A DNA stretch of 64,000 nucleotides, taken from positions 4,785 through 68,784 of the forward strand of contig CAZSLL010000005.1 in NCBI GenBank assembly GCA_964607835.1, written 5' to 3'. The notes beneath the pieces were generated by a model. The model worked only from the letters and a program-made list of their open reading frames with translations. It was not told where the DNA came from and did not search any database. The DNA comes from an uncultured archaeon. Lineage in GTDB: Archaea; Aenigmatarchaeota; Aenigmatarchaeia; QMZP01. Both the position numbers and the translations under genes were made by a program. Every line of letters begins with the position of its first letter. The first letter of the stretch is position 1. Below, piece by piece: positions 1-64,000 of this stretch.

Positions 1-1071
1 GCTCGAACCGTTCTTGGCATAGACATCAACAGGACCGCACCAGTAGTCGCTGCATGTTACAGTCGCATAAAGGATGGTCTGGAGGCCGGGCTCGGAAAGG
101 GTGACAGGGTCGAAATAAACATTTTCCAGCCTGACCTCGCCAAGCATTACAGATACCTGCTTTTCGCTGCTGTAGGCGGTTTCCATCTGGTCGAGGTCAG
201 AGTCAGCCTTTATCCGGAATGTGTAATCACCCTTGTCAGCCCCGTATACAGTCCAGGTAAAGGTGCAGGGGTCACCGCTTCCAACCGAACCGCAGGAATA
301 TGGGTTCTGCTGGTACGATATAAGCCCGCTCGTTCCAGAGCTCATGGTAAGGAAGCCGGAAGTGCTTCCCTTTTCCTTGTACTGCAGTTCGGCGTTGACC
401 TGACCGCAGCTGTCCCAGCCACACTGGATATCGGCATGGACATTGAAGGAGTCTGTTTTGGAAATCTCGCCTGAAGGAGGAAGGCCCGAAGTGCTCATCG
501 AGGCTTCCATACCGTATGGCACTTTTTCGTACTGGACCCCAAGCCATGCTTCATAAAGCCACACCTGATATTGCTCGTCGTTGAGCATGAGCTTAATTTT
601 GAACTCGCTCCCGCATTCCTCGAACAATCCAGTGACATCGACACTGAATGTGCTGATTTCATTGTCAAAGCCGAATTTCCTTACGTATTCGTATGCGCCC
701 TGGCTGCAGTCATAGACGTAAATCCTCAGATCTGTGTCTGGATAAGAACGGTAGCTGCTGTGCCTTCCTTTCAGGTACAGCCTCGCGCTCGTGGACTCAA
801 TGATGTAAGAGCCGATTGTTGAGCCGTCGAAGGGGGCGTCAACCCACTTGTACTCCCTGTATACTGAATTTGACACGTAGTCATGATCTTCTGTGGAATG
901 GGTGCACACAGGAATCTTAGAGCTGTCACACTCCCAGCCAAAACAGTTGATGCTGCATGATCTGGCGCAGTCAGGGCATTCCACATAGGCATCAGCCAGA
1001 GCAAGCCCGGGCAATGAGCACAATAGAACAAATAATGCAATGAGGAACAGAATGCATTTGCTCAGCGCCAT
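1..1071 (-). CDS. Secreted cysteine-rich protein, partial (N-terminal part; continues past the window start)
   Basis: I translated the minus strand from the ATG at 1069-1071. The frame stays open for about 357 codons to the window edge. It begins with a signal peptide, MALSKCILFLIALFVLLCSLPGLALA, followed by many Cys residues. It is missing from the ORF track because no stop codon falls inside the window. Confidence 0.45.
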   Translation of the reverse strand, partial: MALSKCILFLIALFVLLCSLPGLALADAYVECPDCARSCSINCFGWECDSSKIPVCTHSTEDHDYVSNSVYREYKWVDAPFDGSTIGSYIIESTSARLYLKGRHSSYRSYPDTDLRIYVYDCSQGAYEYVRKFGFDNEISTFSVDVTGLFEECGSEFKIKLMLNDEQYQVWLYEAWLGVQYEKVPYGMEASMSTSGLPPSGEISKTDSFNVHADIQCGWDSCGQVNAELQYKEKGSTSGFLTMSSGTSGLISYQQNPYSCGSVGSGDPCTFTWTVYGADKGDYTFRIKADSDLDQMETAYSSEKQVSVMLGEVRLENVYFDPVTLSEPGLQTILYATVTCSDYWCGPVDVYAKNGSS

Positions 1072-1129
1072 ATTAATTAATTAAGGGCTTCTCGTATTTA
1101 ACATAAAGCCATAAAGGCATGGCTGCGGT

Positions 1130-2500
1130 TCAGGTGTTCAGCACCAGGGGCCTTGAGAATATTCTCCTGAGCTTTCCGTTGGGCTTGTTGTACCTTATGT
1201 AGGCCTTGGGCATCTTGAGGTTGCCGCTCACGAGGGCCTTCAGGGGGTAGGTGATTATCCTGGTCTCCTTGGGCCTTATGTCACCAAGCTTCCATATGAG
1301 CTCGGTGCCAGCTTCAGAGCGCTTCACAAGGGGCTTCATGGCGTTTATCTCGTTGTGGGCCACATTGGCGAGGGGAGTGACCCAGTCTCTCACTATGGCG
1401 TTTGAGAGGTTGTGGTAGAAGGGGTTCCTGACCTCGAGGACCACGTGGTGCCTGGGGCCCCCTTTCTTGACATGCCTCTTGATTATCACAGGTGAGCTGG
1501 CCTTGCGCATTCCATACATGAGGAGCAGGAATACCGCCACCAGAACCAGCCCGTAGGTGGCGTATATCGGGGTGTAGTCGAGCCTGTAGGTGAAGCTCTG
1601 CGACTCGCCAACATCCAGGTCGCTGAGCACATAGGTGCATGACTTCTCGTCACCACTGAGTACACACTCGTCAGGCTCGGTAACGAAGCCTGTTATCCAC
1701 TCGTTGCTGGGGACTATCTTGCTGGCCTCATAGACCGGCTCCTTTATGTTTCCCTCATTGACCACCGTTACCTCATATTCATCATACAGCATAGTGGAGG
1801 TCTTCTTGACCATCTCGGTCACCTTGTGCACAGGAGGAACAGTAAACATGCATTCCTTCTCAACTGGCGTGCCCTCCAGGCTAACCCTCACGTTGTAGTC
1901 GCCTGCAAGGATTCCCTTGGGCAGGGGCTCCTCAAGCTCTATGAGCGTCTCTCCGTCCACAGTGACCTGCCTCGAGAACTCCCTGAGCACGGTTCCTGAC
2001 TTGTCAAGCAGGGAGAATTCCAGGCTGGCATTCCTCTCGTCCTTGGAGGTCATTAGCATGGAAAGCGTGCAGGAATCGCCTGACTTTGAGGTCCTGAACT
2101 CGGCTATGTCAAGGGGCCTCAGCACATTCAGGGTGACCTCCTGGAAGGTGCTCGCTTTTGACAGGCTGTGGGAAAAGGCGCTGACCATGTATGTGAATTC
2201 GCCTGGTGTCTCGCCTGTGGGGAAGAACTGGACGCTGAAATCAGACTCCCAGCTGCCGGGAACACTGAGAAAACCAGGGTAACCCGAAATCCATTCCTGT
2301 GGTTCGCCTGAGACCGATACGCCCAGGTTGTTCCTAAGGGCCTGGTTGTTGCTTATGGTGAAATTGAAGGTCACCTCGTCCCCAAGGTACACGTCGAGGT
2401 TGCTCTGCTCTGCCTCCATCTCCAGATAGCTGGCGGACGCAGGGACTGGTATAATAAGAAGTGAAACCAAAATCAATATGAGCAAAATGTCACGCCTCAT
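1130..2500 (-). CDS. Secreted/surface protein with N-terminal signal peptide and C-terminal TM anchor
   Basis: 456 aa. The N-terminus is hydrophobic (ILLILILVSLLIIPVPASA). A single TM segment lies near the C-terminus (GLVLVAVFLLLMYGM) and is followed by basic residues. I recognise no catalytic motif. Confidence 0.5.
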   Translation of the reverse strand: MRRDILLILILVSLLIIPVPASASYLEMEAEQSNLDVYLGDEVTFNFTISNNQALRNNLGVSVSGEPQEWISGYPGFLSVPGSWESDFSVQFFPTGETPGEFTYMVSAFSHSLSKASTFQEVTLNVLRPLDIAEFRTSKSGDSCTLSMLMTSKDERNASLEFSLLDKSGTVLREFSRQVTVDGETLIELEEPLPKGILAGDYNVRVSLEGTPVEKECMFTVPPVHKVTEMVKKTSTMLYDEYEVTVVNEGNIKEPVYEASKIVPSNEWITGFVTEPDECVLSGDEKSCTYVLSDLDVGESQSFTYRLDYTPIYATYGLVLVAVFLLLMYGMRKASSPVIIKRHVKKGGPRHHVVLEVRNPFYHNLSNAIVRDWVTPLANVAHNEINAMKPLVKRSEAGTELIWKLGDIRPKETRIITYPLKALVSGNLKMPKAYIRYNKPNGKLRRIFSRPLVLNT

Positions 2501-2591
2501 GAACTATCCGTCCTTGTGTTTGGTAATATGAATAATATTTTTAATGTATTTAAATTTGATAGAGGCCAAGTCTTGGCACAGGGTGTGTTCC

Positions 2592-3599
2592 ATGAGCTCT
2601 GAGAAGACCTCAAAGAGAAAGGGCGACCACATCAGGATTTGCCTTGAGAAGGAAGTCGAGAGCGGCAGGGGCCCTGGCTTCGACAGGTACGAGCTGGGCC
2701 ACAAAGCCCTTCCTGAGCTTGGCGAGCAGGACCTGGACACCTCAACAGATTTTATGGGAAAGAGGTTCAGGCTTCCCTTCTTCATCGAGGCCATGACAGG
2801 GGGGTCGCCGGGTACAGAAAGCATAAACAGGAACCTGGCAAAGGCAGCCCAGGAAACAGGTATTGGTATGGGCCTGGGCTCGCAGAGGGCAATGATAGAG
2901 GACACTGAGCTGAAGTACACCTATGATGTAAGGCCCGTGGCACCGGGCATATTCCTGGTGGGCAACATCGGGGCCGCACAGCTCTCCTCATATCCTTACA
3001 GCGAGATAGCCGGGCTTGTGAAGAGCATAGGAGCAGACGCACTTGCGGTTCACCTGAATGCAGCCCAGGAGATGAGCCAGCCCGAGGGCGACAGGGACTG
3101 GTCAAACGTGCTCGAGGGACTGAGAAGGCTCTGCAGCAGGGCGGGCTTCCCTGTCATAGTGAAGGAGACAGGATGCGGCATATCAGGTGACGTTGCCCTT
3201 AAGCTGGAGGGTGCGGGAGCCGCTGCAATAGACGTGGCCGGGGCAGGGGGCACCTCCTGGACAGCCGTGGAGAGCCACCGGGGGTCTGAGACAGCCAAGG
3301 CGTTCATGGACTGGGGCCTTCCCACAGCAGACTCCCTTGTTCAGTGCAGAAGGGCAGTTAAGGTCCCCCTGATTGCCTCCGGAGGAATAAGAACCGGTCT
3401 GGAGAGCGCCAAGGCCATTGCGATGGGAGCCAGCCTGGCCGGGTTCGCCCTTCCCCTCCTCAAGCCTGCCACCCAGTCAGCAGAGGCCGTGGTCAAGAGG
3501 ATAAGGCAGTATGAGAAAGAGCTCAGGAAGGCCATGCTCCTCACAGGATGCAGGACCATAAGGGAGCTCAGCCACGCGGGCGTGACCATGAGGAAATGA
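2592..3599 (+). CDS. fni: Isopentenyl-diphosphate delta-isomerase, type 2 (FMN-dependent)
   Basis: The product resembles IDI-2 over its full length. It has the Gly-rich FMN/NAD(P)H-binding segments GIGMGLGSQR, LIASGGIRTG and VAGAGGTSW, plus the TIM-barrel signature. I chose the start at the internal ATG (MSSEKTSKRKGDH...). Confidence 0.85.
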   Translation: MSSEKTSKRKGDHIRICLEKEVESGRGPGFDRYELGHKALPELGEQDLDTSTDFMGKRFRLPFFIEAMTGGSPGTESINRNLAKAAQETGIGMGLGSQRAMIEDTELKYTYDVRPVAPGIFLVGNIGAAQLSSYPYSEIAGLVKSIGADALAVHLNAAQEMSQPEGDRDWSNVLEGLRRLCSRAGFPVIVKETGCGISGDVALKLEGAGAAAIDVAGAGGTSWTAVESHRGSETAKAFMDWGLPTADSLVQCRRAVKVPLIASGGIRTGLESAKAIAMGASLAGFALPLLKPATQSAEAVVKRIRQYEKELRKAMLLTGCRTIRELSHAGVTMRK

Positions 3600-3680
3600 G
3601 CGGTTCCGAGCCTTTGGGGTGTCCAGCGAAAAGGCCACGCATGGGCTTAATATTTATAGCCGGAAAGCGAATATTATAAC

Positions 3681-4319
3681 ATGGTTGACTCCAGGATAGT
3701 CAAGTACATCAATGACACTCTTTCTGCGGGATACAGCGAGGCTGACGTCAGGAAAGCCCTGGTGGGACAAGGATGGACGCCCCAGGAGGTAGAGGAGGCG
3801 TTCTCGCTGGCCGAGGCAGGCCAGGCTCCTGCAAAGGCGGCACAGAAGCCGGCGCAGGCAAAGCAGGGCGACAAGGCCCAGCAAAAGCCCGTTTCACCTA
3901 ATGAGCAAGAAATGGCCCAGAAGGCCCAAGCTGCACCTTCCGGGGCACAGGGGCCTGGCATAATCAGCGGCTCCTTTCTCATGATGGCCGCGGGCGGTGC
4001 CCTTATAATAGCAAACTCTGTCATGACACTGCTTGGAGCCGGCGACCTTCTGGCATTGTTCATGTCTAACATGGAATTCTCGCTGATGGGCATGTTCGAC
4101 GTTCAGCTCTCTGCGATGGACTCTTTCCTCGTGAACATGATAATAGGCGTATTCGTGCTGGCATCCTCTTTCATAGTGGTGAGGATGCCTGACAAGGCAA
4201 AGATAACAGCAGCATTCGTTATAGTCCTGTCAATAATATCCATTCTCATCGGGAACGGCTTCCTGATAGGAGGCCTGGTTTCTGTTCTCGGGGGCGTGTT
4301 CACCATGCTGGGCAAGTGA
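3681..4319 (+). CDS. Membrane protein (N-terminal soluble domain, Ala/Gln/Lys-rich linker, four predicted C-terminal TM helices)
   Basis: This reading is based on the hydropathy pattern of the translation. A TATA-like element (tttatagcc, near 3645-3655) lies about 27 bp upstream of the ATG. Confidence 0.45.
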   Translation: MVDSRIVKYINDTLSAGYSEADVRKALVGQGWTPQEVEEAFSLAEAGQAPAKAAQKPAQAKQGDKAQQKPVSPNEQEMAQKAQAAPSGAQGPGIISGSFLMMAAGGALIIANSVMTLLGAGDLLALFMSNMEFSLMGMFDVQLSAMDSFLVNMIIGVFVLASSFIVVRMPDKAKITAAFVIVLSIISILIGNGFLIGGLVSVLGGVFTMLGK

Positions 4320-4364
4320 GCCGGGATATCATTATATAACCATCCGTGACCTATTCTATTCCAT

Positions 4365-4718
4365 ATGTCATCTTCAGTGAACGCTGTTCTGATGATTTTC
4401 GCCATTTCCCTCTGCATAGCGCCAGCTCTGGCTGAGGCACAGTCAATCAATATAGTTCCGTGCTCCACGGGTGACACCAGGCCCTGCGGAAGCGGTGTGG
4501 GCGAGTGTGAGAAGGGGGTGACCACCTGCGAAAACGGCATATGGGGCGAATGCGATGGGGGAGTGGAGCCTGTCGAGGAGGACTGCTCCGACGGACTGGA
4601 CAATGACTGCAACGGGCTTGTGGATGACTGCGGATTCAACACCGTGTCCTACATGCTCATAGGCGCGGGGCTGATGCTTCTTGTCGTGGCCCTTGTGCTG
4701 AACAAGCTTGGAAAGTAG
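4365..4718 (+). CDS. Small secreted Cys-rich protein with a MopE-like putative metal-binding motif and a C-terminal TM anchor
   Basis: It has a signal peptide, then ...CSDGLDNDCNGLVDDCG..., then a TM segment (MLIGAGLMLLVVALVLN). The same CxDGxDNDCDG motif is repeated in the 1019-aa protein at 16374-19433. Confidence 0.5.
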   Translation: MSSSVNAVLMIFAISLCIAPALAEAQSINIVPCSTGDTRPCGSGVGECEKGVTTCENGIWGECDGGVEPVEEDCSDGLDNDCNGLVDDCGFNTVSYMLIGAGLMLLVVALVLNKLGK

Positions 4719-4745
4719 CCGGTTGAGGGCTATTATATAATAATA

Positions 4746-5711
4746 CTATCGCTGGTTCTCGTAAAGCTCTTTGGCCACATTCTCCAGCATTACCTCTCCC
4801 CTGACCTCCTCCCTGAAGAGGGTGAGGGTGAACACCTTATTTGAGCTGAACTTCTTCCTTATCTCCTCAAGCCTGCTGAGCTGGAGCTTCCTCTTCTCCC
4901 TGCAGAAATCGCACCCGTGATTCTCGGGTATTAGCTGGTTGACGTAAACGCTCTTGACAGGGATTCCCGAGTGCTTAAGGAAAATAGCGGAGCGCTCTGA
5001 CTCCAGGATGCTCATGGCCTCTGGTATCATGACTATGTTGTAGCTCGTCCGCCCGGGGTCGGAGAGTATCTCCTTGGCCTTCTCTATCCTGGCCTTCATT
5101 TCCTCGAGCTTCTCGAGGGCAACATCCTTCTCCTCTTCCTGGTCTCCAGAACCCAGGAACTTCTTGAACACCCCGGTGATGCCTGAGAGCCTCATCCTGA
5201 GCTTTATTATCTTTCCCACCCAGGATTCCAGGACGTCTGGAAGCGAGAGCAGCCTCAGGGTATGGCCCGTGGGGGCTGTGTCAAAGACTATGATGTCGTA
5301 CTCGTTTGAGTTCATGTACCTCAGGAACCGGTCAAAGCTGGCTATCTCGTCAATGCCCGGAGTCATGCCCGCCATGTCCAGGGTGTCCTCCAGGCCAAGC
5401 CCCTTGAGGGAGGATATCTTGTTCAGCTGCGGGGTGAGCATGTCCTTGTACTCTTTCATGGACTTGTCAGGGTCTATCTCCACTGCCCAGAGGTTCTTCC
5501 CGAGCTTCTGGATGTCCCCGCCAATCTTCTTGTCAAAAGAGTCAGCCAGGGAATGCGCGGGGTCAGTGGATATGACCAGTACTTTCCTTCCTTTTTTGGA
5601 GAGGTGGAGCGCAGTGGCTGCTGCCACAGATGTCTTTCCCACGCCGCCCTTGCCTGAGAAGAAAATGAAGCGGGTGTGCTTCTCCTTTCCCTTGAGCTTG
5701 TCAAGCACCAT
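4746..5711 (-). CDS. ArsA/Get3-family ATPase (arsenite-pump/TRC40-like)
   Basis: It carries the deviant Walker A motif GKGGVGKTS and the family signature DPAHSL. Family similarity covers the full length. Confidence 0.8.
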   Translation of the reverse strand: MVLDKLKGKEKHTRFIFFSGKGGVGKTSVAAATALHLSKKGRKVLVISTDPAHSLADSFDKKIGGDIQKLGKNLWAVEIDPDKSMKEYKDMLTPQLNKISSLKGLGLEDTLDMAGMTPGIDEIASFDRFLRYMNSNEYDIIVFDTAPTGHTLRLLSLPDVLESWVGKIIKLRMRLSGITGVFKKFLGSGDQEEEKDVALEKLEEMKARIEKAKEILSDPGRTSYNIVMIPEAMSILESERSAIFLKHSGIPVKSVYVNQLIPENHGCDFCREKRKLQLSRLEEIRKKFSSNKVFTLTLFREEVRGEVMLENVAKELYENQR

Positions 5712-5770
5712 AATCTAAATAATTGTGGAGCAACCTATAAGAAGCTTGGCTTCTGCGTGCGAGGCAGAGC

Positions 5771-5932
5771 TTTGGACGCCTGCCTGTCCAAAAAAGGTTC
5801 AGTTGCGGCAGCGGTCTTTTTCGGGAGCGTTTTTTGGACGCCTGCCTGTCCAAAAAAGGTTCAATTGCGGCAGCGGTCTTTTTCGGGAGCGTTTTTTGGA
5901 CGCCTGCCTGTCCAAAAAAGGTTCAAGCGGAG
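5771..5932. repeat. 62-bp tandem direct repeat, about 2.5 copies, each with a 10-bp-stem hairpin (TTTTTTGGAC/GTCCAAAAAA)
   Basis: The unit is tggacgcctgcctgtccaaaaaaggttcaNttgcggcagcggtctttttcgggagcgtttt. Copies start at 5773, 5835 and 5897. The unit resembles the 3' flank and intron region of the adjacent tRNA-Cys gene. Confidence 0.7.
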
Positions 5933-5935
5933 GCG

Positions 5936-6127
5936 GGGAGATTCGGAACCAATGTTCGCAACATCTGCCAAGCGGCAGCGGTGTTTCCGCGAACGCTTTT
6001 GCACGTTTATCATGTGCAAAAGGGCTCTGTCGAACCCCGTTAACCCGCTTTCAGCAACGCCCTGTCCTGAAAAGGGCTGCACTGCAGGCGGGCACATGGC
6101 CGTTCTGTCACCTCCGCTTTAATGCCC
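5936..6127 (-). tRNA. tRNA-Cys(GCA)-like gene with two insertions: an anticodon-loop intron of about 33 nt and a T-loop intron of about 89 nt
   Basis: On the minus strand I can pair the acceptor stem GCGGAGG/CCTCCGC with discriminator U, the D-arm ACAG-AACGGCCA-TGT, the anticodon stem CCCGC/GCGGG with loop CTGCA|intron|AA (anticodon GCA), and the T-stem CGGGG/CCCCG split after TTCGA. I folded this by hand. Confidence 0.5.
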
Positions 6128-6167
6128 GCAGGAGCAGGCAACTGGATAAAATAGGTGCGAAGGGCTT

Positions 6168-7112
6168 TTATTTGTTTGCAGAGAGCATTAAACTGCCTTC
6201 CCTGACAGCGTCCGAGTATTTCTTCAGGGCGGCATCGAAACTATCCCCCATCTCCAGGTATGACCTGATGCTCTCCACGCGCTCTACATAGTCATTGCAC
6301 TCTTTCTCATGCTTGCCCTTTCCGTTGGGTCCGGCGAAATAGCACTTGAGGGCCTCTTCCATGTCACCATCCTCATGAACCTCATAGTGCTTGAGAAGGG
6401 CCATGCCAGTCACAATGTTTGCGTAGGGGGATTCCCTCACCCTTTCCCAGACCTCCTCAGGGCCTCCCCCGAAGATATGGGCATACTTCTCAAGGGCATA
6501 CTCTCCTATTTCCTTTCTGGAATCATTGAATCTCTTTCCTTTGCCTGAGAAGAGCTCTCTCGTCTCGGCGCTTGAGACCTGGTTGAGCTGCATGTATCCG
6601 ACATTCCCTGTAATGGATTCAGCATCATGGTCTCCCCATGATTCCTTTCCTATCATTGCAAGAACGAGTTCAGGGTCGAGATTGAAATCACCTGCCACCT
6701 CATTCACGATACTCACGAAACCAGGTTCATCAGGTACGGTTGCAGCGCTCCTATAAGGCTCCGGCCCCGACCCCAGGTCTTCAGAGCTGAAGCCGGTCCT
6801 GGGGTTTATCATTGTTGGTTCAGGCACTAGGTCAGGGGCAGAGGCCGCCTTGGAAGGGTCAAAAGGAGGAGGCTCGTTCTCCTTCCAGGTTCCCTTTTGG
6901 CTCTCTTCCAGGAAATCCCTGTCCCTTTCATCGGCTTTACCTGGATGAGGCTGCCCAACATTCTCATAAGGATAATACATTGCATCAGCATCGTGGTCTC
7001 TCGGGATGCCAAAGAGGGCTGCAAGGCTCATGAATCCAGCAGCAGCTATCTCCACAGCGTATCTGGACACGAAGCCCCTTCCTTCACCAATCCCGGAGGT
7101 TTCTCTAGACAT
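6168..7112 (-). CDS. SLT-domain (lytic transglycosylase-like) protein with a low-complexity Pro/Glu-rich N-terminal region
   Basis: The C-terminal half contains the SLT motifs LVLAMIGKESWGD (catalytic Glu-Ser), GYMQLNQVSSAE and PYANIVTGMALLKHY...YFAGPNG. Confidence 0.5.
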   Translation of the reverse strand: MSRETSGIGEGRGFVSRYAVEIAAAGFMSLAALFGIPRDHDADAMYYPYENVGQPHPGKADERDRDFLEESQKGTWKENEPPPFDPSKAASAPDLVPEPTMINPRTGFSSEDLGSGPEPYRSAATVPDEPGFVSIVNEVAGDFNLDPELVLAMIGKESWGDHDAESITGNVGYMQLNQVSSAETRELFSGKGKRFNDSRKEIGEYALEKYAHIFGGGPEEVWERVRESPYANIVTGMALLKHYEVHEDGDMEEALKCYFAGPNGKGKHEKECNDYVERVESIRSYLEMGDSFDAALKKYSDAVREGSLMLSANK

Positions 7113-7161
7113 GTTATCACTACTAAATAGTTACTTATAGTATTTAAATGCTTTTCAGGAC

Positions 7162-7965
7162 CTAAAGGAGAACCCTTTCTGGCCTCACCCTTCCCTGCTC
7201 CAGCCTGGCCAGAAGCCCCAGCCTTCCCTGGGTATCGTAAAGAGCGAAAAGCGCCTTTGGCATGCTGCCTTCAAGACCGGGAACCTGCTCTGCAGGAAGC
7301 TTTGCTCCCTGCCTGAGCCTGTCCAGGACCGGCCCTTCCACAGTGAACCCCGGGAAGCCCACCCTATCCAGCGCTATCTCCACAGGGAACAGGCATTCCG
7401 GCCCCCGGCTCCGGAGCTGGTCAAAAGTGCAGGCCTCCTCTATCCTGAAGGGGCCTATGGCGGTCCTCCTCAGCCAGGCCATGTGGGCCCCTGCCCCGAG
7501 GTCCTCTCCGATGTCATGGCAGAGCTTCCTTATGTATGTCCCTGCCTCGCAGCTCGTGCGGAAGCGCACCTCCCGGCCCTCCACAGAGAGCACCTCGAAG
7601 GAGGTCACCTTTCTCTGCCTCTCCCTTCTGGCCACAGCGCTCCTTCTTGGAGGAACCTGGGTTATCAGCCCCGTGAACTTCCCGGCAGACCTGGCTATCT
7701 GGTCCTCTGAGAAATCGCCGTGCACCCTCATTGAACCCTCGTATTCCTTGTCCAGGCCCAGGAGAACGGGCATGGCCTTGGTGGCCTCGTCAAGGGCTAT
7801 GAGCATGAGCCCGGTAACAGAGGGGTCAAGGGTTCCTGAGTGTCCCGCCTTCCTGGTTTTGAGAATGGCCTTGGCCTTCTCAACGCACTGCATGCTGGTT
7901 AGCTCTCTGGGCTTGTCGAGCAGGAGTATTCCCCTGCTCACCGGGTTTGGGCTATTCCCTGCCAT
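7162..7965 (-). CDS. cbf5: tRNA/rRNA pseudouridine synthase Cbf5 (TruB family, H/ACA RNP catalytic subunit) with a C-terminal PUA-like region
   Basis: It contains the TruB/Cbf5 catalytic motifs LLLDKPRELTSMQCV and HSGTLDP. Confidence 0.8.
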   Translation of the reverse strand: MAGNSPNPVSRGILLLDKPRELTSMQCVEKAKAILKTRKAGHSGTLDPSVTGLMLIALDEATKAMPVLLGLDKEYEGSMRVHGDFSEDQIARSAGKFTGLITQVPPRRSAVARRERQRKVTSFEVLSVEGREVRFRTSCEAGTYIRKLCHDIGEDLGAGAHMAWLRRTAIGPFRIEEACTFDQLRSRGPECLFPVEIALDRVGFPGFTVEGPVLDRLRQGAKLPAEQVPGLEGSMPKALFALYDTQGRLGLLARLEQGRVRPERVLL

Positions 7966-8058
7966 GATACATATTTAAATACCTAGTTAATATGTTATTA
8001 GACCATGGCACCTGTGTGCTGGTTTTTGGCCTGATTCGGATTGGGCCGGAGGATTTAA

Positions 8059-8256
8059 TATGGCAAAGAACAAGTTCCCTGAGGCCGAGTCCAGGCTCTT
8101 CCAGAGGGTGTTCATCTGCATGAGATGCGGCATCAAGAACAGGGGAGACCTCATCAAGGTCAGGCAGGGGAAGGTCAAGTGCAGGAAATGCAAGTCCAAG
8201 AGGCTCAGGCCAATACACAAGGACACCAAGAGCTGATGCCGGGGGCATGCTTTTAA
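8059..8256 (+). CDS. rpl40e: Ribosomal protein L40e (zinc-ribbon)
   Basis: I translated it by hand as [54 protein letters not shown].... It matches the L40e pattern FPEAExRLF...CMRCG...CRKC...LRP. It is not in the ORF track. Confidence 0.55.
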
Positions 8257-8291
8257 GGCGACCCCGGGCCAATGTTTGAATGAGTGATAGA

Positions 8292-8549
8292 ATGGGAAGG
8301 ACATACTACAAGAGGGGATGGTCCCACACCAAGACCAGGGGCAAGGAAGGAAGCGTGACCTGCGGGTTCTGCGGCAAGAGGGTGCCAAGGTACAAGGCAT
8401 TCCCCACATTCAAGGGATTCTCCCTGAGCGACCCTGTCATAAAGGCAGAGCTCGGGACAAAGGGAAGGAGGCTCAACCTCTCCTCGCAGAAGGTTTACGC
8501 CTGCCCCGCGTGCGCAAGGCACAGGAACATAGTCAGGAAGAAGAGATAA
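8292..8549 (+). CDS. rps26e: Ribosomal protein S26e
   Basis: It has CGFCGKRVPRYKA...YACPACARHRNIVRKKR, which corresponds to the S26e signature CxxCxxxVPKDKA...YCVSCAIHSKVVRNR. I placed the start at MGRTYYKRGW. Confidence 0.6.
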   Translation: MGRTYYKRGWSHTKTRGKEGSVTCGFCGKRVPRYKAFPTFKGFSLSDPVIKAELGTKGRRLNLSSQKVYACPACARHRNIVRKKR

Positions 8550-8602
8550 TCTCTGGTTTTGTAAATAATAACCCTTATTACCGGGAAAGAACAATTATAA
8601 AC

Positions 8603-9481
8603 ATGGCTTTCGGCGCTTACAAGCGGCTCTCTGTGAGGGTTTTCGGAGGGTTCGCAAAGTCCTCTGAGAACAGCTTCAGGTCAATCGGGCCCTGGATGAA
8701 AGGGGCGGGCATCCACATGCTCGCAAGGACCTACATCTCCATGATTTACATGACCACTGTGCTGGCCTACATAGCGGGGCTGGCAACCGCGCTGGTTCTG
8801 AGCTCCCTTTTCGTGGAGGACCTGGTCATGATGGTGTACTACGTGACCTTCGGGCCTGTTCTCGGGGCCTCGGTTGTGTTCATGCTGCTGTATATATACC
8901 CGTCGAGCAGGTACAAGTCGGCCAGGAGGTCCATTGACAACAACCTCCCATTCGCGCTGATACACATGGACTCAATCTCCTCCTCAGGCATTCCAACGGA
9001 GTTTATGTTCGAGCTCCTGGGCAAACTGAAGGAATACGGGGAGATATCCAGGCAATCCAGACTGGTCATGAGGAACATAAAGACCTTTGGCATGAGCTCC
9101 ATAAGCGCTATCAACGACGTGGCAGAGAAGAGCCCGTCGCCTGCATTCAGGCAGGTCCTGACCGGAATCAGCTCCACGGTGGGGAAGGGAGGGAACCTCT
9201 CCGGTTACCTGAAGGAGATGAGCGAGAAGAACCTATTCGAGTACAGGATGAGTAGAGAGAAGTACGTCAAGACACTATCGACTTACGCGGACGTATACAC
9301 GGCTGTGCTGATAGCTGCCCCGCTCATGTTCCTTTCTGTGCTGGTCATGATGAACGTGATAGGGGGGGATGTGCTGGGAATGGCCATACCTGACTTCATA
9401 AATCTCATGACATATGTCATCGTGCCTGCCATGAACATCGGATTCCTGGCCTTCCTGCACACCAGCCACCCGGGAAGTTAA
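8603..9481 (+). CDS. FlaJ/TadC-like polytopic membrane protein (type IV pilus/archaellum assembly platform)
   Basis: The profile is multi-TM with a cytoplasmic domain between TM1 and TM2, typical of T2SS-F/FlaJ. It is convergent with the FlaI-like ATPase. I placed the start at the internal ATG (MAFGAYKRL). Confidence 0.6.
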   Translation: MAFGAYKRLSVRVFGGFAKSSENSFRSIGPWMKGAGIHMLARTYISMIYMTTVLAYIAGLATALVLSSLFVEDLVMMVYYVTFGPVLGASVVFMLLYIYPSSRYKSARRSIDNNLPFALIHMDSISSSGIPTEFMFELLGKLKEYGEISRQSRLVMRNIKTFGMSSISAINDVAEKSPSPAFRQVLTGISSTVGKGGNLSGYLKEMSEKNLFEYRMSREKYVKTLSTYADVYTAVLIAAPLMFLSVLVMMNVIGGDVLGMAIPDFINLMTYVIVPAMNIGFLAFLHTSHPGS

Positions 9482-9564
9482 AGCAATATCAGATTATTAC
9501 TTAATGCAGAACAGCATGCCAATGACAATAAGGAAGGCCAAACCCAGGAATGCGCAGCTCTGAA

Positions 9565-11481
9565 TCACTCTTTGGGATTTGCTTTCTTCTCCGCTTTCTG
9601 CGCGGGAGCTGCTGACTCCTCCGCTTTCTGCGCGGGAGGATTTGCTTTCTTCGGGGGTGACTCTTTTTCCTCCCCTCTCTTCGGGGGTGACTCTTTTTCC
9701 TCCCCTCTCTTCGGGGGTGACTGCTGTTTACTGGAAAGCTCAGACTCTGCCAGTTCCTCGTAGTCCTCGAGTACACCACTGATGCCATTTCTCCCGGGCT
9801 TATGCCTGGGCCTGGGCTTCTTCTTTGAGGCTGCCTCCTTGGCATGCTTCTCGGCATTCTCGGCCTTCTTAACCCTTTCCTTCTTGAATGGGGTTCTGTT
9901 CTCCCTGACCCATTTCATCACAGTAGGCTGGTCCTTGTAGTAGAGGTTGATAATCCTGCAAACGTCATGGAAGTACACAACAGAATGGGCCTGCATCCAT
10001 TCTATAACCTTCTTCCGCCTCTCGAGCTCTTCGCTCATCCTCCCGAAGGCCAGCCCCTCTTCAAATGATATCCTCTGGAGAATCTCAGAGCTGCCCGTGC
10101 TCTCCCTGTATACGTCCTCAGACGGAATCCAGGAGAATGACTCCTTGGTATGGGCCCGCCCTGTGTGGGAATCCACTGACTGGATTTCCACTATCCTCTT
10201 GACCCTTCTGGATGATTTGCCCTTCTCCTTTGCGTTGGTCATCACGACCATGGCGTCCAGGGCCTCCAGAAGGGAGGGCGAGAGCTCTATGGGAGGGGTA
10301 CTCAACCTCTTTATGACGTCTTCCACAGAGCCTGCGTGTATGGTGCCAAGCGAGGCGTGGCCCGAGGCCATTCCCTGGAACATGACGTAGGCCTCTTTTC
10401 CCCTGACCTCGCCCACCACAACGTATGACGGGTTCTGCCTGAAGGACTCTCTGAGAAGGTCGTAGAGCCCTATCTCCCCGTACCTTTTCCCGTTCGCCTC
10501 TGGCATACCGAAGCCCCTTCTGGATACCGATGGAATCCAGTTATCGTGGGGCAGGTTGATTTCCCTTGTGTCCTCGATAGAGATTATCTTGTCCTCGGGG
10601 GGTATGAACATGCTTATGGCGTTCAGGAAGGTGGTCTTTCCGGTGGAGACGCCCCCGCATATCATTATCGAGACATTGTACTGGCAGAGCAGCCAGAGAT
10701 AGGCAAGCATGGATGATGATACAGTGCCCATGTTTAGGAGGTCTATGGGCGAGAACGGGTGGCTCCTGAACTTCCTTATCGAGAAGCTCGGGCCCTTGGT
10801 GGTGACGTCCTTTGCCAGCGAGGCCTGCACCCTGGAGCCGTCCGGAAGGCTTCCGTCGAGCAGGGGAGACGCGTAGGATATGTACCTTCCGCACCTCTCA
10901 GCAATCTTGATTACCAGGTCAGAGAGGTAGTCATTGTCCCTGAAGGTAAGATTGGTCCTTATGGAGCCGAATACCTTATGAACCACGTATATCGGGCTTC
11001 CCACGCCGTTGCAGCCTATGTCCTCTATGTAGGGGTCGTGCATCAGGGGCTCTATCTCGTTGAGGCCTATGAAGTCACGGGCTATGTAGTACATCACCCT
11101 CTGGAAGGGCTTCCCGCCGAGGGTGAGGCCGAGCTCGTCAATGGCCTCCACGACCTTGCCCTGGAGATAGGACAGGGTCTTCTCGTCCTTCTGGAGGCTC
11201 TCCAGCTTGACGTCTATGACCTCCCTGAGGGCCTCCTCTATACTTGATATGGCCTTGTGCTCAGCAGGCCTGAGGCCAGGCTCCTCCAGGCTGTACAGAA
11301 GGGACTTCTCTTTCTGTGACCACTTTATCCTGGCGTGGGCATGGGGATCTATAAGGGGGTACCTTACATCAACCTTTGATGCGCTCTTGAATCCTGGTAT
11401 AACTACCAGCTTCTTGGGCTCCCTGAAGGAGAGAGGCTTATATCTCTTCTCGCTTTTCCTGAACAGACCCCTGAGCGCCAT
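9565..11481 (-). CDS. FlaI/VirB11/PilB-family secretion ATPase with a C-terminal Lys/Glu-rich repeat extension
   Basis: It has Walker A GGVSTGKTTFLNA, the Asp and His boxes, and Walker B VVVGEVRG. The C-terminus carries repeats (SPPKRGEEKESPPKRGEEKE...APAQKAE) encoded by the dispersed DNA repeats. Confidence 0.8.
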   Translation of the reverse strand: MALRGLFRKSEKRYKPLSFREPKKLVVIPGFKSASKVDVRYPLIDPHAHARIKWSQKEKSLLYSLEEPGLRPAEHKAISSIEEALREVIDVKLESLQKDEKTLSYLQGKVVEAIDELGLTLGGKPFQRVMYYIARDFIGLNEIEPLMHDPYIEDIGCNGVGSPIYVVHKVFGSIRTNLTFRDNDYLSDLVIKIAERCGRYISYASPLLDGSLPDGSRVQASLAKDVTTKGPSFSIRKFRSHPFSPIDLLNMGTVSSSMLAYLWLLCQYNVSIMICGGVSTGKTTFLNAISMFIPPEDKIISIEDTREINLPHDNWIPSVSRRGFGMPEANGKRYGEIGLYDLLRESFRQNPSYVVVGEVRGKEAYVMFQGMASGHASLGTIHAGSVEDVIKRLSTPPIELSPSLLEALDAMVVMTNAKEKGKSSRRVKRIVEIQSVDSHTGRAHTKESFSWIPSEDVYRESTGSSEILQRISFEEGLAFGRMSEELERRKKVIEWMQAHSVVYFHDVCRIINLYYKDQPTVMKWVRENRTPFKKERVKKAENAEKHAKEAASKKKPRPRHKPGRNGISGVLEDYEELAESELSSKQQSPPKRGEEKESPPKRGEEKESPPKKANPPAQKAEESAAPAQKAEKKANPKE

Positions 11482-11518
11482 GTATATTAATTGTCCAGGC
11501 CAGTTAAAATTAGTTCAC

Positions 11519-12211
11519 TCATCTCATTTTCATGAGGGCCTCTTCGTCCGGGTAGACCTCTATGCCCTTTCCTGTTATCCTGTAGGGGTGAAGCTTCTCT
11601 GAGTGATTGGAGCCCCTGACCTTCCACACCTGGATTGCCCTTGAGAATGCTGACTGAATCCTCTCGTAGTAGAGCACCACGACGCTGTCTGTCACGAACT
11701 CCTCCACACCGTAGCGTGATATGCCCCGTGTGCCGGGAACTATCTCGCTCACCAGGAGGGAGGTGCAGCCGAGCTTCCTGAGTATCATGGAGAGGTCGAA
11801 TATCATTTTCCTGAGCTCTGAGTCATCCTTTACGTGAAGCCCCAGGGCTGAGATGGAATCCACCACCACCCTCTTTGCCTTGACCTCCCTTACCTTTGAC
11901 TCCAGGATGTCGAAAACCTCCTCTATGTGGTAAGGGTCGTACTTGATGAAAGCAAAATCCCCGCTCTTCTCCAGGGAGGCCAGGTCCCAGCCGAACTCCT
12001 TGACGTTCTCCTTTATGGCTTCAGCGGGCTCCTCGAAGGAGAGGTACACGCCCTTCTCCTTGAACTTTCTGATTCCCTCGTATATGAACTGGGTGCAGAA
12101 AGTGGTCTTTCCCGTTCCGCTCGTGCCAGTGATGAGTGCCAGCTGCGCCTGGGGTATGCCTCCGCCCAGAATCTTGTCCATGCCCGGTATTCCGGTCTTT
12201 AGCTTGTCCAT
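11519..12211 (-). CDS. KaiC/RecA-superfamily ATPase (FlaH-like)
   Basis: It has Walker A GTSGTGKTTF and a KaiC-like fold signature (GIPGMDKILGGGIP). It sits directly upstream of, and co-directional with, the FlaI-like gene. Confidence 0.7.
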   Translation of the reverse strand: MDKLKTGIPGMDKILGGGIPQAQLALITGTSGTGKTTFCTQFIYEGIRKFKEKGVYLSFEEPAEAIKENVKEFGWDLASLEKSGDFAFIKYDPYHIEEVFDILESKVREVKAKRVVVDSISALGLHVKDDSELRKMIFDLSMILRKLGCTSLLVSEIVPGTRGISRYGVEEFVTDSVVVLYYERIQSAFSRAIQVWKVRGSNHSEKLHPYRITGKGIEVYPDEEALMKMR

Positions 12212-12265
12212 CTTGACACTGTATATAATTGCACGCCGGGTTAAAAATAACACCAGCGGGAGGCA

Positions 12266-12634
12266 TCATCCAATTATCCTGCCAATCTTCTTCGCAGACC
12301 TCTCCATGTTCATGAGAACAAGGCCGATGTTGACCTTGGGCTTCACGAGCACAGTGAGGATGACGTCAGGGGTGGCCCCTATGGACACAAGCTTCCCGTT
12401 TGCAGACTCCACGACGACCTGGATGAACTTTCCTATGCTAAGCTCGTTGCTGGCTGTTTCTCCTGTCCCCACTATGGCCGCGGTCATGGCTGCCACTGCC
12501 TTTGAGTTCACGTCCTCGGGAAGGCTGGACAAAACCATGAGGCCGTCCCTTCTGACCACCGCGGCCCCCTTTATGTCAGCAGCTGACTGGAGCTCGTCCA
12601 GAAGAGCCTTCAGTTCCTCTTCCTTGGTTGACAT
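12266..12634 (-). CDS. Roadblock/LC7-domain protein (MglB-like)
   Basis: 122 aa with a Roadblock/LC7-like pattern (GAAVVRRDGLMVLSSLPED...AAMTAAIVGTGE). Confidence 0.7.
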   Translation of the reverse strand: MSTKEEELKALLDELQSAADIKGAAVVRRDGLMVLSSLPEDVNSKAVAAMTAAIVGTGETASNELSIGKFIQVVVESANGKLVSIGATPDVILTVLVKPKVNIGLVLMNMERSAKKIGRIIG

Positions 12635-12646
12635 TGCATGACCTCC

Positions 12647-13813
12647 TCATATCTCCCATTTCTGCCTCTTGAGCACTATGTCAAAGAGCTTGTCAAGTGC
12701 CTTGTCTGTCCCTTTATTCTTCACGGCAACAATGCCAACAGCGGGATAGCCAAGCTCCTTCTCTATCTTTTTAGGGGACAACGCCCCCTTCATGTCCTGT
12801 TTGTTGGCCAGGACAAGAACAGGTATGCCCTTTGACTTTATCTTCCTGAGCATCTGCTTTGCCCTCTTTATGCTATCGGGCTGGGTGGAGTCCACCACCA
12901 GGAGAATGCCCAGCGTGCTCTTGGAGAGCATCTGGAGGGTCCAGTCAAACCTCTCCTGCCCGGGGGTGCCAAACAGGTCCACTGACATGCCCTTCTTTTC
13001 CACGTGACCGTGGTCCAGGGCTATGGTGGTGCCCATCCTGTCTATGCTAACAGGCCTCTGGGAAAGGGCCTTCACCACAGAGGACTTGCCAGCGTGGAAG
13101 GGGCCTGTCACGAGTATCTTCGGGATGTACATGGAAATGCCCGAAGGCGTTATCTCAAAGGGTATGGCGAACTTGAGCCTTGGCTTATGAACATAAAGCT
13201 GCTTGAGCACGAGTCCCTTGCTGTCAAAGGCCTTGAGCCATATCACATAATCAAAGCACTTGGCGAATCGCTGTATGTTGCTTGGCTTGAAGCCTATGTT
13301 GGCCATCAGGTAATATGAGATTGTCCTGGTGTCCCTGAGGTCCTTCTCAGTGTCCTTCAGGAACCTTTCCACATCGCTCCAGTGGCCTACCCAGAAATCC
13401 AGGGAATCGAACACAGCAGTGGTGCCATACCCCTTCATGCTCTTCAGGGCATTCCTGAAGACCTTCTTGGACTTCTCTATGTAAGGCCTTACGTTTATGG
13501 TCTTCTCATCTATCGAGTAGCTCTCCCTGCTCTTCCTTCCCAGGCTGTAGGATATGCCGTCTATGAAGGACATCTTGCTGCTGAACCTCTGCCAGCCGGA
13601 TATGTTCTGCTTTATGTAGTCAGGGGTCTTGTTGTTGATGAAGTATATGCCGTTGTCCCCCTCCTTCAGCCTGCTCGCCATGATGCTTATGCCGAACATG
13701 GCCTTGTCCACGAGCATGTCTGATATGACCAGGACCCTGGAGCCGTCCTCGAATCCGCCGTCAAAGAACTCATCGAGCTTGGGAATCGTGGTGGAGACTT
13801 TCATATGGCTCAT
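12647..13813 (-). CDS. Fusion of a degenerate KaiC-like domain (no P-loop) with a small Ras-superfamily, MglA-like GTPase
   Basis: The C-terminal 150 aa have G1 GPFHAGKSS, G3 DLFGTPGQE and G4 NKQD. The N-terminal domain is KaiC/RecA-like but lacks Walker A. Confidence 0.65.
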   Translation of the reverse strand: MSHMKVSTTIPKLDEFFDGGFEDGSRVLVISDMLVDKAMFGISIMASRLKEGDNGIYFINNKTPDYIKQNISGWQRFSSKMSFIDGISYSLGRKSRESYSIDEKTINVRPYIEKSKKVFRNALKSMKGYGTTAVFDSLDFWVGHWSDVERFLKDTEKDLRDTRTISYYLMANIGFKPSNIQRFAKCFDYVIWLKAFDSKGLVLKQLYVHKPRLKFAIPFEITPSGISMYIPKILVTGPFHAGKSSVVKALSQRPVSIDRMGTTIALDHGHVEKKGMSVDLFGTPGQERFDWTLQMLSKSTLGILLVVDSTQPDSIKRAKQMLRKIKSKGIPVLVLANKQDMKGALSPKKIEKELGYPAVGIVAVKNKGTDKALDKLFDIVLKRQKWEI

Positions 13814-13904
13814 TGATTAATTGTCGGGCCGGTCTTAAATACATTCGAGGGGGCCATTTTTCAGGGTATGATTTATAATGAATCGAGACGAATAATATCA
13901 TAGT

Positions 13905-14600
13905 ATGAAGAGCGCGACAGGAATTAAGAAGCTGGACGCCCTGCTTAAGGGGGGGTTCCCTGACAACTCCACCATACTGGTGAGGGGCGCCACAGGAACC
14001 GGCAAGTCAACGCTCTGTCAGCAGTTCATAAGGTCAGGCCTGAATACCTCCCAGCCCGCTGTTTACATAACCCTTGACACCTCCCCGGAGGACATACTCG
14101 AGAACATGAAGAGGTTCGGCGGGGGAATGGAGAAGTTCCTCACCAAAAAGGGAATGGTTTTCCTTGATGCTTATTCATGGAAAACGGGTGGGGGGAAGGA
14201 TGAGGACTGGAAGAGGGTTCTGAGGGGAGGGCTTGACATAAACAGCATAAATGTCATGCTCTCTGACATACTCAGGGAGCTAGACAGGGATGGCAAGAGG
14301 AGCGTTTTCGACTCAGTCTCAACGCTACTGCTCTACATACCCGTGGAGCTGGTGGTCAGGTTCATCCCAATCCTCATAGCAAAGTGCAAGCAGGCAAAAT
14401 CAACCCAGGTCCTCATACTCGAGGAGGGTGTCCACGACAAGGAAATCGTCAACACCATGGCATATCTCTCAGACGGGGTGATAGAAATGAAGCAGGAGGG
14501 CAACAAGAAAATGCTCAGGGTCAGCAAGATGAAGGGAATCTCCTGCACCAGGGACTGGATGGATTACGACATCAAGGAATCAGGCCTTGAGATTGCCTGA
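13905..14600 (+). CDS. KaiC/RecA-superfamily ATPase
   Basis: It has Walker A GATGTGKSTL and a KaiC-like architecture. It is divergent from the GTPase gene. Confidence 0.7.
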   Translation: MKSATGIKKLDALLKGGFPDNSTILVRGATGTGKSTLCQQFIRSGLNTSQPAVYITLDTSPEDILENMKRFGGGMEKFLTKKGMVFLDAYSWKTGGGKDEDWKRVLRGGLDINSINVMLSDILRELDRDGKRSVFDSVSTLLLYIPVELVVRFIPILIAKCKQAKSTQVLILEEGVHDKEIVNTMAYLSDGVIEMKQEGNKKMLRVSKMKGISCTRDWMDYDIKESGLEIA

Positions 14601-14975
14601 AAGCCGGCATGCCATGTTATAAATAAAAGACTTACCCGCTGAACAGTCAGTAATATTCACATCATGCTCCATAAGCAGAAAGCAATTCACCATACATGAG
14701 CCAAAGACTGGTTTGGTTCATTCCCAGGGAAACGGGCAATGGAAAGCCTCTGGCTTCTCGCAGCCCTGGACATATTGGCAATGGCTTTTTTGGCGATTAA
14801 CCTTTTCTCAGGAGGTCTCGCATGTTCAGAAAAGAGTACATCGGGGGTTTCCAGGTCGAGAGATGGACTGACAGGCTTTGCAGAAAGGCGAGGGACATCT
14901 CGAGCAGCATTGCTGAATTTTTCAGGAGGTTCAGGGTGTAGGCAGTGCTGAAAGGAGAAACCTTAAGCTTTCTTT

Positions 14976-14997
14976 AACCTTTTCAGGGAACCCAGGG
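14976..14997. promoter_or_regulatory. Perfect inverted repeat GGGAACCC-a-GGGTTCCC, about 160 bp upstream of aRF1
   Basis: I see an 8-bp palindromic arm pair directly in the sequence. This is a candidate transcription-factor site. Confidence 0.3.
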
Positions 14998-15158
14998 TTC
15001 CCGCATTGCTCTGTCAAATAAGAGGGATATTTATCAGAATCCCAATCTTTATAAGCAGGGAAACCAAATGCAGTAACATTCAAGCCACTCCTGGTTACGC
15101 GTCGGATTGCATTGCACTGGAGTGTGTGCAGGCGCCCGAGGCGCCTGAAGGAGAGAAT

Positions 15159-16367
15159 ATGCACGACAAGGAAAGCCAGCTAAGGGCCCTGATAAAGGAG
15201 CTGGAGGGCATAAAGGGAAGGCACACCGAACTGGTGACAATTTACGTACCTGCTGGTTTCAACCTCGACAAGGTGGCCGAGCAGATAAAGCAGGAGCAGG
15301 GGACTGCACAAAACATAAAAAGCAAGGCAGTGAGGAAGAACGTGCTGGGCGCGCTTGAGAAGATTATACAGCATCTGAAGCTTTACAGGCAGACCCCTGA
15401 GAACGGGATTGCTATATTCTGCGGCAACGTGTCTGACAAAGAGGGGGTCACTGACCTGGAGATATGGGCAGTGGAGCCCCCTGAACCGCTGAAGACCAGG
15501 CTCTACAGGTGCGACCAGGTGTTCGTCATGGACCCCCTCAAGGAGATGGTGAGGGAGAAGGAGCTCTACGGCTTCATTGTGCTGGACAAGTCAGAAGCAT
15601 CAATAGGCATGCTCAGGGGAACCAAGATGGTGAAGCTCAAGGACATGGAATCAGTGGTCCCCGGCAAGACCAAGGCAGGAGGCTGGTCCCAGGCCAGATA
15701 CGCCAGGGTAAGGGAAGGCCTTCTGAACGACTTCCTCAAGAAGGTGGGGGAAGTGGCCTCCTCAGAGTTCAAGGACAACAAGGACATACTGGGCATTGTC
15801 ATCGGAGGCCCTGGTCCCATAAAGGAGCAGTTCGCTGATGGAGATTTCATTCACTACGAGGTCAAGAAGAAGGTAGTGGGCATAGTCAACACATCCTACA
15901 CAGGCGAGTACGGCCTGAGGGAGGCCGTGGACAGGGCAGAGGACCTCATATCCGAGGCATCTGTCATGAAGGAAAAGCGGGTTCTGGAGAGGTTCTTTGA
16001 CGAGTTCGGGAAGGACAGCGGGCTGGCTGTCTACGGCTTCAAAGAGGTCACGGACGCAATGAAGCAGGGAAACCTGGAGATTCTCATACTATCGGAGAGT
16101 TTCGACTGGGTGAGGGCCGGACTTGAATGCGCCTGCGGATTCAGGACCAGCAAGGTGCTGGAGAGGGGCCAGCTCGATTCACAGCACTGCCCAGAGTGCA
16201 ACCAGAGGCTCGAGGTCACGCAGGAGAAGGAGCTCACAGAGGAGCTGATACAGCTCGCTGAACAGATGTCCACTACCGTGGAGATTGTCTCAGTCAACAC
16301 AGGAAGGGGCGAGCAGGTCAAGGAGCTTGGCGGTATAGTGGGCATTCTAAGATTCAGGCAGGAATAG
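15159..16367 (+). CDS. prf1: Peptide chain release factor aRF1 (eRF1 homologue)
   Basis: The NIKS motif is present (TAQNIKSKAVRKN), and eRF1 domains 2 and 3 plus a C-terminal zinc ribbon are recognisable. The GGQ loop reads AGGWSQARYAR. The stop codon is TAG. Confidence 0.85.
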   Translation: MHDKESQLRALIKELEGIKGRHTELVTIYVPAGFNLDKVAEQIKQEQGTAQNIKSKAVRKNVLGALEKIIQHLKLYRQTPENGIAIFCGNVSDKEGVTDLEIWAVEPPEPLKTRLYRCDQVFVMDPLKEMVREKELYGFIVLDKSEASIGMLRGTKMVKLKDMESVVPGKTKAGGWSQARYARVREGLLNDFLKKVGEVASSEFKDNKDILGIVIGGPGPIKEQFADGDFIHYEVKKKVVGIVNTSYTGEYGLREAVDRAEDLISEASVMKEKRVLERFFDEFGKDSGLAVYGFKEVTDAMKQGNLEILILSESFDWVRAGLECACGFRTSKVLERGQLDSQHCPECNQRLEVTQEKELTEELIQLAEQMSTTVEIVSVNTGRGEQVKELGGIVGILRFRQE

Positions 16368-16373
16368 GCCTCG

Positions 16374-19300
16374 TTAAGAGGAGCCCCAATTGCTCTTTAG
16401 GTTCTCCCACGTGAGTTCCTGGTTGTTCCTTTTGAAGTAGTACCAGAGCACCAGGACAACCGCCAGTATGACAATCCCTATCAGTGAGAGTAACCACCAG
16501 GGAAAGCCCCCGCCGTCTTGCGGTGTGGACTGATCCCCGCAGCCCTCGTCTATCTGGCCGTCGCAGTCGTTATCTATGCCGTCCCCGCAAATCTCTGTGG
16601 AGGGGAATATCGCACCCACGCAGTCGCTCCACTGGCCGTCCACGCATGTGGATGAGCCCAGGGCGCAGACCCCCATATTGGACTCCCCGCAGGGCTTTGT
16701 TTCGCCCTCGCTGATGCACTCGCAGCCATTGTTGACCGTGCCATCACAGTCATCGTCCCTGGAGTTTCCGCAGTCCTCTGTGGCCATGGGGAAGATTGCT
16801 CCCTCGCAACGGGTCCATTCCCCGTTAATACAGTCCCTGGAGCCGAACTCGCATATGCCGTAATCAGTGTCAGGGCCGCATGGGGAACCGGAAAGGTCCT
16901 CGTCAACCTCCCCGTCGCAGTCGTCGTCAAGGCTGTTGCAGGCCTCTTCCTCAGGGAGCTGGCCTCCCTCGCATCCCCCCCACATGCCGCTGGGAAGGCA
17001 TGTCCTGTTCCCAGTTCCCCTGCATATCCCCTGACCGTATGCCACCCCGCCGTCTTCTGGGTTGCAGGGCCTGACGTCGCCTGGCTCGCACTCTATGACC
17101 GAGAAGTTGAACGTGCTCTCCCCTGTGTTCTGGTTGACGTCTGTCCTCACTATGGAGAATCCGGTCTTGTCCACGTAGGTCTCGTAGGGAATCTCCCAGG
17201 AAAGGGTCCACTGGGTATCCCCGCTGGAGCCTGTCCTCTGAACCGGCTCCACTTCCTCATCCCCCATCAACAGGGAGACGTGGTCGATTCCTGACTCGTC
17301 GCTCACAATGGCGTTCACAAGCATGGGCTGGTAGTCTGATGATGCCACCTTCTTCGAGTACTGCGGCTCGTCATTGTCAATCTCAGGGGCCTTCGAGTCT
17401 ATGCGGGTGCCCACAATATCTGACCAGTCGCCCTTGTTGCCTGCCATGTCAAAGGCCTGGCAGGAGAAGTAATATGTACTGTTGTGCAGGCCCGTGAAGA
17501 GCCTTGAGGGCTCCTCGATGTCTGTCCAGCCCGAGGTGGGAGAAGTGCAGGGAGAGGGCTCTGATTTTATGCAGAGATCGTATTCCTTTATTCCTGAGCC
17601 AGTGTCCTGGCCTGACCAGTTGAGCATGAACGTGGTCTTGTTAACCACAGGGGGGAGGCTGGAAATATCACAGGAAGGCGGGAACGAGTCGATGACAAAA
17701 TCCTTGGTGTCAGCCTGGCTTGGGTTACCAGCCAGGTCAAAGCCGATCAGGGTAAAGGAGTATTCTCCTCCCTCTGCGCCTTCATACTCGAGGGATTTAA
17801 CCGACCCTCCGAGATGCCGGTAAAATTCACCATCAAGCCTGACGACATAGTAATCCATTCCCATGTCTTCCTGGGCCTCCCATGTGAGAGTGAAATTGCC
17901 CTGATTACTGTATCCAGTGTCGCTTCCTGTGAAAGAGACAACCGGCGGAACCGTGTCAAGTCCCATTGAGTGCATGCCTATAGAGGACGTAACGGTATTC
18001 CCGCTCCTGTCATAAGTTGCCTCGCATTCGAACCTGTACAAACCGTCATCATCCAGGGTAACGTCGCGTGTGGTCTGGGACTCTTCATTAATCGTGAATG
18101 AGTCAACGAACTCCTGGTAGGTGGAGCCACCGTCAAGGCTCCTCTTTGCCTGTATGCTGTATTCCACGAATGTGCTTCCTGAAACCGGGTCTTCGGAAAC
18201 CCACTCAAGCGTTGTTGTGGTCTTGTTGTTGTATTCAGGAAGATTTACAAACTCGCAGGTCGGAAGGTTCCTGTCAATAGTCACATGAAGGGATTTGTGG
18301 CCTTCCTCGTTGCCCACGTAATCCACTGAGTAGAACTCTGTGTAGTAATCGCATGTTTCCCCGTCCGGACAGTCAGAGCCAACGGTGACAGGGTCAGAAT
18401 ACTGCTCAAAACCAGAGCATTGGGTTGCGTCCCTGGCGTGGCACAAAAGGGTTTCAGCCACACCCGATCCCGCGTCCTGCGCGCTAAGCTTGATTACGAA
18501 CTCCTTTCCAACCGTTGTCCCGTCCCCCGGGCAGTCAACGCATGTTGTCTCGGGAGGTTCGGAGTCCCCCCATGTGCCTGAACTGCAGTAGCCCACGTCC
18601 TGGAGTGAGCTTCCGTCGCTATAGCATACGCCGCTGAAGACGCAGCTTCCCTCAGAAGGGCAGCATGAGATGTCATCAGTGCTCTCAGAGCAGACGCCTG
18701 TTCCGGCGTCAATGCAGTAGGAAAGGAATTCATCGCTGTCGTCCCCGCAGCAGCAGTCTGTCTGGTCGCCATCGTCAATGGGGTCGCAGTCGATACCGCC
18801 CGGGCCCCATGCATCGGCCCCCTCTGTGCACTGGCAGGCTTCCTGGTGCTTGTCCATATCAAAGTCGTCTGAGCTCGAAAGGCACATCTGCGAACTGTCC
18901 AGGCATTCGCCCACGAACTCGTACTGGTCATCGCCGCAGCAGCAGGAGGACTGGTCGCCGGACTCATCAGGGTCGCAGTCTATTCCGCCGATGCTCCATT
19001 TTCCCTGGCCGTGTCCGCACTCGCACCAGCCCTGTTCTGAGTCAAAGTCCACGAAATATCCCTCTACCGGTTCGGGGCCAAGCACTTCATAGGTGTTGTC
19101 AGTGAAAAAAACCTTCAGGGTTCCGTTGTACTGGCCCTCGTCAGGGCAGAAGGTGTAGCCTAGGCTGGTTGAGAATACAAAGGGGTCTTCGAGGGTAAGG
19201 CATGTGCCAGAGGTCTCGATATCAAGGTCTATTTCATTGCTGGTGGAGCCTTGGGCTGATATGAGTGTAAGGGTCATGCTGTCAACATCGCACACCTCGC

Positions 19301-19433
19301 ATGGGTCATCAGGAGTCCCCTCGCAGTCAGCGAAATCTGAAATCACGACACCGGATAGTGAGGAAAGAGCGATGGCGATGGATATCAAAGAAAGCATCGT
19401 GAGTGTTCGAATGCTCATAACATATATTTGCAT
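16374..19433 (-). CDS. Large Cys-rich cell-surface protein with internal repeats, MopE-like metal-binding motifs and a C-terminal TM anchor
   Basis: It has a signal peptide and a repeated module GGIDCDPxDxGDQxxCCCGDDxxEF. Four C-terminal repeats carry CxxxDDDCDG. A TM helix (WWLLSLIGIVILAVVLVLWYYF) lies near the C-terminus. Confidence 0.6.
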   Translation of the reverse strand: MQIYVMSIRTLTMLSLISIAIALSSLSGVVISDFADCEGTPDDPCEVCDVDSMTLTLISAQGSTSNEIDLDIETSGTCLTLEDPFVFSTSLGYTFCPDEGQYNGTLKVFFTDNTYEVLGPEPVEGYFVDFDSEQGWCECGHGQGKWSIGGIDCDPDESGDQSSCCCGDDQYEFVGECLDSSQMCLSSSDDFDMDKHQEACQCTEGADAWGPGGIDCDPIDDGDQTDCCCGDDSDEFLSYCIDAGTGVCSESTDDISCCPSEGSCVFSGVCYSDGSSLQDVGYCSSGTWGDSEPPETTCVDCPGDGTTVGKEFVIKLSAQDAGSGVAETLLCHARDATQCSGFEQYSDPVTVGSDCPDGETCDYYTEFYSVDYVGNEEGHKSLHVTIDRNLPTCEFVNLPEYNNKTTTTLEWVSEDPVSGSTFVEYSIQAKRSLDGGSTYQEFVDSFTINEESQTTRDVTLDDDGLYRFECEATYDRSGNTVTSSIGMHSMGLDTVPPVVSFTGSDTGYSNQGNFTLTWEAQEDMGMDYYVVRLDGEFYRHLGGSVKSLEYEGAEGGEYSFTLIGFDLAGNPSQADTKDFVIDSFPPSCDISSLPPVVNKTTFMLNWSGQDTGSGIKEYDLCIKSEPSPCTSPTSGWTDIEEPSRLFTGLHNSTYYFSCQAFDMAGNKGDWSDIVGTRIDSKAPEIDNDEPQYSKKVASSDYQPMLVNAIVSDESGIDHVSLLMGDEEVEPVQRTGSSGDTQWTLSWEIPYETYVDKTGFSIVRTDVNQNTGESTFNFSVIECEPGDVRPCNPEDGGVAYGQGICRGTGNRTCLPSGMWGGCEGGQLPEEEACNSLDDDCDGEVDEDLSGSPCGPDTDYGICEFGSRDCINGEWTRCEGAIFPMATEDCGNSRDDDCDGTVNNGCECISEGETKPCGESNMGVCALGSSTCVDGQWSDCVGAIFPSTEICGDGIDNDCDGQIDEGCGDQSTPQDGGGFPWWLLSLIGIVILAVVLVLWYYFKRNNQELTWENLKSNWGSS

Positions 19434-19517
19434 GAGCTTGAATAAAAAGCCGGCTCCGGGAATGGAACCACTACGCAGGACACTCTAATCACACGAAGAA
19501 CCAAGGAAAGGCCTTTC

Positions 19518-19736
19518 TCAGCAGCACTCCCTGAACTTCTCCGCAGACCGGTCATAGGTCTTTTCTGCTTCCTTTGAGAAAAGGCACCCGGGAATCTCGC
19601 CTCTCTCCCTGTGGTGCCTTATGCACTCGCAGCACATGCCCTGTCTGGAGCACGCCTCGTAGGTGCACGTGCAGTCCCTCAGGTTCCTTTCCCGGTTCAC
19701 GCATTCTGGCATAAACATATTTATCGCCTCCTGCAT
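19518..19736 (-). CDS. Small Cys-rich protein (11 Cys in 72 aa)
   Basis: The ORF is 72 aa and cysteine-rich. I do not recognise its family. Confidence 0.3.
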   Translation of the reverse strand: MQEAINMFMPECVNRERNLRDCTCTYEACSRQGMCCECIRHHRERGEIPGCLFSKEAEKTYDRSAEKFRECC

Positions 19737-19749
19737 AAGAGATTAACTG

Positions 19750-20517
19750 ATGAAGACCCGGATTCTCGCTCTGCTTATCGGTGTCGCCCTGGGCGCATAC
19801 ATGGGGGGCTATCTCAGCTCCGAGACCGTGACCTACTACAACTACTCCACCACTGTGGCTTCACTGAAGCCGCTTTCTGACATATTCAATGAGAGCGAGG
19901 TCTCCCAAGCCACCATAATCGTTCCCGCAGTTGACCAGAGCGGTCAGGGGGTGACCACCACGCTGGAGGTCCAGATAGTGCCGGGCTCCAGGAGGGCGCT
20001 GGTGGACATTGACAAGCTTCTGTTCTGGACAGACACCCAGAACTCCATAAGGGTGTCCAGGAGCGTGGCTGAGAACGTGACAGGCCTGGACCTCTCGTTC
20101 TACGACATCATCTATACCATAAGGGCAGAGGCCACTGTAATCGAAGGGCCATCCGCTGGCGCGGCCATGACCATAGCCACCATAGGGGCCCTGACAGGCA
20201 TTGGCCCTGGGAACGAGGTCATGATAACAGGAACCATAAACCATGACGGCACCATCGGCCCTGTGGGGGAGATTCTTTCCAAGGCCAGGGCAGCAAAGGG
20301 CATGGGAGCAGAGATTATGCTCGTTCCGGGGGGCCAGTCTGAGCAGGTGGTATATGAGAACAGGGAAAGCTGCTACAGGTCAGGGATAAGCAGGATATGC
20401 AGCATAGAGAGAGTGCCTGTGGAGGTGGACATAAGCGAGGAGGCAGGGATAGAGGTCATCGAGGTGGAGCATATAATGGAGGCTATTCCATATTTCTTTC
20501 AGGAGGAGAACGGTTAA
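19750..20517 (+). CDS. Membrane-anchored Lon-like (S16) serine protease domain protein
   Basis: It has an N-terminal TM segment and a Lon proteolytic-domain signature: GPSAGAAMTIATIGALTG, with the Ser, plus ITGTINHDGTIGPVGEI...KARAAKG, with the Lys. Confidence 0.65.
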   Translation: MKTRILALLIGVALGAYMGGYLSSETVTYYNYSTTVASLKPLSDIFNESEVSQATIIVPAVDQSGQGVTTTLEVQIVPGSRRALVDIDKLLFWTDTQNSIRVSRSVAENVTGLDLSFYDIIYTIRAEATVIEGPSAGAAMTIATIGALTGIGPGNEVMITGTINHDGTIGPVGEILSKARAAKGMGAEIMLVPGGQSEQVVYENRESCYRSGISRICSIERVPVEVDISEEAGIEVIEVEHIMEAIPYFFQEENG

Positions 20518-20552
20518 AGCCCTGAGCAGGTATTGTTTCTAACGGTGGAATT

Positions 20553-21308
20553 ATGATAGACGTGCACGCCCATCTTTGCTATAAGGACTTTGACAGGGAT
20601 GTTGATGAGATAGTGAAGAGGTGCAGGGAGGAGCTCGAGGCCGTGGTGGTCTCTGCTGCCCGCCATGACGAGGGGCTGAAGGTGCTGGAGCTGTGCAGGA
20701 GGAACCCTGGTTTCCTTTTTCCAACGCTCGGGTACCATCCCACAGAGGGCACGGGCTTCAGGGAGGTCATGAAGCTAATAAGGGAGAATTCTGATTCAGT
20801 GGTGGCAGTGGGCGAGGTGGGCCTGGACTACCACTGGGAGAAGAACCCGAAGAAGAGGAGGGCTCAGCAGGAGGTTTTCAGGGAGTTCATTTCCCTGGCG
20901 CAGGAGCTGAAAAAGCCACTGGTCATACACAGCTGGGACGCCGAGAGGGAGTGCTTCCAGCTCGTGAGGGAGAGCGGGCTTGCCTGCGTGTTCCACTGCT
21001 ACTCAGGGAGCAGGGAGCTGGCAGAGGAGATTATTCAGGTCCCGGATTTCTACGTGTCCATCTCCACCCAGATTCTGTTCAACAAGAACCTCAGGAAGGT
21101 TGCCAAGAGGATTCCACTGGAGAGGATGCTCCTGGAAACAGACGCCCCCTTCCTGTCGCCTGTGAAGGGGGAAAGGAACGTTCCCTGGAACATTCTGCTC
21201 TCAGCAGAGAAGCTCGCAAAGCTCCTTCATGTTGACTCCGCTGAGGTTCTCAACGCCGCGAGGGAGAACGCAGAGAGGGTGTTCGGTCTGGGGGACAAGA
21301 GTATATAA
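20553..21308 (+). CDS. tatD: TatD-family metal-dependent DNase/hydrolase
   Basis: The TatD motifs are present: MIDVHAHL, GEVGLDYHW, LVIHSWDA and LLETDAPFL. Confidence 0.8.
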   Translation: MIDVHAHLCYKDFDRDVDEIVKRCREELEAVVVSAARHDEGLKVLELCRRNPGFLFPTLGYHPTEGTGFREVMKLIRENSDSVVAVGEVGLDYHWEKNPKKRRAQQEVFREFISLAQELKKPLVIHSWDAERECFQLVRESGLACVFHCYSGSRELAEEIIQVPDFYVSISTQILFNKNLRKVAKRIPLERMLLETDAPFLSPVKGERNVPWNILLSAEKLAKLLHVDSAEVLNAARENAERVFGLGDKSI

Positions 21309-21330
21309 GAATTCAGGACATTCTTTAATC

Positions 21331-23463
21331 ATGAGCTTGCAGGAGCAGCCCAAGCAGGAGATGACCTCGCTGGACATAAGGATTATGGCCAGGGAGCTCA
21401 GGAAGGCCCTCACCGGCGGGAAGGTCAGGAAGATATACCAGTACGGGAGAGCGGGTTCAAGGAAGTTCCTGTTTGAGGTGTACATGCCACAGAAAGGGGC
21501 GGAGTGGTTGTATTTCGACAACTCAAAGATTTTCATGACCAGGAGGAAGAAGGCTGCGCCCCAGGAGCCCCCCACTTTCTGCATGTTCCTCAGGAAGCAC
21601 CTCATGAGCTCAAAAATCAAGAGCATAAGGCAGCACGAGTTCGACCGTATAGTGGAGATAATCTTCGACGAGAGCATACTAATCATCGAGATGTTCTCAG
21701 CAGGCAATGTCATACTCTGCGACACCATGTACAACATCATCATGCCGCTCGAGTTCCAGAAGTGGAAGGGCAGGGAGGTAAAACCCAAGGTGCCATACAA
21801 GTACCCCCCCAGGCTGAGCAATCCCTACGCCATGGAGTTCGACTCCTTCAGGAGGTCACTGGCAGGGAGCGAGAGGATCGCGGCCGCCCACCTCGCTGTT
21901 CAGATGGGGTTCGGGGCACAGTACGCCAATGAGCTCTGCGCGAGGGCGGGGGTGGACCCGGCAAAGCCAGGACAGCAGTTGTCACTGGAGGAGGCTTCAG
22001 GGATTTTCAAGGCCATTAGGGAGATGGACGAGGGTCAGGTGCTGCCATCCGTATACCAGGGCGCAGTGTCCCCGTTCCCGCTCAGGACCATGGCAAATGA
22101 AAAGCCAAAGGGAGCGGGAAGCCTCTCAGAGGCCTTCGACGACTTCTTCTCAGAGCAGCAGATTGAAACAGCCAGGGATGAGGCCGTCCAGGGAGCGGCC
22201 CAGGAGAGGGAGAGGGTTGACAGGATACTCACTCAGCAGGATCAGGCCAGGGAGAAGTGGCTGAGGATAGCCAACGAGTCCACTGAGAAGGGAAACCGGA
22301 TATACGGCTCCTATCCCGCAGTGGAGGCGGCGCTGAACGGGGTAGCCAAGGCAAGGAGCTCAGGGATGTCCTGGGACGAGATAAAGGAGGCCGTGCGGGG
22401 CGAGCAGACCCCTGAAGCAGAGTCCATAAAGGAGATAAGGCAGGGCGACGGGATTATGGTCCTTGACCTCGGCGGCATGGATGTGGAGGTTGAGGTCAAC
22501 AAGTCAGTGGAGGCGAACGCGGCCAGGTATTACGAGGACGCCAAGTGGGCCAAGAAAAAGCTCGAGGGAGCAGGGCAGGCACAGGAGCAGTTCACTGAGA
22601 AGCGCGAGCAGGCACAGGCCCAGGAGGACAGGGTGCTGGGAGAGGACTTCAAGAGCATGCTCTTCCCCAGGGAAAAGAAGCCTGCGGAGGATGCTGGCGA
22701 GCCTTCGCAGCAGGAGAATAGCGAAACTGAAAAGGCTGACAGCGAGGAGGCCATCCAGGAGCTGGAGAGGATTGCCGTGCAGGCCCAGGAGCCCAGGCCA
22801 GAGAAGAAGAGGTGGTACGAGAAGTTCAGGTGGTTCTTCTCGTCTGACGGCTTTCTGGTGGTGGCGGGAAGGAGCGCTGACCAGAACGAGCTCCTTCTCA
22901 AGAGGCACACAGACCCCAATGACATAGTATTCCACGCGGACATACAGGGCGCGGCCTTCGTGGTCATAAAGGCCCAGGGCCTCGAGGTTCCTGAAACCAC
23001 CAAAAGGGAGGCAGCGGAGTTCTCTGCAGCCAACTCCAAGGCCTGGAGCAGGGGGCTGGGGACGGTGGATATATTCTCGGTTCCCAGGGACAGGGTGTCC
23101 AAGAGCCCGCCCTCAGGGCAGTACCTGCCCAAGGGAAGCTTCATGATTCACGGTGAGAGGGAATGGTACAGGAACCTTGAGCTCAAGGTTTCCCTGGGTG
23201 TCAAGCTGGACAGGGAGGCGGGCAAGGCGAGGGTCCTTGCCGGGCCAGTCATGCCCATAAGGAAGGCCTCAAACTATTTCGTGACCCTGAAGCCGGGGTT
23301 CAAGAAGTCAATGGAGCTTTCGAGGACCATAAAGAACAAGCTCCTGGCCAAGGCCATGCCAGAGGACCGCTTCCTTCTTGAGAAGCTCCAGCTGGACGAA
23401 ATCCAGGTTGCCGCTCCGCCCGGAATGGCTGACGTGGTGGAGCACGCGGGGGAGGCGGTATAG
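21331..23463 (+). CDS. NFACT-family protein (Rqc2/NEMF/FbpA homologue)
   Basis: It has an NFACT-N region, a central coiled coil and an NFACT-R/DUF814 signature (FFSSDGFLVVAGRSADQNELLLKRH...DIVFHADIQGAAFVVIK). The stop codon is TAG. Confidence 0.75.
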   Translation: MSLQEQPKQEMTSLDIRIMARELRKALTGGKVRKIYQYGRAGSRKFLFEVYMPQKGAEWLYFDNSKIFMTRRKKAAPQEPPTFCMFLRKHLMSSKIKSIRQHEFDRIVEIIFDESILIIEMFSAGNVILCDTMYNIIMPLEFQKWKGREVKPKVPYKYPPRLSNPYAMEFDSFRRSLAGSERIAAAHLAVQMGFGAQYANELCARAGVDPAKPGQQLSLEEASGIFKAIREMDEGQVLPSVYQGAVSPFPLRTMANEKPKGAGSLSEAFDDFFSEQQIETARDEAVQGAAQERERVDRILTQQDQAREKWLRIANESTEKGNRIYGSYPAVEAALNGVAKARSSGMSWDEIKEAVRGEQTPEAESIKEIRQGDGIMVLDLGGMDVEVEVNKSVEANAARYYEDAKWAKKKLEGAGQAQEQFTEKREQAQAQEDRVLGEDFKSMLFPREKKPAEDAGEPSQQENSETEKADSEEAIQELERIAVQAQEPRPEKKRWYEKFRWFFSSDGFLVVAGRSADQNELLLKRHTDPNDIVFHADIQGAAFVVIKAQGLEVPETTKREAAEFSAANSKAWSRGLGTVDIFSVPRDRVSKSPPSGQYLPKGSFMIHGEREWYRNLELKVSLGVKLDREAGKARVLAGPVMPIRKASNYFVTLKPGFKKSMELSRTIKNKLLAKAMPEDRFLLEKLQLDEIQVAAPPGMADVVEHAGEAV

Positions 23464-24078
23464 ATGCCTGTGCTAATCAACTTCAAGATATGCGACAACT
23501 CAGAGGACTGCAACGGGATAAGAGCATGCCCATCAGGGGCCTTTCACTGGGACAGGAAAGGAAAGACCATTGCAGTGGATGAGGAGAGGTGCATAGATTG
23601 CGGAAAGTGCGCTGATGCCTGCGATGTGGGGGCCATAAGGTTCGCGAAAGACCAGGAAGAGGCCCGGAGAATCAAGAAGGAGATTGACAGGGACCCCAGG
23701 AGGGCATCTGACCTCTTCATTGACCGCTATGGTTCAGAGCCCGTGGGCAGGACGTACAACCTTCCCCAGAGGAGGTTCGAGAAGCTGGTCCTGAAGTCAG
23801 GGAAGTTCTCTGTCATAGAGCTGTTTGATGATGGTTCCATAGAGTGCCTTCTGAACTCCATACCCGTGAGGGAGCTGCTCAGGGACATCGACACCTTCTA
23901 CAGGAAGGTCAGGGTCGAGAAGGAATCCATACTCAAGAAGTTCGGGGTCAGGAAGCTTCCGTGCCTGCTCGTGTTCAACCGGGGCAAGCTGGCAGGCAAG
24001 ATAGAGGGCTATTACGACATCACCAGGAAGGAAGAGCTCAGGAAGAAGATTGAGAAAATACTGGACTCGATGGAGTGA
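23464..24078 (+). CDS. 4Fe-4S ferredoxin domain fused to a thioredoxin-like domain
   Basis: The ferredoxin part has CIDCGKCADAC and the thioredoxin-like part has KLPCLLVF. Confidence 0.5.
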   Translation: MPVLINFKICDNSEDCNGIRACPSGAFHWDRKGKTIAVDEERCIDCGKCADACDVGAIRFAKDQEEARRIKKEIDRDPRRASDLFIDRYGSEPVGRTYNLPQRRFEKLVLKSGKFSVIELFDDGSIECLLNSIPVRELLRDIDTFYRKVRVEKESILKKFGVRKLPCLLVFNRGKLAGKIEGYYDITRKEELRKKIEKILDSME

Positions 24079-24079
24079 G

Positions 24080-25042
24080 TCAAAGCTGCTTGTTCAGCTC
24101 GGCAAGGAATTTCCTGAACGTGCCGAGGGGAATCTTGGCACCCGCTGCTGCGGCGTGGCCTCCTCCGGAGCCCCCCACTGCCTCTGCCGCCCTGTCTGCC
24201 AGGGCATTGAGCTTGAGGGAATAGTCCCTGGTTCTCATGGTAATGTCAACGTACCTGGAGCGGGTGTGGGCAGAGACCCCCATGGGCTTGTCCCTGACTG
24301 TGGCAGCGAACAATGCAGATGGTCCCCTGAATCCGAATGTCGGAAGGTCCTTTATGAACCCCACCTTTCCGCTGGCCTGAGCCTTCTGCTTGATTATCTC
24401 ATAGAGCTCGAACTCCCTGTTCACAGCCTCCCTGGCGCTCTTGACCAGGCCGGGAATGTTGGAGGGGTTCTTCCCGCTGGCAAAGGTCTTTACCAAAGCC
24501 CTCTTTCCGTTGTAGTCAGCGAACTGGCTGTTCTTGATTCCCAGGCTGATGGCAGAGACCTCGAAATACAGGGCCCTCCTGTCCCAGTTCTTTATCCTTT
24601 CCCTGACAAAGGGGGTATCGTCCGAGTAGTCCCCTATGGCCCCGTATATTGCAAGCCAAATCCTCTCCCTGGGTATGGTGCCCATGAAGTGCCTGTATAT
24701 GAGCTCTGATGCGCTCACGTCCCTTCCGTGCTTATAGACGCTCACGGCATTGTCTATCTGGCCCTTCCTTATGGTGGGAGGGATGTTATGGTGGTCGAAA
24801 TAGAGTATCTCTGAGCCGCTTGCCTTCCTTTCGGACAGGAGCTTGACAACAGCAGGGGCGTCCTGCTTGGTGAGGGCTATGTCAGTTATCACTATCCTCG
24901 AAGACCTAAGGTCTATGAGGTCAGAGCGGATTGATGTGGGCCTGGTGAAGAAAACCCTTGATCCGGGGAAGGCGGTGAGCGCCACGGCTCCCGCGCATAT
25001 CCCGTCAGGGTCGGCGTGGGTGAGAATAATTGTGTCAGTCAT
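24080..25042 (-). CDS. DHH/DHHA1-family phosphoesterase (archaeal RecJ/GAN/nanoRNase-like)
   Basis: The DHH motifs are THADPDG, DHHNI and the DHHA1 GGGH motif (GGSGGGHAAAAG). Confidence 0.75.
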   Translation of the reverse strand: MTDTIILTHADPDGICAGAVALTAFPGSRVFFTRPTSIRSDLIDLRSSRIVITDIALTKQDAPAVVKLLSERKASGSEILYFDHHNIPPTIRKGQIDNAVSVYKHGRDVSASELIYRHFMGTIPRERIWLAIYGAIGDYSDDTPFVRERIKNWDRRALYFEVSAISLGIKNSQFADYNGKRALVKTFASGKNPSNIPGLVKSAREAVNREFELYEIIKQKAQASGKVGFIKDLPTFGFRGPSALFAATVRDKPMGVSAHTRSRYVDITMRTRDYSLKLNALADRAAEAVGGSGGGHAAAAGAKIPLGTFRKFLAELNKQL

Positions 25043-25108
25043 GTGCAATCCCTTTATATTGCACACCGCCTGAATAAATGCTTAAAAACCCTGCGGGAAA
25101 TTCATACC

Positions 25109-25267
25109 ATGGAAAGGCCAGGACTGTGCGTGATATGCGGTAGGGTCGCAGACCCGGCATACACCTGCATGCTCTGCGGCGCCATTGTGTGCTCAGAGCA
25201 TTTCGACATGGAGAAGGGTGTGTGCAACAGGTGCCTTTCCAGAACAGGGCGCTCTTCCGGGATTTAA
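25109..25267 (+). CDS. Small zinc-ribbon protein
   Basis: 52 aa with two CxxC pairs. Support is weak. Confidence 0.3.
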   Translation: MERPGLCVICGRVADPAYTCMLCGAIVCSEHFDMEKGVCNRCLSRTGRSSGI

Positions 25268-25288
25268 AACCCAGGGAGTTTGTTCGAG

Positions 25289-25568
25289 CCGGGGTGGCGG
25301 AACGGCTAGCGAGCTGGCCAGATTAAGAGTGATTGAATGCGGTCTGAAAGACCGGCGGTCAGCCGTCCGTAAAACGCGCACGACTGGAAACACAATCGCA
25401 CTGGAGCGTATGCGGCTGAGAAGCAGCCGATTGTGCCTTCAATCGTGTGTCCGAAAGGACGTGCAGGTTCAAAGAACCCTTTTGCGCAGGCAAGCGCGCA
25501 AAAGCGTTCGCGGAAAGAACGCTACCGCACTAATGCGGTCGGGTCTGGGAATCCTGTCCCCGGCGTAT
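25289..25568 (+). tRNA. tRNA-like gene of about 280 nt; the acceptor and T-arm halves bracket long insertions, and the T-loop insertion carries the conserved core
   Basis: The 5' end GCCGGGG pairs with CCCCGGC plus G at the 3' end. The T-stem GCAGG...CCTGT is split after TTCAA by an insertion that begins AGAACCCTTTTGCGC...GCGCAAAAGCGTTCGCGGAAA. An anticodon-like hairpin CGGT-CTGAAAG-ACCG is present, which would read GAA (Phe), but I could not fully resolve the D-arm or the remaining insertions. Confidence 0.35.
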
Positions 25569-25595
25569 TATTCTCGCAGCCAGCCGGAAGAATGT

Positions 25596-25660
25596 TTAAG
25601 TTGCTCCCCTGCTTGCGACTGAACCGGTTGGACCAAGCGGGAGCGTCCGTAAGCAGGGAT
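25596..25660 (+). ncRNA. Pseudoknot-like structured element, copy 1 (GCTCCC-CTGCTTG...GGGAGC...AAGCAGGG)
   Basis: It has two crossing helices (GCTCCC/GGGAGC and CCTGCTT/AAGCAGG). Against the copies at 31116 and 31239 the second helix shows a compensatory change (CCCGCTT/AAGCGGG). Confidence 0.45.
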
Positions 25661-25799
25661 TAGCCTGGCGTGGACGCGAACACCACAAGAAGGAGGCTCA
25701 GTGCAAGGATTATGGCCAGGATGTAGTGCTTCTTGATGACGAGCTTCTGCTTCTCCATGCTATATTTTCTTGTTGGTGTGATAAAAAGCTTGCCGACTG

Positions 25800-26349
25800 C
25801 TAGATAAGCTCCAGGCAGGTGTAGAGATCCTTCCTGAAAACCCTGGCATCAGCCCCCTCAATGGCCTCCAGCACGGCCTCCTCATCATCCAGTAAGAGGT
25901 CCACACTTATCATGGGAGTTCCCCTGTAGCCCACCTCCCTGAGCATCATGTCGTGCACGCCTGTCTTCATGACAAGCTCCAGGGCAGCGTCCTCTGCCTG
26001 GCTGAATTCAGGGGGAGGCTCCATGAGCATGCCCAGGTAGGCACCTGAGAGCTCTCCGTGAACACAGTAGGTCATCTCGTCTTCAGAGCCTACTGAGATG
26101 TCGCATGCTCTGGGCTCGTGAGAGAGCCCTGCCCCTTAGAAGATACACAAAATCCTTTGAGGACAGTGACCAGTCAGCCTTGCCGGAAAGGAATATGCCA
26201 GGGGCATCTATCTGATCTCCGTACCTGACCAGGCCGTCGAAGTAGCGGGTCTCCGGGCCATTTGTGTTGAAATTCCTGAAACTCTCCCTTATCTCTTCCA
26301 GGCTCCTGCCCGGGAAATACGCGAAACCCCTGACAAGCTGGTCAGACAT
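25800..26349 (-). pseudogene. Possible frameshifted gene: an 88-aa ORF and a 91-aa ORF in adjacent frames
   Basis: ORFs 26083-26349 and 25800-26075 are separated by 7 nt with a frame change of one. Both halves look coding by composition. I do not recognise the family. Confidence 0.3.
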
Positions 26350-26423
26350 ATGACTAGACGGTGACAGAAAGAAAAATAAAGGTTTGGGGGTTTCCCCCCA
26401 TGTTATTGTCAGTTCTTATGGGA

Positions 26424-27701
26424 TTACTTCTTGTCCACAGGCACGAGGTCTATGATTATGCCCGCGGCGATTGTCTTGCCCATGTCCCTGATTGCGAACT
26501 TGGCGAGCTGTGGGAATTCGCTCTGCTTCTCAACCGCGAGCGGCTGGGTCGGAACGACCTTTATCACAGCTGCGTCACCGCTCTTCAGCATGTCAGGGTT
26601 CTCCTCGATAGTGGCCCCGGTCTGCGGGTTAATCTTCTTCACTATCTCGGATATCTTGCATGCCGCGTGCGCGGTGTGTGTGTGGAACACTGGCGTGTAT
26701 CCCTTGGTGAGCACGGTCGGGTGCTGCAGGACGATTATCTGTCCGGTGAATTCCTTGACAACCGTTGGGGGGTTGTCAGGCCTTCCGACGACATCGCCTC
26801 TCTTTATGTCACCCTTTCCTACTCCCCTTACGTTGAAGCCCACGTTGTCTCCGGGCCCGGCCTGTGGAACCTGCTTGTGATGCATCTCCACGGACTTGAC
26901 CTCTCCTGTTGCTCCGCTGGGCATGAATACCACCTTTTCTCCGGGCTTGAGAAGTCCTGTCTCAACCCTTCCCACCGGGACTGTTCCCACACCTGTGATG
27001 GTGTAGACGTCCTGGACAGGCAGCCTCAGCGGCTTGTCTACGGGCCTCTCAGGGGCGTTGAGCTTGTTCTCAAGGGTTCCGATAAGGGTGTCCTCCTTGT
27101 ACCATGCGAGCTTGTCGGATTTCTTGGCTACGTTGTCTCCGACGTATGCTGACACAGGCACGAAGGGAACCTGATCTGTCTTGTACCCCAGAGAGCTGAG
27201 AAGCTTTCCTACCTGCTCCCTGACCTCGTTGTACTTGCTCTCATCGTAGTTAACAGCGTCCATCTTGTTCACTGCCACCACGACCTGGTTTATTCCGAGG
27301 ACCTTGGCCAGGTACATGTGCTCCTTGGTCTGCTCCTGCACACCGTCCTTTGCCGAGACAACCAGTATTGCGGCGTCTGCCTGGGAGGCACCGGTAATCA
27401 TGTTCTTGATGAAGTCCCTGTGCCCGGGCGCGTCGATTATTGTGATGTAGAGCTTGCCCGTGTCTATGGGCTTGTACATCAGGTCTATGGTTACGCCCCT
27501 CTCCCTCTCTTCTTTGAGGTTGTCCATGACAAAGGCGAACTCGAAGGTCTCCTTCTTGAGCTCCTTTGCCTTTTCCTTCAGCTTCCTGAGCTCCTGCTCC
27601 GGTATGGACCCGGAGTCGAAGAGAAGCCTTCCTATCAGCGTTGACTTTCCATGGTCAACGTGACCTATGGTTACCACGTTCATGTGGGGTTTATCTGCCA
27701 T
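26424..27701 (-). CDS. tuf: Translation elongation factor aEF-1 alpha
   Basis: It has [17 protein letters not shown] and NKMD, with full-length identity to aEF1A. Confidence 0.95.
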
Positions 27702-27878
27702 TGAATCACCTTAACTTCTCAATTGATGTTTCCATCAAATGAACTATTACATCCGGCTCGCACCCTGCCTCTCAGGGCGACGGCGCTTACCGAAGTCATA
27801 CCTAATATTATCCCTAATGTATTTAAATCTTTCGGTGCGTATAAGTAGCGCTTGTTACTGGTTTTGCGGGAACATGGC

Positions 27879-28292
27879 TCATTCCTCTGAGAACACCCTA
27901 AAAAGATAGAGATGACCAGACCCTGTGTCTTTGATGCCAAGGCTGAAATCAACACCGTCCTCTCCTGCATAGCCATTCTGTGAAAACTCGTCAGTGTTTC
28001 CGCAGTATTCAGGTATCTCCATTCCGACATCATTGGCAAGCCTCTTCATGTATTTTCTTGTTTTATCCGCTTCTCCCTCCATTCCTCTGAAAGCGTAGAA
28101 CCCAACTTCCTTTTCTAGAGCCGGGAAGGATTTTTCATAGATGGATTTGATATTTCCGTCCACATCAATGCCAATATCATTAGCCATGGATTTTGCCTTT
28201 TCTGCTATGCTTATGGCTTCCTTGAAATCTGATTCTTCTATGCATACCTCTGCTTTATCAAGCATTGTGAATACATCATTCTTTGTCACCAT
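27879..28292 (-). CDS. Hypothetical protein
   Basis: 137-aa ORF with typical codon usage. I do not recognise any motif. Confidence 0.4.
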   Translation of the reverse strand: MVTKNDVFTMLDKAEVCIEESDFKEAISIAEKAKSMANDIGIDVDGNIKSIYEKSFPALEKEVGFYAFRGMEGEADKTRKYMKRLANDVGMEIPEYCGNTDEFSQNGYAGEDGVDFSLGIKDTGSGHLYLFRVFSEE

Positions 28293-28342
28293 GTTCCAGA
28301 ATTATGGAAAAGACTTAAAAAGATGTCATTATAAGGTGGTAA

Positions 28343-29056
28343 CTACTGTCCTCCGAACCTGCGCTTCCTGTTCGAGAAGTCCTGGATTAAGGACATGAAC
28401 TCCTTCCTGTCCAGCTCAGGCCAGAAGGTCTCGGTGAAGGCCAGCTCTGAGTAGGCTGCCTGGAAAATCATGAAATTGGAAACCCTCTTCTCGCCCCCTG
28501 TCCTTATGATGAGGTCAGGGTCAGGGCTTCCGTTGGTCTGGAGGTTCTGCCTGAGCACCATGTCATTCACGTCCTCAGGAGCAAGCTTGCCATGGGAAAT
28601 CTGGAGGGCAATGCTTCTTGAGGCCTCGACGAGCTCCTGCCTCCCCCCGTAGGCCATGGCTATGTTGAGCCTGGCCTTGGTGTAGTGGCTGGTGGCCTTC
28701 TCTGCTCTCTTGATGTCATCCCTGAGCCCCTGGGGCAGTATGGAGAGCTTCCCGAAGAATTTCAGCTTTACATGGTTGGTGTGCACCAGGCTGTCATCGT
28801 GGTCAATCATGTCCGATATCTCCTTCCTGGCGAGATTGAGAAGGAAATCCAGCTCCTCACTGGGCCTCTTGTTCATGTTCTCGAGGCTGAGTGAATAAAT
28901 GGTTACATCATTGATTCCCAGCTCGTTGCACCAGTCGAGCACCTTCCTGAGTTTTCCCACTCCCCACTCGTGCCCCATTGAGGGCTGCTTCATGAGGCGC
29001 TTCGCGCAGCGCCTGTTTCCGTCGGGAATGATGCCTATATGCCTGGGAACATTCAT
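28343..29056 (-). CDS. uppS: Undecaprenyl-diphosphate synthase (cis-prenyltransferase, UppS)
   Basis: It has HIGIIPDGNRRCA and the characteristic C-terminal region LIIRTGGEKRVSNFMIFQAAYSELAFTETFWPE. I placed the start at the internal ATG (MNVPRH). Confidence 0.85.
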   Translation of the reverse strand: MNVPRHIGIIPDGNRRCAKRLMKQPSMGHEWGVGKLRKVLDWCNELGINDVTIYSLSLENMNKRPSEELDFLLNLARKEISDMIDHDDSLVHTNHVKLKFFGKLSILPQGLRDDIKRAEKATSHYTKARLNIAMAYGGRQELVEASRSIALQISHGKLAPEDVNDMVLRQNLQTNGSPDPDLIIRTGGEKRVSNFMIFQAAYSELAFTETFWPELDRKEFMSLIQDFSNRKRRFGGQ

Positions 29057-29156
29057 GTGACCCCTCTGGGGATGTAATGACGCGGACTGATTTATAAATG
29101 CATGCCGGCTGAATTGCGCTAAACAAATAATAATGGATATCAATAAATAATTAACC

Positions 29157-29996
29157 ATGTTCAGGTGGTACGGTGCCGTGGGCCTTTTCATGGTCCTCTT
29201 TGCCCAGGTCAATTTCCTGTTCAGGCTCCAGCCCTTTGCGCAGTGGTACTTTCCCATAATCTGGTTCGGGTTCATCTTCCTGGTGGATGCACTGGTATAC
29301 CACCTGAACAGGGAGTCACTTCTGATGAACAGGAGAAAGGCCTTCCTGGTCATGCTGGGGCTTTCTGCTGTGGTGTGGTGGCTTTTCGAGGCCATAGGCT
29401 GGTTGCTTGGCAACTGGCATTATTCAGGCATGGAGGGCTTCGGTGGCTGGGCAGAGAAGATGGCATTTGCCACCATATCATTCGCGACCGTGATTCCTGC
29501 CGTCTTCGAGGTGTCCATGCTCCTCAAGACCGTGCACCTTTTTGACAGGTGGAAGCTGAAAGAGAGGCATGATATTAACAAGGAACTGCTGTACGGCATG
29601 ATGTTTGTGGGCGTCCTGACGTTCATTGGCCCCGTGGCCTTTCCCCAGCTCTTTTATCCCCTCATATGGATATCATTCTTCCTGATACTGGACCCCATAA
29701 ATTACATGAACAGGAGGCCCAGTATAATCTCCCACCTCAAGGACAGGAGGCTGGCCGTGCCCGTGTCCATATTCGTTGGCGCCACAGTCTGCGGGTTCCT
29801 TTGGGAGTTCTGGAACTTCTGGGCCATACCAAAGTGGCACTACACCATACCCTTCGTGGATTTCCTCAAGGTCTTCGAGATGCCCATACTCGGTTACATT
29901 GGCTACGGGCCCTTCGGGCTGGAGCTATACGCCATGTACCATTTCTTCATGTGGCTGGTTCACGAGAAAAGGGCATCAGTGAAGCTATTTAAGTAG
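29157..29996 (+). CDS. Polytopic membrane protein (about 8 TM helices, Trp-rich)
   Basis: This call rests on hydropathy. It is divergent from uppS, so a role in glycan or lipid-carrier metabolism is possible. Confidence 0.5.
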   Translation: MFRWYGAVGLFMVLFAQVNFLFRLQPFAQWYFPIIWFGFIFLVDALVYHLNRESLLMNRRKAFLVMLGLSAVVWWLFEAIGWLLGNWHYSGMEGFGGWAEKMAFATISFATVIPAVFEVSMLLKTVHLFDRWKLKERHDINKELLYGMMFVGVLTFIGPVAFPQLFYPLIWISFFLILDPINYMNRRPSIISHLKDRRLAVPVSIFVGATVCGFLWEFWNFWAIPKWHYTIPFVDFLKVFEMPILGYIGYGPFGLELYAMYHFFMWLVHEKRASVKLFK

Positions 29997-30025
29997 GGCC
30001 GATTCATTTCCATAATGGTGAAAGA

Positions 30026-30847
30026 ATGATATTCGAGCTCCACTGCCACACGCATTATTCGAAGGGCACCAAGATTCCCACAGAGGTCATGATGAGCCCG
30101 AAAGAGGTGGTCAGGCTGGCCAGAAAGAATGGGATTGACGGACTGGCCATCACCGACCATAAGGTCACAGGGGCATGGAAAGAGGCAAGGCAGGAAGCCA
30201 AGAAGCAGGGAATAATGCTCATACCCGGGATGGAGGTGGAAAGCTCTGACGGGCATATCCTTGGCCTCGGTCTCTCCGAGGCAGTCCCCAACAGGCTCAC
30301 AGCAGAAGAGACCATGGAAAGGATAAGGGAGCAGGGGGGCTTTGTGGTGGCTCCGCACCCTTATGACATCAAGAATGACGGAATAAAGGACAAGTGCCTG
30401 GAGGCAGACGCAGTTGAGGTCTTCAACTCATTCGGCATGGACAGGATCGCTAACTGGTACACCAGAAGGAAGGCAGATAAGGCGGGCAGGCCCATGGTGG
30501 TGGGCTCTGACGTGCACATGCCTGAGATGATGGGACTCTCGGTGAACGTGGCAGAGGCCCGCTCAATGGATGAGCTGTTCTCTGAGATAAGGAAGGGCAG
30601 GGTGGGGTTCAGGACCCAGTGCGTTTCGGCAGGCCCGGTGGTGGGCTGGGCAAGGGACAGGATGGTTTCCTCATACGATGATGTGGTGAGGTATATCGAA
30701 AGGAATTACGGTGAGCCCAAGAAGTGGCTTTCCAGGACGCTGCTGGACAGGTTCGTGCACTCAGAGAGCTGTGTCTGGAATGCGCTGGGCAGCTTCTCCA
30801 TAACATGCGCAGTGGCCTACAGCGGTCTCAAGCTCTTCACTTACTGA
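30026..30847 (+). CDS. PHP-domain metal-dependent phosphoesterase
   Basis: It has ELHCHTHYS and ITDH, followed by PHP His/Asp motifs. Confidence 0.75.
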   Translation: MIFELHCHTHYSKGTKIPTEVMMSPKEVVRLARKNGIDGLAITDHKVTGAWKEARQEAKKQGIMLIPGMEVESSDGHILGLGLSEAVPNRLTAEETMERIREQGGFVVAPHPYDIKNDGIKDKCLEADAVEVFNSFGMDRIANWYTRRKADKAGRPMVVGSDVHMPEMMGLSVNVAEARSMDELFSEIRKGRVGFRTQCVSAGPVVGWARDRMVSSYDDVVRYIERNYGEPKKWLSRTLLDRFVHSESCVWNALGSFSITCAVAYSGLKLFTY

Positions 30848-30903
30848 GGAAAGCTTTTTAACCTAACATCTCCCTTTTAATCTTTAGCCCAAACCTTTCT
30901 TAT

Positions 30904-31048
30904 GCGGGAGTGTCCGAGCGGTCAAAGGGGCAAGGTTGAGGGCCTTGTGGCTTAGAACCCTTTTACAGGAGCCAAAGCGTCCGCAAAAGCGTTCGCGGAA
31001 AACCCGTAAAGGGGTAAGCAATGCCTTCGCAGGTTCGAATCCTGTCTC
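30904..31048 (+). tRNA. tRNA-Leu(GAG) with an insertion of about 66 nt in the variable arm that carries the conserved core
   Basis: The folded parts are acceptor GCGGGAG/CTCCCGC plus A, a class-II D-arm (GAGCGGTCAAA), anticodon stem CAAGG/CCTTG with loop TTGAGGG, and an intact T-arm GCAGG-TTCGAAT-CCTGT. The insert is AGAACCCTTTTACAGG...CCGCAAAAGCGTTCGCGGAAAACCCG.... Confidence 0.6.
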
Positions 31049-31115
31049 CCGCATTACACCTTTCTTTACAGGAGGTCACGACCTTCCTCAAGAAAGCCGT
31101 GGGAAAGAAATAATA

Positions 31116-31209
31116 ATGCATGTTGCTCCCCCGCTTGAGTGCCTGCCGGCCCATCCCCCTGCACAGTGGCCGGACGGGAAAGGTTTTCGGGAGCCTCTTG
31201 TAAGCGGGG
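31116..31209 (+). ncRNA. Pseudoknot-like structured element, copy 2 (long variable loop)
   Basis: ATGCATGTTGCTCCCCCGCTTG...GGGAGCctcttgtAAGCGGGG. The same two helices as copy 1 are present, and an inner GCCGGCC/GGCCGGC hairpin sits in the loop. Confidence 0.45.
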
Positions 31210-31238
31210 ATTGTATTCATCAATCTGGTTGGAAGCTT

Positions 31239-31289
31239 ATGCGTGTTGCTCCCCCGCTTGGAGAAGGCGGGAGCCTCTTGTAAGCGGGG
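31239..31289 (+). ncRNA. Pseudoknot-like structured element, copy 3 (short loop)
   Basis: ATGCGTGTTGCTCCCCCGCTTGgagaaggcGGGAGCctcttgtAAGCGGGG. Confidence 0.45.
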
Positions 31290-31346
31290 TATCATGTCTC
31301 CTGCTTTACGTTTTCTCTTTTTTGGAGTCGAGGGCCGAGATGCCCG

Positions 31347-31733
31347 TCAGGACATCTCAATCACATCCTCCTCCACCTTTCCGAGGTCGCGCTCAAGCCT
31401 CTCGATGTCCTTTTTCATGGCATCGAGATGTGAGAGAATCCTGTTCTTCTCCTTGTCGAACTCCTCCAGGGTGTCGAAAATCTTCTTGCCCTGCCTGAAC
31501 TCGGAAAGTGTCATCATGACATAGGGGTAGGTGTTCATGTTCTTGGACACCTTGGCGCACATGTCCTCCAGCCACTTGTTCATGTTGACCTTGACCTCTT
31601 TCTTAATCATCTTCTCCTTGTCAAGGTTCTTCTTCATTATCCTGACTATTGCTGCCTCAGGAAACGCTGTCCTTACCTGGGGCTCCTCCTTCTTCTCTTC
31701 CTTTTTCTCAGTTTTCTCGGCATGCTCTGCCAT
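31347..31733 (-). CDS. Histone-fold protein (archaeal histone / NF-YB-like) with a Lys/Glu-rich N-terminal tail and a C-terminal coiled-coil extension
   Basis: AFPEAAIVRIMKKNL resembles the histone-fold helix-1 motif LPIAxIxRIMK. At 128 aa it is longer than the canonical archaeal histones of about 68 aa. Confidence 0.45.
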   Translation of the reverse strand: MAEHAEKTEKKEEKKEEPQVRTAFPEAAIVRIMKKNLDKEKMIKKEVKVNMNKWLEDMCAKVSKNMNTYPYVMMTLSEFRQGKKIFDTLEEFDKEKNRILSHLDAMKKDIERLERDLGKVEEDVIEMS

Positions 31734-31834
31734 TCATCCACCTCCAAATCGAAACACTGCGTGATTATATTAATTATATAATTATATAATTGGTTAATTA
31801 ATAAAGGTTCCAGTAACAGCAAAAATATCAATCA

Positions 31835-32965
31835 TTGCTTATCATTATACGTATGGCGGATTCCGGGAAGAGAAGGAAAAGGCTCCTTGTGAACATCTCA
31901 ATTTCACTGCTTACCATCACCCTGCTTTTCGGGATAGCAGAGGTCTCTTGCAGGCTCTTCTGGGAGGACGAGATCAGCAATGATGACATGGACGGCAACC
32001 TGTATTCTATCACCTTCGGGGATCTCGGGGGCTCATTCGGGACCGGATACCTGATAAAGAACGGTCTTCTCTAAACACCCTCAGGGGAGATATCAAAATC
32101 CCACTACACCCGGTTTGTGAGCAGCGATTACGAGAATGATAAGGAGGATGGGGATTTCAGGATAGTGGTTTTGGGCGACTCCTACACCGCAAGGTACGGG
32201 CTCAGGGAAAAGGAAAGCTCATATACTGAGATTCTGGAGCGAAGGCTAGACATGTGGGAAGGGAAGAGCAAGCACGGAATAAGAGGTTTCCAGGTCATCC
32301 CTTTGTGCACGGATGGGATGAACACCTTCCAGGAGATCACCCTCCTCAAGGAGATGGGGCTGTCGTACGAGCCTGACATGGTGATACTGCAGTACTGCGA
32401 CAATGACATACTCGATGACATGGTGCCCGGATTGATTGGTGAGAATGCCGAAGATGGGACAATAAGTTTTAACCCTGATGTAAGGTATATAGCCGTGGGA
32501 AACAGCATTATCCCGGAAATGCCATTCACAGGAGAGGCCGCAAGCAAGACGCTTTTCAATTCACATTTCATGAGATTCGTTTCCTACAGGTTGAACACCA
32601 TTCTCATAATGCAGGACAACAGCTACAAGGAAAGCTTTGACTCCCTCAGGGAGCTTGATGAGATAACCGACGAGGAGAGCATACCCCTGATAATAATCAA
32701 TTTCCCGTATGCTAGCAGGAGCCATGACTACTGCAGCAATGATGTAGGTCTCATGGGAAAATCACTCCACATGGAGCTTTCTAGGCTTTAGAAAGAGCTG
32801 GATGTTCCCTTCCACAACATGTGCGATTTCGTAGACAATATATCAGAGATAAAAACCAACCTGAGAGCGGATGACGAGCATTACGGGGAGAAAGGCCACG
32901 AGATTGCTGCAGAGATTCTCAGGGACGCGGTCATAGAGACATTAGAAACAATTAAACACTGCTGA
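31835..32965 (+). pseudogene. SGNH/GDSL-family hydrolase in three pieces: a TM-anchor ORF, the core, and a C-terminal segment after an in-frame TAG
   Basis: The core has VVLGDSYT (the GDS motif). The catalytic-His region DDEHYGEKGHEIAAE lies after the TAG at 32789-32791, in the same frame. The N-terminal TM ORF (31835-32074) is in a different frame. Confidence 0.45.
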
Positions 32966-33405
32966 TAATTGATATTTATGGACACCAGAAAGGCGGGAAT
33001 GGCAGCAGGGTACCTTACATCATATTGCATTTTCACTTTCATGCTCTACTTAATACTGTCTTTCTCAGGCAGGCTTCCTGAGGGATGGTTCATACCGCAT
33101 GCAGTGATGATTTCTGGACTAATCAGCGCTTCAGGTTACGGCCTCAGGAGGTGGCTTTCATGAGGGATTTCCTGCGGGGATTCAGGGAGGGCATGAGGCT
33201 CTTTGGTGAGGGCATATCTGTCCTGGTGAACAGCGCCCTGCTTTCGCTGGTTTATCTTGTAGGTGTGGGGCTCACTGCAGCGGGAGCGAGGGCAAAAGGA
33301 AAGAAGTTCCTTGACATGGGAGAAGCAGATTGCGGGAGCTTCTGGGAGGATGCCCCGGAAGGGCAGGACATTGAGAGTTACTATAGGCAGTATTGAGGTC
33401 ATGCT

Positions 33406-35132
33406 ATGTATATATTAGGAATAGGGTGCTTCTATCACGACTCCTCAGCAACCCTGCTGAAGGACGGAAAGGTAGTCGCGGCAGCAGAGGAAGAGAGGTT
33501 CAGCAGGAAGAAGCATGACAACTCATTCCCTTTCAGGGCCATCGAATACTGCCTTGAGAGCCAAGGGATATCAATGAAAGGGGTTGACAGTGTGGCTTTC
33601 TACGAGAAGCCCATGATCAAGTTCGAGAGAATCCTGCATCAGCACATAGACGCTTTTCCAAGAAGCATGAAGACCTTTCTTGCGGGCATGCCTTCGTGGA
33701 TGACCGAGAAGCTTCGGGTAACAAGGATAGTCAGGAAGAAGCTCGGCTACGGGGGAGACGTGCTCTTCATTGACCATCACCTGGCGCACGCCGCCAGCGC
33801 TTTCATGGCCAGCCCCTTCCAGGAAGCGGCTGTTCTTGTGATGGACGCAGTTGGGGAATGGGCCACCACCAGCTACGGCGTAGGGGAAGGTAATGGGATA
33901 AGGCTTATGAAGGAGATAAGGTTCCCGCATTCGCTTGGTTTGCTCTATTCCACCATAACAGCCAACCTTGGTTTCAGCGTGAACAACTCGGAGTACAAGG
34001 TCATGGGGCTGAGCGCCTACGGGAACATGGACAGGAAGGAAAACCCCTATTACAGTAAGCTCAGGAAGGTTATTGATATCAGAGAAGATGGGAGCTTTGG
34101 ACTGGACATGGAATATTTCAGTTACCACTACTCTGACATGATGCCTTCTGACAAGCTGTGCGAGCTGCTGGGAGGGGAGCCAAGGAAAGGGGGGGGGAAG
34201 AGCTGGCAAAGCGGCACAAAGACATCGCAGCGGCCGTGCAAATGGTGACTGAGGACGCTGTCCTGAAGGCACTCAAACATGCCCACAAGGAAACGGGAAA
34301 GGAAAACCTGGTCATGGCAGGAGGGGTGGCCCTGAACAGCGCCATTAATGGCAAGGTCCTGAGTAAGACCCCATTCAAGAGGCTCTGGGTCCAGCCGAAT
34401 GCCACAGACGGGGGCGCCTCCATGGGAGCTGCTTTGTTTGCACACTGCTCTGTAATCGGAAAGGAAAGGAGTTATGTGATGATTGAACCCTGTATAGGGC
34501 CTGGGTTCTCCTCTAATGATATCAGGGCCAGTCTGGAGGATAATGGGGTCCCTTTCAGGGAGCTCGGGAGCGACAGGGAAATCGTGAGGGAAACCGCAAA
34601 ATCACTCACTGAGGGAATGGTTGTCGGATGGTTCCAGGGAAGGATGGAATGGGGTCCCAGGGCCCTGGGGAACAGGAGCATACTCGCTGACCCCACCATC
34701 CCTGGCATGAAGGACAGGATTAACGAGAGAGTAAAGCACAGGGAAGGGTTCAGGCCTTTCGCTCCTGCTGTGTGCGAAGAGGACGCGGGCAGGTTCTTCG
34801 AGGTGGACAGACCCCTGCCGGACCCCTCCAGGTTCATGCTCATGGTGTGCCCTGTGAAAGAGGCATGGATGAAGAGAATACCAGCCGTCACCCACGTTGA
34901 CGGAACCGCCAGGGTGCAGGCAGTGAGCAGTAAAACTAGTCCATTGTTCCATTCACTGATAAAGGAGTTCGGAAGGCGGTCCGGGGTTCCGGTTCTGCTC
35001 AACACCTCTTTCAACGTAAGGGGTGAGCCCATAGTGTGCACGCCCGGGGATGCCCTCGATTGCTTCAGGAAGACAGGGATAGACTTGGTGGTAATGGGCA
35101 GGTTTTTAATTAACAAAAGCAATATTGAATAG
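33406..35132 (+). CDS. Carbamoyltransferase (NodU/CmcH family) interrupted by a frameshift at a G9 homopolymer
   Basis: The N-terminal domain is Kae1-like (ILGIGCFYHDSSATLL, IDHHLAHAASAF) and the C-terminal domain is a carbamoyltransferase domain. The reading frame changes at GGGGGGGGG (34189-34197). Confidence 0.7.
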
Positions 35133-35142
35133 GAGATTGTTA

Positions 35143-35304
35143 ATGGCAAAAAACAAGAACCTTGTGAGCGAACTGTGGGGCTTCCTTAAGGTAAGGAAAG
35201 CCTGGTGGCTGGCTCCCATCGTGATAATGCTCCTGCTGGTTGGGGTGCTCATAATCTTCGGCCAGAGCACTGCTGTGTCGCCCTTCATCTACACACTGTT
35301 CTGA
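35143..35304 (+). CDS. Small membrane protein (53 aa)
   Basis: My translation is MAKNKNLVSELWGFLKVRKAWWLAPIVIMLLLVGVLIIFGQSTAVSPFIYTLF. I associate this type of small protein with carbamoyltransferase genes. It is not in the ORF track. Confidence 0.45.
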   Translation: MAKNKNLVSELWGFLKVRKAWWLAPIVIMLLLVGVLIIFGQSTAVSPFIYTLF

Positions 35305-35357
35305 GCAGGCCGAAGCTTTCTGGTAAGTTATTTAACATGAGGCACACAATAGGTTAA

Positions 35358-36539
35358 GTGAGTGACATGGTCGATTTTTACCTTGCTTCCATGCTGGTGT
35401 TCATACTGCTACTCCTGGGGTTCTTCTGGTACGACAGGAAGAACGTGGAGAGGCAGAGCATCATTTTCCTGAGGAAGACCGAGAGGGGAAAGAGGTTCCT
35501 CACGAACCTTGGAAGGAGGTTCCCCAGGCTGTGGTGGGTTTACGGGAACATGGCCGTCACGGTGGGATTCGCCGCCTCTGTGTTCATATCAGTGTTCCTT
35601 TTCATAACCCTGTCCCAGAGCCTCGTGGCGGATACACAAGCCCCTCTTGCGCTTGTCCTTCCCAGCCCCACCAGCGAGCTGGTTCAGGGTCCGGGTTTCT
35701 TCGGTGTCCCTTTCTGGTACTGGATAATAAGCATATTCCTGCTAATTCTGGTTCATGAGGGCTCCCACGGGATAATGGCCGCAAGGGAGAGGGTGAGGAT
35801 AAAGCACCTGGGATGGGGTGCACTTGCTGTTATTCCCCTGGCATTCGTGGAGCCTGACGAGAAGCAGCTCCAGAAGGAGAAGACCACCAAGCAGCTTAGG
35901 GTGTTCGCAGCCGGCTCGTTCGGCAATTTCATGCTGGCAGGCCTGGCAGCCGCCATCATACTTTCATCACTCCCTGCATTTTATGAGCCTGCAGGAGTGG
36001 GATTCAGCGGATTCATGGAGGGGCTTCCTGCACAGGAGGCTAACCTCACCGGAAGGATAATCGGGATAGACGGGCAGGAAATAAGCGATCTGGGGGACCT
36101 TTCAGCCAAGCTCGATGAAGTGGGCCCTGGAAAGACCATCAGCATAAGGACAATAGTGGAAACAGAATCCGGTCCAGAGGAGAGGCTGTTCACACTCACT
36201 ACAGAGGAGGACCCCAGCGGTCAGTCTGAAGGGGGGTACATAGGGATAGCCGGGGTATACACATCATGGGAGCTAAGGGAGGGAGTGGCAGCCCCGGGCC
36301 TCATGGCATTCCTTTTCGGCAGGAGCCCGAACTTCATGGGGCTTTTCTCATTCCTTTACCTCATCAACTTTGGAGTGGGAATGTTCAACCTCCTTCCCCT
36401 CGGGCCTCTTGATGGCGGAAGAATGTGGAGGCTGGTGCTGGACAGGGTCATCCCCAGGAGATCAAAGCAGGTCATGAACGGGGTGAGCTGGGTATTCCTG
36501 CTTCTTATAATACTGCTCTTCACCAGCGCCTTCATCTGA
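35358..36539 (+). CDS. Site-2 protease (M50 family) with a PDZ domain
   Basis: It has the HExxH motif VHEGSHGIMA inside a TM helix, the LDGG motif (NLLPLGPLDGGRM), and a PDZ-like central region. Confidence 0.7.
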   Translation: MSDMVDFYLASMLVFILLLLGFFWYDRKNVERQSIIFLRKTERGKRFLTNLGRRFPRLWWVYGNMAVTVGFAASVFISVFLFITLSQSLVADTQAPLALVLPSPTSELVQGPGFFGVPFWYWIISIFLLILVHEGSHGIMAARERVRIKHLGWGALAVIPLAFVEPDEKQLQKEKTTKQLRVFAAGSFGNFMLAGLAAAIILSSLPAFYEPAGVGFSGFMEGLPAQEANLTGRIIGIDGQEISDLGDLSAKLDEVGPGKTISIRTIVETESGPEERLFTLTTEEDPSGQSEGGYIGIAGVYTSWELREGVAAPGLMAFLFGRSPNFMGLFSFLYLINFGVGMFNLLPLGPLDGGRMWRLVLDRVIPRRSKQVMNGVSWVFLLLIILLFTSAFI

Positions 36540-36954
36540 CTACTCCCAGGAACCGTCCAGCAGCGAACCTGTCAGATTGTTTATTTGGATAAGCACTGTT
36601 CCGAAGGGCTGGGTTATAACGTAACCGGCAAGTGAGCCTTCCATGAAAACTTCGTAATAGCCGCCGTTCTGCAAGAAGCTGTAGCCCTCTTCGGTTAGGC
36701 CCCTGCACACACTGCAGAGGGGCTTTTCACTGCCAAAGAAGTACCTCGCCTCTCTCATTGCTTGAAAAGAGCACGGCAAGGCTTATAAACCCCTTATGGC
36801 AATTATGGATACCTTATATGCATCTGCATTGTACAGAATCGAACCGGGGTGCGTGCCGGCCAATGGCCGGAAGGAAAATTTAAAACCCGGTAGCACCAGA
36901 CCAATGGTCTCAGGCGGGGGTGCCATCCCGCCGGTGTTGCTGAACTGGGGGTGA

Positions 36955-37653
36955 ATGGATATGGCAAACTTCAAGATAGTGATATCAGACCCTAAGAACA
37001 GGAAGGCCTTCCAGAAAGAGATAGAGCAGAAGGCGTCCGGTTTCATGGGCAAGAGGATAGGAGAGAAGGTCAGGGGCGACGGCCTGGGCCTTCAGGGATA
37101 CGAGTTCCAGGTCACAGGAGGCTCTGACGCGCAGGGATTCCCCATGAGGAAGGACTTCGAGGGAATAGCCAGGAAGAAGGTCATCCTCTCCAGGGGGACG
37201 GGCTTCAGGACAACCGTGAGCGGGCAGAGGAAAAGGAAGTCCGTAAGGGGCAACACAATATCCCCTGCAATTGCCCAGATAAACGCCAAGATTGTGACCT
37301 ACGGGAGCAAGCCAATTGAGGAGCTCGCTGGCAAGGCAGAGAAGAAGGAGGAAAAGCTCTCCAAGCTCTCTGAGGAGGAGAGGAAGAAGAAGCTCCAGCA
37401 GGAACTCACAGGAATGGTTGAGGAGAAGGCTCCTGAGAAGAGCAGGAGCGAACAGATAAAGGATGAGATGGAGTCCCAGACAAAATCTCCTGATTCCGGT
37501 TCTGAGAAGCCTTCAGGGGAAGAGAAGCCGAACGATGAGCCAAAAAAGAAGAAGGCTTCGGCGAAGGGCGAGTCCCATGATGAGAAGGAGGAGAAGCCTG
37601 CTGCACAGGAATCAGAGTCAAAGGAAGGCTCCTCTGATAAGAAGGAAAAGTAA
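36955..37653 (+). CDS. rps6e: Ribosomal protein S6e with a C-terminal Lys/Glu/Ser-rich extension
   Basis: KIVISDPKN...YEFQVTGGSDAQGFPMRKD matches the S6e signature. Confidence 0.8.
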   Translation: MDMANFKIVISDPKNRKAFQKEIEQKASGFMGKRIGEKVRGDGLGLQGYEFQVTGGSDAQGFPMRKDFEGIARKKVILSRGTGFRTTVSGQRKRKSVRGNTISPAIAQINAKIVTYGSKPIEELAGKAEKKEEKLSKLSEEERKKKLQQELTGMVEEKAPEKSRSEQIKDEMESQTKSPDSGSEKPSGEEKPNDEPKKKKASAKGESHDEKEEKPAAQESESKEGSSDKKEK

Positions 37654-37926
37654 CGACCAAGTGAGGCCGGGGCTTCCCGGCCGAACCTTATTTTTTGTTC
37701 AGCAGTATCTTTTGTCATCTGGTTTTGTTGAGTAGCCGGTTCTCTCGCTGAGCAGTCCAAGGTAATGCCTGAGCGTGTCCTGCTGGCTCGAGCTTGATGA
37801 ACAGGCCCTTATTGCCCAGTTTATGTCACCAAGCGACAGGTCGGTTTTCTTCATGAAGCATCTCCAATTTTGACAAGAGCTATAATATTCACGCAACTAT
37901 TTAAAACAGATTCCCCGCAGAAGGAG

Positions 37927-38067
37927 GGCGGGATGCCTACCAGCAAAGACCGAACCACCTGCACTTGTGTCCCTTCATCCTTGCGATGCAGCAGTCCTTG
38001 CAGATTTTGGCTCCCTTCGGGTTGTGTATCTCACATGTCCGGCAAACTGACTGTTTGCCGCAGTCGT
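37927..38067 (-). CDS. Small Cys-rich zinc-finger protein (46 aa)
   Basis: I translated it by hand as MTCDDCGKQSVCRTCEIHNPKGAKICKDCCIARMKGHKCRWFGLCW. It is not in the ORF track. Confidence 0.3.
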
Positions 38068-38231
38068 CGCACGTCATTAAGTGTTTACACCATGCCTTGG
38101 GGCCCGTTGAAAACAGCGTATGCTTTTCGTAATGGCCTTAAGAGAATTTACTGGGGAATCATATATTTAAGCCTTGTCCCGGGCCCGGAAAACCGGGAGC
38201 CTTATAAAAAGTTTTTCTACAAAATCAAGCC

Positions 38232-39047
38232 ATGGCACTGCAGAGGATGACGGCAAGGAAGGCCAGGATTTCTGACATAGTCAACGGCAGCTGGGTGAAG
38301 AGGGAGGGTATGGAGCCCAGCTTCGTGATTACCGGCTCGGGCGAGAAGATATCAAGGGCCAGGGTCATGGGAACCATAGTGTCTGACTTCTTCGCAGAGG
38401 ACGGGAATTTCGGAAGCGTGACCCTGGATGACGGCACAGACACCATGAGGGCCAAGACATTCAAGACCGTAAAGCCCCTGGATTCATTCAGGCCCGGGGA
38501 CACCGTGGACATGGTAGGCAAGGTAAGGGAGTACAACGGGGAGATTTACATTATTCCTGAGGTCATCGCAAAGGTTCAGGACCCAAACATGGAGCTCCTC
38601 AGGAGGCTCGAGCTCATAAGCAAGGCCAGAAACCCTCCCCCGAAGAGAGGGGAGGATTCAGGAGAGCCCCCGAAGAGAGGGGAGCAGACTGGCAGCCCTT
38701 CCGCACAGGAAGCCGGCCCAGGAGCAGGGCAGTCCTTTGTCCAGGGTCAGGAGACAGGCCAGGCAACTCCTCCGCAGGCAGAGCAAGCAACACCTTCAGA
38801 AGAAAAGACTGGTTCCACCAAGGAGGAGGACAAGGCAAAAGAGGAGCAGAGGAAGAAAGAGGAGGAGGACTCCAGGATAAGGAAGGACATCCTCTCGGTC
38901 ATAGAGTCCAACCCAGAGGGGGTGGAGTACGGCGAGATAAGCCAGAAGGTGCAGGCCGAGGAGTCCAGGATAGAGAGCGTGCTCAACGACATCCTTGCAG
39001 AGGGCATATGCTACGAGCCCACCCCAGGGAAAGTCAAGAAGATCTAG
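38232..39047 (+). CDS. RPA-like OB-fold ssDNA-binding protein with a C-terminal winged-helix domain and a PPKRGE-repeat linker
   Basis: OB-fold segment (VMGTIVSDFF...GEIYIIPEVIAK), a low-complexity linker containing PPKRGEDSGEPPKRGEQTG, and a C-terminal wH-like domain (RPA32-like architecture). Confidence 0.55.
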   Translation: MALQRMTARKARISDIVNGSWVKREGMEPSFVITGSGEKISRARVMGTIVSDFFAEDGNFGSVTLDDGTDTMRAKTFKTVKPLDSFRPGDTVDMVGKVREYNGEIYIIPEVIAKVQDPNMELLRRLELISKARNPPPKRGEDSGEPPKRGEQTGSPSAQEAGPGAGQSFVQGQETGQATPPQAEQATPSEEKTGSTKEEDKAKEEQRKKEEEDSRIRKDILSVIESNPEGVEYGEISQKVQAEESRIESVLNDILAEGICYEPTPGKVKKI

Positions 39048-40342
39048 ATTCTCTTGTCATGCTCGACAGCGTCAATAAGGTCCCTGTAGACGTCAGGATA
39101 TGCCGAATGTACCCTCTCCCAGTTGGGTATCGTGTTTACCATGTCTCCTCCGACATATATCCCGTCATCATCGAGCATCTCGCGGTGGACATCCCTCAGG
39201 ACACCCGAGAAGGTCTCGATGCTCCTTTCTTCGCCAGAGCGCTCATGTACAAGGCCCCTTGATACAGCGTCTGCCCAGTATTTCTGCTCAAAATCCTGAC
39301 CCTTGCTGAGGTACATCCTCCCGATGGCGTTCAGCGTGTCATGGCCCAGTTCCATGCCATAGGAAATCAGCCCATCATAAAGGGCCCTTGTTATGGTAGA
39401 GGCCATAACCGTGAGGCCACCTTTACCATCGTCCGTGGTGAGCTGCTGGTGAAAATGGTCAAACCTATTGGCAATGGCCTTCTGGCATATCTGGCTCTTT
39501 CTGAGCTTGCGGAACGCCTCCATCTTCTCAACGGTCTCAAGGTCATAGTCATCAGTGGTCCTTTGTTTCATGGCAAAGTCAGCGCTCTTGAATCCCTCGC
39601 CAGACAAGAGATACTTGTGGGAAAGCAGGAACCTGATTAGATTGTGGGCCTCATCGTCAGGAGAGCACTGCCTGGCCTTGGATCTCAGGGAAGCGAGAAG
39701 AGGATTCATGAAAAGCCTGGTCACCCTGCCGTTCATCCTGTCATCATCTCCTATCCTGGCATAGTAACCGGTTCCGTACTCAAAATTCATGTCCGGCTGG
39801 AGCGGGGGATGAAGGAGGTTGCCGAGCATCTCCCTGGAGTATGTCCTGATGTCGCAGTCATGGTGAGCTATGAAGCCAGACTCTCCCCTTCCGATTATCA
39901 GGCCGTCAGAGAGCCACTGGCCCTGGCCCTTCTTCCCGTTTCCCACAGGACCGACCTCCTGGCTTATCCTCTCGAGTATTTTCTGGACCCTCGGGCTGTT
40001 TATCCATATTATGTCCGCTTTCCTTTCCGGCCTCTCCAGCCTGGAGAGCTCGGAGCGGGCGTGCCTGTACTGCCCCTCATCGGCCTGGCCAAGGGGCATC
40101 ACAATCTCATGGATGTAGGGCGGTATGCCATCAAGGGTGTCGATAATGTTGTACACGGGCTTGTCCCTGGGGCCCGCCCCCTCGGGGGGCCCGAACTCCC
40201 TGTAGGATGCCGGAAGGACAAGGGCCACGTTCGTTCTCATGGCATAATCAGAAAGCTCTTCCTCAAGGTTCTCTATGGGTCCTCCGTACATCCTTAGGGT
40301 TGTTATGAACTCGGTCTGGTCGAAGTCTGACATTATGGCCAC
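39044..40342 (-). CDS. Hypothetical protein, possibly a GT-A-type glycosyltransferase
   Basis: 432 aa. It contains HHDCD and acidic motifs, but I cannot assign a family with confidence. Confidence 0.35.
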   Translation of the reverse strand: MAIMSDFDQTEFITTLRMYGGPIENLEEELSDYAMRTNVALVLPASYREFGPPEGAGPRDKPVYNIIDTLDGIPPYIHEIVMPLGQADEGQYRHARSELSRLERPERKADIIWINSPRVQKILERISQEVGPVGNGKKGQGQWLSDGLIIGRGESGFIAHHDCDIRTYSREMLGNLLHPPLQPDMNFEYGTGYYARIGDDDRMNGRVTRLFMNPLLASLRSKARQCSPDDEAHNLIRFLLSHKYLLSGEGFKSADFAMKQRTTDDYDLETVEKMEAFRKLRKSQICQKAIANRFDHFHQQLTTDDGKGGLTVMASTITRALYDGLISYGMELGHDTLNAIGRMYLSKGQDFEQKYWADAVSRGLVHERSGEERSIETFSGVLRDVHREMLDDDGIYVGGDMVNTIPNWERVHSAYPDVYRDLIDAVEHDKRI

Positions 40343-40449
40343 CTTATTTTATGAATGTAAAATATTTGGTATGCAAGAATTTAAATCTCACCGGGCCCGG
40401 GGCTACTCAAGCCTAAAAAGGTTTTGCTTCAAGATTTTCTGGGAGGCCC

Positions 40450-42468
40450 ATGATTTCCAATGTCAGGCTCAGGAACTGGAAGTCGCACCTGGAGTCAGAG
40501 TTTTCATTCTCCCCTGGCGTGAACGCCATCATCGGTATAATGGGGTCAGGAAAGACCAGCATCCTCCAGGCCATATCATTCGGGCTTTACGGAACCCTGC
40601 CTGCCCTGCAGACCAGGAGGGTGAGCATGGACGACCTGATAATGAAGAGGCCCCAGGCAATGGACGAGGCCGAGGTCGAGGTGAGCTTCTCTTCGGGTGG
40701 GGAGGAGTACTCTGTGCTCAGGGCGCTGAAGAGGGGGAAGGGAACCGTGAAGGCCGAGCTCAGGAAGGCGGGTAAGCTCCTGGAGACCAACGCCCAGGGC
40801 GTGACCAGGGAGGTGGCCAGGGTGCTGGACATGGATTACGACATGTTCTCCAAGGCCGTATACTCAGAGCAGAACTCCATAGACTATTTCATGAGGATTC
40901 CCAGGGGACAGAGGATGGAGCACATAGACAGGATGCTCAGGCTGGACAGGTTCGAGAAGGTCAGGGAGCTCACGGTAACGCTGTCCAACAGGGTGAGGGC
41001 TGAGAGGGAAGAGAAGCTTAAGATGCTCAGGGAGCTCCAGAAGGAGGGCCTTCCGGAGAGAATAGCCCGGCTCAGGGGAGAGCTCGAGGAGCTCAACAGC
41101 GGAATCGAGGAGACAGAAAGGAATGCCCATGAGGCCGAGCAGGAGGCCTCCAGGCTCGAGGAGAGGGTGGCCCTGTTCGAGAGGGATGACAGGGAGCTCA
41201 ACAACATAGAGAGGGAACTGGGCGCGGTCAGGGAGGCACTTAAGCAGACCGAGCAGTCAATCAGGGACAGGGGCCAGGGGAGCAAGGACATGGACACGGG
41301 TGGTCTGGACTCAAGGCTTGGCTCCCTGGAGCAGGCAATAAGCGAGCTCGAAGAGGGCATATCCGCATCAAGGAAGGGAATGGATAAGGGAAGGGAGGAG
41401 GTGGCCTCACTGAACGCAGAGATACGGGCGGTCAGGGAGAACCTGGAGAATCTCGGCAAGCTCAGCGGAACATGCCCGCTCTGCGAGAGCGAGCTGAACT
41501 ATGAGAAGAAGAGGGAGCTCGAGGAGTCCAGGAAGGGAAAGGAGCGGGAGCTTCTTGAGAGGGCAGCGGCTGCTGCATCAGGGATGGAGGACTCGAGGAG
41601 AGCGCTGGAGGATTTCGAGGCAAGGATGAAGGAGAGGATGGAGGAAAGGGAGAGTCTGAAAGCACTTAAAAGGGAAATAGGCTACCTCGAGGAGCTGAAC
41701 AAGAGGAGGGGCGAGCACCTTAAGAGGAGGGAGGAGCTGGAGAAGAAGAAAGGCGAGGTGAGCGCACGGCTGGATGGCCGGGACATCAGGGCGTTGAGGC
41801 AGGCCCTCCAGGAGGCGGTCTCAGAAAGGAGCGTGATGAAGGCAAGGCTGGAGTCTGCCAGGCAGAGGATAAGCGACAAGCAGGAAATGCTGAAGGACCT
41901 CAGGAAGAGAGAGGACATGATGGTGAGGTATAACCAGGAGTCCATGCAGGCACATGAGCTCCTGGAGAGGATGGGGGCATTCACAGGCGCGCTCAGGCTC
42001 ACCCAGGACCAGCTCAGGGAGGAGTTCCTCAAGAGCGTGAACCAGACCATGGACATGATATGGGCAGAGCTCTACCCCTATGGTGACTACACGGGCATAA
42101 GGCTCGCCATCGAGAAGGACTATGTGCTCCAGCTCAGGGAAAGCTCTGGGTGGCAGAACGTGGAGGGCATGGCATCGGGAGGCGAGCGCTCAGTGGCGGC
42201 CCTGGCCCTCAGGGTAGCGTTCTCAATGGCGTTCATACCCAATCTCAGGTGGCTGATACTGGACGAGCCCACCCACAACCTGGACTCCAACGCCATAGAG
42301 CATCTCACAGAGACCCTGAGGGACAGGATAGGGGCATTCGTGGAGCAGGTCTTCCTCATAACGCACGATGAGAGGGTATCTGAGGGCGTGGGCGGGAGCC
42401 TCTACAGGCTTGAGAGGGACAAGGACCAGAACGGCCCCACCAGGGTTTCGGGAACAGAGAGCGAATAA
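40450..42468 (+). CDS. rad50: Rad50 (SMC-like DNA double-strand-break repair ATPase), short form
   Basis: It has Walker A GIMGSGKTS, a long coiled coil with a central CPLC zinc hook, the ABC signature SGGERS, and Walker B LILDEPT. No mre11 gene is adjacent. Confidence 0.8.
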   Translation: MISNVRLRNWKSHLESEFSFSPGVNAIIGIMGSGKTSILQAISFGLYGTLPALQTRRVSMDDLIMKRPQAMDEAEVEVSFSSGGEEYSVLRALKRGKGTVKAELRKAGKLLETNAQGVTREVARVLDMDYDMFSKAVYSEQNSIDYFMRIPRGQRMEHIDRMLRLDRFEKVRELTVTLSNRVRAEREEKLKMLRELQKEGLPERIARLRGELEELNSGIEETERNAHEAEQEASRLEERVALFERDDRELNNIERELGAVREALKQTEQSIRDRGQGSKDMDTGGLDSRLGSLEQAISELEEGISASRKGMDKGREEVASLNAEIRAVRENLENLGKLSGTCPLCESELNYEKKRELEESRKGKERELLERAAAAASGMEDSRRALEDFEARMKERMEERESLKALKREIGYLEELNKRRGEHLKRREELEKKKGEVSARLDGRDIRALRQALQEAVSERSVMKARLESARQRISDKQEMLKDLRKREDMMVRYNQESMQAHELLERMGAFTGALRLTQDQLREEFLKSVNQTMDMIWAELYPYGDYTGIRLAIEKDYVLQLRESSGWQNVEGMASGGERSVAALALRVAFSMAFIPNLRWLILDEPTHNLDSNAIEHLTETLRDRIGAFVEQVFLITHDERVSEGVGGSLYRLERDKDQNGPTRVSGTESE

Positions 42469-42493
42469 AAGGCTTTGGTGCTACTTCTTCTCC

Positions 42494-42823
42494 ATGGTAG
42501 TGGTATGGTACAAGGGGCAGGTTGACCCGTCAAGGCTCAGGGAAACCCATGAAGAGCTTACGGATAGCCCCGGCGAACACTATATAGAGCTGGGCGAGCA
42601 TGACCTCGGAGAGGGGATGGACACCGGCCAGTCTCATGGCGCCGGGGCCACCCTCCACAACCAGGACTATGGAGTGGTTTGCAGGTTCTTCGGGGAAATA
42701 TACGGGGGCGGTGACGGGCTGGTGGTATATCTTGCCAAGCAATCCATTGACAGCAATTCGCTTCCGGCCAGCCGGGCCCTGAAATGCAGGGCCCGCGTGT
42801 TCAGGAAGAAGGGCCTGTTTTAA
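42494..42823 (+). CDS. Hypothetical protein (109 aa)
   Basis: I prefer this ORF over the antisense ORF because of its codon usage. Support is weak. Confidence 0.3.
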   Translation: MVVVWYKGQVDPSRLRETHEELTDSPGEHYIELGEHDLGEGMDTGQSHGAGATLHNQDYGVVCRFFGEIYGGGDGLVVYLAKQSIDSNSLPASRALKCRARVFRKKGLF

Positions 42824-42848
42824 TAGGGACCCCTCACAAACATAATAC

Positions 42849-43061
42849 ATGGTAGACAAAAACTCTTCCCAAGAGAAAGGGGCGAAGAAGCCGCCCCAGA
42901 AGATGAGCGAAAGGAAGTCCGTATCTGACCTTAACCAGAAGATAAAGAAGCTGGACACCAAGATGGAGACCCTGAAGAACGAGGGCTCTGAGAAAGGGGC
43001 AACCCCTGGTAAGGAATCAGGGGGCTTCCTGGAGAAGCTGAAGAGAATCTTCTCAAGGTAG
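42849..43061 (+). CDS. Small Lys-rich coiled-coil protein
   Basis: 70-aa ORF with typical composition. Confidence 0.35.
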   Translation: MVDKNSSQEKGAKKPPQKMSERKSVSDLNQKIKKLDTKMETLKNEGSEKGATPGKESGGFLEKLKRIFSR

Positions 43062-43104
43062 ACATGGACTCTGATTTAATAGGGAACCCTGACCAATAGT
43101 AAAC

Positions 43105-43695
43105 ATGGCGGTTAGAAAGAAGTCCAGGCCCTCCCCAAAGAACGCTCTTTCTGAGATGTCAAGGAAGCTGGACAGGCTGGAGAAGAAGATTGACTTCATA
43201 AAGAAAGAGCAGCTCAAGACCGAGAAAGAGGTCCACGAGGAACTGGAGAACTCAGAAGAGGCCGGCAAGGAGATTCAAAAGGTCGAGGAGGAGCTTCTCG
43301 AGCTGGGGAGGTTCACCTTCGAGAAGGAGCACGTCATGGAGCTAGCCAGGGGAGCTGCGGGGGCCTTCCTGGGAGTGGGCATAGGGATGGGAATCCGGTA
43401 CATGCCGGGAGTCGCCGAAAGCCTGGAGTGGGCGAACGCCATAGGAATACTCATATTCATATTCGCACTGGGCGGAATGCTGATATACAAGAACGAGAAG
43501 GACTGGATAAAGAAGCAGGGAATGGCCTTCATACCCAAGAGGCTCATTCACCTTTTCATAATCGCGATTGGGGTGGACCTCGTAGCGTTGGTCCTGTTCA
43601 ATGTCCTGCCTGCTGAGCCGGAATTGCTAATCAAGACACTGATAGTGGGGTCATATCCCGCGATGTCAGGGGCCATTACCTTCACCATTGCCTAG
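43105..43695 (+). CDS. Membrane protein with an N-terminal coiled coil and four C-terminal TM helices
   Basis: This call rests on hydropathy. Confidence 0.45.
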   Translation: MAVRKKSRPSPKNALSEMSRKLDRLEKKIDFIKKEQLKTEKEVHEELENSEEAGKEIQKVEEELLELGRFTFEKEHVMELARGAAGAFLGVGIGMGIRYMPGVAESLEWANAIGILIFIFALGGMLIYKNEKDWIKKQGMAFIPKRLIHLFIIAIGVDLVALVLFNVLPAEPELLIKTLIVGSYPAMSGAITFTIA

Positions 43696-43952
43696 TCCAG
43701 GGACATTATGAGCAGGCCGTGCTTCTGCAGTGCGGCCTGGTCCCAGAACAGGGCATCTTTCGTCCTCATGGCATAGCCCACACTCTTCTCAAGCACCCTT
43801 CCGGTGAAGGCCCCCTTCCCAGGGTCCCACTCCCTGAGGACCAGGATGTCACCTGGCCGGCAGTCGAAATCCGCTATCCTGGCGTCAAACCTCTTCCTGC
43901 CTTCAAGAATGGCCCGGAACATATCCGGCCAGCACTTCTTCTCGATTCTCAT
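43692..43952 (-). CDS. ASCH/PUA-like domain protein (DUF3850-like)
   Basis: MRIEKKCWPDMFRAILEGRKRFDARIADFDCRPGDILVLREWDP fits the pattern of ASCH-like small proteins. Confidence 0.5.
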   Translation of the reverse strand: MRIEKKCWPDMFRAILEGRKRFDARIADFDCRPGDILVLREWDPGKGAFTGRVLEKSVGYAMRTKDALFWDQAALQKHGLLIMSLD

Positions 43953-43990
43953 GGCTAACAGTTGGCTTGCTGAAATAAAAACCGCAGGGA

Positions 43991-44995
43991 TTATCTTGCG
44001 CCCTCTGCTTCCTTCTCTATCCTGTTCCTCTCGGACACGGAGAAGCTCTTGGAGTCGTTGTTGTAGGCGGCTATGAGCTCCTCTGCTATGACCTGGGACA
44101 GGCTCTTTGTCTTCCTGAACGAGGCCCTGTATATGCCCTGGGAAAGGTGCCTGAGGGCTATGTCCAGCCTTCTCTGGGGAGAGGCGATTACAGAGTTCCT
44201 GGCTATTATGCCACCCAGCCTGTAGGATGCAACCTCCTCGAGCAGGGCGGCGTTCTCAATGGCCCCCACAAGGACCTGGACCGGGTTCTGCTTGGTCCTC
44301 TTCTCTATGAGAATGAATGCCTCTTTCATGCTGTTGTAGAGCCTGGGGGTCTTGCCCACGTTGTTTCCTGAGGTAATCTTGTGCTTCTTGCCCCTGTGGC
44401 CGGCCACCATGAGCTTGTTCATGAACCTCTCGATTACCGAAATCTTTCTTTTCTGGATGCTGTCCCTGTTGTACCTCCCGCCGGTCCTTGGCACAGCAAG
44501 GGTGTCCAGGTTCATGTACTTCTTCAGGCCGGCATCTTTAAGGGCAACGTCAGAGGTGTCCCATCTGTTGAAAAGGAGCATCCTCACACCATGCTGTCTC
44601 AGGAGGGAGACCCTCTCTTCTGTTTGCTCCCCTCTCTTCGGGGGAGACTCTGTTTGCTCCCCTCTCTGCGCGGGGGGCTTCTCTTTCATCTCCGCTTTCT
44701 GCGCGGGGGGCTTCTCTTTCATCTCCGCTTTCTGCGCGGGGGGCTTCTCTTTCATCTCCGCTTTCTGCGCGGGGGCTGATGACTGCTCCGCTTTCTGCGC
44801 GGGCCTTGCATCAGGCTTCCTGTCCTCATTCTTCTCAGGAGAGGGCTTCTTCACCTGAGGCTTTTCCTCGGGTGGTTTTGCCGGGGGTTTCTCATTAACA
44901 TGCTGTGCCTCAGTCTTTGCATGGTCAGCCTTGCCTGTGCTGGCATTGGCCTTGTCCTCTTCAGGGGGCTTTGCCCCGGTCTTCTCCTCAGTCAT
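43991..44995 (-). CDS. rps7: Ribosomal protein uS7 with a long N-terminal Lys/Glu-rich repeat extension of about 150 aa
   Basis: The C-terminal 190 aa are S7 (NSMKEAFILIEKRTKQNPVQVLVGAIENA...). The N-terminus contains three copies of KPPAQKAEMKE and also SPPKRGEQTE. Confidence 0.85.
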   Translation of the reverse strand: MTEEKTGAKPPEEDKANASTGKADHAKTEAQHVNEKPPAKPPEEKPQVKKPSPEKNEDRKPDARPAQKAEQSSAPAQKAEMKEKPPAQKAEMKEKPPAQKAEMKEKPPAQRGEQTESPPKRGEQTEERVSLLRQHGVRMLLFNRWDTSDVALKDAGLKKYMNLDTLAVPRTGGRYNRDSIQKRKISVIERFMNKLMVAGHRGKKHKITSGNNVGKTPRLYNSMKEAFILIEKRTKQNPVQVLVGAIENAALLEEVASYRLGGIIARNSVIASPQRRLDIALRHLSQGIYRASFRKTKSLSQVIAEELIAAYNNDSKSFSVSERNRIEKEAEGAR

Positions 44996-45089
44996 TCCTC
45001 ACCTGCAAAACCATGGCCCACCAGGAACCCGCAAAAGCGGCAGGCCAGCGTGCGCCATGCTCCGGGCCATGTGTCAGAGACTCGCGCAA

Positions 45090-45512
45090 TCACGCGCCCT
45101 TGGGCTTCTCCTTCTTGCCCTTGAGCAGTTCGTTCAGGGAAACCCCTGACACCCCTGTGACCTTGTACTTGATTCCGTGCATGGAACCCACGGCCCCTCC
45201 CTGGGAACCGCCCATGCCCTCGAGCATGACCTCGTTGTGCTCGTCCACGAACTTGATTGCATTGGTTCCCGGCACGAATGCCGTGACCTGGATGCCGTTC
45301 TTGATGAGCTGGACCCTCGCGGCCTTGATTATCCCGGAGTGGGGCTGCTTCTGCTCCACTCCCTTCTTCTTGAGCACAATGCCCCTTCCGAGAGGGGCTC
45401 CCTGCAGAGGCTCCTTTTTCCAGAGCTTCTGGAACTTCCTCTTGTGGTTGGTGCTCTTCCACCTGAACTTCTTCCTTCTCCGCTTCAGGTCCCTTGCGTT
45501 GAACTCTCCCAT
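45090..45512 (-). CDS. rps12: Ribosomal protein uS12
   Basis: It has [19 protein letters not shown] and [18 protein letters not shown]. Confidence 0.9.
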
Positions 45513-45681
45513 ACTAACCTATCCTTCGGGTGCCAAGCACCCGCATGCGCTCCGGTGCGATTGAGCCCTTGATAAAAGGCCTATAATATATTAACCGTTA
45601 ACGGTTATTGTCTGTGAAATTATCTCAATAGTTATTTAAATAGGTTTTTAAAGGTAATGCGGCCCTCGCTCCGGAATTCCG

Positions 45682-45882
45682 TCACAGGTGGTGCTTGACG
45701 CCCACGGCAGTGTTAATCCATAGCAGGCCGCCTATGAGGATGAATATGAGGGACACCACCATGGCAATGGCATAGCCCATCTCGCTCACTCCGAGGCCGA
45801 ACTCCAGGTTGTTGACTATCCAGGCACCTAAAAGAACGAACACTCCTCCCAGAACCCATGAGAAAATGAGTTTGGAGGACAT
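45682..45882 (-). CDS. Small two-TM membrane protein
   Basis: 66 aa and hydrophobic. Confidence 0.35.
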   Translation of the reverse strand: MSSKLIFSWVLGGVFVLLGAWIVNNLEFGLGVSEMGYAIAMVVSLIFILIGGLLWINTAVGVKHHL

Positions 45883-45884
45883 GA

Positions 45885-46667
45885 TTATAATTTGCCGGCG
45901 TTCTTTTTAAATTCCTCAGCCTTGGTCTGCAGGAGCTCAGCGGCCCTCTCCACTATGGCAGCGGGCTCCAGGCCTGAAACGCTTTCCACCCTGAAGACGA
46001 ACTTCGATGGATTGGCCCTTACCTTCACGCCCTCGGCCTTCTCGCAGTTGAGGCAAAGGTCACACTTAGCGGGGTCCTTTATGGTCAGCTTGCCCGCCTT
46101 GAGCTCAAGCACATCCCTGGGGCAAAGGGAAACGGCATTCTTAAGGTCAGCGGGCTTGGCGTCCTTGCTCACCTCCACTTCCGGGTAGTACTGATAGGCC
46201 GCGTTGGCTGCCTGCCACTTGGCGTGCTTCCTGCCAGTGCCAATCTCTGCCCTGGCCTCGAACCTGAGCTCCTGGTTGTCCAGCAGCTCTGCGATGGGGA
46301 ACTTGGGGCTCGTGGCCTTTACGTCCTTGTTGGTGGATTTCAGGTCACCTGAGTATACCACCTTTGGGCCCTTGGCGTCCACTGCGAACACCACTTCGCA
46401 GACAGGGCAGCCCTTGCCACCGCATTTGCACTCCTCTTTGGTGCTGAACTTTGAGGGGTCGAACTTGAGGGGCATGAGGCCCAGCCTGTGGGCCAAAACC
46501 TCGTCAAATAGTATGGTGCTGTTCTGGTGGAAATCCACCCATTCCACCGCCATGGTTGGAACCTCTGATATCATTATCCTCCTGAGAGCGTTAGCGAACG
46601 CTGGAGTGGCGCCCTCGAGCACAAAAGTGAGGGTATCTCCCTTCTTGTTAAGCACATTGACCTTCAT
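45885..46667 (-). CDS. rpoD: DNA-directed RNA polymerase subunit D (Rpo3) with a 4Fe-4S-type Cys cluster
   Basis: It has ATPAFANALRRIMISEVP and HRLGLMPL, plus the Cys clusters CKCGGKGCPVCE and CDLCLNC. Confidence 0.8.
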   Translation of the reverse strand: MKVNVLNKKGDTLTFVLEGATPAFANALRRIMISEVPTMAVEWVDFHQNSTILFDEVLAHRLGLMPLKFDPSKFSTKEECKCGGKGCPVCEVVFAVDAKGPKVVYSGDLKSTNKDVKATSPKFPIAELLDNQELRFEARAEIGTGRKHAKWQAANAAYQYYPEVEVSKDAKPADLKNAVSLCPRDVLELKAGKLTIKDPAKCDLCLNCEKAEGVKVRANPSKFVFRVESVSGLEPAAIVERAAELLQTKAEEFKKNAGKL

Positions 46668-46690
46668 GAAATCTTCCTCCCTGGCACCCC

Positions 46691-47095
46691 TCACCTCAGC
46701 CTCACTGCCTTGATGCCGAAATGCCTCTTCATAATATCCTTTATCGCCTTAATATTCTTACCGTTCTTGCCTATCACAGCCACCCTGTCGCTGGCGGGCA
46801 CGGTCATGTTCACGTTCTCGCCCCTGACCTCCACGTTCTTGGCGGTGGGGACCATGCCCTTTATCATCTCAGCGGGCTCCTTGTGGTACGGGAAGAGCCT
46901 TATGCTCTTGCCAAGGGATTTGCTGACCTCCTTTATGTTGGAGCCGTTCCTTCCTATGGCGACCCCCAGCTTGTCAGGCTCCACCAGGAAATAGAGCGTG
47001 TCCTCGACCTCGATGCAGTCCTTTGCATGCACCCTGGTCATCTTCTCGAATGCCGCTATTATCCTGATGGTCTGCGTCTCAAGCTTGACTGGCAT
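46691..47095 (-). CDS. nusA: Archaeal NusA homologue (two KH domains)
   Basis: The two KH motifs are VAIGRNGSNIK and AVIGKNGKNIKAI. It sits next to L30e, as is typical. Confidence 0.75.
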   Translation of the reverse strand: MPVKLETQTIRIIAAFEKMTRVHAKDCIEVEDTLYFLVEPDKLGVAIGRNGSNIKEVSKSLGKSIRLFPYHKEPAEMIKGMVPTAKNVEVRGENVNMTVPASDRVAVIGKNGKNIKAIKDIMKRHFGIKAVRLR

Positions 47096-47136
47096 CGAAT
47101 CATTTCCCTTGTTATTTCTTTACCCCGTGGCTTAAA

Positions 47137-47400
47137 TCACTTTTTGATGGCTATGAGCAGTATGCTGAAGGGCTTTCCGCAGAGCTCCCCCAGCTGCAGA
47201 GAGTTGCCCGGGTACTCCTGGGCAGTGAATCCTGATATGCCTGAGTAGTGGCTGATGTCCTCCACCGTGCCCCTGGGGGCGTTCTTCGCGTATATGACGC
47301 TCTCGACCTTCCCGTTCCGGACAGCCCTGAGCACGCCCCTGGTTCCTATGAGGAGCCTCTTCTCCTTGATTGCGTCCTTGATGTCGTTGTCTATTGCCAT
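47137..47400 (-). CDS. rpl30e: Ribosomal protein L30e
   Basis: The signature is KEKRLLIGTRGVLRAVRNGKVESVIYAKNAP. Confidence 0.8.
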   Translation of the reverse strand: MAIDNDIKDAIKEKRLLIGTRGVLRAVRNGKVESVIYAKNAPRGTVEDISHYSGISGFTAQEYPGNSLQLGELCGKPFSILLIAIKK

Positions 47401-47401
47401 G

Positions 47402-47752
47402 CTATCCTATCCCCACGTTAGAGCGCGGAGGGGCCTGCATGCCCTCCTGCCTTCTCTTCTCAAGAAGGGCCCTCTTCTTGAGCCTGAAGAACTCCTGGTA
47501 GCTTTCCCAGACATCCTTCTGGTCAGCCTTCTCCACCCTCTTGACCGCTATCATCCTGGGCCTGTTCATCTTCTCGCTTATCGGGTAGTAGTCCACCAGG
47601 ACCATGTCCCCTTTCCTGAGCTGGGCCGCTATGTCATCTGAAACCTTGACTGTGTGGAGGTTCTGGTCCCAGAACCTGACAGTCGCGGCCGCGGCCTCTG
47701 CCTTTCCCCTGGAAGGGAACACGCTGAGCACCTTACCCGGATGGAAGACCAT
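47402..47752 (-). CDS. Hypothetical protein (116 aa) between S8 and L30e
   Basis: Conserved-looking ORF that I cannot assign to a family. Confidence 0.4.
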   Translation of the reverse strand: MVFHPGKVLSVFPSRGKAEAAAATVRFWDQNLHTVKVSDDIAAQLRKGDMVLVDYYPISEKMNRPRMIAVKRVEKADQKDVWESYQEFFRLKKRALLEKRRQEGMQAPPRSNVGIG

Positions 47753-47761
47753 GAAAACACC

Positions 47762-48148
47762 TCAGTACACGAACCCCAGGAGCTTTCCTCCTGTCCCTTT
47801 CTCCCTTGCCTCCCTCTGGTCCATGATGCCCTGGGAGGTCGTGAGTATGAGAAAGCCTATGCCCTCTGCCGGAAGGAACCTCTTCTCCCACCTTATGAAC
47901 TCCTGCACAGGGACAGAGAACCTGGGCTTGACCACATTGGCGTTGTTTATCCTGCCCAGGAGCTTTATCCTGAACTTCCCGCCCTTTCCGTCGTTGATGT
48001 ACTCAAACTCTCCAATGTAGCCGTGCTTCTGCATGGCCTTGAGCACGCCCTTGATTACCTTGGACGCGGGCGTGGTGCACTCCTTCCTTCCGATTGCCTC
48101 AGTGTTCTTAACTATGGAGAACACGTCAGCCAGCAAGTCATGTCTCAT
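47762..48148 (-). CDS. rps8: Ribosomal protein uS8
   Basis: It has LLADVFSIVKNTEAIGRKE and HGYIGEFEYINDGKGGK. I chose the start at the internal ATG. Confidence 0.85.
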   Translation of the reverse strand: MRHDLLADVFSIVKNTEAIGRKECTTPASKVIKGVLKAMQKHGYIGEFEYINDGKGGKFRIKLLGRINNANVVKPRFSVPVQEFIRWEKRFLPAEGIGFLILTTSQGIMDQREAREKGTGGKLLGFVY

Positions 48149-48156
48149 ATCATCAC

Positions 48157-48378
48157 CTAATCGAACTTCCTGAACCCGAGCTTCTCGGCCTCCTCCCTGA
48201 AGCACTGCCTGCAGTACAGGAGCCCGTACTTCCTGATTAGCCCGGCCTTCTTGCCGCACTTCCTGCATTCCCGAACGTTCTTGCCGAACTTGCGGTCCTT
48301 TGTCTTGTTGAACCTGTCGTACCTGGCAGCCTTCACAGGCTTGTTTTCTATGGATTTCCTCACTTTCTCGAATGTCAT
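48157..48378 (-). CDS. rps14: Ribosomal protein uS14 (zinc-binding type)
   Basis: It has [25 protein letters not shown]. Confidence 0.85.
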
Positions 48379-48395
48379 GTCGCACCTCTTCCGGG

Positions 48396-48926
48396 CTAGT
48401 AGCCCCTTTCCACCTCGTCTGTCACCTTTATCTGGAAATTATCCTTCATCCACTTCTGAGCATCATCAGGGGTTATCCTGTGGCTCCTGCCGATTCTTCG
48501 GGGCCTGAGCCTCCTCCTGGACACCCTGAAACCCGGCCTTTTGAGTGTGAGGCAGACGTCAAAGCCTATGATTCCGATGTCAGGGTCGTACTTGATGCCC
48601 GGGATGTGGATGTACTCTGCTATGCCGAAGGACACGTTGCCCTGCCTGTCGAACTGCCCTGGCTTCAGCCTGTTCTCCTTGGCCTCCAGGAGCTTCCTTA
48701 TGAGCTCCATGGCCTCCTGGCCCCTTACTGTGACCTTGGCGCCTATGGGCCTTCCCTTGGCCCCTCCGAAGGTGCTCCTCTTTATGGAGTAGGTGGTGAC
48801 CACCTTCTTCTGGGAGAGCTTGGCGAGCAGGGCCTTTCCCTTCTCCAGCCCCGGGCCAGCCTCCCCGGCCCCAATGTTGAGGGTGAGCTTGTCCAGCACT
48901 ATCCTTCGCATGGTGTTCTCTGCCAT
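48396..48926 (-). CDS. rpl5: Ribosomal protein uL5
   Basis: Full-length family similarity ([11 protein letters not shown]..., [11 protein letters not shown]). Confidence 0.85.
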
Positions 48927-48936
48927 GTCATCACCC

Positions 48937-49629
48937 TCACTTCTTTGCCTCCGGGTCCTCGGTTATGAATATGTAGTCTCTCAGGGTCTTGATGTCCTTC
49001 TTCCCTGACTCCAGTATCACAGTGGACTTCTCAAGCATGTGCTGCTTCCTCTCGATATCCTTTATCCTTCCCCTGGTACCTGCGTTCCTTCCCGCGGTTA
49101 CTATGCAGTGGGCGCCCTTCTCGAACCTGTGGTGCTTCAGCACCTTCTGGCCCGGGATGGAAATGGTTATTGAGTCTCCCACGCTGTAGGAGTCCTTCTT
49201 GACTAGGATGTTTCTGCTGTCATGGAGGTTGAGCTGCTGGATTCCCTTCTTAAGGGTGGTCTTGCCCGATATCCTGCACAGCTTCTGGGATGCATCCGCC
49301 TCCCTGATCTCCCCGGGAACCAGTCCGCCCTTTCCAGGGAGAATGGCGTAATGCTTCTTGACCTGGGGTATGGAAATCACGTCCATGAGCCCGACAGGGA
49401 AATGGTCATCCTTCCTGGGCTTCTGGTCCACGAGCACGAGCTTCCTGTTCAGGATGTCCCTGGCTTCCTTTGCGTTGTCAGCCAAACCCAGCACGTTCCT
49501 CAGGAGCATCCTCAGGGGTATGCATTCCCTCTTTGCGTGGGGGCCCGGCCTGGGAGTGGCCGCGAACTTGTCGCCCTTCCTTCTCATCTTCCACATGCCG
49601 GGTATTCCCAGCCTCTTTATGTGCGTCAT
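48937..49629 (-). CDS. rps4e: Ribosomal protein S4e
   Basis: The S4e signature is present (HIKRLGIPGMWKM, PVGLMDVISI). Confidence 0.85.
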   Translation of the reverse strand: MTHIKRLGIPGMWKMRRKGDKFAATPRPGPHAKRECIPLRMLLRNVLGLADNAKEARDILNRKLVLVDQKPRKDDHFPVGLMDVISIPQVKKHYAILPGKGGLVPGEIREADASQKLCRISGKTTLKKGIQQLNLHDSRNILVKKDSYSVGDSITISIPGQKVLKHHRFEKGAHCIVTAGRNAGTRGRIKDIERKQHMLEKSTVILESGKKDIKTLRDYIFITEDPEAKK

Positions 49630-49633
49630 ATCA

Positions 49634-50233
49634 TCACTTTTTCTCTTTCAGCTCCGCTTTCTGCGCGGGGGCTGCTGACTCCTCCGCTTTCTGCGCGGGG
49701 GCTGCTGACTCCTCCGCTTTCTGCGCGGGGGGCTTCTCTGTTTTCCTCTCCCCTCTCTTCGGGGGAGACTCTTTCTGCTCCCCTCTCTTCGGGGGAGACT
49801 CTGTCTGCTCCCCTCTCTTCGGGGGAGACTTTTCAGAGCGCTCCAGTATGGCCTGCCTCTTCTTGTCATCCAGCTTGAGCTTCGTTATCATTATGTTCGA
49901 GGGCTGCAGCGGCATGTGCACCTCTGAGCCGTCGCTCTTCTTGGTTTTGAGCTCCTCCACGTATACCCTGCTCTTCCCAACATCGACCCGGTCAACGGTC
50001 CCGAGCTTCTTCCTGAGGGAGCCCCTGAGGACCTTTACCTCGTCTCCCTTGCGAACCCGCATGGACCTCCTGCTGTAGCGCTTCCTGAGCTCAGGGGACA
50101 GGTGCACGGAGAGGAAGGACTGCCTCACATGGGACGGGGCGTTGAGCCTGTATTTCCTCTGCTTCCTGGGCTGGACGCTCGCCAGCCAGCTCTTTGACCA
50201 GTTCTTAATCATGCCTATCTTCCTCTCCTTCAC
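49634..50233 (-). CDS. rpl24: Ribosomal protein uL24 with a C-terminal repeat extension
   Basis: The KOW region is VRKGDEVKVLRGSLRKKLGTV. The C-terminus has three copies of SPPKRGEQxE and three of APAQKAEES. Confidence 0.8.
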   Translation of the reverse strand: MKERKIGMIKNWSKSWLASVQPRKQRKYRLNAPSHVRQSFLSVHLSPELRKRYSRRSMRVRKGDEVKVLRGSLRKKLGTVDRVDVGKSRVYVEELKTKKSDGSEVHMPLQPSNIMITKLKLDDKKRQAILERSEKSPPKRGEQTESPPKRGEQKESPPKRGERKTEKPPAQKAEESAAPAQKAEESAAPAQKAELKEKK

Positions 50234-50377
50234 CGTATCCGGCCGGCCTCACCGGCATGTATCCCTTCTCTTCCATGCGGGAATCATATACAGACCAGTT
50301 TTCTCCAACTTTCCCGAGCATCCACTCATCCACGGGCCTTCCGTTCACCTTCAGTGTCGGGGTTTTTTCGAAAATCA

Positions 50378-50776
50378 TCATACCACCTGTTTTGATATCT
50401 TGCCTATGGTGGAGAACCTCTCGACAGCCTCCCTTGCCACAGGGCCCTTGACGAGCGAGCCCCTTGCCTCGCCCTTGTCGTTTATGAGCACAACGGCGTT
50501 GTCCTCGAACGATACCCTCAGGCCGCTGGCCCTCCTGTAGGGCCTCCTCTGCCTTATGACAACGGCCTTGTGGACCTCATGCCTTACCTTGACCTCGCCC
50601 TTTATGACCTTGACGTTGACCCAGCTCGCCACCCCCGCGGCGGGCTTGGTGAGCCTCTTGCCCTTGTACCCCTTTACGGATATTATCTGCACTATCTTGG
50701 CGCCGCTGTTGTCAGCGCAAACCAGCTCAGCGCCTACCGGAAGGCCCCTTGTTATCCTGGTGGAGATAGCCTTCAT
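50378..50776 (-). CDS. rpl14: Ribosomal protein uL14
   Basis: It has LVCADNSGAK and the uL14 signature. Confidence 0.9.
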   Translation of the reverse strand: MKAISTRITRGLPVGAELVCADNSGAKIVQIISVKGYKGKRLTKPAAGVASWVNVKVIKGEVKVRHEVHKAVVIRQRRPYRRASGLRVSFEDNAVVLINDKGEARGSLVKGPVAREAVERFSTIGKISKQVV

Positions 50777-50785
50777 GAAAATCAC

Positions 50786-51268
50786 CTATTTGCCTGTCTC
50801 CCCTTTCTTGGGGCGAGACTTCCCGGCCTCCTTTTTGGATACAGGTTTTTCCTGGGATTTGTCTGGAGATGACTTCTTCTCAGAGGCCTTCTTCACTGCC
50901 TCCTCCTCAATCTCAGCCACCTTGAACTCTGTCTGCTCCACTTTCCTCTTGGGAACGGCAACCACCACGAAGCTCTTGGTCTTGGAGAGGGGCCTGCACT
51001 CCGCTATGACCACCTCGTCGCCGTCCCTGGCCTTCTGGCAGGGCGGGTTGTATGCTACCACCCTGCTCCTGCGCCTCTCGTACCTCTCGTACTTTGGAAC
51101 GAGCTTGGTGTAGCCCCATTCTACAATGACTGTCCGCCTGGCCTTGGATGACCTGACCACTCCCTGGAAGGTCCTTCCCCTGACTGACAGGTTTCCGTGC
51201 CATGCACATTTCCTGTCATCGCACTCCCTCTCAGGGGGCTTCACTGGTATCCCGATGCTCTTCCTCAT
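50786..51268 (-). CDS. rps17: Ribosomal protein uS17 with a C-terminal Lys/Glu-rich tail
   Basis: It has GIPVKPPERECDDRKCAWHGNLSVRG, consistent with archaeal uS17. Confidence 0.8.
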   Translation of the reverse strand: MRKSIGIPVKPPERECDDRKCAWHGNLSVRGRTFQGVVRSSKARRTVIVEWGYTKLVPKYERYERRRSRVVAYNPPCQKARDGDEVVIAECRPLSKTKSFVVVAVPKRKVEQTEFKVAEIEEEAVKKASEKKSSPDKSQEKPVSKKEAGKSRPKKGETGK

Positions 51269-51520
51269 GCACTCTTTCTCCTCGACTGCAAGCACTCCTG
51301 CATACATTCCGGTTCGATATCACGAACGGTGCTGACTCCTCACCCGGCAGTGCGGGCAGAGCGTATTCACATGTAGAGAAACAATCAAGCCTCTCTACCT
51401 TCACCGGACCGCGGCCCGGTGGTGGGTAACTCAGCCTATCGCTAGGTAGCATGCCTTTAAACACGCTCTGTGAGTTAACTAATTAGATGCACCACTGTAT
51501 TTAAAAAGCTTTTGCAGAGG

Positions 51521-51799
51521 CTACCATTTCCTCTGCTTCTTCTTGACCCTGTCCTCTGGCCTGGCCACCAGCAGGCTTCCCCTGACCCTCACCCACTGGC
51601 CCGAGGGAATTCGGAAAGAGAAGACGCACTGGTCCTTGGGGAGGTGGCTCACCTTACCCTGGGATTCTATGGAGAGCATGTTCCTGGACTCGTCCACCAC
51701 CCTGCCGCCTATGCCCGTGTGGGCTGGGTTGGAGGACTGCGTGACCTTGACCTCCAGGCCCACGAGCTCGTGCCTGACCAGGTTCTCAGGGGTTATCAT
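51521..51799 (-). CDS. rnp1: RNase P protein component Rpp29 (Pop4)
   Basis: It has ELVGLEVKVTQSSNPAHTGIGGRVVDESRN, and sits in the canonical position between S17 and SUI1. Confidence 0.75.
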   Translation of the reverse strand: MITPENLVRHELVGLEVKVTQSSNPAHTGIGGRVVDESRNMLSIESQGKVSHLPKDQCVFSFRIPSGQWVRVRGSLLVARPEDRVKKKQRKW

Positions 51800-52011
51800 G
51801 CTATATTATTGGATTCCGGAATTAATATGCTTGAAAAAGCCTGGCAACAAGGTTTATCAAGGTTATTAACCAGGAATCCAGCCTACCAGGTATTCTGGAC
51901 AGCCTACTGGGGGCTGGCATCACTGCTTATCATGGCATATATAATGAGCATCTGAACCCAGCAAGAGCAGGGGCTAGAACCAGTTCCATTGCCAGCGGTT
52001 CGGATGGACAG

Positions 52012-52317
52012 CTATGCGACCTCAATCTGGTCCCTAGAGAATCCCAGCTTGACCAGGACCTCAAGGACCTTGTTCCTGTGGTTTCCCTGGAGCTCTATAA
52101 CGTTTCCCTTTAGAGTGCCTCCGCAAGCAAGCCTGTTCTTGAGCTCTTTCAGAATCCGCTTGTTGTCAGAGTCCTTGCCGATTCCCTCGACAACGGTTAT
52201 GTGCTTTCCGTATCTTCTCCTGTCCACCGAGACCCGTATGCTTTCCTTCTCCTTCGCTATGGTCTCGCATGCGCAGAGTTCCTTGGGAAGACCGCATTTT
52301 TCGCAGATTTTATCCAT
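52012..52317 (-). CDS. sui1: Translation initiation factor SUI1/aIF1
   Basis: It has KHITVVEGIG and GGTLKGNVIELQGNHRNKV. Confidence 0.85.
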   Translation of the reverse strand: MDKICEKCGLPKELCACETIAKEKESIRVSVDRRRYGKHITVVEGIGKDSDNKRILKELKNRLACGGTLKGNVIELQGNHRNKVLEVLVKLGFSRDQIEVA

Positions 52318-52537
52318 TAGCCTTCTTTCCCTCCGGATTTACAGACCTCTCCCTCTCGATGGTGAGAATTCTCGCAATGCTTCGCCTGGTGTGCTTTATC
52401 TGTCCGGGAGAAGTCACGGAAGCCCCTATGTTTATCTTTGCCCGCTCCTTCGAGAGCCCGAGCCGTAGCTCGTCAAGCTTCTTCCGGGCGTCCTTGCTGT
52501 CAAGCTTCCTTATGTCCTTTTTCTTCATGGTTGCCAT
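52310..52537 (-). CDS. rpl29: Ribosomal protein uL29
   Basis: It is small and basic, with a KELRxxxxxEL-type uL29 signature, and sits in the conserved position. Confidence 0.75.
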   Translation of the reverse strand: MATMKKKDIRKLDSKDARKKLDELRLGLSKERAKINIGASVTSPGQIKHTRRSIARILTIERERSVNPEGKKANG

Positions 52538-52585
52538 ATGTTCACTTCATAATTGTTTAGAATGATTTAAATTGGTGCCTGGGGC

Positions 52586-53572
52586 TCACTCCTTCTCGGT
52601 TTCCTTTGGAGGCTTATCCTCTTCCTTCTTCTCTGCGGGCTTTTCCCCTGACTCCTCCTTCTTGGGCCCGGGTTTCTTTTCATCGGGCTTATTTTCCGGT
52701 ATCTCTTTCACAGGCCCATCTTTTCCGGCTTCTTTGGGCTTCTCCTCCAACTCCGCTTTCTGCGCGGGGGCTGATGACTCCTCCGCTTTCTTTACGGGTT
52801 TTCCCTCTTTCTTTTCCGAATCCTTTTCTGGCTTCTTCCCGGACTCTTCCTTCTTGGCAGGGGAAGGCTTTTCTGCTCCCTTCTCTGTCTGCTCCCCTCT
52901 CTTCGGGGGAGACTCTGTCTGCTCCCCTCTCTTCGGGGGAGACTCTTTTTCCTTGTCCTCCCCGCTCACGTCAATCCTGTGCTCCACCTTGTCCCTTATC
53001 TCGCCTGTGATGTCCTGGAACTTGCTCATTATCTTGACCTTGACCCCAATCTTTCCCGGCCTGGTCTGGGCCTCCTCGAAGCCTGAGTCCACCAGGGTCC
53101 TGGCTGGCTCGCCGCAGTGCTTGAGATAGCCCTCCTGGAACTTGCCCACCACGCCCTTTCCGCCGCCCAGCTTGCCGGATATCACTATCTGGGCACCTAT
53201 GGCGCCTGAGTTCATGATTCTCTTCATGGTGAGGTTCCCTATTTTCTTGTAGTTGTACCCCTTCTCCAGGGCGGAGGAAATCTGCTTGGCAACTATCCTA
53301 GAGTCGAGGTTGGGGTTCTTTATGACCTTGACGTCCAGCTGGGGGTTGTCCAGGCCAAACCTCAGCTTGATGGCCTCGGTCATGTCATTGATGTTCTTGC
53401 CGCCCTTGCCGATTATCCTTCCGGGCTTGTTAGTGTAAATGAGAATCTTGAGCCCCAGGGGAGTCCTCTGGAGTTCGGTCTTGGAGTAGTCCCCAAGCGG
53501 GAACTTCTTCCTTATGAACTCGTCTATCTGGGCCTCCTTTATTCCCTGGTTGATGAAGAAATCCTTAATCAT
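52586..53572 (-). CDS. rps3: Ribosomal protein uS3 with a long C-terminal repeat extension
   Basis: It has a KH domain (GRIIGKGGKNIND) and the S3 C-domain. The C-terminal 120 aa contain KESPPKRGEQTESPPKRGEQTE and SSAPAQKAE. Confidence 0.85.
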   Translation of the reverse strand: MIKDFFINQGIKEAQIDEFIRKKFPLGDYSKTELQRTPLGLKILIYTNKPGRIIGKGGKNINDMTEAIKLRFGLDNPQLDVKVIKNPNLDSRIVAKQISSALEKGYNYKKIGNLTMKRIMNSGAIGAQIVISGKLGGGKGVVGKFQEGYLKHCGEPARTLVDSGFEEAQTRPGKIGVKVKIMSKFQDITGEIRDKVEHRIDVSGEDKEKESPPKRGEQTESPPKRGEQTEKGAEKPSPAKKEESGKKPEKDSEKKEGKPVKKAEESSAPAQKAELEEKPKEAGKDGPVKEIPENKPDEKKPGPKKEESGEKPAEKKEEDKPPKETEKE

Positions 53573-53952
53573 TATCTCGCCTCCAGAACGACCTGCAGGT
53601 TTGTGACCTTGGCCTGTTCCCTCCTTCTCTTCCATCCCCTTGGTCTGAAGAAGCTGAACCCCCTGTGTGCAGTGGCGTGGATGTGCATGCTCTCTGTGTC
53701 AAGGCCCTGGCCCTCGGCGTTGGCCTCTGCTGACTTGACTATGTCGAGTATGCTCCTGGTGGCATTGGTGTAGTACTTGCCGCCGATGCTCTTCCTCTCA
53801 TCCAGAAGGTCCTGGAGGAAGGCCTTTCCCTTCTCCAGCCTCATGCCGGTGAGGCTCCTGCAGACAGTGACCGAGCTCTTTGGGGATATTCTCAGGCCTC
53901 GCCCGAAGGCCCTCGCGGACTTCTTCCTGTCTGCCTTGTTTGCGTATTCCAT
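53572..53952 (-). CDS. rpl22: Ribosomal protein uL22
   Basis: YANKADRKKSARAFGRGLRISPK...CRSL matches uL22. Confidence 0.8.
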   Translation of the reverse strand: MEYANKADRKKSARAFGRGLRISPKSSVTVCRSLTGMRLEKGKAFLQDLLDERKSIGGKYYTNATRSILDIVKSAEANAEGQGLDTESMHIHATAHRGFSFFRPRGWKRRREQAKVTNLQVVLEAR

Positions 53953-53963
53953 GACTATGCTCC

Positions 53964-54329
53964 TTATATCAGGTCCGGGTCTCCTCCTGATTCCAGGTAC
54001 TGCCTCACGTCCCTGCTGCCCCATGCGCCAGGCCTTGGACCAGGCCTGTGCAAGGAAGGGTTCCTGTTACCGTATATCATGATGACGTTGCCTTTGCCAT
54101 GGGCACCGTAGCTCTGCTCCAGGTCCATCTCTCCCCAATGGGCAGTGCCTTTTTCCATGGCACGCAGCTCAGGGTCAATGTTTGCCGAAAGGCGTCCTTT
54201 CATCAGGAAATCCCTTGTAACCGGAATCTCTGTGTCGGGGATTTCCTGACCAGAAGGCCCGGTATCGCCTATGATTTCAACGTCTCCGTATTTACCGGGC
54301 TTCACGGTCTCTATCCTCGAGTCATCCAT
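53964..54329 (-). CDS. Orphan hypothetical protein inserted between uS19 and uL22
   Basis: 121 aa with coding-like codon usage. I recognise no family. Its position is atypical for this conserved cluster. Confidence 0.4.
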   Translation of the reverse strand: MDDSRIETVKPGKYGDVEIIGDTGPSGQEIPDTEIPVTRDFLMKGRLSANIDPELRAMEKGTAHWGEMDLEQSYGAHGKGNVIMIYGNRNPSLHRPGPRPGAWGSRDVRQYLESGGDPDLI

Positions 54330-54339
54330 GCTTTCACCT

Positions 54340-54723
54340 CTACTTCAGGGGCACGTACTTGCTGGACCTGGTGGCGCCGAATCCAGGCGATGAGTGCTTG
54401 ACCATCTTCCTGGTGGTCACGAACTCCCCAATCCTGTTTCCGAGGTGCTCGGGCCTTATGTCCAGCGTGACGTACTCCTTTCCGTTGTACACCCCCAGCT
54501 TCGCTCCGAGCAGCTGGGGCACTATAACCATCTCCCTGGCGTGGGTCTTCCTGAACTTGTCCGGGTTCTTCTGGACCTTCTCCAGGAGCTTCTTCTCGGT
54601 CTCAGTGAAGCCCCTCTTAAGGCTCCTCCTCTCCCTGGAGCCGCAGAGCTTGGCGAACTCCTCGACCGGCATTCCCTTGAGCTGGTCCAGGCCAACTCCC
54701 CTGAAAGTGAATTCCCTTGCCAT
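54340..54723 (-). CDS. rps19: Ribosomal protein uS19
   Basis: It has MAREFTFRG...RSLKRGF and LGEFV.TR. Confidence 0.85.
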   Translation of the reverse strand: MAREFTFRGVGLDQLKGMPVEEFAKLCGSRERRSLKRGFTETEKKLLEKVQKNPDKFRKTHAREMVIVPQLLGAKLGVYNGKEYVTLDIRPEHLGNRIGEFVTTRKMVKHSSPGFGATRSSKYVPLK

Positions 54724-54796
54724 GTTAATCCTTTCCTTCCGCTTCCAGCCAACCCCGGTTCCCTGGGAACCGGCAGGCAATCGGAAGCGGCATGCT

Positions 54797-55213
54797 TTAG
54801 ACTCTCCTTCCCCTCCTGCCCCCGGCCTTCCTGGTGGTGTCGTGGGGTATTGGGGTCACGTCCTCAATCTTTCCAATCCTGAGGCCTCCCCTTACCAGGG
54901 CCCTTATGGCGGGCTGGGCACCCTGGCCTGGCATCCTTTTCTTGTGGCCTCCCGGGGCGCGTATCCTGAGGTGGATTCCCATGATTCCCTTGTTCAGGGC
55001 GTCACTGGCCGCCTTCTTGGCAGCAATCATGGCAGGGAACGGGGAGCCCTTGTCCTTGTCCCTGTTGGTGACCATGCCCCCGCTGAACTTGGATATGGTC
55101 TCGGCTCCTGTGAGGTCTGTGATGTGGATGACCGTGTTGTTCTCTGAGGAATATATATGGGCTACTCCCCACCTTCTCCTGGGCTGCTGGGCCTGCTCTT
55201 CCATGTCATCCAC
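54797..55213 (-). CDS. rps11: Ribosomal protein uS11
   Basis: It has [23 protein letters not shown]. Confidence 0.85.
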
Positions 55214-55661
55214 CCCTTATCCTTATCTTTCCCTCTTCCTCGCTCTCCACGAGGTAGGAGGGGAACTTCACCCTCCTGTCATCAATCATGACGTTTCCGT
55301 GTGTTACCATCTGCCTGGCGTGCAGAGGGGTCTGGGCCAGCCTCATCTTGGAAACCACTGTCTGGAGCCTCCTGTCCAGTATGCTTGTTATCTGAAGGGC
55401 GAGCACGTCATCGAGCTCTGCCTGCTTGCTGAGCATCCCCAGCTTCACGAGCCTGTCGAGCAGGGTCTTCTGCTTTTCAGGGTCCTCTGCAGAGATGAGC
55501 TCCCTGGCCCTTCGCCTGAACTGCCTCAGTATCTCCTGTGCCCTCCAGAATTCCCTCTTGCTCCTGAGGCCGTAGTTGCGCATGAGGTTCTTCTCCTCTT
55601 CTATCCTGATGGAGTCGTAGGGCTTCTTGGGCCGCTTGAACTTCTTCCTGATGGTCCTCAT
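55206..55661 (-). CDS. rps4: Ribosomal protein uS4
   Basis: Full-length family similarity ([11 protein letters not shown]...). Confidence 0.85.
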
Positions 55662-55665
55662 GCTA

Positions 55666-56133
55666 TCACTTGCCTCCCTTCTTCCTGCTCACGCCCACGG
55701 TCTTGCCCCTCCTGAAGGCGCCCCTGGTCCTCTGGCCCCTCACCGGAAGGTGCTGGATGTGCCTGACACCCCGGTAGGTCTTGTTCTTCTTCATCCTGTC
55801 AATATCCATCTTCTGTGTGAAGTCGAGGTTGGACACAGAAAAGTGGGAGGTCCTCCCGGTAACGGGGTCGAGCCTCCTGTTAAACATCCACTCAGGGATG
55901 CTGTGCTTGTGGGGATTGAGAATTATCTCCTCGAGTTGCTTGAGCTCGGCTTCGGTCAGGTCAGCGAGCTTCTTGTCGCCAAAGCCCGATATCTTGCATA
56001 TGGCGTTGGAGAACATGAACGACACGCCCTTCACGCTTCTTATGGCTGTCTTCACGGGCTTGCTTCCGTCGATGTTGGTCTCTGCAAGCCTGATAATCTG
56101 CTGCGTGGGTTTGCGTGTCCTGTCCTCGGCCAT
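55666..56133 (-). CDS. rps13: Ribosomal protein uS13
   Basis: It has IRLAETNIDGSKPV, GVRHIQHLPVRGQRT and the rest of the uS13 signature. Confidence 0.85.
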   Translation of the reverse strand: MAEDRTRKPTQQIIRLAETNIDGSKPVKTAIRSVKGVSFMFSNAICKISGFGDKKLADLTEAELKQLEEIILNPHKHSIPEWMFNRRLDPVTGRTSHFSVSNLDFTQKMDIDRMKKNKTYRGVRHIQHLPVRGQRTRGAFRRGKTVGVSRKKGGK

Positions 56134-56268
56134 GGTAAGCTCCCTCCGGCTCTTGCGTGCCGGGAGCGGTATAGCGTCAATAGACGCCTGCAATGATGGC
56201 AAAACCGCTGCCATCAAAAAGCCATGTCATTAGTATGAGGTAAGGTATTTAAATGTGTTGGGAAGGTT

Positions 56269-57135
56269 TTATTGCAGAATATGGCTGAGCTTTATTGCAT
56301 CAGGATTTTTCCTGAGCTTCCTTTTGGCCTTCTCAATCTTCTGCCTAACAGCCTCGCCGCTATCCAGGTATTTCTCGGCAATTTCCCTGGGCCTAAGCTT
56401 ATTGAACACATTCTCCTCGAAATATACCCTCTCCCATGTGTCCAGTGACGAGAGTATATTATCGCAGAGCCCCGCCATCTGCTCTTTCGCCGCCTCATCT
56501 TCTGGCAGGCTGTCTACTGAAGGCACAAAGTCTATAAGCGAAGCATCGCTTTCAGGAAAAGAGGCATCAAGGCTAAGGTAGTATGGATGGCCCGCATTGT
56601 TGCGCATCAGCTCAAGCTCATAAAGGCTGAATGTGGCGTCAATCTCTCTCTGGATTTCCTCTGCATTCTCAGGGATTCTCTGCATATCCTCGAGCATACC
56701 CAGATACCTGCGAATCCTTTTCTGGAGAATTGGCCCGATCCTGTATGCCCCCCTGTTGTCTGTGATATAGCTGAATATTTTAAATCTTATCCAAGAGGTA
56801 AGATATGTGCTCGGCATTAAGCCCCTTTCGGGCTCGTATTTCTCCAGGCCCCTCAGAAGCCCCATGTTTCCCTCCTGAACGAGATCCATTAACGGGAACC
56901 CGGGCCCAGAATACATTCCTGCAACCTGCCTGACCATCCTCTGGCATCCCTCGACAAGCTCTTCCCTGGCTTTGCTGGCAGACTCTTTGTCACCGTTTTT
57001 CATGGCAAAGTGAACCGAATCAAAGGCTTGCTTGTCAAAATAGAGCCTTCCCGAGAAATCTGCCTCCTTGCTGTAATGATACTCAGTGTCATCGGTATGG
57101 AAAGGCCCTGTATAGGGCTTGCTTCTCTGTTTCAT
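56269..57135 (-). CDS. Sigma-70-family RNA polymerase sigma factor-like protein (regions 2, 3 and 4)
   Basis: Region 2 is MDLVQEGNMGLLRGLEKYEPERGLMPSTYLTSWIRFKI (compare DLIQEGNIGLMKAV.KF...STYATWWIR). A region-3-like segment is SLDASFPESDASLIDFV. Region 4.2 is ...KLRPREIAEKYLDSGEAVRQKIEKAKRKLRK. It lies directly upstream of, and co-directional with, S13-S4-S11. Confidence 0.7.
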   Translation of the reverse strand: MKQRSKPYTGPFHTDDTEYHYSKEADFSGRLYFDKQAFDSVHFAMKNGDKESASKAREELVEGCQRMVRQVAGMYSGPGFPLMDLVQEGNMGLLRGLEKYEPERGLMPSTYLTSWIRFKIFSYITDNRGAYRIGPILQKRIRRYLGMLEDMQRIPENAEEIQREIDATFSLYELELMRNNAGHPYYLSLDASFPESDASLIDFVPSVDSLPEDEAAKEQMAGLCDNILSSLDTWERVYFEENVFNKLRPREIAEKYLDSGEAVRQKIEKAKRKLRKNPDAIKLSHILQ

Positions 57136-57192
57136 CTTCTGTCTGGTTCTTTTCGGAAATATTTAAAGCCTTGCTCAGTCAGTGTATATGCC

Positions 57193-57795
57193 ATGGAAAC
57201 GAGGATGGCGCTGGTGAGGCACGGAGACGCGGGCTATCCCTGGGGGACCCTGGTTGGGTCCACTGACGCTGAGCTGGCTGAGGGGGCCCTGGAGAAGGCG
57301 GGTAAGGTCGGGAAGAGGCTTAAGGCAGAGGGCCTGTCTGCCCTTTATTCGAGCGCCCTGAAGAGGGCCTGGAAGACAGCAGAGGCCATCGGAAAGGAAA
57401 CCGGACTGGAAAATGAAAGGATAAGGGAGCTCAACGAGATAAGCTTCGGCAGGCTGGAGGGCAAGTTCAAGGGCAAAATCATGGAGACCTGGCCCACCTT
57501 CGAGGAGGAGTTCAGGAAGGACCCCTGGGGGTTCAGGTTCCCTGGGGGCGAGACCTTTACCGAGGTGAGGGAGAGGACACTGCCAGTAGTGGAGGAGCTC
57601 TTCAGGAGACACGAGGGCAAGGCATTCTGCGTGGTGGCCCATGGTGACGTCAACCTCATACTGTTATCCGCACTGACCGGGATGCCCGTAATGGAGGCCA
57701 TGGACAGGGGGCTTCCCAACCTGGCCACCCTGTTCTTTAAAAAGAATAGGGACAAGATTGCACTGGAGAAGAGCTGGGGGATTCAGTATGAGTGA
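57193..57795 (+). CDS. Histidine-phosphatase superfamily protein (phosphoglycerate-mutase-like)
   Basis: It has LVRHGDAG (the RHG motif) and a downstream His (VVAHGDVN). Confidence 0.6.
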   Translation: METRMALVRHGDAGYPWGTLVGSTDAELAEGALEKAGKVGKRLKAEGLSALYSSALKRAWKTAEAIGKETGLENERIRELNEISFGRLEGKFKGKIMETWPTFEEEFRKDPWGFRFPGGETFTEVRERTLPVVEELFRRHEGKAFCVVAHGDVNLILLSALTGMPVMEAMDRGLPNLATLFFKKNRDKIALEKSWGIQYE

Positions 57796-58195
57796 TTACG
57801 AGAAACTTCTGGAAAGGGGGCTGAAAAAGGTCCCGGACAAGCAGAAGGCGGCCGACAGGTTCGTCATGCCCACCTCAAGAATCCAGAAGTCAGGGAGCAG
57901 GAGCATTATCACGAATTTCCAGGAGATAGCGGGGGCGCTGAGGAGGGAGCCGAAGCACCTCATGAAGTTCCTCCTCAAGGAACTGGCCACCTCAGGAGAG
58001 CTCAAAGGCCCTGCACTGGAGGTCCAGGGAGGGTTCAGCGCTGATATAGTGAACAAGAAGCTGGACAAGTACGTGGTCAGCTACGTGCGGTGCCCGGAGT
58101 GCGGTAAGCACGACACCAACCTGGTCAAGGAGAAAGGCACCTTGCTCATAAAGTGCGAGGTGTGCGGGGCCAGGGAGCCTGTGAGCAAGGTTTAG
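57788..58195 (+). CDS. eif2b: Translation initiation factor aIF-2 beta subunit
   Basis: It has a C-terminal C4 zinc ribbon (CPECGKHD...CEVCGA) and an eIF2-beta core. Confidence 0.8.
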   Translation: MSDYEKLLERGLKKVPDKQKAADRFVMPTSRIQKSGSRSIITNFQEIAGALRREPKHLMKFLLKELATSGELKGPALEVQGGFSADIVNKKLDKYVVSYVRCPECGKHDTNLVKEKGTLLIKCEVCGAREPVSKV

Positions 58196-58249
58196 CCTGC
58201 AAGGTTATTAACGCATAGAGCGATTCTTTTTATCAGGGAGATGTTTCAC

Positions 58250-58666
58250 ATGAGCAGGAAGTACAGGTTCATAGACGATTTGACGTCTGACGTCATGTTC
58301 GAGGCCAAAGGGAAGGACCTGAAGGAGGTATTCGAGAACGCTGCAGAGGCCATGTTCACGGTAATATGCCAGCTGGAGAAGGTGGGGCAGAAGGAGAGCA
58401 GGGAGGTCGAGGTCACGGGCAGGGACCAGGCTGACCTGCTGTTCAACTGGCTCCAGGAGCTAATCGCCCTTGTGGACATCGAGGGCATGTTCTTTTCCGG
58501 GTTCGAGGTGAAGGAAATCGGGCCCAGAAAGCTGAAGGCAACGGTGAGGGGGGAGCCCGTGACGCCTGAGAAAGGGGAGACCGTGGTCAAGGCACTCACC
58601 TACTACGGGTTCTCGCTCAGGGAGAACAAGGAAGGGTTTGTTGCCAGGGTGAGCCTGGACATATAA
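58250..58666 (+). CDS. Archease (RtcB activator)
   Basis: It has YRFIDDLTSDVMFEAKGKDLKEVFENAAEAM, and it is adjacent to rtcB. Confidence 0.8.
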   Translation: MSRKYRFIDDLTSDVMFEAKGKDLKEVFENAAEAMFTVICQLEKVGQKESREVEVTGRDQADLLFNWLQELIALVDIEGMFFSGFEVKEIGPRKLKATVRGEPVTPEKGETVVKALTYYGFSLRENKEGFVARVSLDI

Positions 58667-58694
58667 CACCATTATATCTTTGCACCGCCAAGAG

Positions 58695-59003
58695 CTACCT
58701 TTTCTCGAGTGAGTTCAGCGCCCGGTACACCTTATTGGAGAAGTTCTCAGGCCTGGGGGTCTGTGCATTGCCCTCGAGTTCGTACATCCTCATGAGCAAG
58801 TCAACCCCGGGCTGGCCCGCCTCTGAGTCAAGGCCGTCCGGGAAGACCTGCAGGTGCCCGCCTGACTCAACCAGGCCCCTCATGAAATCCAGGTCTGCGT
58901 TATAGGCAAACAAGAGATCAGGCCTTCTGATGACTGATATACTGTCCCCGACTGCATCGAACAGCTGTCTGTAGGTGGCCATCTTAGGCAAGGTATTTGT
59001 CAC
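58695..59003 (-). CDS. Hypothetical protein
   Basis: 102-aa ORF. Confidence 0.35.
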   Translation of the reverse strand: MTNTLPKMATYRQLFDAVGDSISVIRRPDLLFAYNADLDFMRGLVESGGHLQVFPDGLDSEAGQPGVDLLMRMYELEGNAQTPRPENFSNKVYRALNSLEKR

Positions 59004-59214
59004 CGAACATTTATAAACCCAGCATGTATACTATGCATATTGCGTGTGCCCGACGCAACCGGCTGTTTCGGGGAAGCAGTTTCGAACACGGCCGGCGTAT
59101 ACGGGCGCAGGGCAAAGCCTTTCAGGCTCTTGTTCTCGTCTTGTAAATGAGGAAATATAACAGTGTTATATCGGCTTGCAGAGCCGTCACTGTACAGAGA
59201 AGGATGTGATTGAA

Positions 59215-60615
59215 ATGAAGGAGAAGCTGGAGAATGTTAATGATTATGAGTGGCACCTCCCAAAGAGCGCCAGGAACGAGATGAGGGTGGATGCCAGGGT
59301 GTTCATGAACAAGCAGCTCATGGACGCGGCAGAGGACGCTGCTGTGGAGCAGCTCACCAACGTTGCCACCCTTCCCGGGGTCATAAACCCTGTTATAGGC
59401 CTCCCCGACATGCACTGGGGCTACGGCCTTCCCATGGGGGCTGTATCAGCGTTCGATGCCCAGGAGGGAATAATATCAGCAGGGCTCTGCGGATTTGACA
59501 TAAACTGCGGAATCAATCTCATAAGGACCAGCCTCAGGGCTGACGAGATAAGGCCCAGGATAAAGCAGCTCATGTCCGAGCTCTTCAATACCATACCCTG
59601 CGGGGTAGGCACCAAGGGAAAGCTCAGGCTCACCCCTGACCAGCTTGATGAGGTTTTGGTCAAGGGCGTGGACTGGGCAATAGAGAACGGCTACGCCACC
59701 AAGGAAGACAAGGCCACCACAGAGGAGGGCGGCCGTATGGAGGGAGCAGACCCCTCCAAGGTGTCTGACCTTGCCAAGAAGAGGGGAGCCCCCCAGCTGG
59801 GCACCCTGGGAGCAGGAAACCACTTCCTCGAGGTCCAGGAGGTCACTGACGTCTTTGACGAGGGAAACCCCTGGGGAGTGAAGGAGAAGGGGCAGACCCT
59901 CATCATGCTGCACTGCGGCTCCAGGGGGCTTGGCCACCAGGTGGCCACTGACTACCTCAAGATACAGGAGCAGGCAGTCAAAAAGTACAACATATGGCTC
60001 CCAGACCAGCAGCTCTCCTGCGCACCAGCCACATCCCAGGAGGGCCAGGACTTCTTCGCAGCCATGAAGGCCGCGGTGAACTACTCATTCACCAACAGGG
60101 CGGTCATGACCAAATGGATAAGGGAGACGTTCGAGCGGGTGTTCGGCCAGTCATGGAAGGACATGGGTATGCAGAATGTTTACGCCATAGCCCACAATAT
60201 CGTGAAGCTCGAGGAGCACAGGATAGAGGGCAAGACCAGGAAGGTCTACGTGCACAGGAAGGGAGCAACCCGCTCCTTCCCGGGAACCCCTGTCATCATT
60301 GCGGGCTCTATGGGCACCTCATCCTACCTGCTCAAGGGCACGGAAACCGCCATGCAGAAGACCTTCGGCAGCTCTGCCCACGGAGCAGGCAGGTCAATGA
60401 GCAGACACGCCGCAATCAAGAGGTTCTGGGGCGGCAAGGTCAGGGAGGACCTGGCAAAGCAGGGCATAACTGCGCAGAGCACCCACCCCAAGGTCCTGTC
60501 AGAGGAGGCCCCCAAGGCATACAAGGACGTGGAGGCTGTCATCGAGACCGTCCACAATGCAGGCATATCCGAGAAGGTGGCCAGGATGGTTCCAATGGGA
60601 GTGGCGAAGGGTTAA
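59215..60615 (+). CDS. rtcB: tRNA-splicing ligase RtcB
   Basis: Full-length RtcB similarity (GAGNHFLEVQEV, HCGSRGLGHQVATDY, AHNIVKLE). Confidence 0.9.
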   Translation: MKEKLENVNDYEWHLPKSARNEMRVDARVFMNKQLMDAAEDAAVEQLTNVATLPGVINPVIGLPDMHWGYGLPMGAVSAFDAQEGIISAGLCGFDINCGINLIRTSLRADEIRPRIKQLMSELFNTIPCGVGTKGKLRLTPDQLDEVLVKGVDWAIENGYATKEDKATTEEGGRMEGADPSKVSDLAKKRGAPQLGTLGAGNHFLEVQEVTDVFDEGNPWGVKEKGQTLIMLHCGSRGLGHQVATDYLKIQEQAVKKYNIWLPDQQLSCAPATSQEGQDFFAAMKAAVNYSFTNRAVMTKWIRETFERVFGQSWKDMGMQNVYAIAHNIVKLEEHRIEGKTRKVYVHRKGATRSFPGTPVIIAGSMGTSSYLLKGTETAMQKTFGSSAHGAGRSMSRHAAIKRFWGGKVREDLAKQGITAQSTHPKVLSEEAPKAYKDVEAVIETVHNAGISEKVARMVPMGVAKG

Positions 60616-60625
60616 CCCTTAAATA

Positions 60626-61450
60626 GTGGTAACACAACAAGGAAACATGCCAGAGATAAGGAACCTCTTCACTGATTACAACGGGACAATTGACCCCAAG
60701 TACCTGGAGATGCCCCTAGCTTACGCTTTGGCACAACGCCACCATGAACGTGGAGAATTCCTCAGGGAATGCTCCCTCAGGATTCCCGGCCAGTGCCTGA
60801 TATGGTCGAAATATTTTAGAAAGGGCTCTGACGCGGTCCTGCCGTACTATGTCAATAAAGTGCTCAAAGGAGAGACCAGAGATGCCCTTGATGATTCCAT
60901 GAGAAGGGTAATTGATATGGACGGTAACCTTACCAGAGGATTGTTCATAAGGGCCATGAAATGGTGCGCTGGTATGGCAGATACAAAGCTGTCTGAAAAG
61001 ATTGGCGAGAGGATATCCGGCGAGTTTGACCCCGAGGCAGTGGAGGTCTTCGAAAAAGCAAGGGAGAAGGGAATGCCCACCGGCATATACTCCCGCTCCC
61101 TGAGGCCGCTCATCCAGGGCTATCTTAAAGGAACCGGGAAGGACGTGTTGTTCGATACGGTCATGGCCAACGAACTCCTTTACGAGGACGGTGTGGTTGC
61201 GGGCCTTCAGGAGAGGGTTGCATCAGGCAAGCCGGGATTCTCCGATGACCTGGCTGCGGCGGGATTCGATGCCAGGGAAACCGCATACGTGGATGACCGT
61301 GATATGGCCCCGCTTGAGCAGGCTGGCCTGGGCATCCTGGCTCCCGGGGCAAAGGAAGAAACAAGGGAGCGCTGCGAGGGCACAAAAATAAAGATTGTGT
61401 CCAGGTGGGGGGAGGTGGGAGACCTCCTGGGGCTCTGGTCTCCTGACTGA
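60626..61450 (+). CDS. HAD-superfamily-like hydrolase (degenerate motif I DYNGT)
   Basis: It has FTDYNGTID and a C-terminal AYVDDRDMAPLEQAG motif-IV-like segment. Confidence 0.45.
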   Translation: MVTQQGNMPEIRNLFTDYNGTIDPKYLEMPLAYALAQRHHERGEFLRECSLRIPGQCLIWSKYFRKGSDAVLPYYVNKVLKGETRDALDDSMRRVIDMDGNLTRGLFIRAMKWCAGMADTKLSEKIGERISGEFDPEAVEVFEKAREKGMPTGIYSRSLRPLIQGYLKGTGKDVLFDTVMANELLYEDGVVAGLQERVASGKPGFSDDLAAAGFDARETAYVDDRDMAPLEQAGLGILAPGAKEETRERCEGTKIKIVSRWGEVGDLLGLWSPD

Positions 61451-61485
61451 GCAGGTTTTATAAACCTCCCGCTCCCTTTCTTATT

Positions 61486-62385
61486 ATGCCAGCATACACC
61501 GAGATGATGAGGCCCGGCAACTGCGCCATGTCCATTGTGGCCGCCCTCATAGGCGCCCTCCTCGCCACAGGGGGGAACCTCACCATATTCATGGACCCGC
61601 TCTCCCCGGCCTACCTGGCCGCACTGGTGGTCTTCCTGATAACGGGAGCGGGCAATGTCATAAATGACTACGTGGACGTGGAGGCAGACAAGGTCAACCG
61701 TCCAAAGAGGCCCATACCCTCGGGAAGGGTCTCCTCGCGTGCCGCGCTTGCCTTTTCTGTCATCCTGTTCGGTTCAGGCATAGCCCTCAGCGCTTTCCTG
61801 ACCTATTACGCACTGGCCCTTGCAGTCTTCAATTCTCTCCTCCTGGTGGTGTACTCGTACCACCTCCAGAACAAGATTCTCATGGGCAACCTGGCCATAG
61901 GCTACCTTGTGGGTTCCACTTTCCTCTTTGGGGGAGCGGCATTCGGCAACCTCTTCCTTGCATCTCTTCTGTTCCTCCTGGCCATGTTCGCCACCATATC
62001 CAGGGAGATAGTCAAGGACCTGGAGGACCTGGAGGGCGACCGCCAGAGCTTCCTCAAGCGGCTCACATCAGGGGCCAAGAAGGTGGCCGAGAGATTCGGG
62101 GTCAAGGACAAGGTGGCTGGCCTTAAGATAGAGAAGAGGAACGCCAAGGCCATAGCATCAGCGAGCATGGTCCTGGCCATCGCTGCATCCCCCCTTCCAT
62201 ACATTTTCGGGGTGCTGGGCATGGTGTATCTGATACTGCTCATACCCACTGATGCGGTTTTCCTTTACTCACTGGTCTCCATAATAAGGGCGGACAAGAG
62301 GAAGCAGTTCAGGAGGAGCAGCAGGCTCATCAAGCTGGGAATGAACATAGGGCTCATAGCGTTCATAGCGGGCGTGCTGGCCTGA
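61486..62385 (+). CDS. Digeranylgeranylglyceryl phosphate synthase (UbiA-family prenyltransferase)
   Basis: It has NDYVDVEADKVNRPKRPIPSG and multiple TM helices. Confidence 0.8.
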   Translation: MPAYTEMMRPGNCAMSIVAALIGALLATGGNLTIFMDPLSPAYLAALVVFLITGAGNVINDYVDVEADKVNRPKRPIPSGRVSSRAALAFSVILFGSGIALSAFLTYYALALAVFNSLLLVVYSYHLQNKILMGNLAIGYLVGSTFLFGGAAFGNLFLASLLFLLAMFATISREIVKDLEDLEGDRQSFLKRLTSGAKKVAERFGVKDKVAGLKIEKRNAKAIASASMVLAIAASPLPYIFGVLGMVYLILLIPTDAVFLYSLVSIIRADKRKQFRRSSRLIKLGMNIGLIAFIAGVLA

Positions 62386-62395
62386 TTCGCAGAAT

Positions 62396-62959
62396 TCATT
62401 TCTTTGATGCTTTCTTGGAAGCAGCCTTCTTGGCTGGCTGGTTCCCTTTCTTCGCCCCTTTCTGCGGGGCAGGTTTCCTCGACGCTTTCTTTGCGGGTTT
62501 TGCCTCTTGCTTAGGAGCGGGCCTCTTAGCAGGCTGCTTTGGTACTGTAGCCGATTCCTTCTGGGCAGCGCCGGGCTGTGCCTCCTGGGGAGCAGGCCTG
62601 GTGTCGCTTTCCTCCACAGGGGTGCCCCGGGGAAAGGCGAAGTGCTGCTGCTTTCCCGGGCTCTGGGCATGCATTACCGGCCTGGGATGCATGAACTCGG
62701 TGAGCCTGGCCATCCTCAGGAACTTCTTCTTCCTGAGCCCGGCGAATGCGGGCAGGAGGCAGGAGAGTATGTACGGAAGGACCAGGATATATGCCACGAA
62801 GGAGAACGCTCCCTGCTGTGTTCCCAGGTTCTCCACCACAGGGGAGCCAGGGAAGGGCTGGAACACAGTGTCGTAGAGGAATATCATGACGAATATCATA
62901 ACAAAGAGCATTATCCTCCCCCTGGTAGGGGCGAGGAAGTCCTTGATACCCATCAGCAT
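62396..62959 (-). CDS. Membrane protein with a C-terminal Lys/Ala/Pro-rich tail
   Basis: There are two or three TM helices and then a tail PAPKQEAKPAKKASRKPAPQKGAKKG.... Confidence 0.4.
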   Translation of the reverse strand: MLMGIKDFLAPTRGRIMLFVMIFVMIFLYDTVFQPFPGSPVVENLGTQQGAFSFVAYILVLPYILSCLLPAFAGLRKKKFLRMARLTEFMHPRPVMHAQSPGKQQHFAFPRGTPVEESDTRPAPQEAQPGAAQKESATVPKQPAKRPAPKQEAKPAKKASRKPAPQKGAKKGNQPAKKAASKKASKK

Positions 62960-63067
62960 GAAACCACTGATTATATTATTGCTGACCTAGTATAAAAACA
63001 AAACCCGGACGCGGAAGCGGCCGCAGGTGAGCTTAATTTAAATCATAAGACAAGAAGGAAAATGATG

Positions 63068-63296
63068 GGCCCGTAGTTCAATGGATTATGGCCTGCCTTG
63101 GCGGGCTGTCCGGAGAGAATGCGGGATTGCGGATCCTGTGATCTGGGTTCGATAGAACCCTTTTGGCCGGTAAACGTCCAAAAGCGGTGTCCGTAAGGAC
63201 ACCATCTGCCAGGGAACCTGACAGAAGCGTTCGCGGAAAGGACGCTGCCGAACTGAGATTTCAGAGGCATTGTTCACGCACGCCCCAGCGGGCCCA
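63068..63296 (+). tRNA. tRNA-like gene of about 229 nt with a T-loop insertion carrying the conserved core, plus further 5' extra sequence; isotype unresolved
   Basis: Acceptor GGGCCCG/CGGGCCC plus A. T-stem CTGGG/CCCAG is split after TTCGA by TAGAACCCTTTTGGCC...CCAAAAGCGG...AGAAGCGTTCGCGGAAAGGACGC.... I could not fold the D and anticodon arms cleanly. Confidence 0.4.
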
Positions 63297-63306
63297 TCCA
63301 TATTCA

Positions 63307-63846
63307 TCAATATTTTGGCCTGCCCCTTCTCCTCACTACGGGCTTGTCCAGGTTCTTCGTGTCTATCCTGTACTTCCTGGGGTTCGTGAACTCAGGAGGG
63401 GACGAAAAGTCATGGAGGTAATCATCAAACTCTATAGTATCGTACGAGAAACCCGCATCCTCTCCCATATATGTCACGAACTTGCCATAGGGCACCGGTA
63501 GCCTCCACCTGGTCTCGGTGAATATCTTCCCGTGGCAAATCTGCTTCACCGCATCCCGCTTGGCCTTCCCGTTAGCCTTCAGCTCGATTATCACTGCATA
63601 CCCGGTGTCCAGCGGAGGTTCCTTATGCCCGTTAGGACCGTGGACGATAATAAGGTCAGGGAACTTGCTCATCTTGATTGGCCTGTGAGGAACCCATATG
63701 GCCTCCTTTGTTATGAGGTCTGCGTTGTGCCTGTCCTCACCAATCTCATCAAGGTGCCTGAGAAGCCTGTTGAGCTCGCTTGAGTGGGGATAGCTGTTGT
63801 AGTCTGTCTCCAGTCTGACTTCCTCAAGAATCCTTCTTCCGCCCAT
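63307..63846 (-). CDS. PD-(D/E)xK-nuclease-like hypothetical protein
   Basis: FPDLIIVHG...AVIIELKANG fits the PD...ExK pattern. Support is weak. Confidence 0.4.
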   Translation of the reverse strand: MGGRRILEEVRLETDYNSYPHSSELNRLLRHLDEIGEDRHNADLITKEAIWVPHRPIKMSKFPDLIIVHGPNGHKEPPLDTGYAVIIELKANGKAKRDAVKQICHGKIFTETRWRLPVPYGKFVTYMGEDAGFSYDTIEFDDYLHDFSSPPEFTNPRKYRIDTKNLDKPVVRRRGRPKY

Positions 63847-64000
63847 GTGTTCCCGAATACGTGTTAGAGGCAGGGATTAAATTCTGACACCGTGCCTGGA
63901 TAAAAAGCTTGCCTTCAAAAATTAAGGACTGATTCTTTCATCCCTTCAGGAGCTTCAGGTCTTCCTTCTCCAGCTCCACTCCCTGCTCCCCTTTCTGGCT

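What the first reader, a model, noticed from the sequence alone, without database searches (positions are those of the whole stretch)
15159..16367. aRF1 with a non-canonical catalytic loop: GGWSQ where GGQSA is expected
The NIKS motif and the overall eRF1 architecture are intact. At the position of the universally conserved GGQ tripeptide, which is essential for peptidyl-tRNA hydrolysis, the sequence reads AGGWSQARYAR. The Gln is displaced by two residues. If this is real, it implies either altered release chemistry or an alignment shift peculiar to this lineage.
Basis: partly seen in the sequence, partly recalled or inferred. Interest (0 to 1): 0.5.

Follow-up and report, generated by a model that had tools for sequence, protein, structure and literature searches.

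The report
Archaeal release factor with GGW motif
This archaeon's only detectable stop-codon release factor has tryptophan where all textbook release factors have the "universally conserved" catalytic glutamine, and over a hundred relatives share the change, so it is a real, selected variant that tests what that glutamine does.

Summary
ORF 15159-16367 (+) is a full-length aRF1 (TIGR03676, 461 bits). NIKS, YxCxxxF, the Gly-Gly pair, the Arg-rich helix and the C-terminal GILRF are intact. Trp176 (TGG, 15684-15686) aligns without gaps to the Gln of GGQ.

It is not a sequencing error. In the set first examined, W is invariant in 109 of 109 GGW homologues (59-100% identical, mostly labelled Aenigmatarchaeota). 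Neighbouring codons vary synonymously.

The gene sits in the same chromosomal position as GGQ-type aRF1 genes of sister lineages, so it is the orthologue and not a spare paralogue.

A hydrophobic residue at this position (W, F or M) recurs in several distant archaeal aRF1 lineages. It is nearly always followed by Ser-Gln (GG[WFM]SQ). However, 32 sequences read GGWSAN and 4 read GGWSAS, so the downstream Gln is favoured but not obligatory.

Best reading: this is a working omnipotent release factor. The bulky side chain takes over the packing role of (methyl-)Gln in the peptidyl-transferase centre, and the Gly-Gly backbone and main-chain NH carry out catalysis.

No paper describing GGW was found. 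Many relatives also carry an intein exactly at this site.

Verdict: a new variant of a known kind.

The parts
15159..16367 (+). aRF1 coding sequence, 402 aa, stop TAG. This is the class-I peptide chain release factor of the organism.
   Evidence: TIGR03676 aRF1_eRF1 equivalog scores 461.6 bits against a cut-off of 234.7. Pfam finds eRF1_1, eRF1_2 and eRF1_3. The best PDB match is aRF1 4af1, E 5.5e-79. The AF2 model has pLDDT 90, and Foldseek's top hits are aRF1/eRF1.
15150..15155 (+). GGAGAG Shine-Dalgarno-like box 4 nt upstream of ATG 15159. It supports the 402-aa start over the 453-aa database call from TTG 15006.
   Evidence: Read directly from the sequence. Homologues are 400-405 aa and align from Met1.
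15312..15323 (+). NIKS stop-codon recognition motif (TAQNIKSK)
   Evidence: N, I, K and S are invariant in alignment A2.
15504..15524 (+). YxCxxxF stop-codon recognition motif (YRCDQVF)
   Evidence: Y116, C118 and F122 are invariant in A2.
15678..15686 (+). GGW tripeptide (G174 G175 W176) in place of GGQ. The Trp codon TGG is at 15684-15686.
   Evidence: Ungapped alignment to GGQ of solved a/eRF1 structures. W is invariant in 109 of 109 GGW homologues. TGG is fixed while flanking codons vary synonymously.
15687..15707 (+). S177-Q178-A179-R180-Y181-A182-R183, the first turns of the helix after the loop. Q178 is the 'displaced' Gln. R180 and R183 are the invariant rRNA-binding arginines.
   Evidence: Position +2 is Q in 82 and A in 27 of 109. 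Position +3 is A in 67, N in 27 and Q in 15. S, R and R are invariant. The AF2 helix spans 176-205.
16341..16355 (+). C-terminal GILRF motif, the counterpart of GILRY, which has been implicated in the eRF1-eRF3 interaction
   Evidence: G391, G392, I396, L397 and R398 conserved. The motif's role is taken from PMC2613156.
11519..12253 (-). KaiC/RecA-like ATPase, 244 aa. It is the conserved neighbour of aRF1 in GGQ-type relatives and marks positional orthology.
   Evidence: ORF. tblastn of the antisense ORF matches the ATPase region of L012, L001 and L002. An ATPase of this family lies next to aRF1 in L002, L003, L004 and L012.
7162..11481 (-). TruB-like, T2SSF-like (8318-9481, + strand) and T2SSE genes. 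They are syntenic with the GGQ-type locus L012.
   Evidence: tblastn identities to L012 are 45% (TruB), 48% (T2SSF) and 57% (T2SSE), in the same order.
26424..27701 (-). aEF1-alpha, the GTPase that delivers aRF1 to the ribosome in archaea. The partnership here is inferred.
   Evidence: Pfam GTP_EFTU, D2, D3 and eEF1A_C. The aRF1-aEF1alpha partnership is taken from PMC3467058 (title and abstract).

Best explanation
This is the organism's genuine, omnipotent class-I release factor, a positional orthologue of canonical aRF1. The Gln of GGQ has been replaced by Trp.

Shown here:
- The whole stop-codon-reading and factor-binding apparatus is intact, and so is the rest of the catalytic minidomain (VPGK..GG.S..R[YF].R.RE).
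- Trp is under strict purifying selection across a deep, mostly Aenigmatarchaeota clade.
- Hydrophobic replacements (W, F, M) arose repeatedly in other archaeal aRF1 lineages.

Inferred:
- The factor still enters the peptidyl-transferase centre and still triggers peptidyl-tRNA hydrolysis.
- Catalysis relies on the special Gly-Gly backbone conformation and the main-chain NH at position 176.
- The bulky hydrophobic side chain takes over the packing and water-shielding role normally played by the N5-methylated Gln side chain against U2506, A2451 and A2452 (E. coli numbering).
- An amide two or three residues downstream (Q178, or N179 in GGWSAN forms) is a favoured but dispensable helper.

One consequence follows. 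This factor cannot be methylated by Mtq2 at the usual position.
For: Family and motifs.

Conservation:
- W is invariant in 109 of 109 sequences in the first set, and 141 GGW sequences were found overall.
- TGG is fixed among synonymous changes in flanking codons.
- In catalytically dead relatives (Dom34/Pelota, most baeRF-1 families) the loop decays (PMC6514570; PMC2613156). Here the loop is among the most conserved parts of the protein.

Orthology:
- TruB, T2SSF, T2SSE, KaiC-ATPase and aRF1 are shared in order with the GGQ locus L012. The ATPase neighbour is also seen in L002, L003 and L004.
- GGQ and GGW forms are equally similar to each other, 64-69%.
- No large contig (1.1 Mb, 665 kb, 420 kb and others) appears twice in either hit list. 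Only one eRF1-like ORF lies in the window.

Standard genetic code: TGA, TAG and TAA all end conserved full-length genes.

Recurrence:
- A second GGWSQ lineage has 7 members and is 38% identical to the window protein.
- P0236 is identical in two metagenomes.
- GGM and GGF lineages exist.
- Fitch parsimony gives 12-19 changes of state on bootstrapped NJ trees.

Q at +2 is dispensable: GGWSAN occurs 32 times and GGWSAS 4 times.

Literature:
- The Gln side chain has a packing role, and methylation adds van der Waals contacts with U2506, A2451 and A2452 (PMC5799190).
- The Gln backbone amide catalyses hydrolysis (PMC6742477).
[quoted passage not shown] 2000, cited in PMC12440015).
Against: - No biochemical activity was measured for any GGW factor.
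- In yeast, substitutions at this Gln are poorly tolerated. Q182E could not be propagated even alongside the wild-type gene (PMC12440015). Reviews state that GGQ mutations inactivate bacterial RFs (PMC8131318).
- The published water-coordination model uses the Gln side-chain carbonyl (PMC5799190), which Trp lacks.
- Hydrophobic residues are strongly associated with Q at +2 (114 of 151, against 69 of 246 for GGQ forms). This suggests the downstream Gln matters more than a mere helper would.
- A divergent second aRF1 elsewhere in the genome could not be excluded, because whole genomes could not be scanned. The one genome-contig scan returned only two loci.
- The trees are NJ only and star-like, so the counts of independent origins are approximate.
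Confidence: 0.6

Rival explanations
1. Relocated catalytic glutamine. [quoted passage not shown] Q178 reaches the scissile ester and does the job of the lost Gln. Trp is merely a tolerated spacer.
For: - GGxSQ is documented for aVLRF-1 and acVLRF-1 (PMC6514570).
- All W, F and M representatives from independent lineages read GG[WFM]SQ, 20 of 20.
- The GGQ relatives closest to the GGF forms are GGQSQQ. This fits a path from GGQSQ to GGFSQ with Q at +2 already in place.
- Overall, 114 of 151 hydrophobic forms have Q at +2, against 69 of 246 GGQ forms.
- When Q at +2 is lost, N at +3 appears in 32 of 36 cases.
Against: - GGWSAN (32 sequences, pairwise identity down to 56%, so old or recurrent) and GGWSAS (4 sequences) lack Q at +2. 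The GGWSAS forms also lack any amide at +3.
- W itself is invariant, which a spacer would not be.
- There is no loop lengthening. The alignment to GGQ factors is ungapped, whereas VLRF-1 has a longer loop.
- In the AF2 model W176 starts the helix and Q178 sits two residues into it. By ideal helix geometry, which was not measured on the model, it would point about 200 degrees away.
Confidence: 0.2
2. Catalytically inactive decoder. The GGW protein only recognises stop codons or occupies the A site. Hydrolysis is done by another factor, such as a second aRF1, an aVLRF-1-type hydrolase or a Pth-like enzyme. Alternatively the protein has a regulatory role.
For: - Textbook data hold that GGQ is essential.
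- Whole genomes could not be searched for a second hydrolase.
- An NFACT ribosome-quality-control gene lies 5 kb away. It is common in archaea and proves nothing.
Against: - The gene is a positional orthologue of canonical aRF1.
- The GG pair, the Arg helix and the whole loop are under very strong constraint, unlike inactive family members whose loops decay.
- No second close aRF1 occurs on any large contig, including a 1.1 Mb one.
- By analogy with eRF1 mutants that have lost release activity, a stop-codon binder unable to release would be expected to be dominant-negative. This comes from my own knowledge and was not checked here.
- The small genomes typical of this group (from my own knowledge) make an added factor less likely.
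Confidence: 0.07
3. Evolutionary by-product of the intein that targets this exact site. Changes at the -1 and +2 extein codons (CAR to TGG, GCN to CAG) arose or spread for one of two reasons. Either they alter the homing-endonuclease target or the splicing context, or they were co-converted during homing. They persisted after intein loss. This explains origin and spread, not function, and is compatible with the best explanation.
For: - 59 homologues carry an intein exactly between X and Ser (GGX|C...HN|S). Some are mini-inteins and some contain a LAGLIDADG endonuclease.
- Q to W needs at least 2 nucleotide changes, passing through Arg or a stop codon. No GGR intermediate was seen.
- The state flips repeatedly on the tree.
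Against: - Inteins occur with Q, W, F, M and S at -1, so W neither prevents nor requires an intein.
- P0150 (GGF) carries the same intein flavour as its GGQ neighbour P0194, which points to an in-situ change rather than transfer.
- In the distant GGW lineage the flanks beyond the five motif codons are lineage-typical.
- There is no direct test.
Confidence: 0.12
4. Sequencing or assembly error, frameshift artefact or pseudogene.
For: None beyond the prior expectation that GGQ is universal.
Against: - The reading frame is intact with homology on both sides.
- The identical protein occurs in an independent assembly.
- More than 140 homologues from NCBI, JGI, ENA and Logan carry GGW.
Confidence: 0.01

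Closest known systems
Canonical archaeal/eukaryotic class-I release factor aRF1/eRF1 (TIGR03676; Pfam eRF1_1, eRF1_2, eRF1_3)
   Same: - Three-domain architecture and fold.
- NIKS, YxCxxxF, the Gly-Gly pair, the conserved Ser and Arg residues after the loop, and the C-terminal GILR[FY].
- The same chromosomal position as GGQ-type aRF1 in sister lineages.
- aEF1alpha is present in the genome.
- All three stop codons are in use.
   Different: The Gln of GGQ is Trp. The literature describes this Gln as universally conserved and as N5-methylated by Mtq2. The aromatic residue at +5 is mostly Tyr rather than Phe. Q at +2 is strongly enriched.
aVLRF-1 / acVLRF-1 (Vms1-like release factor branches of the aeRF-1 superfamily) with a GGxSQ catalytic loop (Burroughs & Aravind 2019, PMC6514570)
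   Same: The local motif GG-x-S-Q is identical in form to GGWSQ. The RNase-H-fold catalytic domain is the same, and the Pfam acVLRF1 model hits domain 2 at 53 bits.
   Different: The window protein is a full aRF1 with stop-codon-reading and GTPase-binding domains. It scores far higher on eRF1_2 (132 bits). Its loop has canonical aRF1 length, whereas VLRF-1 loops are longer. Many clade members lack the SQ (GGWSAN, GGWSAS).
Pelota/Dom34 and catalytically inactive baeRF-1 families
   Same: The same superfamily, and the canonical Gln is lacking.
   Different: Those families have also lost GG, NIKS and YxCxxxF, and their loop is poorly conserved and variable in length. Here everything but the Gln is invariant. 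The TIGR00111 pelota score is 81.5 bits, well below its cut-off of 177.65.
Laboratory Gln substitutions in GGQ of eRF1, RF1 and RF2
   Same: Replacement of the same residue. Published work reports that activity is reduced but not abolished in vitro for several substitutions. It also assigns catalysis to the backbone amide and a packing role to the side chain.
   Different: Those are engineered, generally deleterious mutants. This is a natural, fixed, strongly conserved and recurrent state in free-living lineages. Whether Trp, Phe or Met were among the tested substitutions could not be checked, because the key papers are not held.

Membership tests
aRF1/eRF1 class-I release factor | Three-domain eRF1 architecture and fold (N, M and C domains) | tested here: met
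   Pfam eRF1_1, eRF1_2 and eRF1_3 are all above their cut-offs. TIGR03676 scores 461.6 against 234.7. The AF2 model has pLDDT 90. Foldseek's top hit is aRF1 4af1, and TM is 0.80 to eRF1 in 5lzt.
aRF1/eRF1 class-I release factor | NIKS and YxCxxxF stop-codon recognition motifs | tested here: met
   TAQNIKSK at 15312-15323 and YRCDQVF at 15504-15524. Both are invariant in A2.
aRF1/eRF1 class-I release factor | [quoted passage not shown] | tested here: not met
   The Gly-Gly pair is present but Gln is replaced by Trp176, in an ungapped alignment. The same holds in 141 homologues. The protein is therefore filed as an orthologue by descent that departs from the family's catalytic signature.
aRF1/eRF1 class-I release factor | Conserved GGQ minidomain around the tripeptide (VPGK, Ser+1, Arg+4, Arg+7) and C-terminal GILRY-type motif | tested here: met
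   S165, K170, G174, G175, S177, R180 and R183 are invariant in A2; V167, P168 and G169 are at least 90% conserved there and invariant within the GGW clade. G391, G392, I396, L397 and R398 are conserved.
aRF1/eRF1 class-I release factor | Orthologous (positional) relationship to canonical aRF1, and single copy in the genome | tested here: inconclusive
   Positional orthology is met: synteny with GGQ loci L012, L002 and L004. For single copy, there is one eRF1-like ORF in the 64 kb window, and no large contig is listed twice. Whole genomes could not be scanned.
aRF1/eRF1 class-I release factor | Stop-codon-dependent peptidyl-tRNA hydrolysis on the ribosome | not testable with these tools
   This needs an in vitro release assay or genetics.
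aRF1/eRF1 class-I release factor | N5-methylation of the motif Gln by Mtq2(-Trm112) | tested here: not met
   No Gln exists at the target position, so the canonical modification is impossible. Haloferax aRF1 is methylated there (PMC6144793). Whether Mtq2 is present in these genomes was not testable. No NPPY methyltransferase was found in the window or in the fetched loci.
aVLRF-1 / acVLRF-1 (GGxSQ) peptidyl-tRNA hydrolases | GGxSQ catalytic-loop motif | tested here: met
   GGWSQ in the window. The motif definition comes from PMC6514570. It is not conserved across the clade, which also contains GGWSAN and GGWSAS.
aVLRF-1 / acVLRF-1 (GGxSQ) peptidyl-tRNA hydrolases | VLRF-1-type domain (best family match) with a catalytic loop longer than in classical aeRF-1 | tested here: not met
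   acVLRF1 Pfam scores 53.5 bits against 132.6 for eRF1_2. NF041024 scores 47.4 against a cut-off of 125. Loop length equals that of aRF1, since the alignment is ungapped.
Pelota/Dom34 | Pelota family HMM above cut-off; absence of NIKS, YxCxxxF and the GG loop | tested here: not met
   TIGR00111 scores 81.5 against a cut-off of 177.65. NIKS, YxCxxxF and GG are all present.
Intein-interrupted aRF1 alleles | Intein (Cys1 ... His-Asn) inserted between residue X of GGX and Ser+1 | tested here: not met
   The window gene is uninterrupted (GGW-S contiguous). 59 homologues carry the intein.

The most novel reading that the evidence does not exclude
A whole archaeal radiation (most Aenigmatarchaeota-type lineages, plus several unrelated DPANN-like lineages) terminates translation with a release factor that has no glutamine at the catalytic position. 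Trp, Phe or Met do the job.

If so:
- The 'universally conserved' Gln side chain and its N5-methylation are dispensable for peptide release in vivo.
- The position has flipped between Gln and a bulky hydrophobic residue many times, possibly helped by an intein that homes into exactly this codon boundary.
Probability: 0.55. Interest if true: 0.8.

Novelty: new variant of a known kind. Interest (0 to 1): 0.72.

Why it matters
GGQ is one of the very few motifs described as universal in translation. It is shared, by convergence, between bacterial RF1/RF2 and archaeal/eukaryotic a/eRF1, and dedicated enzymes methylate its Gln in all three domains. The exact role of the Gln side chain has been argued for over twenty years from engineered mutants, structures and simulations. 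The candidates are catalysis, water selection and packing.

Natural lineages fixed for GGW, GGF or GGM give a direct handle on that question.
- If these factors are active, the side-chain amide is not required for hydrolysis in vivo. A hydrophobic plug can then replace methyl-Gln.
- If activity depends on Q at +2, the catalytic Gln can be re-registered within the loop, which links classical aRF1 to the GGxSQ Vms1-like factors.

Either way there are testable predictions:
- loss or retargeting of Mtq2;
- compensatory changes in the peptidyl-transferase centre;
- ready-made variants for engineering eRF1.

There is also a practical point for annotation. Pipelines and motif-based checks that require GGQ would wrongly flag these genes as defective.

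Tried and rejected
- **Genome scan for copy number and taxonomy.** The tool chose poorly conserved peptide patterns, and only two loci came back (L005 Aenigmatarchaeota GGW; L006 GGM plus mini-intein). Copy number per genome and GTDB-wide taxonomy could not be obtained.
- **Indirect paralogue test.** I looked for any large contig length listed twice in the hit lists of a GGW query and a GGQ query. None was. This only covers paralogues at least about 59% identical to one of the queries.
- **Key mutagenesis papers.** Shaw & Green 2007 and Seit-Nebi 2001 are not held. Statements about Gln substitutions rest on what other held papers and reference titles say.
- **Mtq2 search.** No NPPY-type methyltransferase was found in the window or in 12 fetched loci. 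This says nothing about the genome as a whole.
- **Strict 'one amide in the loop' rule.** The rule (Q at X, Q at +2 or N at +3) looked perfect in the first 118 sequences. It was broken by four GGWSAS sequences and I rejected it as an absolute rule.
- **Intein co-conversion as the cause of the W-SQ coupling.** The idea was considered, but intein flavours do not track the -1 residue. It is kept only as a minor evolutionary rival.
- **Viral contig scan.** It returned 7 eRF1-like loci, six with GGQ and one with GGS, unrelated to this clade.
- **Genetic-code change.** Rejected. TGA, TAG and TAA all terminate conserved full-length genes.
- **ARAGORN.** It found no tRNA in the window. Rfam found one intron-containing tRNA.
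Full report
**What is at the coordinates.**
The ORF runs from ATG 15159 to TAG 16365-16367 and encodes 402 aa. A GGAGAG box lies 4 nt upstream. The public database entry for this gene (P0001) starts at an upstream TTG and is 453 aa. Homologues are 400-405 aa and align from Met1, so the shorter form is preferred.

The protein matches the NCBIfam equivalog aRF1_eRF1 at 461.6 bits (cut-off 234.7) and all three Pfam eRF1 domains. Its best solved relative is an archaeal aRF1, 4af1 (E 5.5e-79). An AlphaFold2 model built on 64 homologues has mean pLDDT 90. It superposes best on aRF1/eRF1, with TM 0.80 to eRF1 in the eRF1-eRF3 ribosome complex 5lzt.

NIKS (15312-15323), YxCxxxF (15504-15524), the Arg-rich helix after the loop and the C-terminal GILRF are all present.

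**The observation.**
Residues 173-183 read AGGWSQARYAR. phmmer alignments to 4af1 and to human eRF1 are ungapped for dozens of residues on both sides. They place W176 (TGG, 15684-15686) exactly on the Gln of GGQ. No alignment shift removes it.

**Not an error, and lineage-wide.**
The first homologue search returned 120 proteins at 59-100% identity. Those with names are called Aenigmatarchaeota.
- Of 118 that could be scored, 109 carry GGW and 9 carry GGQ.
- Within the 109, W is invariant. So are G174, G175, S177, R180, R183 and the VPGK upstream.
- At the DNA level, five loci show TGG fixed while the neighbouring Gly, Ser and Gln codons differ synonymously.
- The identical protein also occurs on an independent Logan assembly.
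- All three stop codons terminate conserved, full-length genes in the window: aEF1alpha and RtcB end in TAA, NFACT and aRF1 in TAG, and T2SSE in TGA. There is therefore no sign of a changed genetic code.

**Orthologue or extra paralogue?**
GGQ-bearing relatives (P0102, P0036, P0279 and others) are as similar to GGW forms (64-69%) as they are to each other. Their genes lie next to a roughly 230-aa KaiC/RecA-like ATPase.

The GGQ locus L012, on a 263 kb contig, shares the gene order TruB, T2SSF, T2SSE, KaiC-ATPase, aRF1 with the window. Protein identities are 45%, 48%, 57% and 57% for TruB, T2SSF, T2SSE and aRF1. The GGW gene is therefore the positional orthologue of a canonical aRF1.

Only one eRF1-like ORF exists in the 64 kb window. 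None of the large contigs (1.1 Mb, 665, 420, 297, 271, 264, 209 and 198 kb, among others) appears twice in the hit lists of either a GGW or a GGQ query. A divergent second copy elsewhere cannot be excluded.

**Wider distribution.**
A search of 1.84 billion cluster representatives, parsed, showed the Gln position is not as invariant in archaeal aRF1 as the literature says. Besides Q, I found the following.
- **W:** several lineages. One is a robust second clade reading PSKHTKGGWSQ[RK]RFER, only 38% identical to the window protein. It has seven distinct members and sits in a genomic context with few Pfam-annotated genes. P0236 is identical in two metagenomes.
- **F:** three representatives.
- **M:** eight representatives, plus the GTDB genome in L006.
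- **E:** two representatives.
- **S:** one representative.

On NJ trees of 375 extein sequences, with the motif columns removed, Fitch parsimony needs 12-19 changes (median 14) among the classes Q, hydrophobic and other. The figures come from 100 bootstraps. Even within the core clade (at least 55% identity: 127 GGW, 17 GGQ, 1 GGF), 3-7 changes are needed. These trees are crude and star-like, so the numbers are approximate. A single origin without reversal is nevertheless not supported.

**The downstream glutamine.**
Every W, F or M representative from an independent lineage is followed by Ser-Gln, 20 of 20. Over all 407 sequences fetched:

| Residue at the Gln position | n | Q at +2 | N (or Q) at +3 | no amide at +2 or +3 |
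|---|---|---|---|---|
| W, F or M | 151 | 114 | 32 | 4 |
| Q | 246 | 69 | 35 | 142 |

The remaining hydrophobic sequence is the mis-spliced P0133, which reads SQR.

- The nearest GGQ relatives of the GGF forms read GGQSQQ. Q at +2 may be a permissive pre-existing state.
- However, the GGWSAN group has 32 members with pairwise identity down to 56%.
- A young sub-lineage reads GGWSAS. Its members are 88-97% identical to each other and about 90% identical to GGWSQA and GGWSAN sisters. It has no amide at +2 or +3.
- Trp is the invariant. The downstream amide is favoured but dispensable.
- In the AF2 model the helix begins at W176. By ideal helix geometry, which was not measured on the model, Q178 would then lie on a different face.

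**How it most likely works.**
Shown: the loop and everything needed to read stop codons, bind the delivery GTPase and reach the peptidyl-transferase centre are under strong purifying selection. In inactive relatives (Pelota/Dom34, most baeRF-1 families) the loop decays.

Inferred: the factor is active.

Published work assigns catalysis to the unusual Gly-Gly backbone and to the main-chain amide of the Gln residue (PMC6742477). It gives the side chain a packing role that N5-methylation reinforces through van der Waals contacts with U2506, A2451 and A2452 (PMC5799190). Substitutions of this Gln in human eRF1 were reported not to abolish activity entirely (title cited in PMC12440015).

A bulky hydrophobic residue (W, F or M) could fill the same pocket without needing methylation. 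Q178 or N179 may help order the water that the Gln carbonyl normally coordinates. This is my preferred explanation (confidence about 0.6).

Against it: yeast does not tolerate Q182E, the water model uses the side-chain carbonyl, and nothing has been measured.

The rivals are:
- a truly relocated catalytic Gln (about 0.2);
- an inactive decoder with hydrolysis delegated elsewhere (about 0.07);
- an evolutionary contribution from the intein, which is not exclusive of the others (about 0.12);
- error (about 0.01).

**Consequence for methylation.**
Haloferax aRF1 is methylated on the GGQ Gln by Mtq2, and Mtq2 is said to be present in all archaeal phyla (PMC6144793 and PMC5372719). GGW factors cannot receive this mark. 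I predict loss or retargeting of Mtq2 in these lineages. This could not be tested here.

**Inteins.**
Fifty-nine homologues carry an insertion of 130-577 aa exactly between residue X and Ser+1 (GGX|C...HN|S). It has Intein_splicing, LAGLIDADG and HTH domains, or is a mini-intein. Hosts include Q, W, F, M and S forms. I found no paper on inteins in aRF1.

The coincidence of an intein homing site with a position that flips by multi-nucleotide changes is suggestive. CAR to TGG passes through Arg or a stop codon, and no GGR was seen. Intein flavours do not, however, track the -1 residue.

**Comparison with what is known, and novelty.**
The literature consulted calls GGQ universally conserved in a/eRF1 (PMC2613156). 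Three full-text searches combining GGW, GGQ, release factor, aRF1, eRF1, DPANN and Aenigma- found no description of this variant.

By descent the gene is an aRF1. It fails the family's signature motif at one residue. It resembles VLRF-1 only in the local GGxSQ pattern, and it is not a Pelota.

I rate it a new variant of a known kind, of high interest to translation specialists. It provides natural, fixed, recurrent replacements of a residue whose role has long been debated.

Noticed in passing
Not in the window. Homologues P0058, P0086, P0121-P0126, P0129 and others (59 in all); L006 1488-3083.: Many archaeal aRF1 genes carry an intein inserted exactly between the third residue of GGQ/GGW/GGF/GGM and the following Ser (GGX|C...HN|S). 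Lengths are 130-577 aa. Some are mini-inteins and some contain LAGLIDADG and HTH domains. Two C-terminal sequence flavours exist. No paper on inteins in aRF1 was found.
   Followed up: partly
P0247, P0252 (GGE); P0214 (GGS, with intein); L017 about 8461 (GGS in a viral contig): Further non-Gln residues (Glu, Ser) occur at the GGQ position in distant aRF1/eRF1-like proteins. Their lineages and conservation were not examined.
   Followed up: no
window 30904-31053 (+): Rfam finds a tRNA spanning 150 nt (39.8 bits), presumably with a long intron. ARAGORN reported no tRNA anywhere in the 64 kb.
   Followed up: no
window 21229-23463 (+): A 744-aa NFACT protein (a homologue of the ribosome-quality-control factor Rqc2/NEMF/RqcH) lies 5 kb downstream of aRF1. 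aEF1alpha (26424-27701, -) and RtcB (59215-60615, +) are also in the window.
   Followed up: partly
window 11519-14600: A cluster of P-loop proteins lies between T2SSE and aRF1: a KaiC-like ATPase (11519-12253, -), a 122-aa ORF that was not annotated (12266-12634, -), a fusion of a KaiC-like N-terminal part with a small Arf/Ras-like GTPase (12647-13813, -), and a second KaiC-like ATPase (13905-14600, +). In GGQ-type relatives only one ATPase separates T2SSE from aRF1.
   Followed up: partly
window 16374-19433 (-): A 1019-aa Cys-rich protein with a signal-like N-terminus, fn3/Big domains, repeated CxxDxDCDG (MopE-like) motifs and a C-terminal membrane anchor. It converges on aRF1 with only 6 nt between the two stop codons.
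   Followed up: partly
window 15006-15158: The public database protein for this gene (P0001, 453 aa) starts at TTG 15006. Homologue lengths and the GGAGAG box before ATG 15159 indicate the annotated N-terminal 51 residues are probably not translated.
   Followed up: partly
L009 1-11395 and L010: The isolated GGWSQARFAR aRF1 (P0236, 351 aa) sits beside a phage-type integrase, a recombinase and a run of small ORFs without Pfam hits. It may lie on or next to a mobile element.
   Followed up: no
L015-L018 (IMG/VR contigs), about 8079 and 8455: In viral eRF1-like genes, NIKS and GGQ lie in different reading frames about 380 nt apart. The cause (for example a frameshift or an intron) was not examined.
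   Followed up: no
L001 2253-3899 and L007 6100-9416: Na+/H+ exchanger-TrkA_N genes lie within 1-8 kb upstream of aRF1, both in an Aenigmatarchaeota GGW genome and in the distant second GGW lineage. This may be coincidence or a hint that the two lineages are related.
   Followed up: no

Follow-up and report, generated by a model that had tools for sequence, protein, structure and literature searches.

The reverse-strand open reading frame (ORF) at 16374..19433 of the 64,000-nucleotide archaeal stretch analyzed here (the window) raises the question of what kind of protein a set of MopE-like motifs serves in this organism and whether the copper-binding label attached to such motifs fits it. The ORF list, composition, and hydropathy together identify its product as a surface protein of 1019 residues, acidic and rich in Cys, with type I membrane anchoring. 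The ORF is a real gene, and its product is a membrane-anchored surface protein of a fairly ordinary kind. Answering the second question depends on the chemistry of the conserved motif residues and on how they compare with known calcium and copper sites.

Domain layout of the 1019-residue protein

The domain layout can be read directly from the sequence, with a predicted order of signal peptide, head, stalk of five Ig-like domains, three MopE-like modules, transmembrane (TM) helix, and tail; all coordinates for this protein refer to the reverse strand. The start codon is ambiguous among Met1, Met6, and Met13, and an identical copy held at NCBI (P0001, on a 77-kb contig) is called from Met13. 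Residues 1 to 31 (19341..19433) form a presumed signal peptide by hydropathy, with hydrophobic residues from 5 to 31, a Kyte-Doolittle peak of 2.25 at 13 to 31, and Arg9 preceding that peak. The composition is marked by 60 Cys (5.9%) and by a large excess of D+E (18.4%) over K+R (4.0%). Neighboring proteins have 0.2 to 2.4% Cys and balanced charge, and because of that balance we rejected a halophile-type acidic proteome as the cause of the acidity. The Cys residues are confined to residues 37 to 965, with none in the signal, TM, or tail segments. Their number is even and their location entirely extracellular, which fits disulfides rather than free thiol ligands.

The first half of the head (residues 33 to 135; 19029..19337) is a beta-sandwich with the conserved motifs PCxVCDV, SGTC, GYTFCPxEGxY, and YxVxYD. 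It is followed by two copies of a Cys-rich "WCxC...GGIDCDP...CCCGDD" unit, at residues 136 to 199 (18837..19028) and 200 to 262 (18648..18836). The domain ends with residues 263 to 295 (18549..18647), a stretch of the form CVFxGxCYxDG...CxSGxWxDSxPP that is conserved in alignments of homologs and modeled with a pLDDT of 66 to 81. The initial annotation had described an internal repeat of this type, and it holds up: GGIDCDPxxxGDQxxCCCGDD is present at residues 149 to 169 and again at 212 to 232, and local alignment of the two units of about 64 residues scores 174, compared with 45 ± 8 for shuffles. Homologs have one such unit, duplicated here, and the single unit of three of them (P0002, P0003, and P0133) aligns with copy 2. 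Repeats at the DNA level are weak within the gene, and we therefore rejected a recent DNA duplication as the origin of the internal repeats.

No Pfam or NCBIfam model covers the head region, and a head-domain profile found no match among PDB sequences. The "CCGDD" head profile, seeded with the window protein, which as its seed contains both halves (the beta-sandwich and WCxC...CCGDD...CVxxGxC), retrieved 151 cluster representatives among 1.84 billion at E ≤ 1e-3, including 23 at E ≤ 1e-30. Signal-like N termini occur in 96 of 150 relatives, and Laminin_G_3, DUF2341, F5/8-type-C, Big, and CHB_HEX_C domains accompany the head among them. Some relatives are giant proteins in which the profile matches as many as 21 stretches (17 CCGDD motifs), and "Candidatus Diapherotrites" is among those that are named. 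The initial annotation missed that the GGIDCDP...CCCGDD repeat is part of a distinct N-terminal domain family, one that is rare and mosaic and varies in its adhesion-type domains from one relative to another.

The stalk (residues 296 to 780; 17094..18548) comprises five tandem Ig-like beta-sandwich domains of about 90 to 105 residues, delimited by NCBIfam and Pfam matches and by motif positions; each closes with Dx(x)[GNQ]N, at residues 371, 475, 566, 662, and 765. The NCBIfam OmpL47-type domain NF047446 matches residues 309 to 386 at 53.1 bits (cut-off, 40). Among Pfam models, Big_7 passes its cut-off (25.7 against 24.1 bits), fn3 falls just under (24.5 against 25), and Big_13 and Big_3_2 match weakly. 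The OmpL47 equivalog NF047441, whose cut-off is 250 bits, reaches only 40.6, and the domain type is all that the two proteins have in common. With five tandem beta-sandwich domains in its central 485 residues, the protein resembles OmpL47-type and Big_7, Big_13, and FN3 adhesins, whereas OmpL47 of Leptospira is associated with an outer membrane and the present protein has an archaeal host and a TM anchor.

The initial annotation's single C-terminal TM helix lies, by hydropathy (2.68), at residues 979 to 998 (16440..16499), preceded by a GGGFPWW linker, and leads into a 21-residue cytoplasmic tail, YFKRNNQELTWENLKSNWGSS (16377..16439). The helix is conserved in P0004, P0005, P0139, and the L007 ortholog, as is a tail motif, [QE]E[LP][TS]WE, which is weaker in P0024 (Aenigmatarchaeota) and P0079. 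Alignment of the TM helix and tail against metagenome contigs yielded seven unrelated proteins sharing only GGGFPWW and the helix, and no new orthologs. We rejected sorting of the PGF-CTERM or MYXO-CTERM type: the NCBIfam models for PGF-CTERM/archaeosortase and MYXO-CTERM sorting gave no match at E ≤ 0.1, and the ELTWE tail of 21 residues is not a short basic stub.

MopE-like modules, their paralog, and their relatives

Three MopE-like modules lie between the stalk and the anchor, as defined by PF11617, the module alignment, and an AlphaFold model, together with a motif scan for the second and third. Module 1 (residues 781 to 847; 16893..17093) ends in EEACNSLDDDCDGEVDED, module 2 (residues 848 to 903; 16725..16892) in TEDCGNSRDDDCDGTVNN, and module 3 (residues 904 to 966; 16536..16724) in TEICGDGIDNDCDGQIDEGC. 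The Pfam check suggested by the initial annotation was positive, with PF11617, a short model of 30 positions and a gathering threshold of 27 bits, matching three stretches of the protein at 37.3 bits (E = 3.3e-9). Four CxxxDDDCDG copies had been counted; the Pfam stretches reduce this to three, as does scanning the window in all six frames for CxxxD[DN]DC[DN]G, which also shows one further copy in a 117-residue protein.

Each module is 56 to 67 residues long, and the motif is its second half, after a Cys-knotted hairpin with the consensus PCGxxxGxCxxGxxxCxxGxWxxC. The acidic loop that follows has the consensus P-x-x-E-x-C-[DN]-x-x-D-[DN]-D-C-[DN]-G-x-[VI]-D-[ED]. Every one of the four window modules has C...D-[DN]-D-C-[DN]-G-x-x-D-[ED] with flanking Cys in the family register, the individual loops reading DDDCDGEVDE, DDDCDGTVNN, and DNDCDGQIDE in the 1019-residue protein and DNDCNGLVDD in the 117-residue protein. 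Structure prediction, also proposed at the outset, gave a confident AlphaFold tri-module model (mean pLDDT, 88.4) consisting mostly of coil with short hairpins, as is expected for modules that would be stabilized by disulfides and metal.

The 117-residue protein (4365..4718, forward strand) was characterized by BLASTP, Pfam, NCBIfam, and hydropathy. It consists of a signal-like segment (residues 1 to 24), a complete 8-Cys module (residues 31 to 90; nucleotides 4455 to 4634) that accounts for exactly the 8 Cys of its ectodomain, a TM helix (residues 94 to 113), and a 4-residue tail. BLASTP aligns it with all three modules of the larger protein, best with module 3 (E = 2e-15) and then at 4e-10 and 9e-9. 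Taken alone, it remains below the cut-offs of PF11617 (16 against 27 bits) and of the NCBIfam model acid_disulf_rpt (21.9 against 41 bits). The Logan assembly SRR7048225 contains its exact sequence. Its earlier description as a minimal version with signal peptide, one motif, and TM anchor is borne out, and it is a genuine paralog in minimal form, with its one module displayed directly on the membrane. The Pfam and BLASTP matches and the paralogous module thus confirm that two window proteins carry MopE-like motifs ahead of a C-terminal TM helix.

A third proposed member fares less well. The partial ORF at 1-1071 is Cys enriched (16 of 357 residues, 4.5%) and begins in a signal-like manner, as had been stated for a Cys-rich secreted protein. 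Its best alignment with the 1019-residue protein has an E value of 0.065, and it contains no Pfam or NCBIfam match and no motif. On these negative searches we rejected family membership for the visible sequence of this ORF and for the 456-residue ORF at 1130-2500.

Database searches with the module retrieved 289 proteins, nearly all flagged as PF11617, at E values down to 1e-71 and over whole 57-residue modules, the best matches being 30 to 55% identical. Conservation computed from 272 aligned full-length module instances gives, along the loop, E at 97%, C at 98%, D/N at 97%, D at 100%, and D/N at 97%, followed by D at 90% (N at 10%), C at 100%, D at 84% (N at 15%), G at 92%, and D at 97%. The family is richly represented in Myxococcota, where MYXO-CTERM often accompanies it, and has further members in Bradymonadaceae, candidate phyla radiation (CPR) bacteria, Nanoarchaeota, and Aenigmatarchaeota; it is common in CPR bacteria as well as in DPANN archaea. 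NCBI names its members "MopE-related protein" or "putative metal-binding motif-containing protein." The 1019-residue protein shares with them the tandem module of about 57 residues, Cys hairpin plus acidic loop, in a secreted or anchored protein. It differs in that its modules are membrane proximal in a mosaic archaeal protein, in that a plain TM helix and ELTWE tail replace MYXO-CTERM or any other sorting signal, and in that its head domain is missing from the bacterial matches.

A syntenic ortholog (P0133) adjoins aRF1 in a related genome and is 41% identical to the 1019-residue protein, compared with 74% identity between the adjacent aRF1 proteins themselves. Exposed proteins typically diverge this fast. 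The ortholog has an in-frame stop ahead of the anchor. A scan of genome contigs by full-protein alignment returned only bacterial Ig-domain matches.

Predicted metal ligands of the acidic loop and competing readings

The window modules carry the linear motif D-x-[DN]-x-D-G with an acidic ligand about 3 to 4 residues on, and the conserved module positions fall in the register of the Dx[DN]xDG calcium loop as previously defined (PMC3123361), position 9 being acidic. In a 1.5-Å crystal structure of teneurin-4, D840, D843, N844, D845, D847, and D851 coordinate Ca2+ (PMC9058538), and the spacing after the Cys in the modules is identical to that of these ligands. An earlier alignment placed the teneurin core against the PF11617 consensus (PMC3278476); module 3 (CGDGIDNDCDGQID) has 9 to 11 of 14 residues in common with CGDNLDNDGDGLTD and related teneurin and Volvox cores. 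The C-rich domain of human teneurin-4 (PDB 7PLP and 7BAM) thus resembles the modules in its C-x-D-x-x-D-N-D-x-D-G-x-x-D spacing and, along with thrombospondin type 3 repeats, in forming disulfide-locked extracellular modules that serve adhesion proteins as linkers or lie close to the membrane. The likeness has limits: teneurin has Gly in place of the central Cys of the modules (DxDCDG), places the conserved Glu one residue differently relative to the first Cys, lacks the preceding Cys hairpin, and possesses both a CC pair and a third calcium site, of the LDL-receptor type A-like kind, neither of which occurs here. Searches of PDB chains with the module profile, a 28-residue motif profile, and a peptide retrieved no teneurin, thrombospondin, or other chain at E ≤ 10. 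Neither by sequence nor by fold did the C-terminal region or its modules match a solved structure, MopE* and teneurin 7PLP/7BAM included.

A ligand set of Asp, Asn, Glu, and backbone oxygens favors Ca2+. Given the calcium-fitting positions, the matched teneurin ligands, and the absence of His and of a copper site, the best reading is that the acidic loop is probably a Dx[DN]xDG-type calcium site and that these are calcium-stiffened, disulfide-locked stalk modules. Each module would probably bind one or two Ca2+ in the manner of thrombospondin type 3 repeats and the teneurin C-rich domain, and with some four disulfides per module these ions would give a rigid, protease-resistant rod. This rod would hold the stalk and head off the membrane, and the head, with less confidence, may act in attachment to other cells, to a host, or to a surface. 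To this whole explanation, a type I surface protein with predicted calcium-stiffened modules, a stalk, and a putative adhesion head, we assign on sequence grounds a probability of roughly 0.6.

A surface protein that binds or scavenges copper, its Cys/Asp motifs chelating the metal at the cell surface, is what the Pfam name "Cu-binding_MopE" and the above-threshold match would imply, and the initial annotation described such motifs as copper binding and mostly known from Myxococcus. The taxonomic part stands insofar as named relatives are largely Myxococcota. MopE itself, however, is a protein of Methylococcus capsulatus whose high-affinity copper site, two His plus kynurenine, lies in the crystallized C-terminal domain (PMC3423442, PMC3912023). 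An Asp-rich, motif-like stretch of MopE* (205-GLDTLDRDGDGSTADADC), the only one quoted for that protein, is located in a disordered N-terminal segment and is tied by column binding only to weak, micromolar Cu(II) binding (PMC3423442). MopE and CorA (Methylomicrobium album), the source of the Pfam family name, do resemble the window proteins: they are surface associated and contain a structural calcium site as well as an Asp-rich stretch of the DxDGDG type. Their high-affinity Cu(I) site of two His and kynurenine (Trp), set in a beta-fold domain, and the MopE* beta-fold have no counterpart in the modules, which contain no His in 186 residues (781 to 966) or in the 117-residue protein, and His amounts to 0.47% across the 272 modules. 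Similarity to MopE*/CorA was likewise not found by phmmer or by two profile searches of all PDB chains (E ≤ 10, ≤ 1, and ≤ 10, respectively). Adding that the even, wholly extracellular Cys complement fits disulfides and that the conserved positions match calcium loops with oxygen ligands, we regard a copper-binding role as highly improbable.

A role as an S-layer-like lattice or spacer protein of the envelope, with the Cys/calcium modules as a mere pedestal, competes with the adhesin reading more seriously and is still unlikely. Archaeal envelope proteins commonly combine a signal-like segment with a long beta-rich ectodomain and a TM anchor at the C terminus, a layout that the 1019-residue protein has, and the synteny of its gene next to aRF1 is kept in the related genome. 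An in-frame stop before the anchor, as in the ortholog, would nevertheless be surprising in an essential lattice protein. The rarity and mosaicism of the family and the variable adhesion-type domains of its relatives also argue against a lattice, the 8 N-glycosylation sequons observed represent no enrichment over the expected 6.1 ± 2.1, and Pfam and NCBIfam searches matched no S-layer model. The remaining alternative, in which the motifs are chance or compositional features and the ORF belongs to no meaningful family, could draw on the weak DNA-level repeats, the shortness of PF11617, and the subthreshold score of the 117-residue protein. It is already refuted by the strong protein-level homology to 289 database proteins across whole modules, by near-invariant columns, by three independent significant alignments between the two window proteins, by the confident AlphaFold model, and by the syntenic ortholog, and its probability is negligible.

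Implications for archaeal surface proteins

MopE-like motifs already form a catalogued family with annotated archaeal members, so the main finding is not new, and the 1019-residue protein is a new member. The earlier observation at this locus is partly confirmed and its interpretation partly supported. What changes is the functional label attached to the family name: the conserved residues correspond to a calcium loop and not to the MopE copper site, so that hundreds of such proteins probably carry a misleading "copper-binding" annotation.

The rare, unmodeled Cys-rich head domain, which recurs in very large surface proteins, and the conserved cytoplasmic tail motif after the TM anchor are both leads for archaeal cell surface biology, and the conserved gene position beside aRF1 offers a handle for finding orthologs. 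It is conceivable, as a tentative proposal, that the "CCGDD" head defines an undescribed adhesion or recognition family found mainly in uncultured archaea, with the modules, the FPWW TM helix, and ELTWE forming a conserved display and anchoring unit whose tail might couple to a cytoplasmic partner, and with host attachment as a possible function in a DPANN-type archaeon. If the organism is a DPANN-type symbiont, of the kind that is small and often symbiotic, such proteins would be candidates for host attachment.

Domain layout and the head domain

The open reading frame at 16374-19433 (-) was recovered as earlier described, and the ORF list and hydropathy profile bear out a 1019-aa product with a single strong C-terminal TM helix. 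Its composition is unusual. All 60 Cys residues (5.9%) lie within residues 37-965, and Asp and Glu together make up 18.4% of the protein versus 4.0% for Lys and Arg. The remaining proteins of the window contain 0.2-2.4% Cys and are balanced in charge, indicating that this composition is specific to the protein and not genome-wide.

A signal-like segment (residues 1-31, hydrophobic from 5 to 31) precedes a head domain (33-295), five tandem Ig-like domains (296-780), and three MopE-like modules of 56-67 aa each (781-966). A linker ending in GGGFP (967-978) leads into the TM helix, which begins with WW (979-998), and a 21-residue cytoplasmic tail, YFKRNNQELTWENLKSNWGSS, completes the protein (999-1019). 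Each Ig-like domain closes with a Dx(x)[GNQ]N motif. Residues 309-386 match the NCBIfam OmpL47-type domain model above its cut-off, and in Pfam the stalk scores above the cut-off for Big_7, just below it for fn3, and weakly for Big_13. These features show that the large protein is a secreted, TM-anchored, disulfide-rich mosaic ectodomain. Its start codon is uncertain, and NCBI places it at Met13 (P0001, 1007 aa). A TATA-like TTTTTATT at 19441-19448 (-) precedes the Met6 ATG (19416-19418) by about 24 nt, which suggests a leaderless transcript beginning at Met6 rather than at Met1 or Met13.

The most unusual part of the gene is the head domain. It comprises a beta-sandwich half with conserved Cys motifs (33-135), two Cys-rich CCCGDD units (136-199 and 200-262), and a closing CVFxGxCY...CxSGxW segment (263-295). 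The previously described GGIDCDPxxxGDQxxCCCGDD repeat was confirmed in two copies, the units of about 64 aa aligning at 174 versus 45 +/- 8 when shuffled. No match to residues 33-295 was found in Pfam, in NCBIfam, or among PDB sequences, and word-indexed searches returned only a few relatives (P0002, P0003, and P0124-P0127, with P0124 labelled Candidatus Diapherotrites). When 1.84 billion representatives were searched exhaustively by HMMER using a head profile of 10 sequences, 151 proteins were recovered at E <= 1e-3, 82 of them passing E <= 1e-10 and 23 passing E <= 1e-30; the largest reach 6834 aa, with 21 matched stretches. CCG[DN]D is present in 120 of the 150 retrieved relatives, a signal-like N-terminus in 96, and a C-terminal TM helix in 23; 7 bear MopE-type motifs in addition. 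The relatives scanned bear Laminin_G_3, DUF2341, F5/8-type-C, Big, and CHB_HEX_C domains.

MopE-like modules and their probable metal

As an observation, the initial annotation was largely right. PF11617, the family it had proposed, matches the large protein in three stretches at 37.3 bits (gathering score, 27), and a six-frame motif scan finds exactly three motifs in its gene and one in the 117-aa ORF. Since both searches give three, the four CxxxDDDCDG copies originally counted were one too many. The four window modules share the consensus (C)xCxxG[DE]T[RK]PCGxxxxGxCxxGxxxCxxGxWxxCxGxxxPxxExC[DNG]xx(x)D[DN]DC[DN]Gx[VI][DN][DEN]. Modelled by AlphaFold from an alignment of 32 sequences, the three modules are predicted with confidence (mean pLDDT, 88.4) as coil with short beta-hairpins, as would be expected for small units stabilized by disulfides and metal.

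The grouping of three window proteins into one family holds for two of them. The 117-aa ORF at 4365-4718 (+) encodes a protein that starts with a signal-like segment, carries one motif and eight ectodomain Cys, and has a TM helix. It scores only 16 bits against PF11617 by itself, under the Pfam cut-off. Its alignments to the large protein are significant for each of the three modules (E values, 2e-15, 4e-10, and 9e-9). Judged by these sequence matches, it is a genuine one-module paralog, consistent with its description as a minimal version. The gene for a 212-aa multi-pass membrane protein with a soluble N-terminal domain and a weak DUF6114 match (3681-4319 (+)) ends 46 nt before it, and the two may be co-transcribed. 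The partial ORF at 1-1071 (-) is indeed Cys enriched (4.5%) with a signal-like start, but its family membership fails: its best E value versus the large protein is 0.065, and it has no motif, Pfam or NCBIfam match, or recognizable domain. Adjoining it is a second secreted-looking ORF, at 1130-2500 (-), whose 456-aa product has a signal-like start, a mid-protein TM helix, and weak DUF11/choice-of-anchor-like matches; considered as a MopE-like relative, it was rejected as unrelated.

The C-terminal 242 residues of the large protein match 289 proteins, nearly all already flagged PF11617 and several labelled by NCBI as “MopE-related protein” or “putative metal-binding motif-containing protein.” Named relatives come from Myxococcota, Myxococcales (some MYXO-CTERM), Bradymonadaceae, Candidatus Paceibacterota, Nanoarchaeota/Nanoarchaeia, and Aenigmatarchaeota. 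A seed HMM yielded 474 module matches in 120 of the 289 proteins. Across 272 full-length instances, conservation outside the Cys residues concentrates in the acidic half, with successive columns of E (97%), D/N (97%), D (100%), D/N (97%), D/N (100%), D/N (99%), G (92%), D (97%), and E/D/N (99%).

The motif had been attributed to Myxococcus and assigned a copper function, yet MopE, from which PF11617 takes its name, is a protein of Methylococcus capsulatus (PMC3423442). In MopE*/CorA, copper is bound with high affinity by two His and a kynurenine; the beta-rich domain containing this site has a structural calcium site as well, distinct from it (PMC3423442, PMC3912023). In contrast, the window modules contain no His among 186 residues (0.47% over the 272 modules), and phmmer and two profiles detected no similarity between them and PDB chains, MopE* included. 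For MopE*, the sole motif-like stretch quoted is 205-GLDTLDRDGDGSTADADC; it belongs to a disordered N-terminal region unseen in the crystal and is tied by Cu(II)-column retention to weak Cu(II) binding only (PMC3423442). A copper-binding role is poorly supported. The stretch D-[DN]-D-C-[DN]-G-x-x-D instead conforms exactly to the Dx[DN]xDG calcium loop (PMC3123361), and the module pattern C-x-D-x-x-D-N-D-x-D-G-x-x-D is spaced identically to the C-rich core of teneurin, which Tucker et al. aligned to the PF11617 consensus (PMC3278476). In a 1.5 A structure, those Asp/Asn residues of the core coordinate Ca2+ in thrombospondin-type-3 fashion (PMC9058538). Module 3 has 9-11 of 14 residues in common with teneurin cores. 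Motif and analog together make calcium considerably more likely than copper as the module metal. The reading of the motifs as chance occurrences was refuted.

Orthologs and the membrane anchor

A syntenic ortholog from JGI, P0133, shares 41% identity with the large protein across 683 aa and repeats its mosaic, except that the CCCGDD unit occurs once. Its gene is convergent with aRF1 and near a KaiC-like gene, an arrangement identical to that in the window. The aRF1 pair is 74% identical, indicating that the surface protein diverges much faster. P0139 (1114 aa) follows the same plan, with three modules, TM helix, and tail, and P0004 and P0005 are fragments of close relatives. All four share the tail motif [QE]E[LP][TS]WE, and weaker versions follow the modules of P0024 (Aenigmatarchaeota) and P0079. 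The consensus W[YL]YF[KR]xx[GN]QE[LP][TS]WE[NS][LV]xxK[WY] stands after the TM helix (16377-16439 (-); P0004, P0005, P0139, and the P0133 contig, L007; in weaker form, P0024 and P0079); the 117-aa paralog lacks it.

In L007 (7640-7870; JGI 3300041077, Ga0452210_009563), the P0133 gene carries a TAG in frame at the position of the window's CAG (Gln960, 16554-16556), within the third DxDCDG motif. If the stop is read through, LDEGC...PFPWW-TM-...QELTWENLKDKW is restored. Possible explanations for this single case are a nonsense mutation, a sequencing error, a secreted variant that lacks the anchor, and readthrough of the stop codon. GGGFPWW also stands just ahead of a TM helix in several metagenomic membrane proteins that are unrelated in other respects (contigs L009-L015), and it may be a general juxtamembrane motif.

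Genomic context and proposed role

The window is archaeal: it encodes aRF1, EF-1alpha, RtcB, ribosomal proteins (at 44-54 kb), a tRNA with an intron, and a pilus cluster of the FlaI/FlaJ/KaiC type. Only the named relatives point to a DPANN affiliation. The tRNA match (30904-31053 (+); Rfam, 39.8 bits) spans 150 nt, implying a long intron, and ARAGORN reported no tRNA in the window. A few kilobases from the surface-protein gene, the cluster at 8318-14600 encodes a FlaJ/TadC-like protein (T2SSF), a FlaI-like ATPase (T2SSE), KaiC-like ATPases, and a KaiC-GTPase fusion, and resembles an assembly system of the archaeal type IV pilus or archaellum-like kind. The gene at 6168-7112 (-) encodes a protein with an SLT (lytic transglycosylase) domain (Pfam, 37.6 bits). 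Such a domain is unusual in an organism without murein, and the protein may bear on how the archaeon interacts with bacteria. A 66-aa ORF with 10 Cys and no signal-like segment (19519-19717 (-)) lies immediately upstream of the surface-protein gene in the same orientation; it matches Pfam DUF6485 (31 bits; cut-off, 24) and is probably unrelated to the surface protein.

We propose that the Dx[DN]xDG loop of each module is a calcium site, as motif conservation and solved analogs suggest, and that this loop and about four disulfides per module would form a rigid membrane-proximal pedestal. The head and Ig-like stalk may serve adhesion or recognition, given their domain company and fast divergence, and the conserved tail could conceivably touch a cytoplasmic partner. 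Support falls in order from the anchored mosaic ectodomain through the calcium pedestal and adhesion to the tail partner. An S-layer-like structural role for the large protein is a less likely alternative. The added interest of the protein is modest and lies in its unmodelled head domain and conserved anchor cassette.

Follow-up and report, generated by a model that had tools for sequence, protein, structure and literature searches.

A self-folding hairpin module recurs in the trailers, leaders, spacers and an intron of tRNA genes, and between protein genes, in Aenigmatarchaeota

What is the structured element that follows intron-containing tRNA genes in this stretch of archaeal DNA, and does it belong to those tRNAs? 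The sequence-only reading of the window (the whole stretch of 64,000 nucleotides analyzed here) had described a pseudoknot-like RNA element in three copies. The copies were readily recovered: the 16-mer GTTGCTCCCCYGCTTG occurs exactly three times in the window, at 25600, 31122 and 31245, always on the plus strand, and the shared 3' half is equally real, since GGGAGC-N7-AAGCRGGG matches exactly at 31189-31209 and 31269-31289, while copy 1 has an N6 linker. We call the element Y, and a second module that recurs in the same tRNA loci (AGAACCCUUUU...CAAAAGCGUUCGCGGAAA) X; Y often comes after X. The three copies were scored with a covariance model (CM) built from relatives, and lie in the following context.

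5775..6117, minus strand: fourth intron-containing tRNA (6117-5926), then three tandem 62-nt X-like units (5925 to ~5775).
25288..25565, plus strand: tRNA-Ser(GGA) with several introns, read from the sequence, the context of copy 1; its T-loop intron is an X module (25474-25551) and its 3' exon lies at 25552-25565.
25585..25658 (core 25600-25658), plus strand: Y copy 1, CM 46.6 bits, E ~1e-9; GUUGCUC tail, basal helix CCCUGCUU/AAGCAGGG, GAC/GUC inner helix, 17-nt side insert, apical GC-GGGA-GC.
30904..31053, plus strand: tRNA-Leu(GAG), Rfam tRNA 39.8 bits, the context of copies 2 and 3; X-type intron in the variable-arm region (~30950-31028), with the X motif AAAGCGTTCGCGGAAA at 30986-31001.
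31054..31106, plus strand: tRNA-Leu trailer, UUACACCUUUCUUUACAGGAGG..CCUUCCUCAAGAAAG, compared by eye with the trailers of the relatives L124 and L125.
31107..31209 (core 31122-31209), plus strand: Y copy 2, CM 29.4 bits with default filters.
31210..31229, plus strand: spacer between the tandem copies 2 and 3, with TATTCATCAAT at 31214-31224.
31230..31289 (core 31245-31289), plus strand: Y copy 3, CM 69.1 bits, E ~1e-15; the canonical short form, with GUUGCUC, CCCCGCUU/AAGCGGGG, AGA/UCU and GGC-GGGA-GCC.
31290..31309, plus strand: decayed duplicate of the tRNA-Leu 3' end and trailer start, TATCATGTCTCCTGCTTTAC versus AATCCTGTCTCCCGCATTAC, 16/20 identical.
31311..31326, plus strand: T-rich run GTTTTCTCTTTTTTGG, read from the sequence.
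63067..63296, plus strand: third intron-containing tRNA; the intron in its T loop is of the X type, and the trailer starts TCCATATTCATCAAT.

Copy 1 starts 34 nt past the 3' end of tRNA-Ser and folds with a z score of -3.75; a small ORF of the opposite strand ends right there, its stop codon touching the last base of the copy. Copy 3 serves as row 1 of alignment A2. Copy 2 shares the tail and basal helix of copy 3, its apical part is broken by an insert, and a CM search with filters off matched part of the element only; the same unfiltered search gave no further Y in the window beyond the three copies. The extra loop with its own hairpin that had been noticed in copy 2 is indeed there, as an insert of ~51 nt (~31138-31188) forming GCCGGCC/GGCCGG. 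It occupies the position where other family members hold inserts of 15-50 nt, and its sequence is found again in L125, adjoining Y but outside its hairpin. The motif TATTCATCAAT, which had been thought to follow both copy 2 and another tRNA, does occur exactly at 31214 and 63301; chance can produce as much, since two or more hits turned up in 16 of 100 shuffles when one mismatch was allowed. ARAGORN detected none of the four intron-containing tRNAs of the window. That standard finders miss multi-intron tRNAs and these elements suggests that the tRNA sets of DPANN archaea are probably under-annotated.

We then examined the fold of Y. Over ~60 nt it consists of a U-rich stretch, the conserved tail GUUGCUY and a single long imperfect hairpin. 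The lower part of the hairpin is built from an 8-bp basal helix (NNNNGCUU/AAGCNNNN), a G.U pair that is invariant, a C-G pair and, on the 3' strand, a bulged pyrimidine; above these, an inner 3-bp helix alternates between AGA/UCU, AUA/UAU and GAC/GUC; and the top carries a 5'-strand bulge able to hold a side arm of 15-50 nt, a GC clamp and a GNNA tetraloop, the last found in 35 of 38 sequences. When 24 sequences were aligned, 99.2% of cells were paired and six pairs had changed on both sides; none of 500 shuffles equaled this, and slid controls reached 29-41%. With 52 distinct sequences, 97.8% of cells were paired, and changes on both sides were seen in 9/15 pairs (137 cells), again matched by 0/500 shuffles. 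Covariation thus persists in the larger alignment. It extends to the inner 3-bp helix (AU/GC, GC/AU/UA and AU/CG), which both the search pattern and the filter had left free. Of the four variable basal pairs, all of which are paired, three covary as Watson-Crick pairs and the fourth is a near-invariant C-G, and RNAalifold independently predicts the same nested hairpin. Among paired cells there are 66 G.U (52 from one invariant pair) as against 6 A.C, an excess that points to one strand as the folded strand.

These data bear directly on the proposal that Y is an H-type pseudoknot RNA in which GCUCCC/GGGAGC (helix 1) interleaves with CCCGCUU/AAGCGGG (helix 2), possibly as a small ribozyme-like or HDV-like molecule. 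Helix 2 was correctly seen: CCCYGCUU/AAGCRGGG is the basal stem, and it covaries in the window (C-G to U-A) and family-wide. Helix 1, and the pseudoknot with it, did not survive. The three window copies do allow both helices to be drawn, and tail and apical loop share a GCU/AGC complementarity in all 38 distinct members; those bases, the only ones of helix 1 whose pairs hold, were fixed by the search pattern, however, and the three free pairs of the helix formed in 66/114 cells against a shuffle mean of 70. In the nested hairpin, GGGAGC is simply made up of the GNNA tetraloop and the apical stem's 3' strand. The would-be single-stranded linker is likewise paired in a covarying nested helix, which was also why an HDV-like topology was dropped. 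An H-type pseudoknot with zero nucleotides between the 5' strands of its two helices is sterically difficult, and here no nucleotide intervenes. Rfam returned no ribozyme or pseudoknot match at E <=10, and we regard this explanation as very improbable. The GUUGCU tail can also be drawn paired with AGGUAAC of the X module or with an upstream GUAA; the bases involved are invariant or the register shifts.

No Rfam family matches Y, as had been anticipated. In the window, tRNA alone reaches the gathering threshold of Rfam release 15, and at E <=10 the copies, the leader of L120 and an X-Y composite gave chance-level miRNA and snoRNA matches only. Inspection of 38 sequences and their flanks for guide sRNA features (C RUGAUGA, D CUGA, tandem G.A, a constant ACA after the hairpin) showed none to be conserved.

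The element is far from private to this window. A metagenome scan with the Y pattern yielded 91 loci. Across the collected loci plus the window there were 103 pattern matches, of which 68 have at least 7/8 basal pairs and 35, with six or fewer, are chance; the CM picked up additional copies that the pattern search had overlooked. Further copies, on which the idea of a conserved element depended, therefore exist in number: at least 50 distinct ones in related Aenigmatarchaeota (DPANN) contigs, at a density of ~1 copy per 15-20 kb in loci not selected for carrying Y. With the host lineage assigned via EF-1alpha, the family is, as far as sampled, confined to one Aenigmatarchaeota clade, and constitutes a previously unlisted many-copy hairpin family in these tiny DPANN archaea. 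A genome scan with the bare 16-mer GTTGCTCCCCYGCTTG produced chance matches in unrelated bacteria only, in none of which the 3' half was present. A viral origin was considered and set aside: in a viral collection the pattern gave six chance-like matches, two of them on contigs already classed as chance in the metagenome scan. One Y locus also holds a group-II-like reverse transcriptase and an RT-16 RNA, with no obvious link to Y.

A position immediately downstream of tRNA genes, as claimed from the window, holds there; in relatives, most copies stand 5' of tRNAs, within the intron of a tRNA, in front of radA or between protein genes. In L120 and L124 it stands directly 5' of tRNA-Leu +1, and in L125 it is 47 nt from that gene, with the GCCGGCC hairpin sequence between. 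In L133 and L200 another tRNA is 0-3 nt away, and in L210 the element has a tRNA on either side. In the tRNA-Ile of L130, Y forms the end of a T-loop intron, as hairpin-UGGGAA^UCCCUCC, and in L124, L136 and L166 it precedes exact duplicates of a tRNA 3' exon. It is found upstream of radA in three lineages; the sequence AGCGGAATAGCGGAAC behind Y, at one point taken for a tRNA 5' end, is actually a repeat that lies shortly before the radA promoter. Intergenic X-Y composites occur, one of which (L208) begins right behind a stop codon, and L204 has an antisense X inserted within a Y. The window has a tandem array, as have L120, L135, L155 and L213. At orthologous sites Y may be present in one relative and missing from another, two examples being the tRNA-Leu leader and the tRNA-Ser trailer, the latter filled in L124, L136 and L166 and empty in L126. 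Y and tRNA share their direction at each of six independent tRNA-linked sites; relative to protein genes, the orientation of Y is mixed. Many copies are remote from any tRNA, in either orientation with respect to protein genes, and for those a role in RNA processing is not apparent. Thus, the description of Y as an uncharacterized structured ncRNA or cis-element at tRNA loci stands insofar as it is conserved, structured, tRNA-linked and without an Rfam counterpart; it is a module of a repeat family, however, and not a stand-alone ncRNA gene.

In the tRNAs of this lineage, the four of the window among them, the bulge-helix-bulge (BHB) introns are made of the X module. The tRNA-Ser of the window has orthologues in L120, L124, L126 and L166, and a BHB scan of it placed the 5' splice site at GGUUCAAA^, with UUCA/UGGG as the central helix and the T stem, of 5 bp, forming the outer one. 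More generally, X-only T-loop introns fit a relaxed BHB motif with central UUCA/UGGG or UUCA/UGGA, the 5-bp T stem outside and a weak inner helix. The three tandem X-like units behind the tRNA at 6117-5926 indicate that X also builds tandem arrays in tRNA trailers. By sequence, X looks like an inverted, diverged relative of Y: in alignment A4, Y-like forms bridge rc(X) and Y in a continuum, and in L153 the CM matches X elements on their antisense strand, the probable homology of X with rc(Y) being drawn from a short alignment and intermediate forms. The tRNA-Leu trailer at 31054..31106 is, to judge from the comparison by eye, a decayed hairpin module homologous to the X-like trailers of L124 and L125, both of which give weak antisense CM matches at the corresponding place.

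In L130, Y-UGGGAA^U, which shares the central helix UUCA/UGGG with the X-only introns, puts the hairpin at the inner-helix position of the BHB motif, and the 5' bulge is then a long loop. This inner-helix case concerns one tRNA, and the samples L130, L146 and L152 count as one evolutionary event. The window copies of Y sit outside any intron. Where Y forms a leader, the hairpin stands directly against +1 and the junction has neither bulge nor central helix, so that no splicing endonuclease motif is evident there. The second 3'-exon copies behind Y make a poorer BHB than the first, in which 3/4 central pairs can form provided that the GGGG strand opens; their use as an alternative 3' splice site, which we considered, is possible on a motif poorer than that of the first copy. 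Y alone as a mini-intron was rejected because it needs a bulged hairpin foot, yet all four variable basal pairs are paired, and a BHB drawn round the L130 hairpin itself conflicts with the same basal-pair covariation and hence is not general.

We propose, as a tentative preference falling a little short of an even chance, that Y is a self-folding module within a repeat family that is itself modular, mobile, intron-like and present in many copies. The repeats would spread as DNA into and around tRNA genes and intergenic DNA, and within tRNA transcription units only the self-folding orientation of Y would survive. Neither a transposase or integrase in the 10 flanking ORFs examined nor a target-site duplication turned up that could account for such mobility. 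There, Y would be an inert, self-contained stem, flush against a processing site. In an L130-type tRNA-Ile intron it could act as the BHB inner helix, followed by UGGG as a strand of the central helix and by AA^U as the bulge with the 3' splice site, and so may help the splicing endonuclease to set the 3' cut; where it forms a 5' leader or a spacer between tRNAs, it would be lost through normal end-processing. The copies of the window are trailer copies, one behind tRNA-Ser and a tandem pair behind tRNA-Leu, outside the mature tRNAs. They would most simply be the remains of insertion or duplication, for example of a truncated second tRNA copy with a Y-ended T-loop intron. The 16/20 relic at 31290..31309, the top non-self match on both window strands, begins exactly at the 3' end of the copy 3 hairpin and parallels the exact 3'-exon duplicates that follow Y in L124, L136 and L166. 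Since oligo-T is a known termination signal of archaeal RNA polymerase, the T-rich run just beyond it is a plausible terminator for a tRNA-Leu / Y / Y transcript.

Several other explanations were weighed against this proposal. X and Y might be DNA palindromes of the REP/REPIN or BIME kind, with a single-stranded hairpin that a HUH/Y1 (IS200/RAYT-like) or other enzyme recognizes for movement, any effect in RNA being incidental and the link to tRNAs reflecting target preference or tolerance. The general layout agrees with this: a conserved 5' tag, GTTGCTY, precedes an imperfect palindrome (hairpin 36-52 nt); the copies, at least 50 of them distinct, are chiefly intergenic, often fill the spacer up to a stop codon and are of mixed orientation to protein genes; two hairpin types alternate in tandem pairs (L135, L155 and L213); X-Y composites resemble inverted pairs of related hairpins; one element is nested in another; and orthologous sites are filled or empty without target duplication. 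Strand-specific G.T pairing would also fit a hairpin of the top DNA strand, mini-hairpins of the GCGNAGC type are very stable as DNA too, and compensatory changes among copies of a mobile element can equally come from selection on the DNA hairpin during transposition. Weighing against it, the 10 ORFs flanking copy-rich loci include no Y1/HUH transposase, TnpB, IS200 or integrase, and neither they nor the window genes checked include a RAYT transposase. An IS200/IS605-derived element is likewise not supported, the 5' ends of X-Y composites having no direct-orientation Y-like hairpin and the 5' junctions no constant target. RAYT/REP systems are unreported from archaea, where published surveys have no RAYT subclass and IS200-type TnpA only (PMC6006769). 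Nor does the idea account easily for the shared direction of Y and tRNA at every one of the six independent tRNA-linked sites, with Y 0-3 nt from processing sites, for a hairpin kept with compensatory differences at orthologous sites (tRNA-Leu leader, tRNA-Ser trailer, radA upstream), or for the register of Y with the BHB motif in L130. We consider it unlikely, though not remote. A reading that joins the two views seems to us similarly doubtful: X and Y would be two orientations of one REPIN-like palindromic element of DPANN archaea, whose copies become introns, leaders or spacers when they land in tRNA units in the foldable orientation, the Y hairpin being a portable inner helix that makes a 3' splicing-endonuclease site.

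Y could also encode a small RNA of ~55 nt, transcribed from a promoter of its own, the GUUGCUY tail or the upstream Sm-site-like AAUUUUUG serving as binding or seed region, the hairpin as a protein-binding or stabilizing stem, and the tRNA merely setting the 3' end via RNase P. Most stand-alone copies do have an A/T-rich TATA-like box ~25-40 nt before GTTGCT, which would place the start a few bases from the tail, and a similar box lies ~30 nt ahead of the start codons of neighboring genes; the single-stranded tail is strongly conserved, though partly imposed by the search pattern, and several lineages have kept copies in front of radA and tRNA-Leu. X-Y composites and the L130 intron have no such box at the right distance, so that Y is there internal to a longer RNA, and window copy 1 has no promoter-like box at all. 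In some copies, such as L144, the box is homologous to part of the X motif. There is no consistent terminator behind the hairpin, and dozens of copies with varying stem-base sequence would be unusual for a trans-acting RNA, which makes an sRNA gene improbable. A still less probable view takes Y as an arm of an integrative plasmid or virus whose tyrosine integrase targets the 3' part of tRNAs, with [tRNA][short DNA][Y][3'-end duplicate] as attL and attR around a nearly wholly deleted element. Direct repeats of ~16-25 bp, which extend from the T loop to a point shortly beyond the end of the tRNA, do flank Y DNA, exactly in L124, L136 and L166 and at 16/20 in the window; the arrangement has the usual shape of a tRNA att site, and in Caldiarchaeum the integration of mobile elements leaving tRNA fragments and introns has been described (PMC3293823). 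The DNA between the repeats, however, amounts to only 75-240 bp and contains no gene or integrase; Y stands beside repeats from two different tRNAs (Ser and Leu); most copies (5' leaders, intron, radA upstream, intergenic) have no tRNA fragment; no viral contig carries Y; and the 5' edge of each duplicate is a T-loop intron/exon boundary, for which a truncated second tRNA copy is the simpler account.

Returning to Y as part of an intron-like repeat family, we compared it with known systems. Closest are the transposed BHB tRNA introns of Thermoproteales (Fujishima et al. 2010, as presented in PMC4090602), near-identical short sequences in different tRNA genes and mostly at non-canonical positions, whose spread is there presumed to act on DNA. 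In both cases, as far as that account goes, similar modules occur across tRNAs and positions in a host rich in multi-intron tRNAs. Here, unlike there, the modules also lie outside tRNAs (leaders, trailers, inter-tRNA spacers, radA upstream, between protein genes), form tandem arrays, are nested and comprise two related hairpins in opposite orientation, and the host is a DPANN rather than a TACK archaeon. Broad specificity has been reported for DPANN splicing endonucleases (PMC5829648). With bacterial REP/REPIN/BIME elements Y shares a short conserved tag before an imperfect palindrome of 35-60 nt, tens or more of intergenic copies, mosaics of few modules, alternating hairpin types, compensatory differences and the lack of target-site duplication. 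It differs in its archaeal host, where we identified no RAYT or other transposase, in its tag (GTTGCTY versus GTAG or CGTC), in its co-orientation at tRNA processing sites and the service of one module as a tRNA intron, and in having a GNNA loop and an invariant G.U pair. As in the tRNA-Thr of Caldiarchaeum subterraneum (PMC3293823) and split-tRNA leaders, a partial tRNA duplicate and repeated foreign DNA lie beside an intact intron-containing tRNA, and leader and intron sequences are related; in contrast to the Caldiarchaeum case, the intervening DNA measures 75-240 bp without a recombinase gene and the duplicated piece is the 3' exon behind a T-loop intron. Nothing points to trans-splicing here, since the upstream tRNA is intact. 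Finally, like the right-end hairpin of IS200/IS605 and the TnpB omega-RNA (PMC12558985), Y is a terminal hairpin that abuts a variable flank, without target duplication or terminal inverted repeats; unlike these, it has no tnpA or tnpB near the copies examined, no direct-orientation left-end hairpin, a stem base that varies and no match to an Rfam omega-RNA or sotRNA.

Gain and movement of archaeal tRNA introns have so far been approached through "intron transposition," inferred from similar introns in different tRNAs, and no mobile form of such introns outside tRNAs has been described (PMC4090602). In the present lineage, tRNA-intron modules are also free intergenic repeats, arrays, leaders, spacers and nested copies, beside 3'-exon duplicates and at filled and empty sites. 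The sequences, the covariance model and the named loci make the spread of archaeal tRNA introns more testable, including the choice between a DNA and an RNA route and the enzyme involved, and the system also allows the substitution of a hairpin for part of the splicing motif to be tested. Should the REPIN-like reading prove true, it would provide direct evidence that BHB introns arise by domestication of a DNA-level hairpin transposon, and the elements would be the first REP-like system described in archaea.

A stem between leader and trailer that assists processing was considered as well and is not conserved, since the L125 leader has a different apical type and gives no duplex. Pairing of the Y leader with the trailer of tRNA-Leu could give a duplex of ~22 bp in L124, with a cofold energy of -41.6 kcal/mol versus -31.2 kcal/mol when the two are folded separately.

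Y, a hairpin element of about 60 nt, constitutes a new, strongly covarying, and strand-specific family that is modularly linked to the tRNA introns of its lineage and is repeated and polymorphic in its distribution. The window is archaeal chromosome, with genes for aEF-1alpha, an NFACT protein, undecaprenyl-diphosphate synthase, and a histone-fold protein; since the closest named relative of its EF-1alpha belongs to a Candidatus Aenigmatarchaeota MAG (83% identity), the host is a DPANN archaeon. Four tRNA genes lie in the window.

tRNA genes of the window
25288-25565, +, tRNA-Ser(GGA), multi-intron
30904-31053, +, tRNA-Leu(GAG)
63067-63296, +, third tRNA, intron-containing
6117-5926 (within 5775-6117), −, fourth tRNA, intron-containing, reported by no tool

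ARAGORN reported zero tRNAs in the window and Rfam reported tRNA-Leu only; therefore, most tRNAs of this genome would escape standard annotation. Each of the 4 genes carries at least one large intron at a non-canonical position (D region, variable arm, T loop). Because TATA-like boxes (window 25263-25290, 30870-30903, and 63033-63066) begin ~25–30 nt 5′ of tRNA +1, the 5′ leader of the transcripts may be very short or absent, a situation like that in Nanoarchaeum equitans. To our knowledge, N. equitans is without RNase P.

The exact sequence GTTGCTCCCCYGCTTG was found at 25600, 31122, and 31245 on the + strand and nowhere else in the window, followed in 3/3 copies by the 3′ half GGGAGC-N6/7-AAGCRGGG, and a covariance model returned exactly three Y copies (69.1, 46.6, and 29.4 bits). 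Their placement was as the sequence-only reading had stated: copy 1 lies 34 nt past tRNA-Ser(GGA), while copies 2 and 3 stand in tandem, 68 nt past tRNA-Leu(GAG). Copy 1 is flanked by the 3′ end of tRNA-Ser on one side and by a small opposite-strand ORF, at its stop codon, on the other. This ORF (window 25652-25762, −; ~36 codons, apparently hydrophobic), whose stop codon directly adjoins the 3′ end of copy 1, has an apparent orthologue at 9333-9413 of L126, a contig from a relative (as are the other L-numbered loci); the L126 spacer orthologous to the copy 1 site is 9 nt long, without the element. Copies 2 and 3 represent a recent tandem duplication, because their tails and 3′ halves are identical. 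Copy 2 is broken by a ~51-nt insert, the same sequence as adjoins Y in L125. At 16/20 positions, the 20 nt past copy 3 agree with the 3′ end of tRNA-Leu plus trailer; no other non-self match in the window is as good. A T-rich run comes next. A third small module, CCUGCCGGCCCAUCC...GGCCGGAYGGG, folds into its own hairpin.

Occurrences of the third small module
window 31138-31188, inside the copy 2 loop
L125 ~6719-6766, −, between Y and tRNA-Leu

A first collection scan with the bare 16-mer gave chance matches only, and a pattern scan of the viral collection gave only chance-like ones. Using EF-1alpha as an anchor, we obtained syntenic loci from relatives with 84–88% EF-1alpha identity, and a scan of the metagenome collection with a longer pattern yielded 91 loci. 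The pattern matched 103 times in the window and all loci collected by then, 68 times with at least 7/8 basal pairs, the remaining 35/103 being chance (≤6 of 8 basal pairs). A covariance model trained on 24 short Y copies recovered copies overlooked by the pattern. Further copies thus exist, and no Rfam family matched the element even at E ≤ 10, in keeping with its earlier description as uncharacterised.

In alignments of 24 sequences and of 52 distinct sequences, Y is one nested hairpin, a structure that RNAalifold gives independently.

Elements of the Y hairpin
Basal helix: 8 bp, NNNNGCUU/AAGCNNNN
Above the basal helix: an invariant G.U pair, next a C-G pair
3′ strand: a bulged pyrimidine
Inner helix: 3 bp, alternating AGA/UCU, AUA/UAU, GAC/GUC
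5′-strand bulge: 1–2 nt, or a side arm of 15–50 nt
Apex: GNNA loop on a G(G)C/G(C)C clamp

Pairing in the Y alignments (24 sequences; 52 distinct sequences)
Cells paired: 99.2%; 97.8%
Pairs changed on both sides: 6; 9
Cells changed on both sides: 57; 137
Shuffles as good: 0/500; 0/500
Slid controls, paired: 29–41%; 22–49%

The covariation claimed in the sequence-only reading therefore holds in the larger alignment. The search pattern fixed GTTGCTY, GCTTG, AGC, and GTAAGC, and the basal helix served as a filter; constrained by neither, the inner 3-bp helix covaries cleanly. The stem base varies by compensatory changes (AUCA/UGAU, AUCG/CGAU, CCCC/GGGG). G.U pairs outnumbered A.C mismatches by 66 to 6, with one invariant pair supplying 52 of the G.U, and the strand as written is therefore the folding strand. 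The pseudoknot that had been proposed, in which tail GCUCCC pairs with GGGAGC as helix 1, was rejected: its variable pairs formed in 66/114 cells vs. 70 expected from shuffles, and GGGAGC makes up the tetraloop and apical stem.

Where Y adjoins a tRNA, it runs in the same direction as that tRNA at 6/6 independent sites. It lies upstream of tRNA-Leu, not downstream, in L120, L124, and L125, its last base abutting tRNA-Leu(GAG) +1 in the former two and standing 47 nt upstream of tRNA-Leu(GAG) in L125; in L120, promoter and Y are tandemly duplicated. Elsewhere, Y is found 0–3 nt from another tRNA (L133, L200), as the spacer separating two tRNAs (L210), or between tRNA-Ser and an exact second copy of the tRNA 3′ exon (L124, L136, L166), and in L130, which has a tandem pair of tRNA-Ile genes, it makes up the final portion of the T-loop intron in the second gene. 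These tRNA-Ile(GAU) genes (L130 3513-4048) have unlike introns, copy 1 an anticodon-loop intron and a T-loop intron made of the second module, X, only, and copy 2 an X-Y T-loop intron only; the intervening DNA holds two occurrences of GCCGCATTGAACCAATCGAACAAATGCGGC, a short repeat, and similar sequences lie past copy 2.

Intergenic Y takes either orientation relative to protein genes, often occupying the entire spacer up to a stop codon. In three lineages, Y precedes the radA promoter. Two apical types often alternate in tandem arrays. A direct repeat, AGCGGAAUAGCGGAA, which separates Y from the TATA box of radA and is conserved in three lineages, may be a regulator binding site for radA.

Occurrences of the AGCGGAAUAGCGGAA repeat
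L145 1049-1064
L204 2059-2074
L170 ~668-683

X (AGAACCCUUUU...CAAAAGCGUUCGCGGAAA) precedes many Y copies, forming X-Y composites of 165–185 nt between protein genes, one of which begins right after a stop codon in L208; X alone forms introns in 4/4 window tRNAs. Three tandem 62-nt X-like units, TGAACCTTTTTTGGACAGGCAGGCGTCCAAAAAACGCTCCCGAAAAAGACCGCTGCCGCAAT, come after the fourth window tRNA. X and Y appear to be divergent forms of a single, oppositely oriented palindromic unit, because the opposite strand of X aligns with Y via intermediate forms from L153 and L192 and the Y covariance model matches X copies on the antisense strand. In L204, Y is interrupted by antisense X, a nested insertion.

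In a simple scan, X-only T-loop introns fit a relaxed bulge-helix-bulge (BHB) splicing motif.

Relaxed BHB motif of X-only T-loop introns
5′ splice site: GGUUCAAA^
Central helix: UUCA/UGGG, with bulges AAN and AAU
Outer helix: the 5-bp T stem; inner helix weak

In the L130 X-Y intron, UGGGAA^UCCCUCC directly follows the hairpin, which would place Y exactly at the inner-helix position, beside the same central helix as in X-only introns. Past tRNA-Ser, hairpin-GGGG-AA^UCCUG could mimic the motif, but with 3/4 central pairs only, and opening of the stem would be needed; of the two 3′ exons, the first offers the better predicted splice site. A leader-trailer duplex in L124 was not conserved in L125 and was rejected.

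Y sites are filled in some relatives and empty in others, and target duplication was not visible at them. We infer that Y spreads as DNA; within tRNA transcripts, it would be a self-contained stem that tolerates or assists end-processing and splicing. The main rival is a REP-like DNA role; no transposase was found among 10 ORFs flanking copy-rich loci. For the window copies, the simplest origin, by analogy with the tandem tRNA-Ile pair of L130, would be a second, truncated copy of the tRNA with Y at the end of its T-loop intron. The arrangement may instead stem from an insertion that duplicated its target. It may also be the relic of an integrative element (cf. PMC3293823).

In L123, which is a population variant of the L120 contig, an insertion absent in L120, L121, and L122 has put a DDE_Tnp_1 (IS4/IS5-type) transposase gene (281-1150) beside the histone-fold gene. 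L153 9936-11401 (−) encodes a 360-aa reverse transcriptase resembling those of group II introns (184 bits to TIGR04416, under the cutoff of 300), with an Rfam RT-16 RNA match (60.9 bits) upstream and a multi-intron tRNA-Leu directly downstream.
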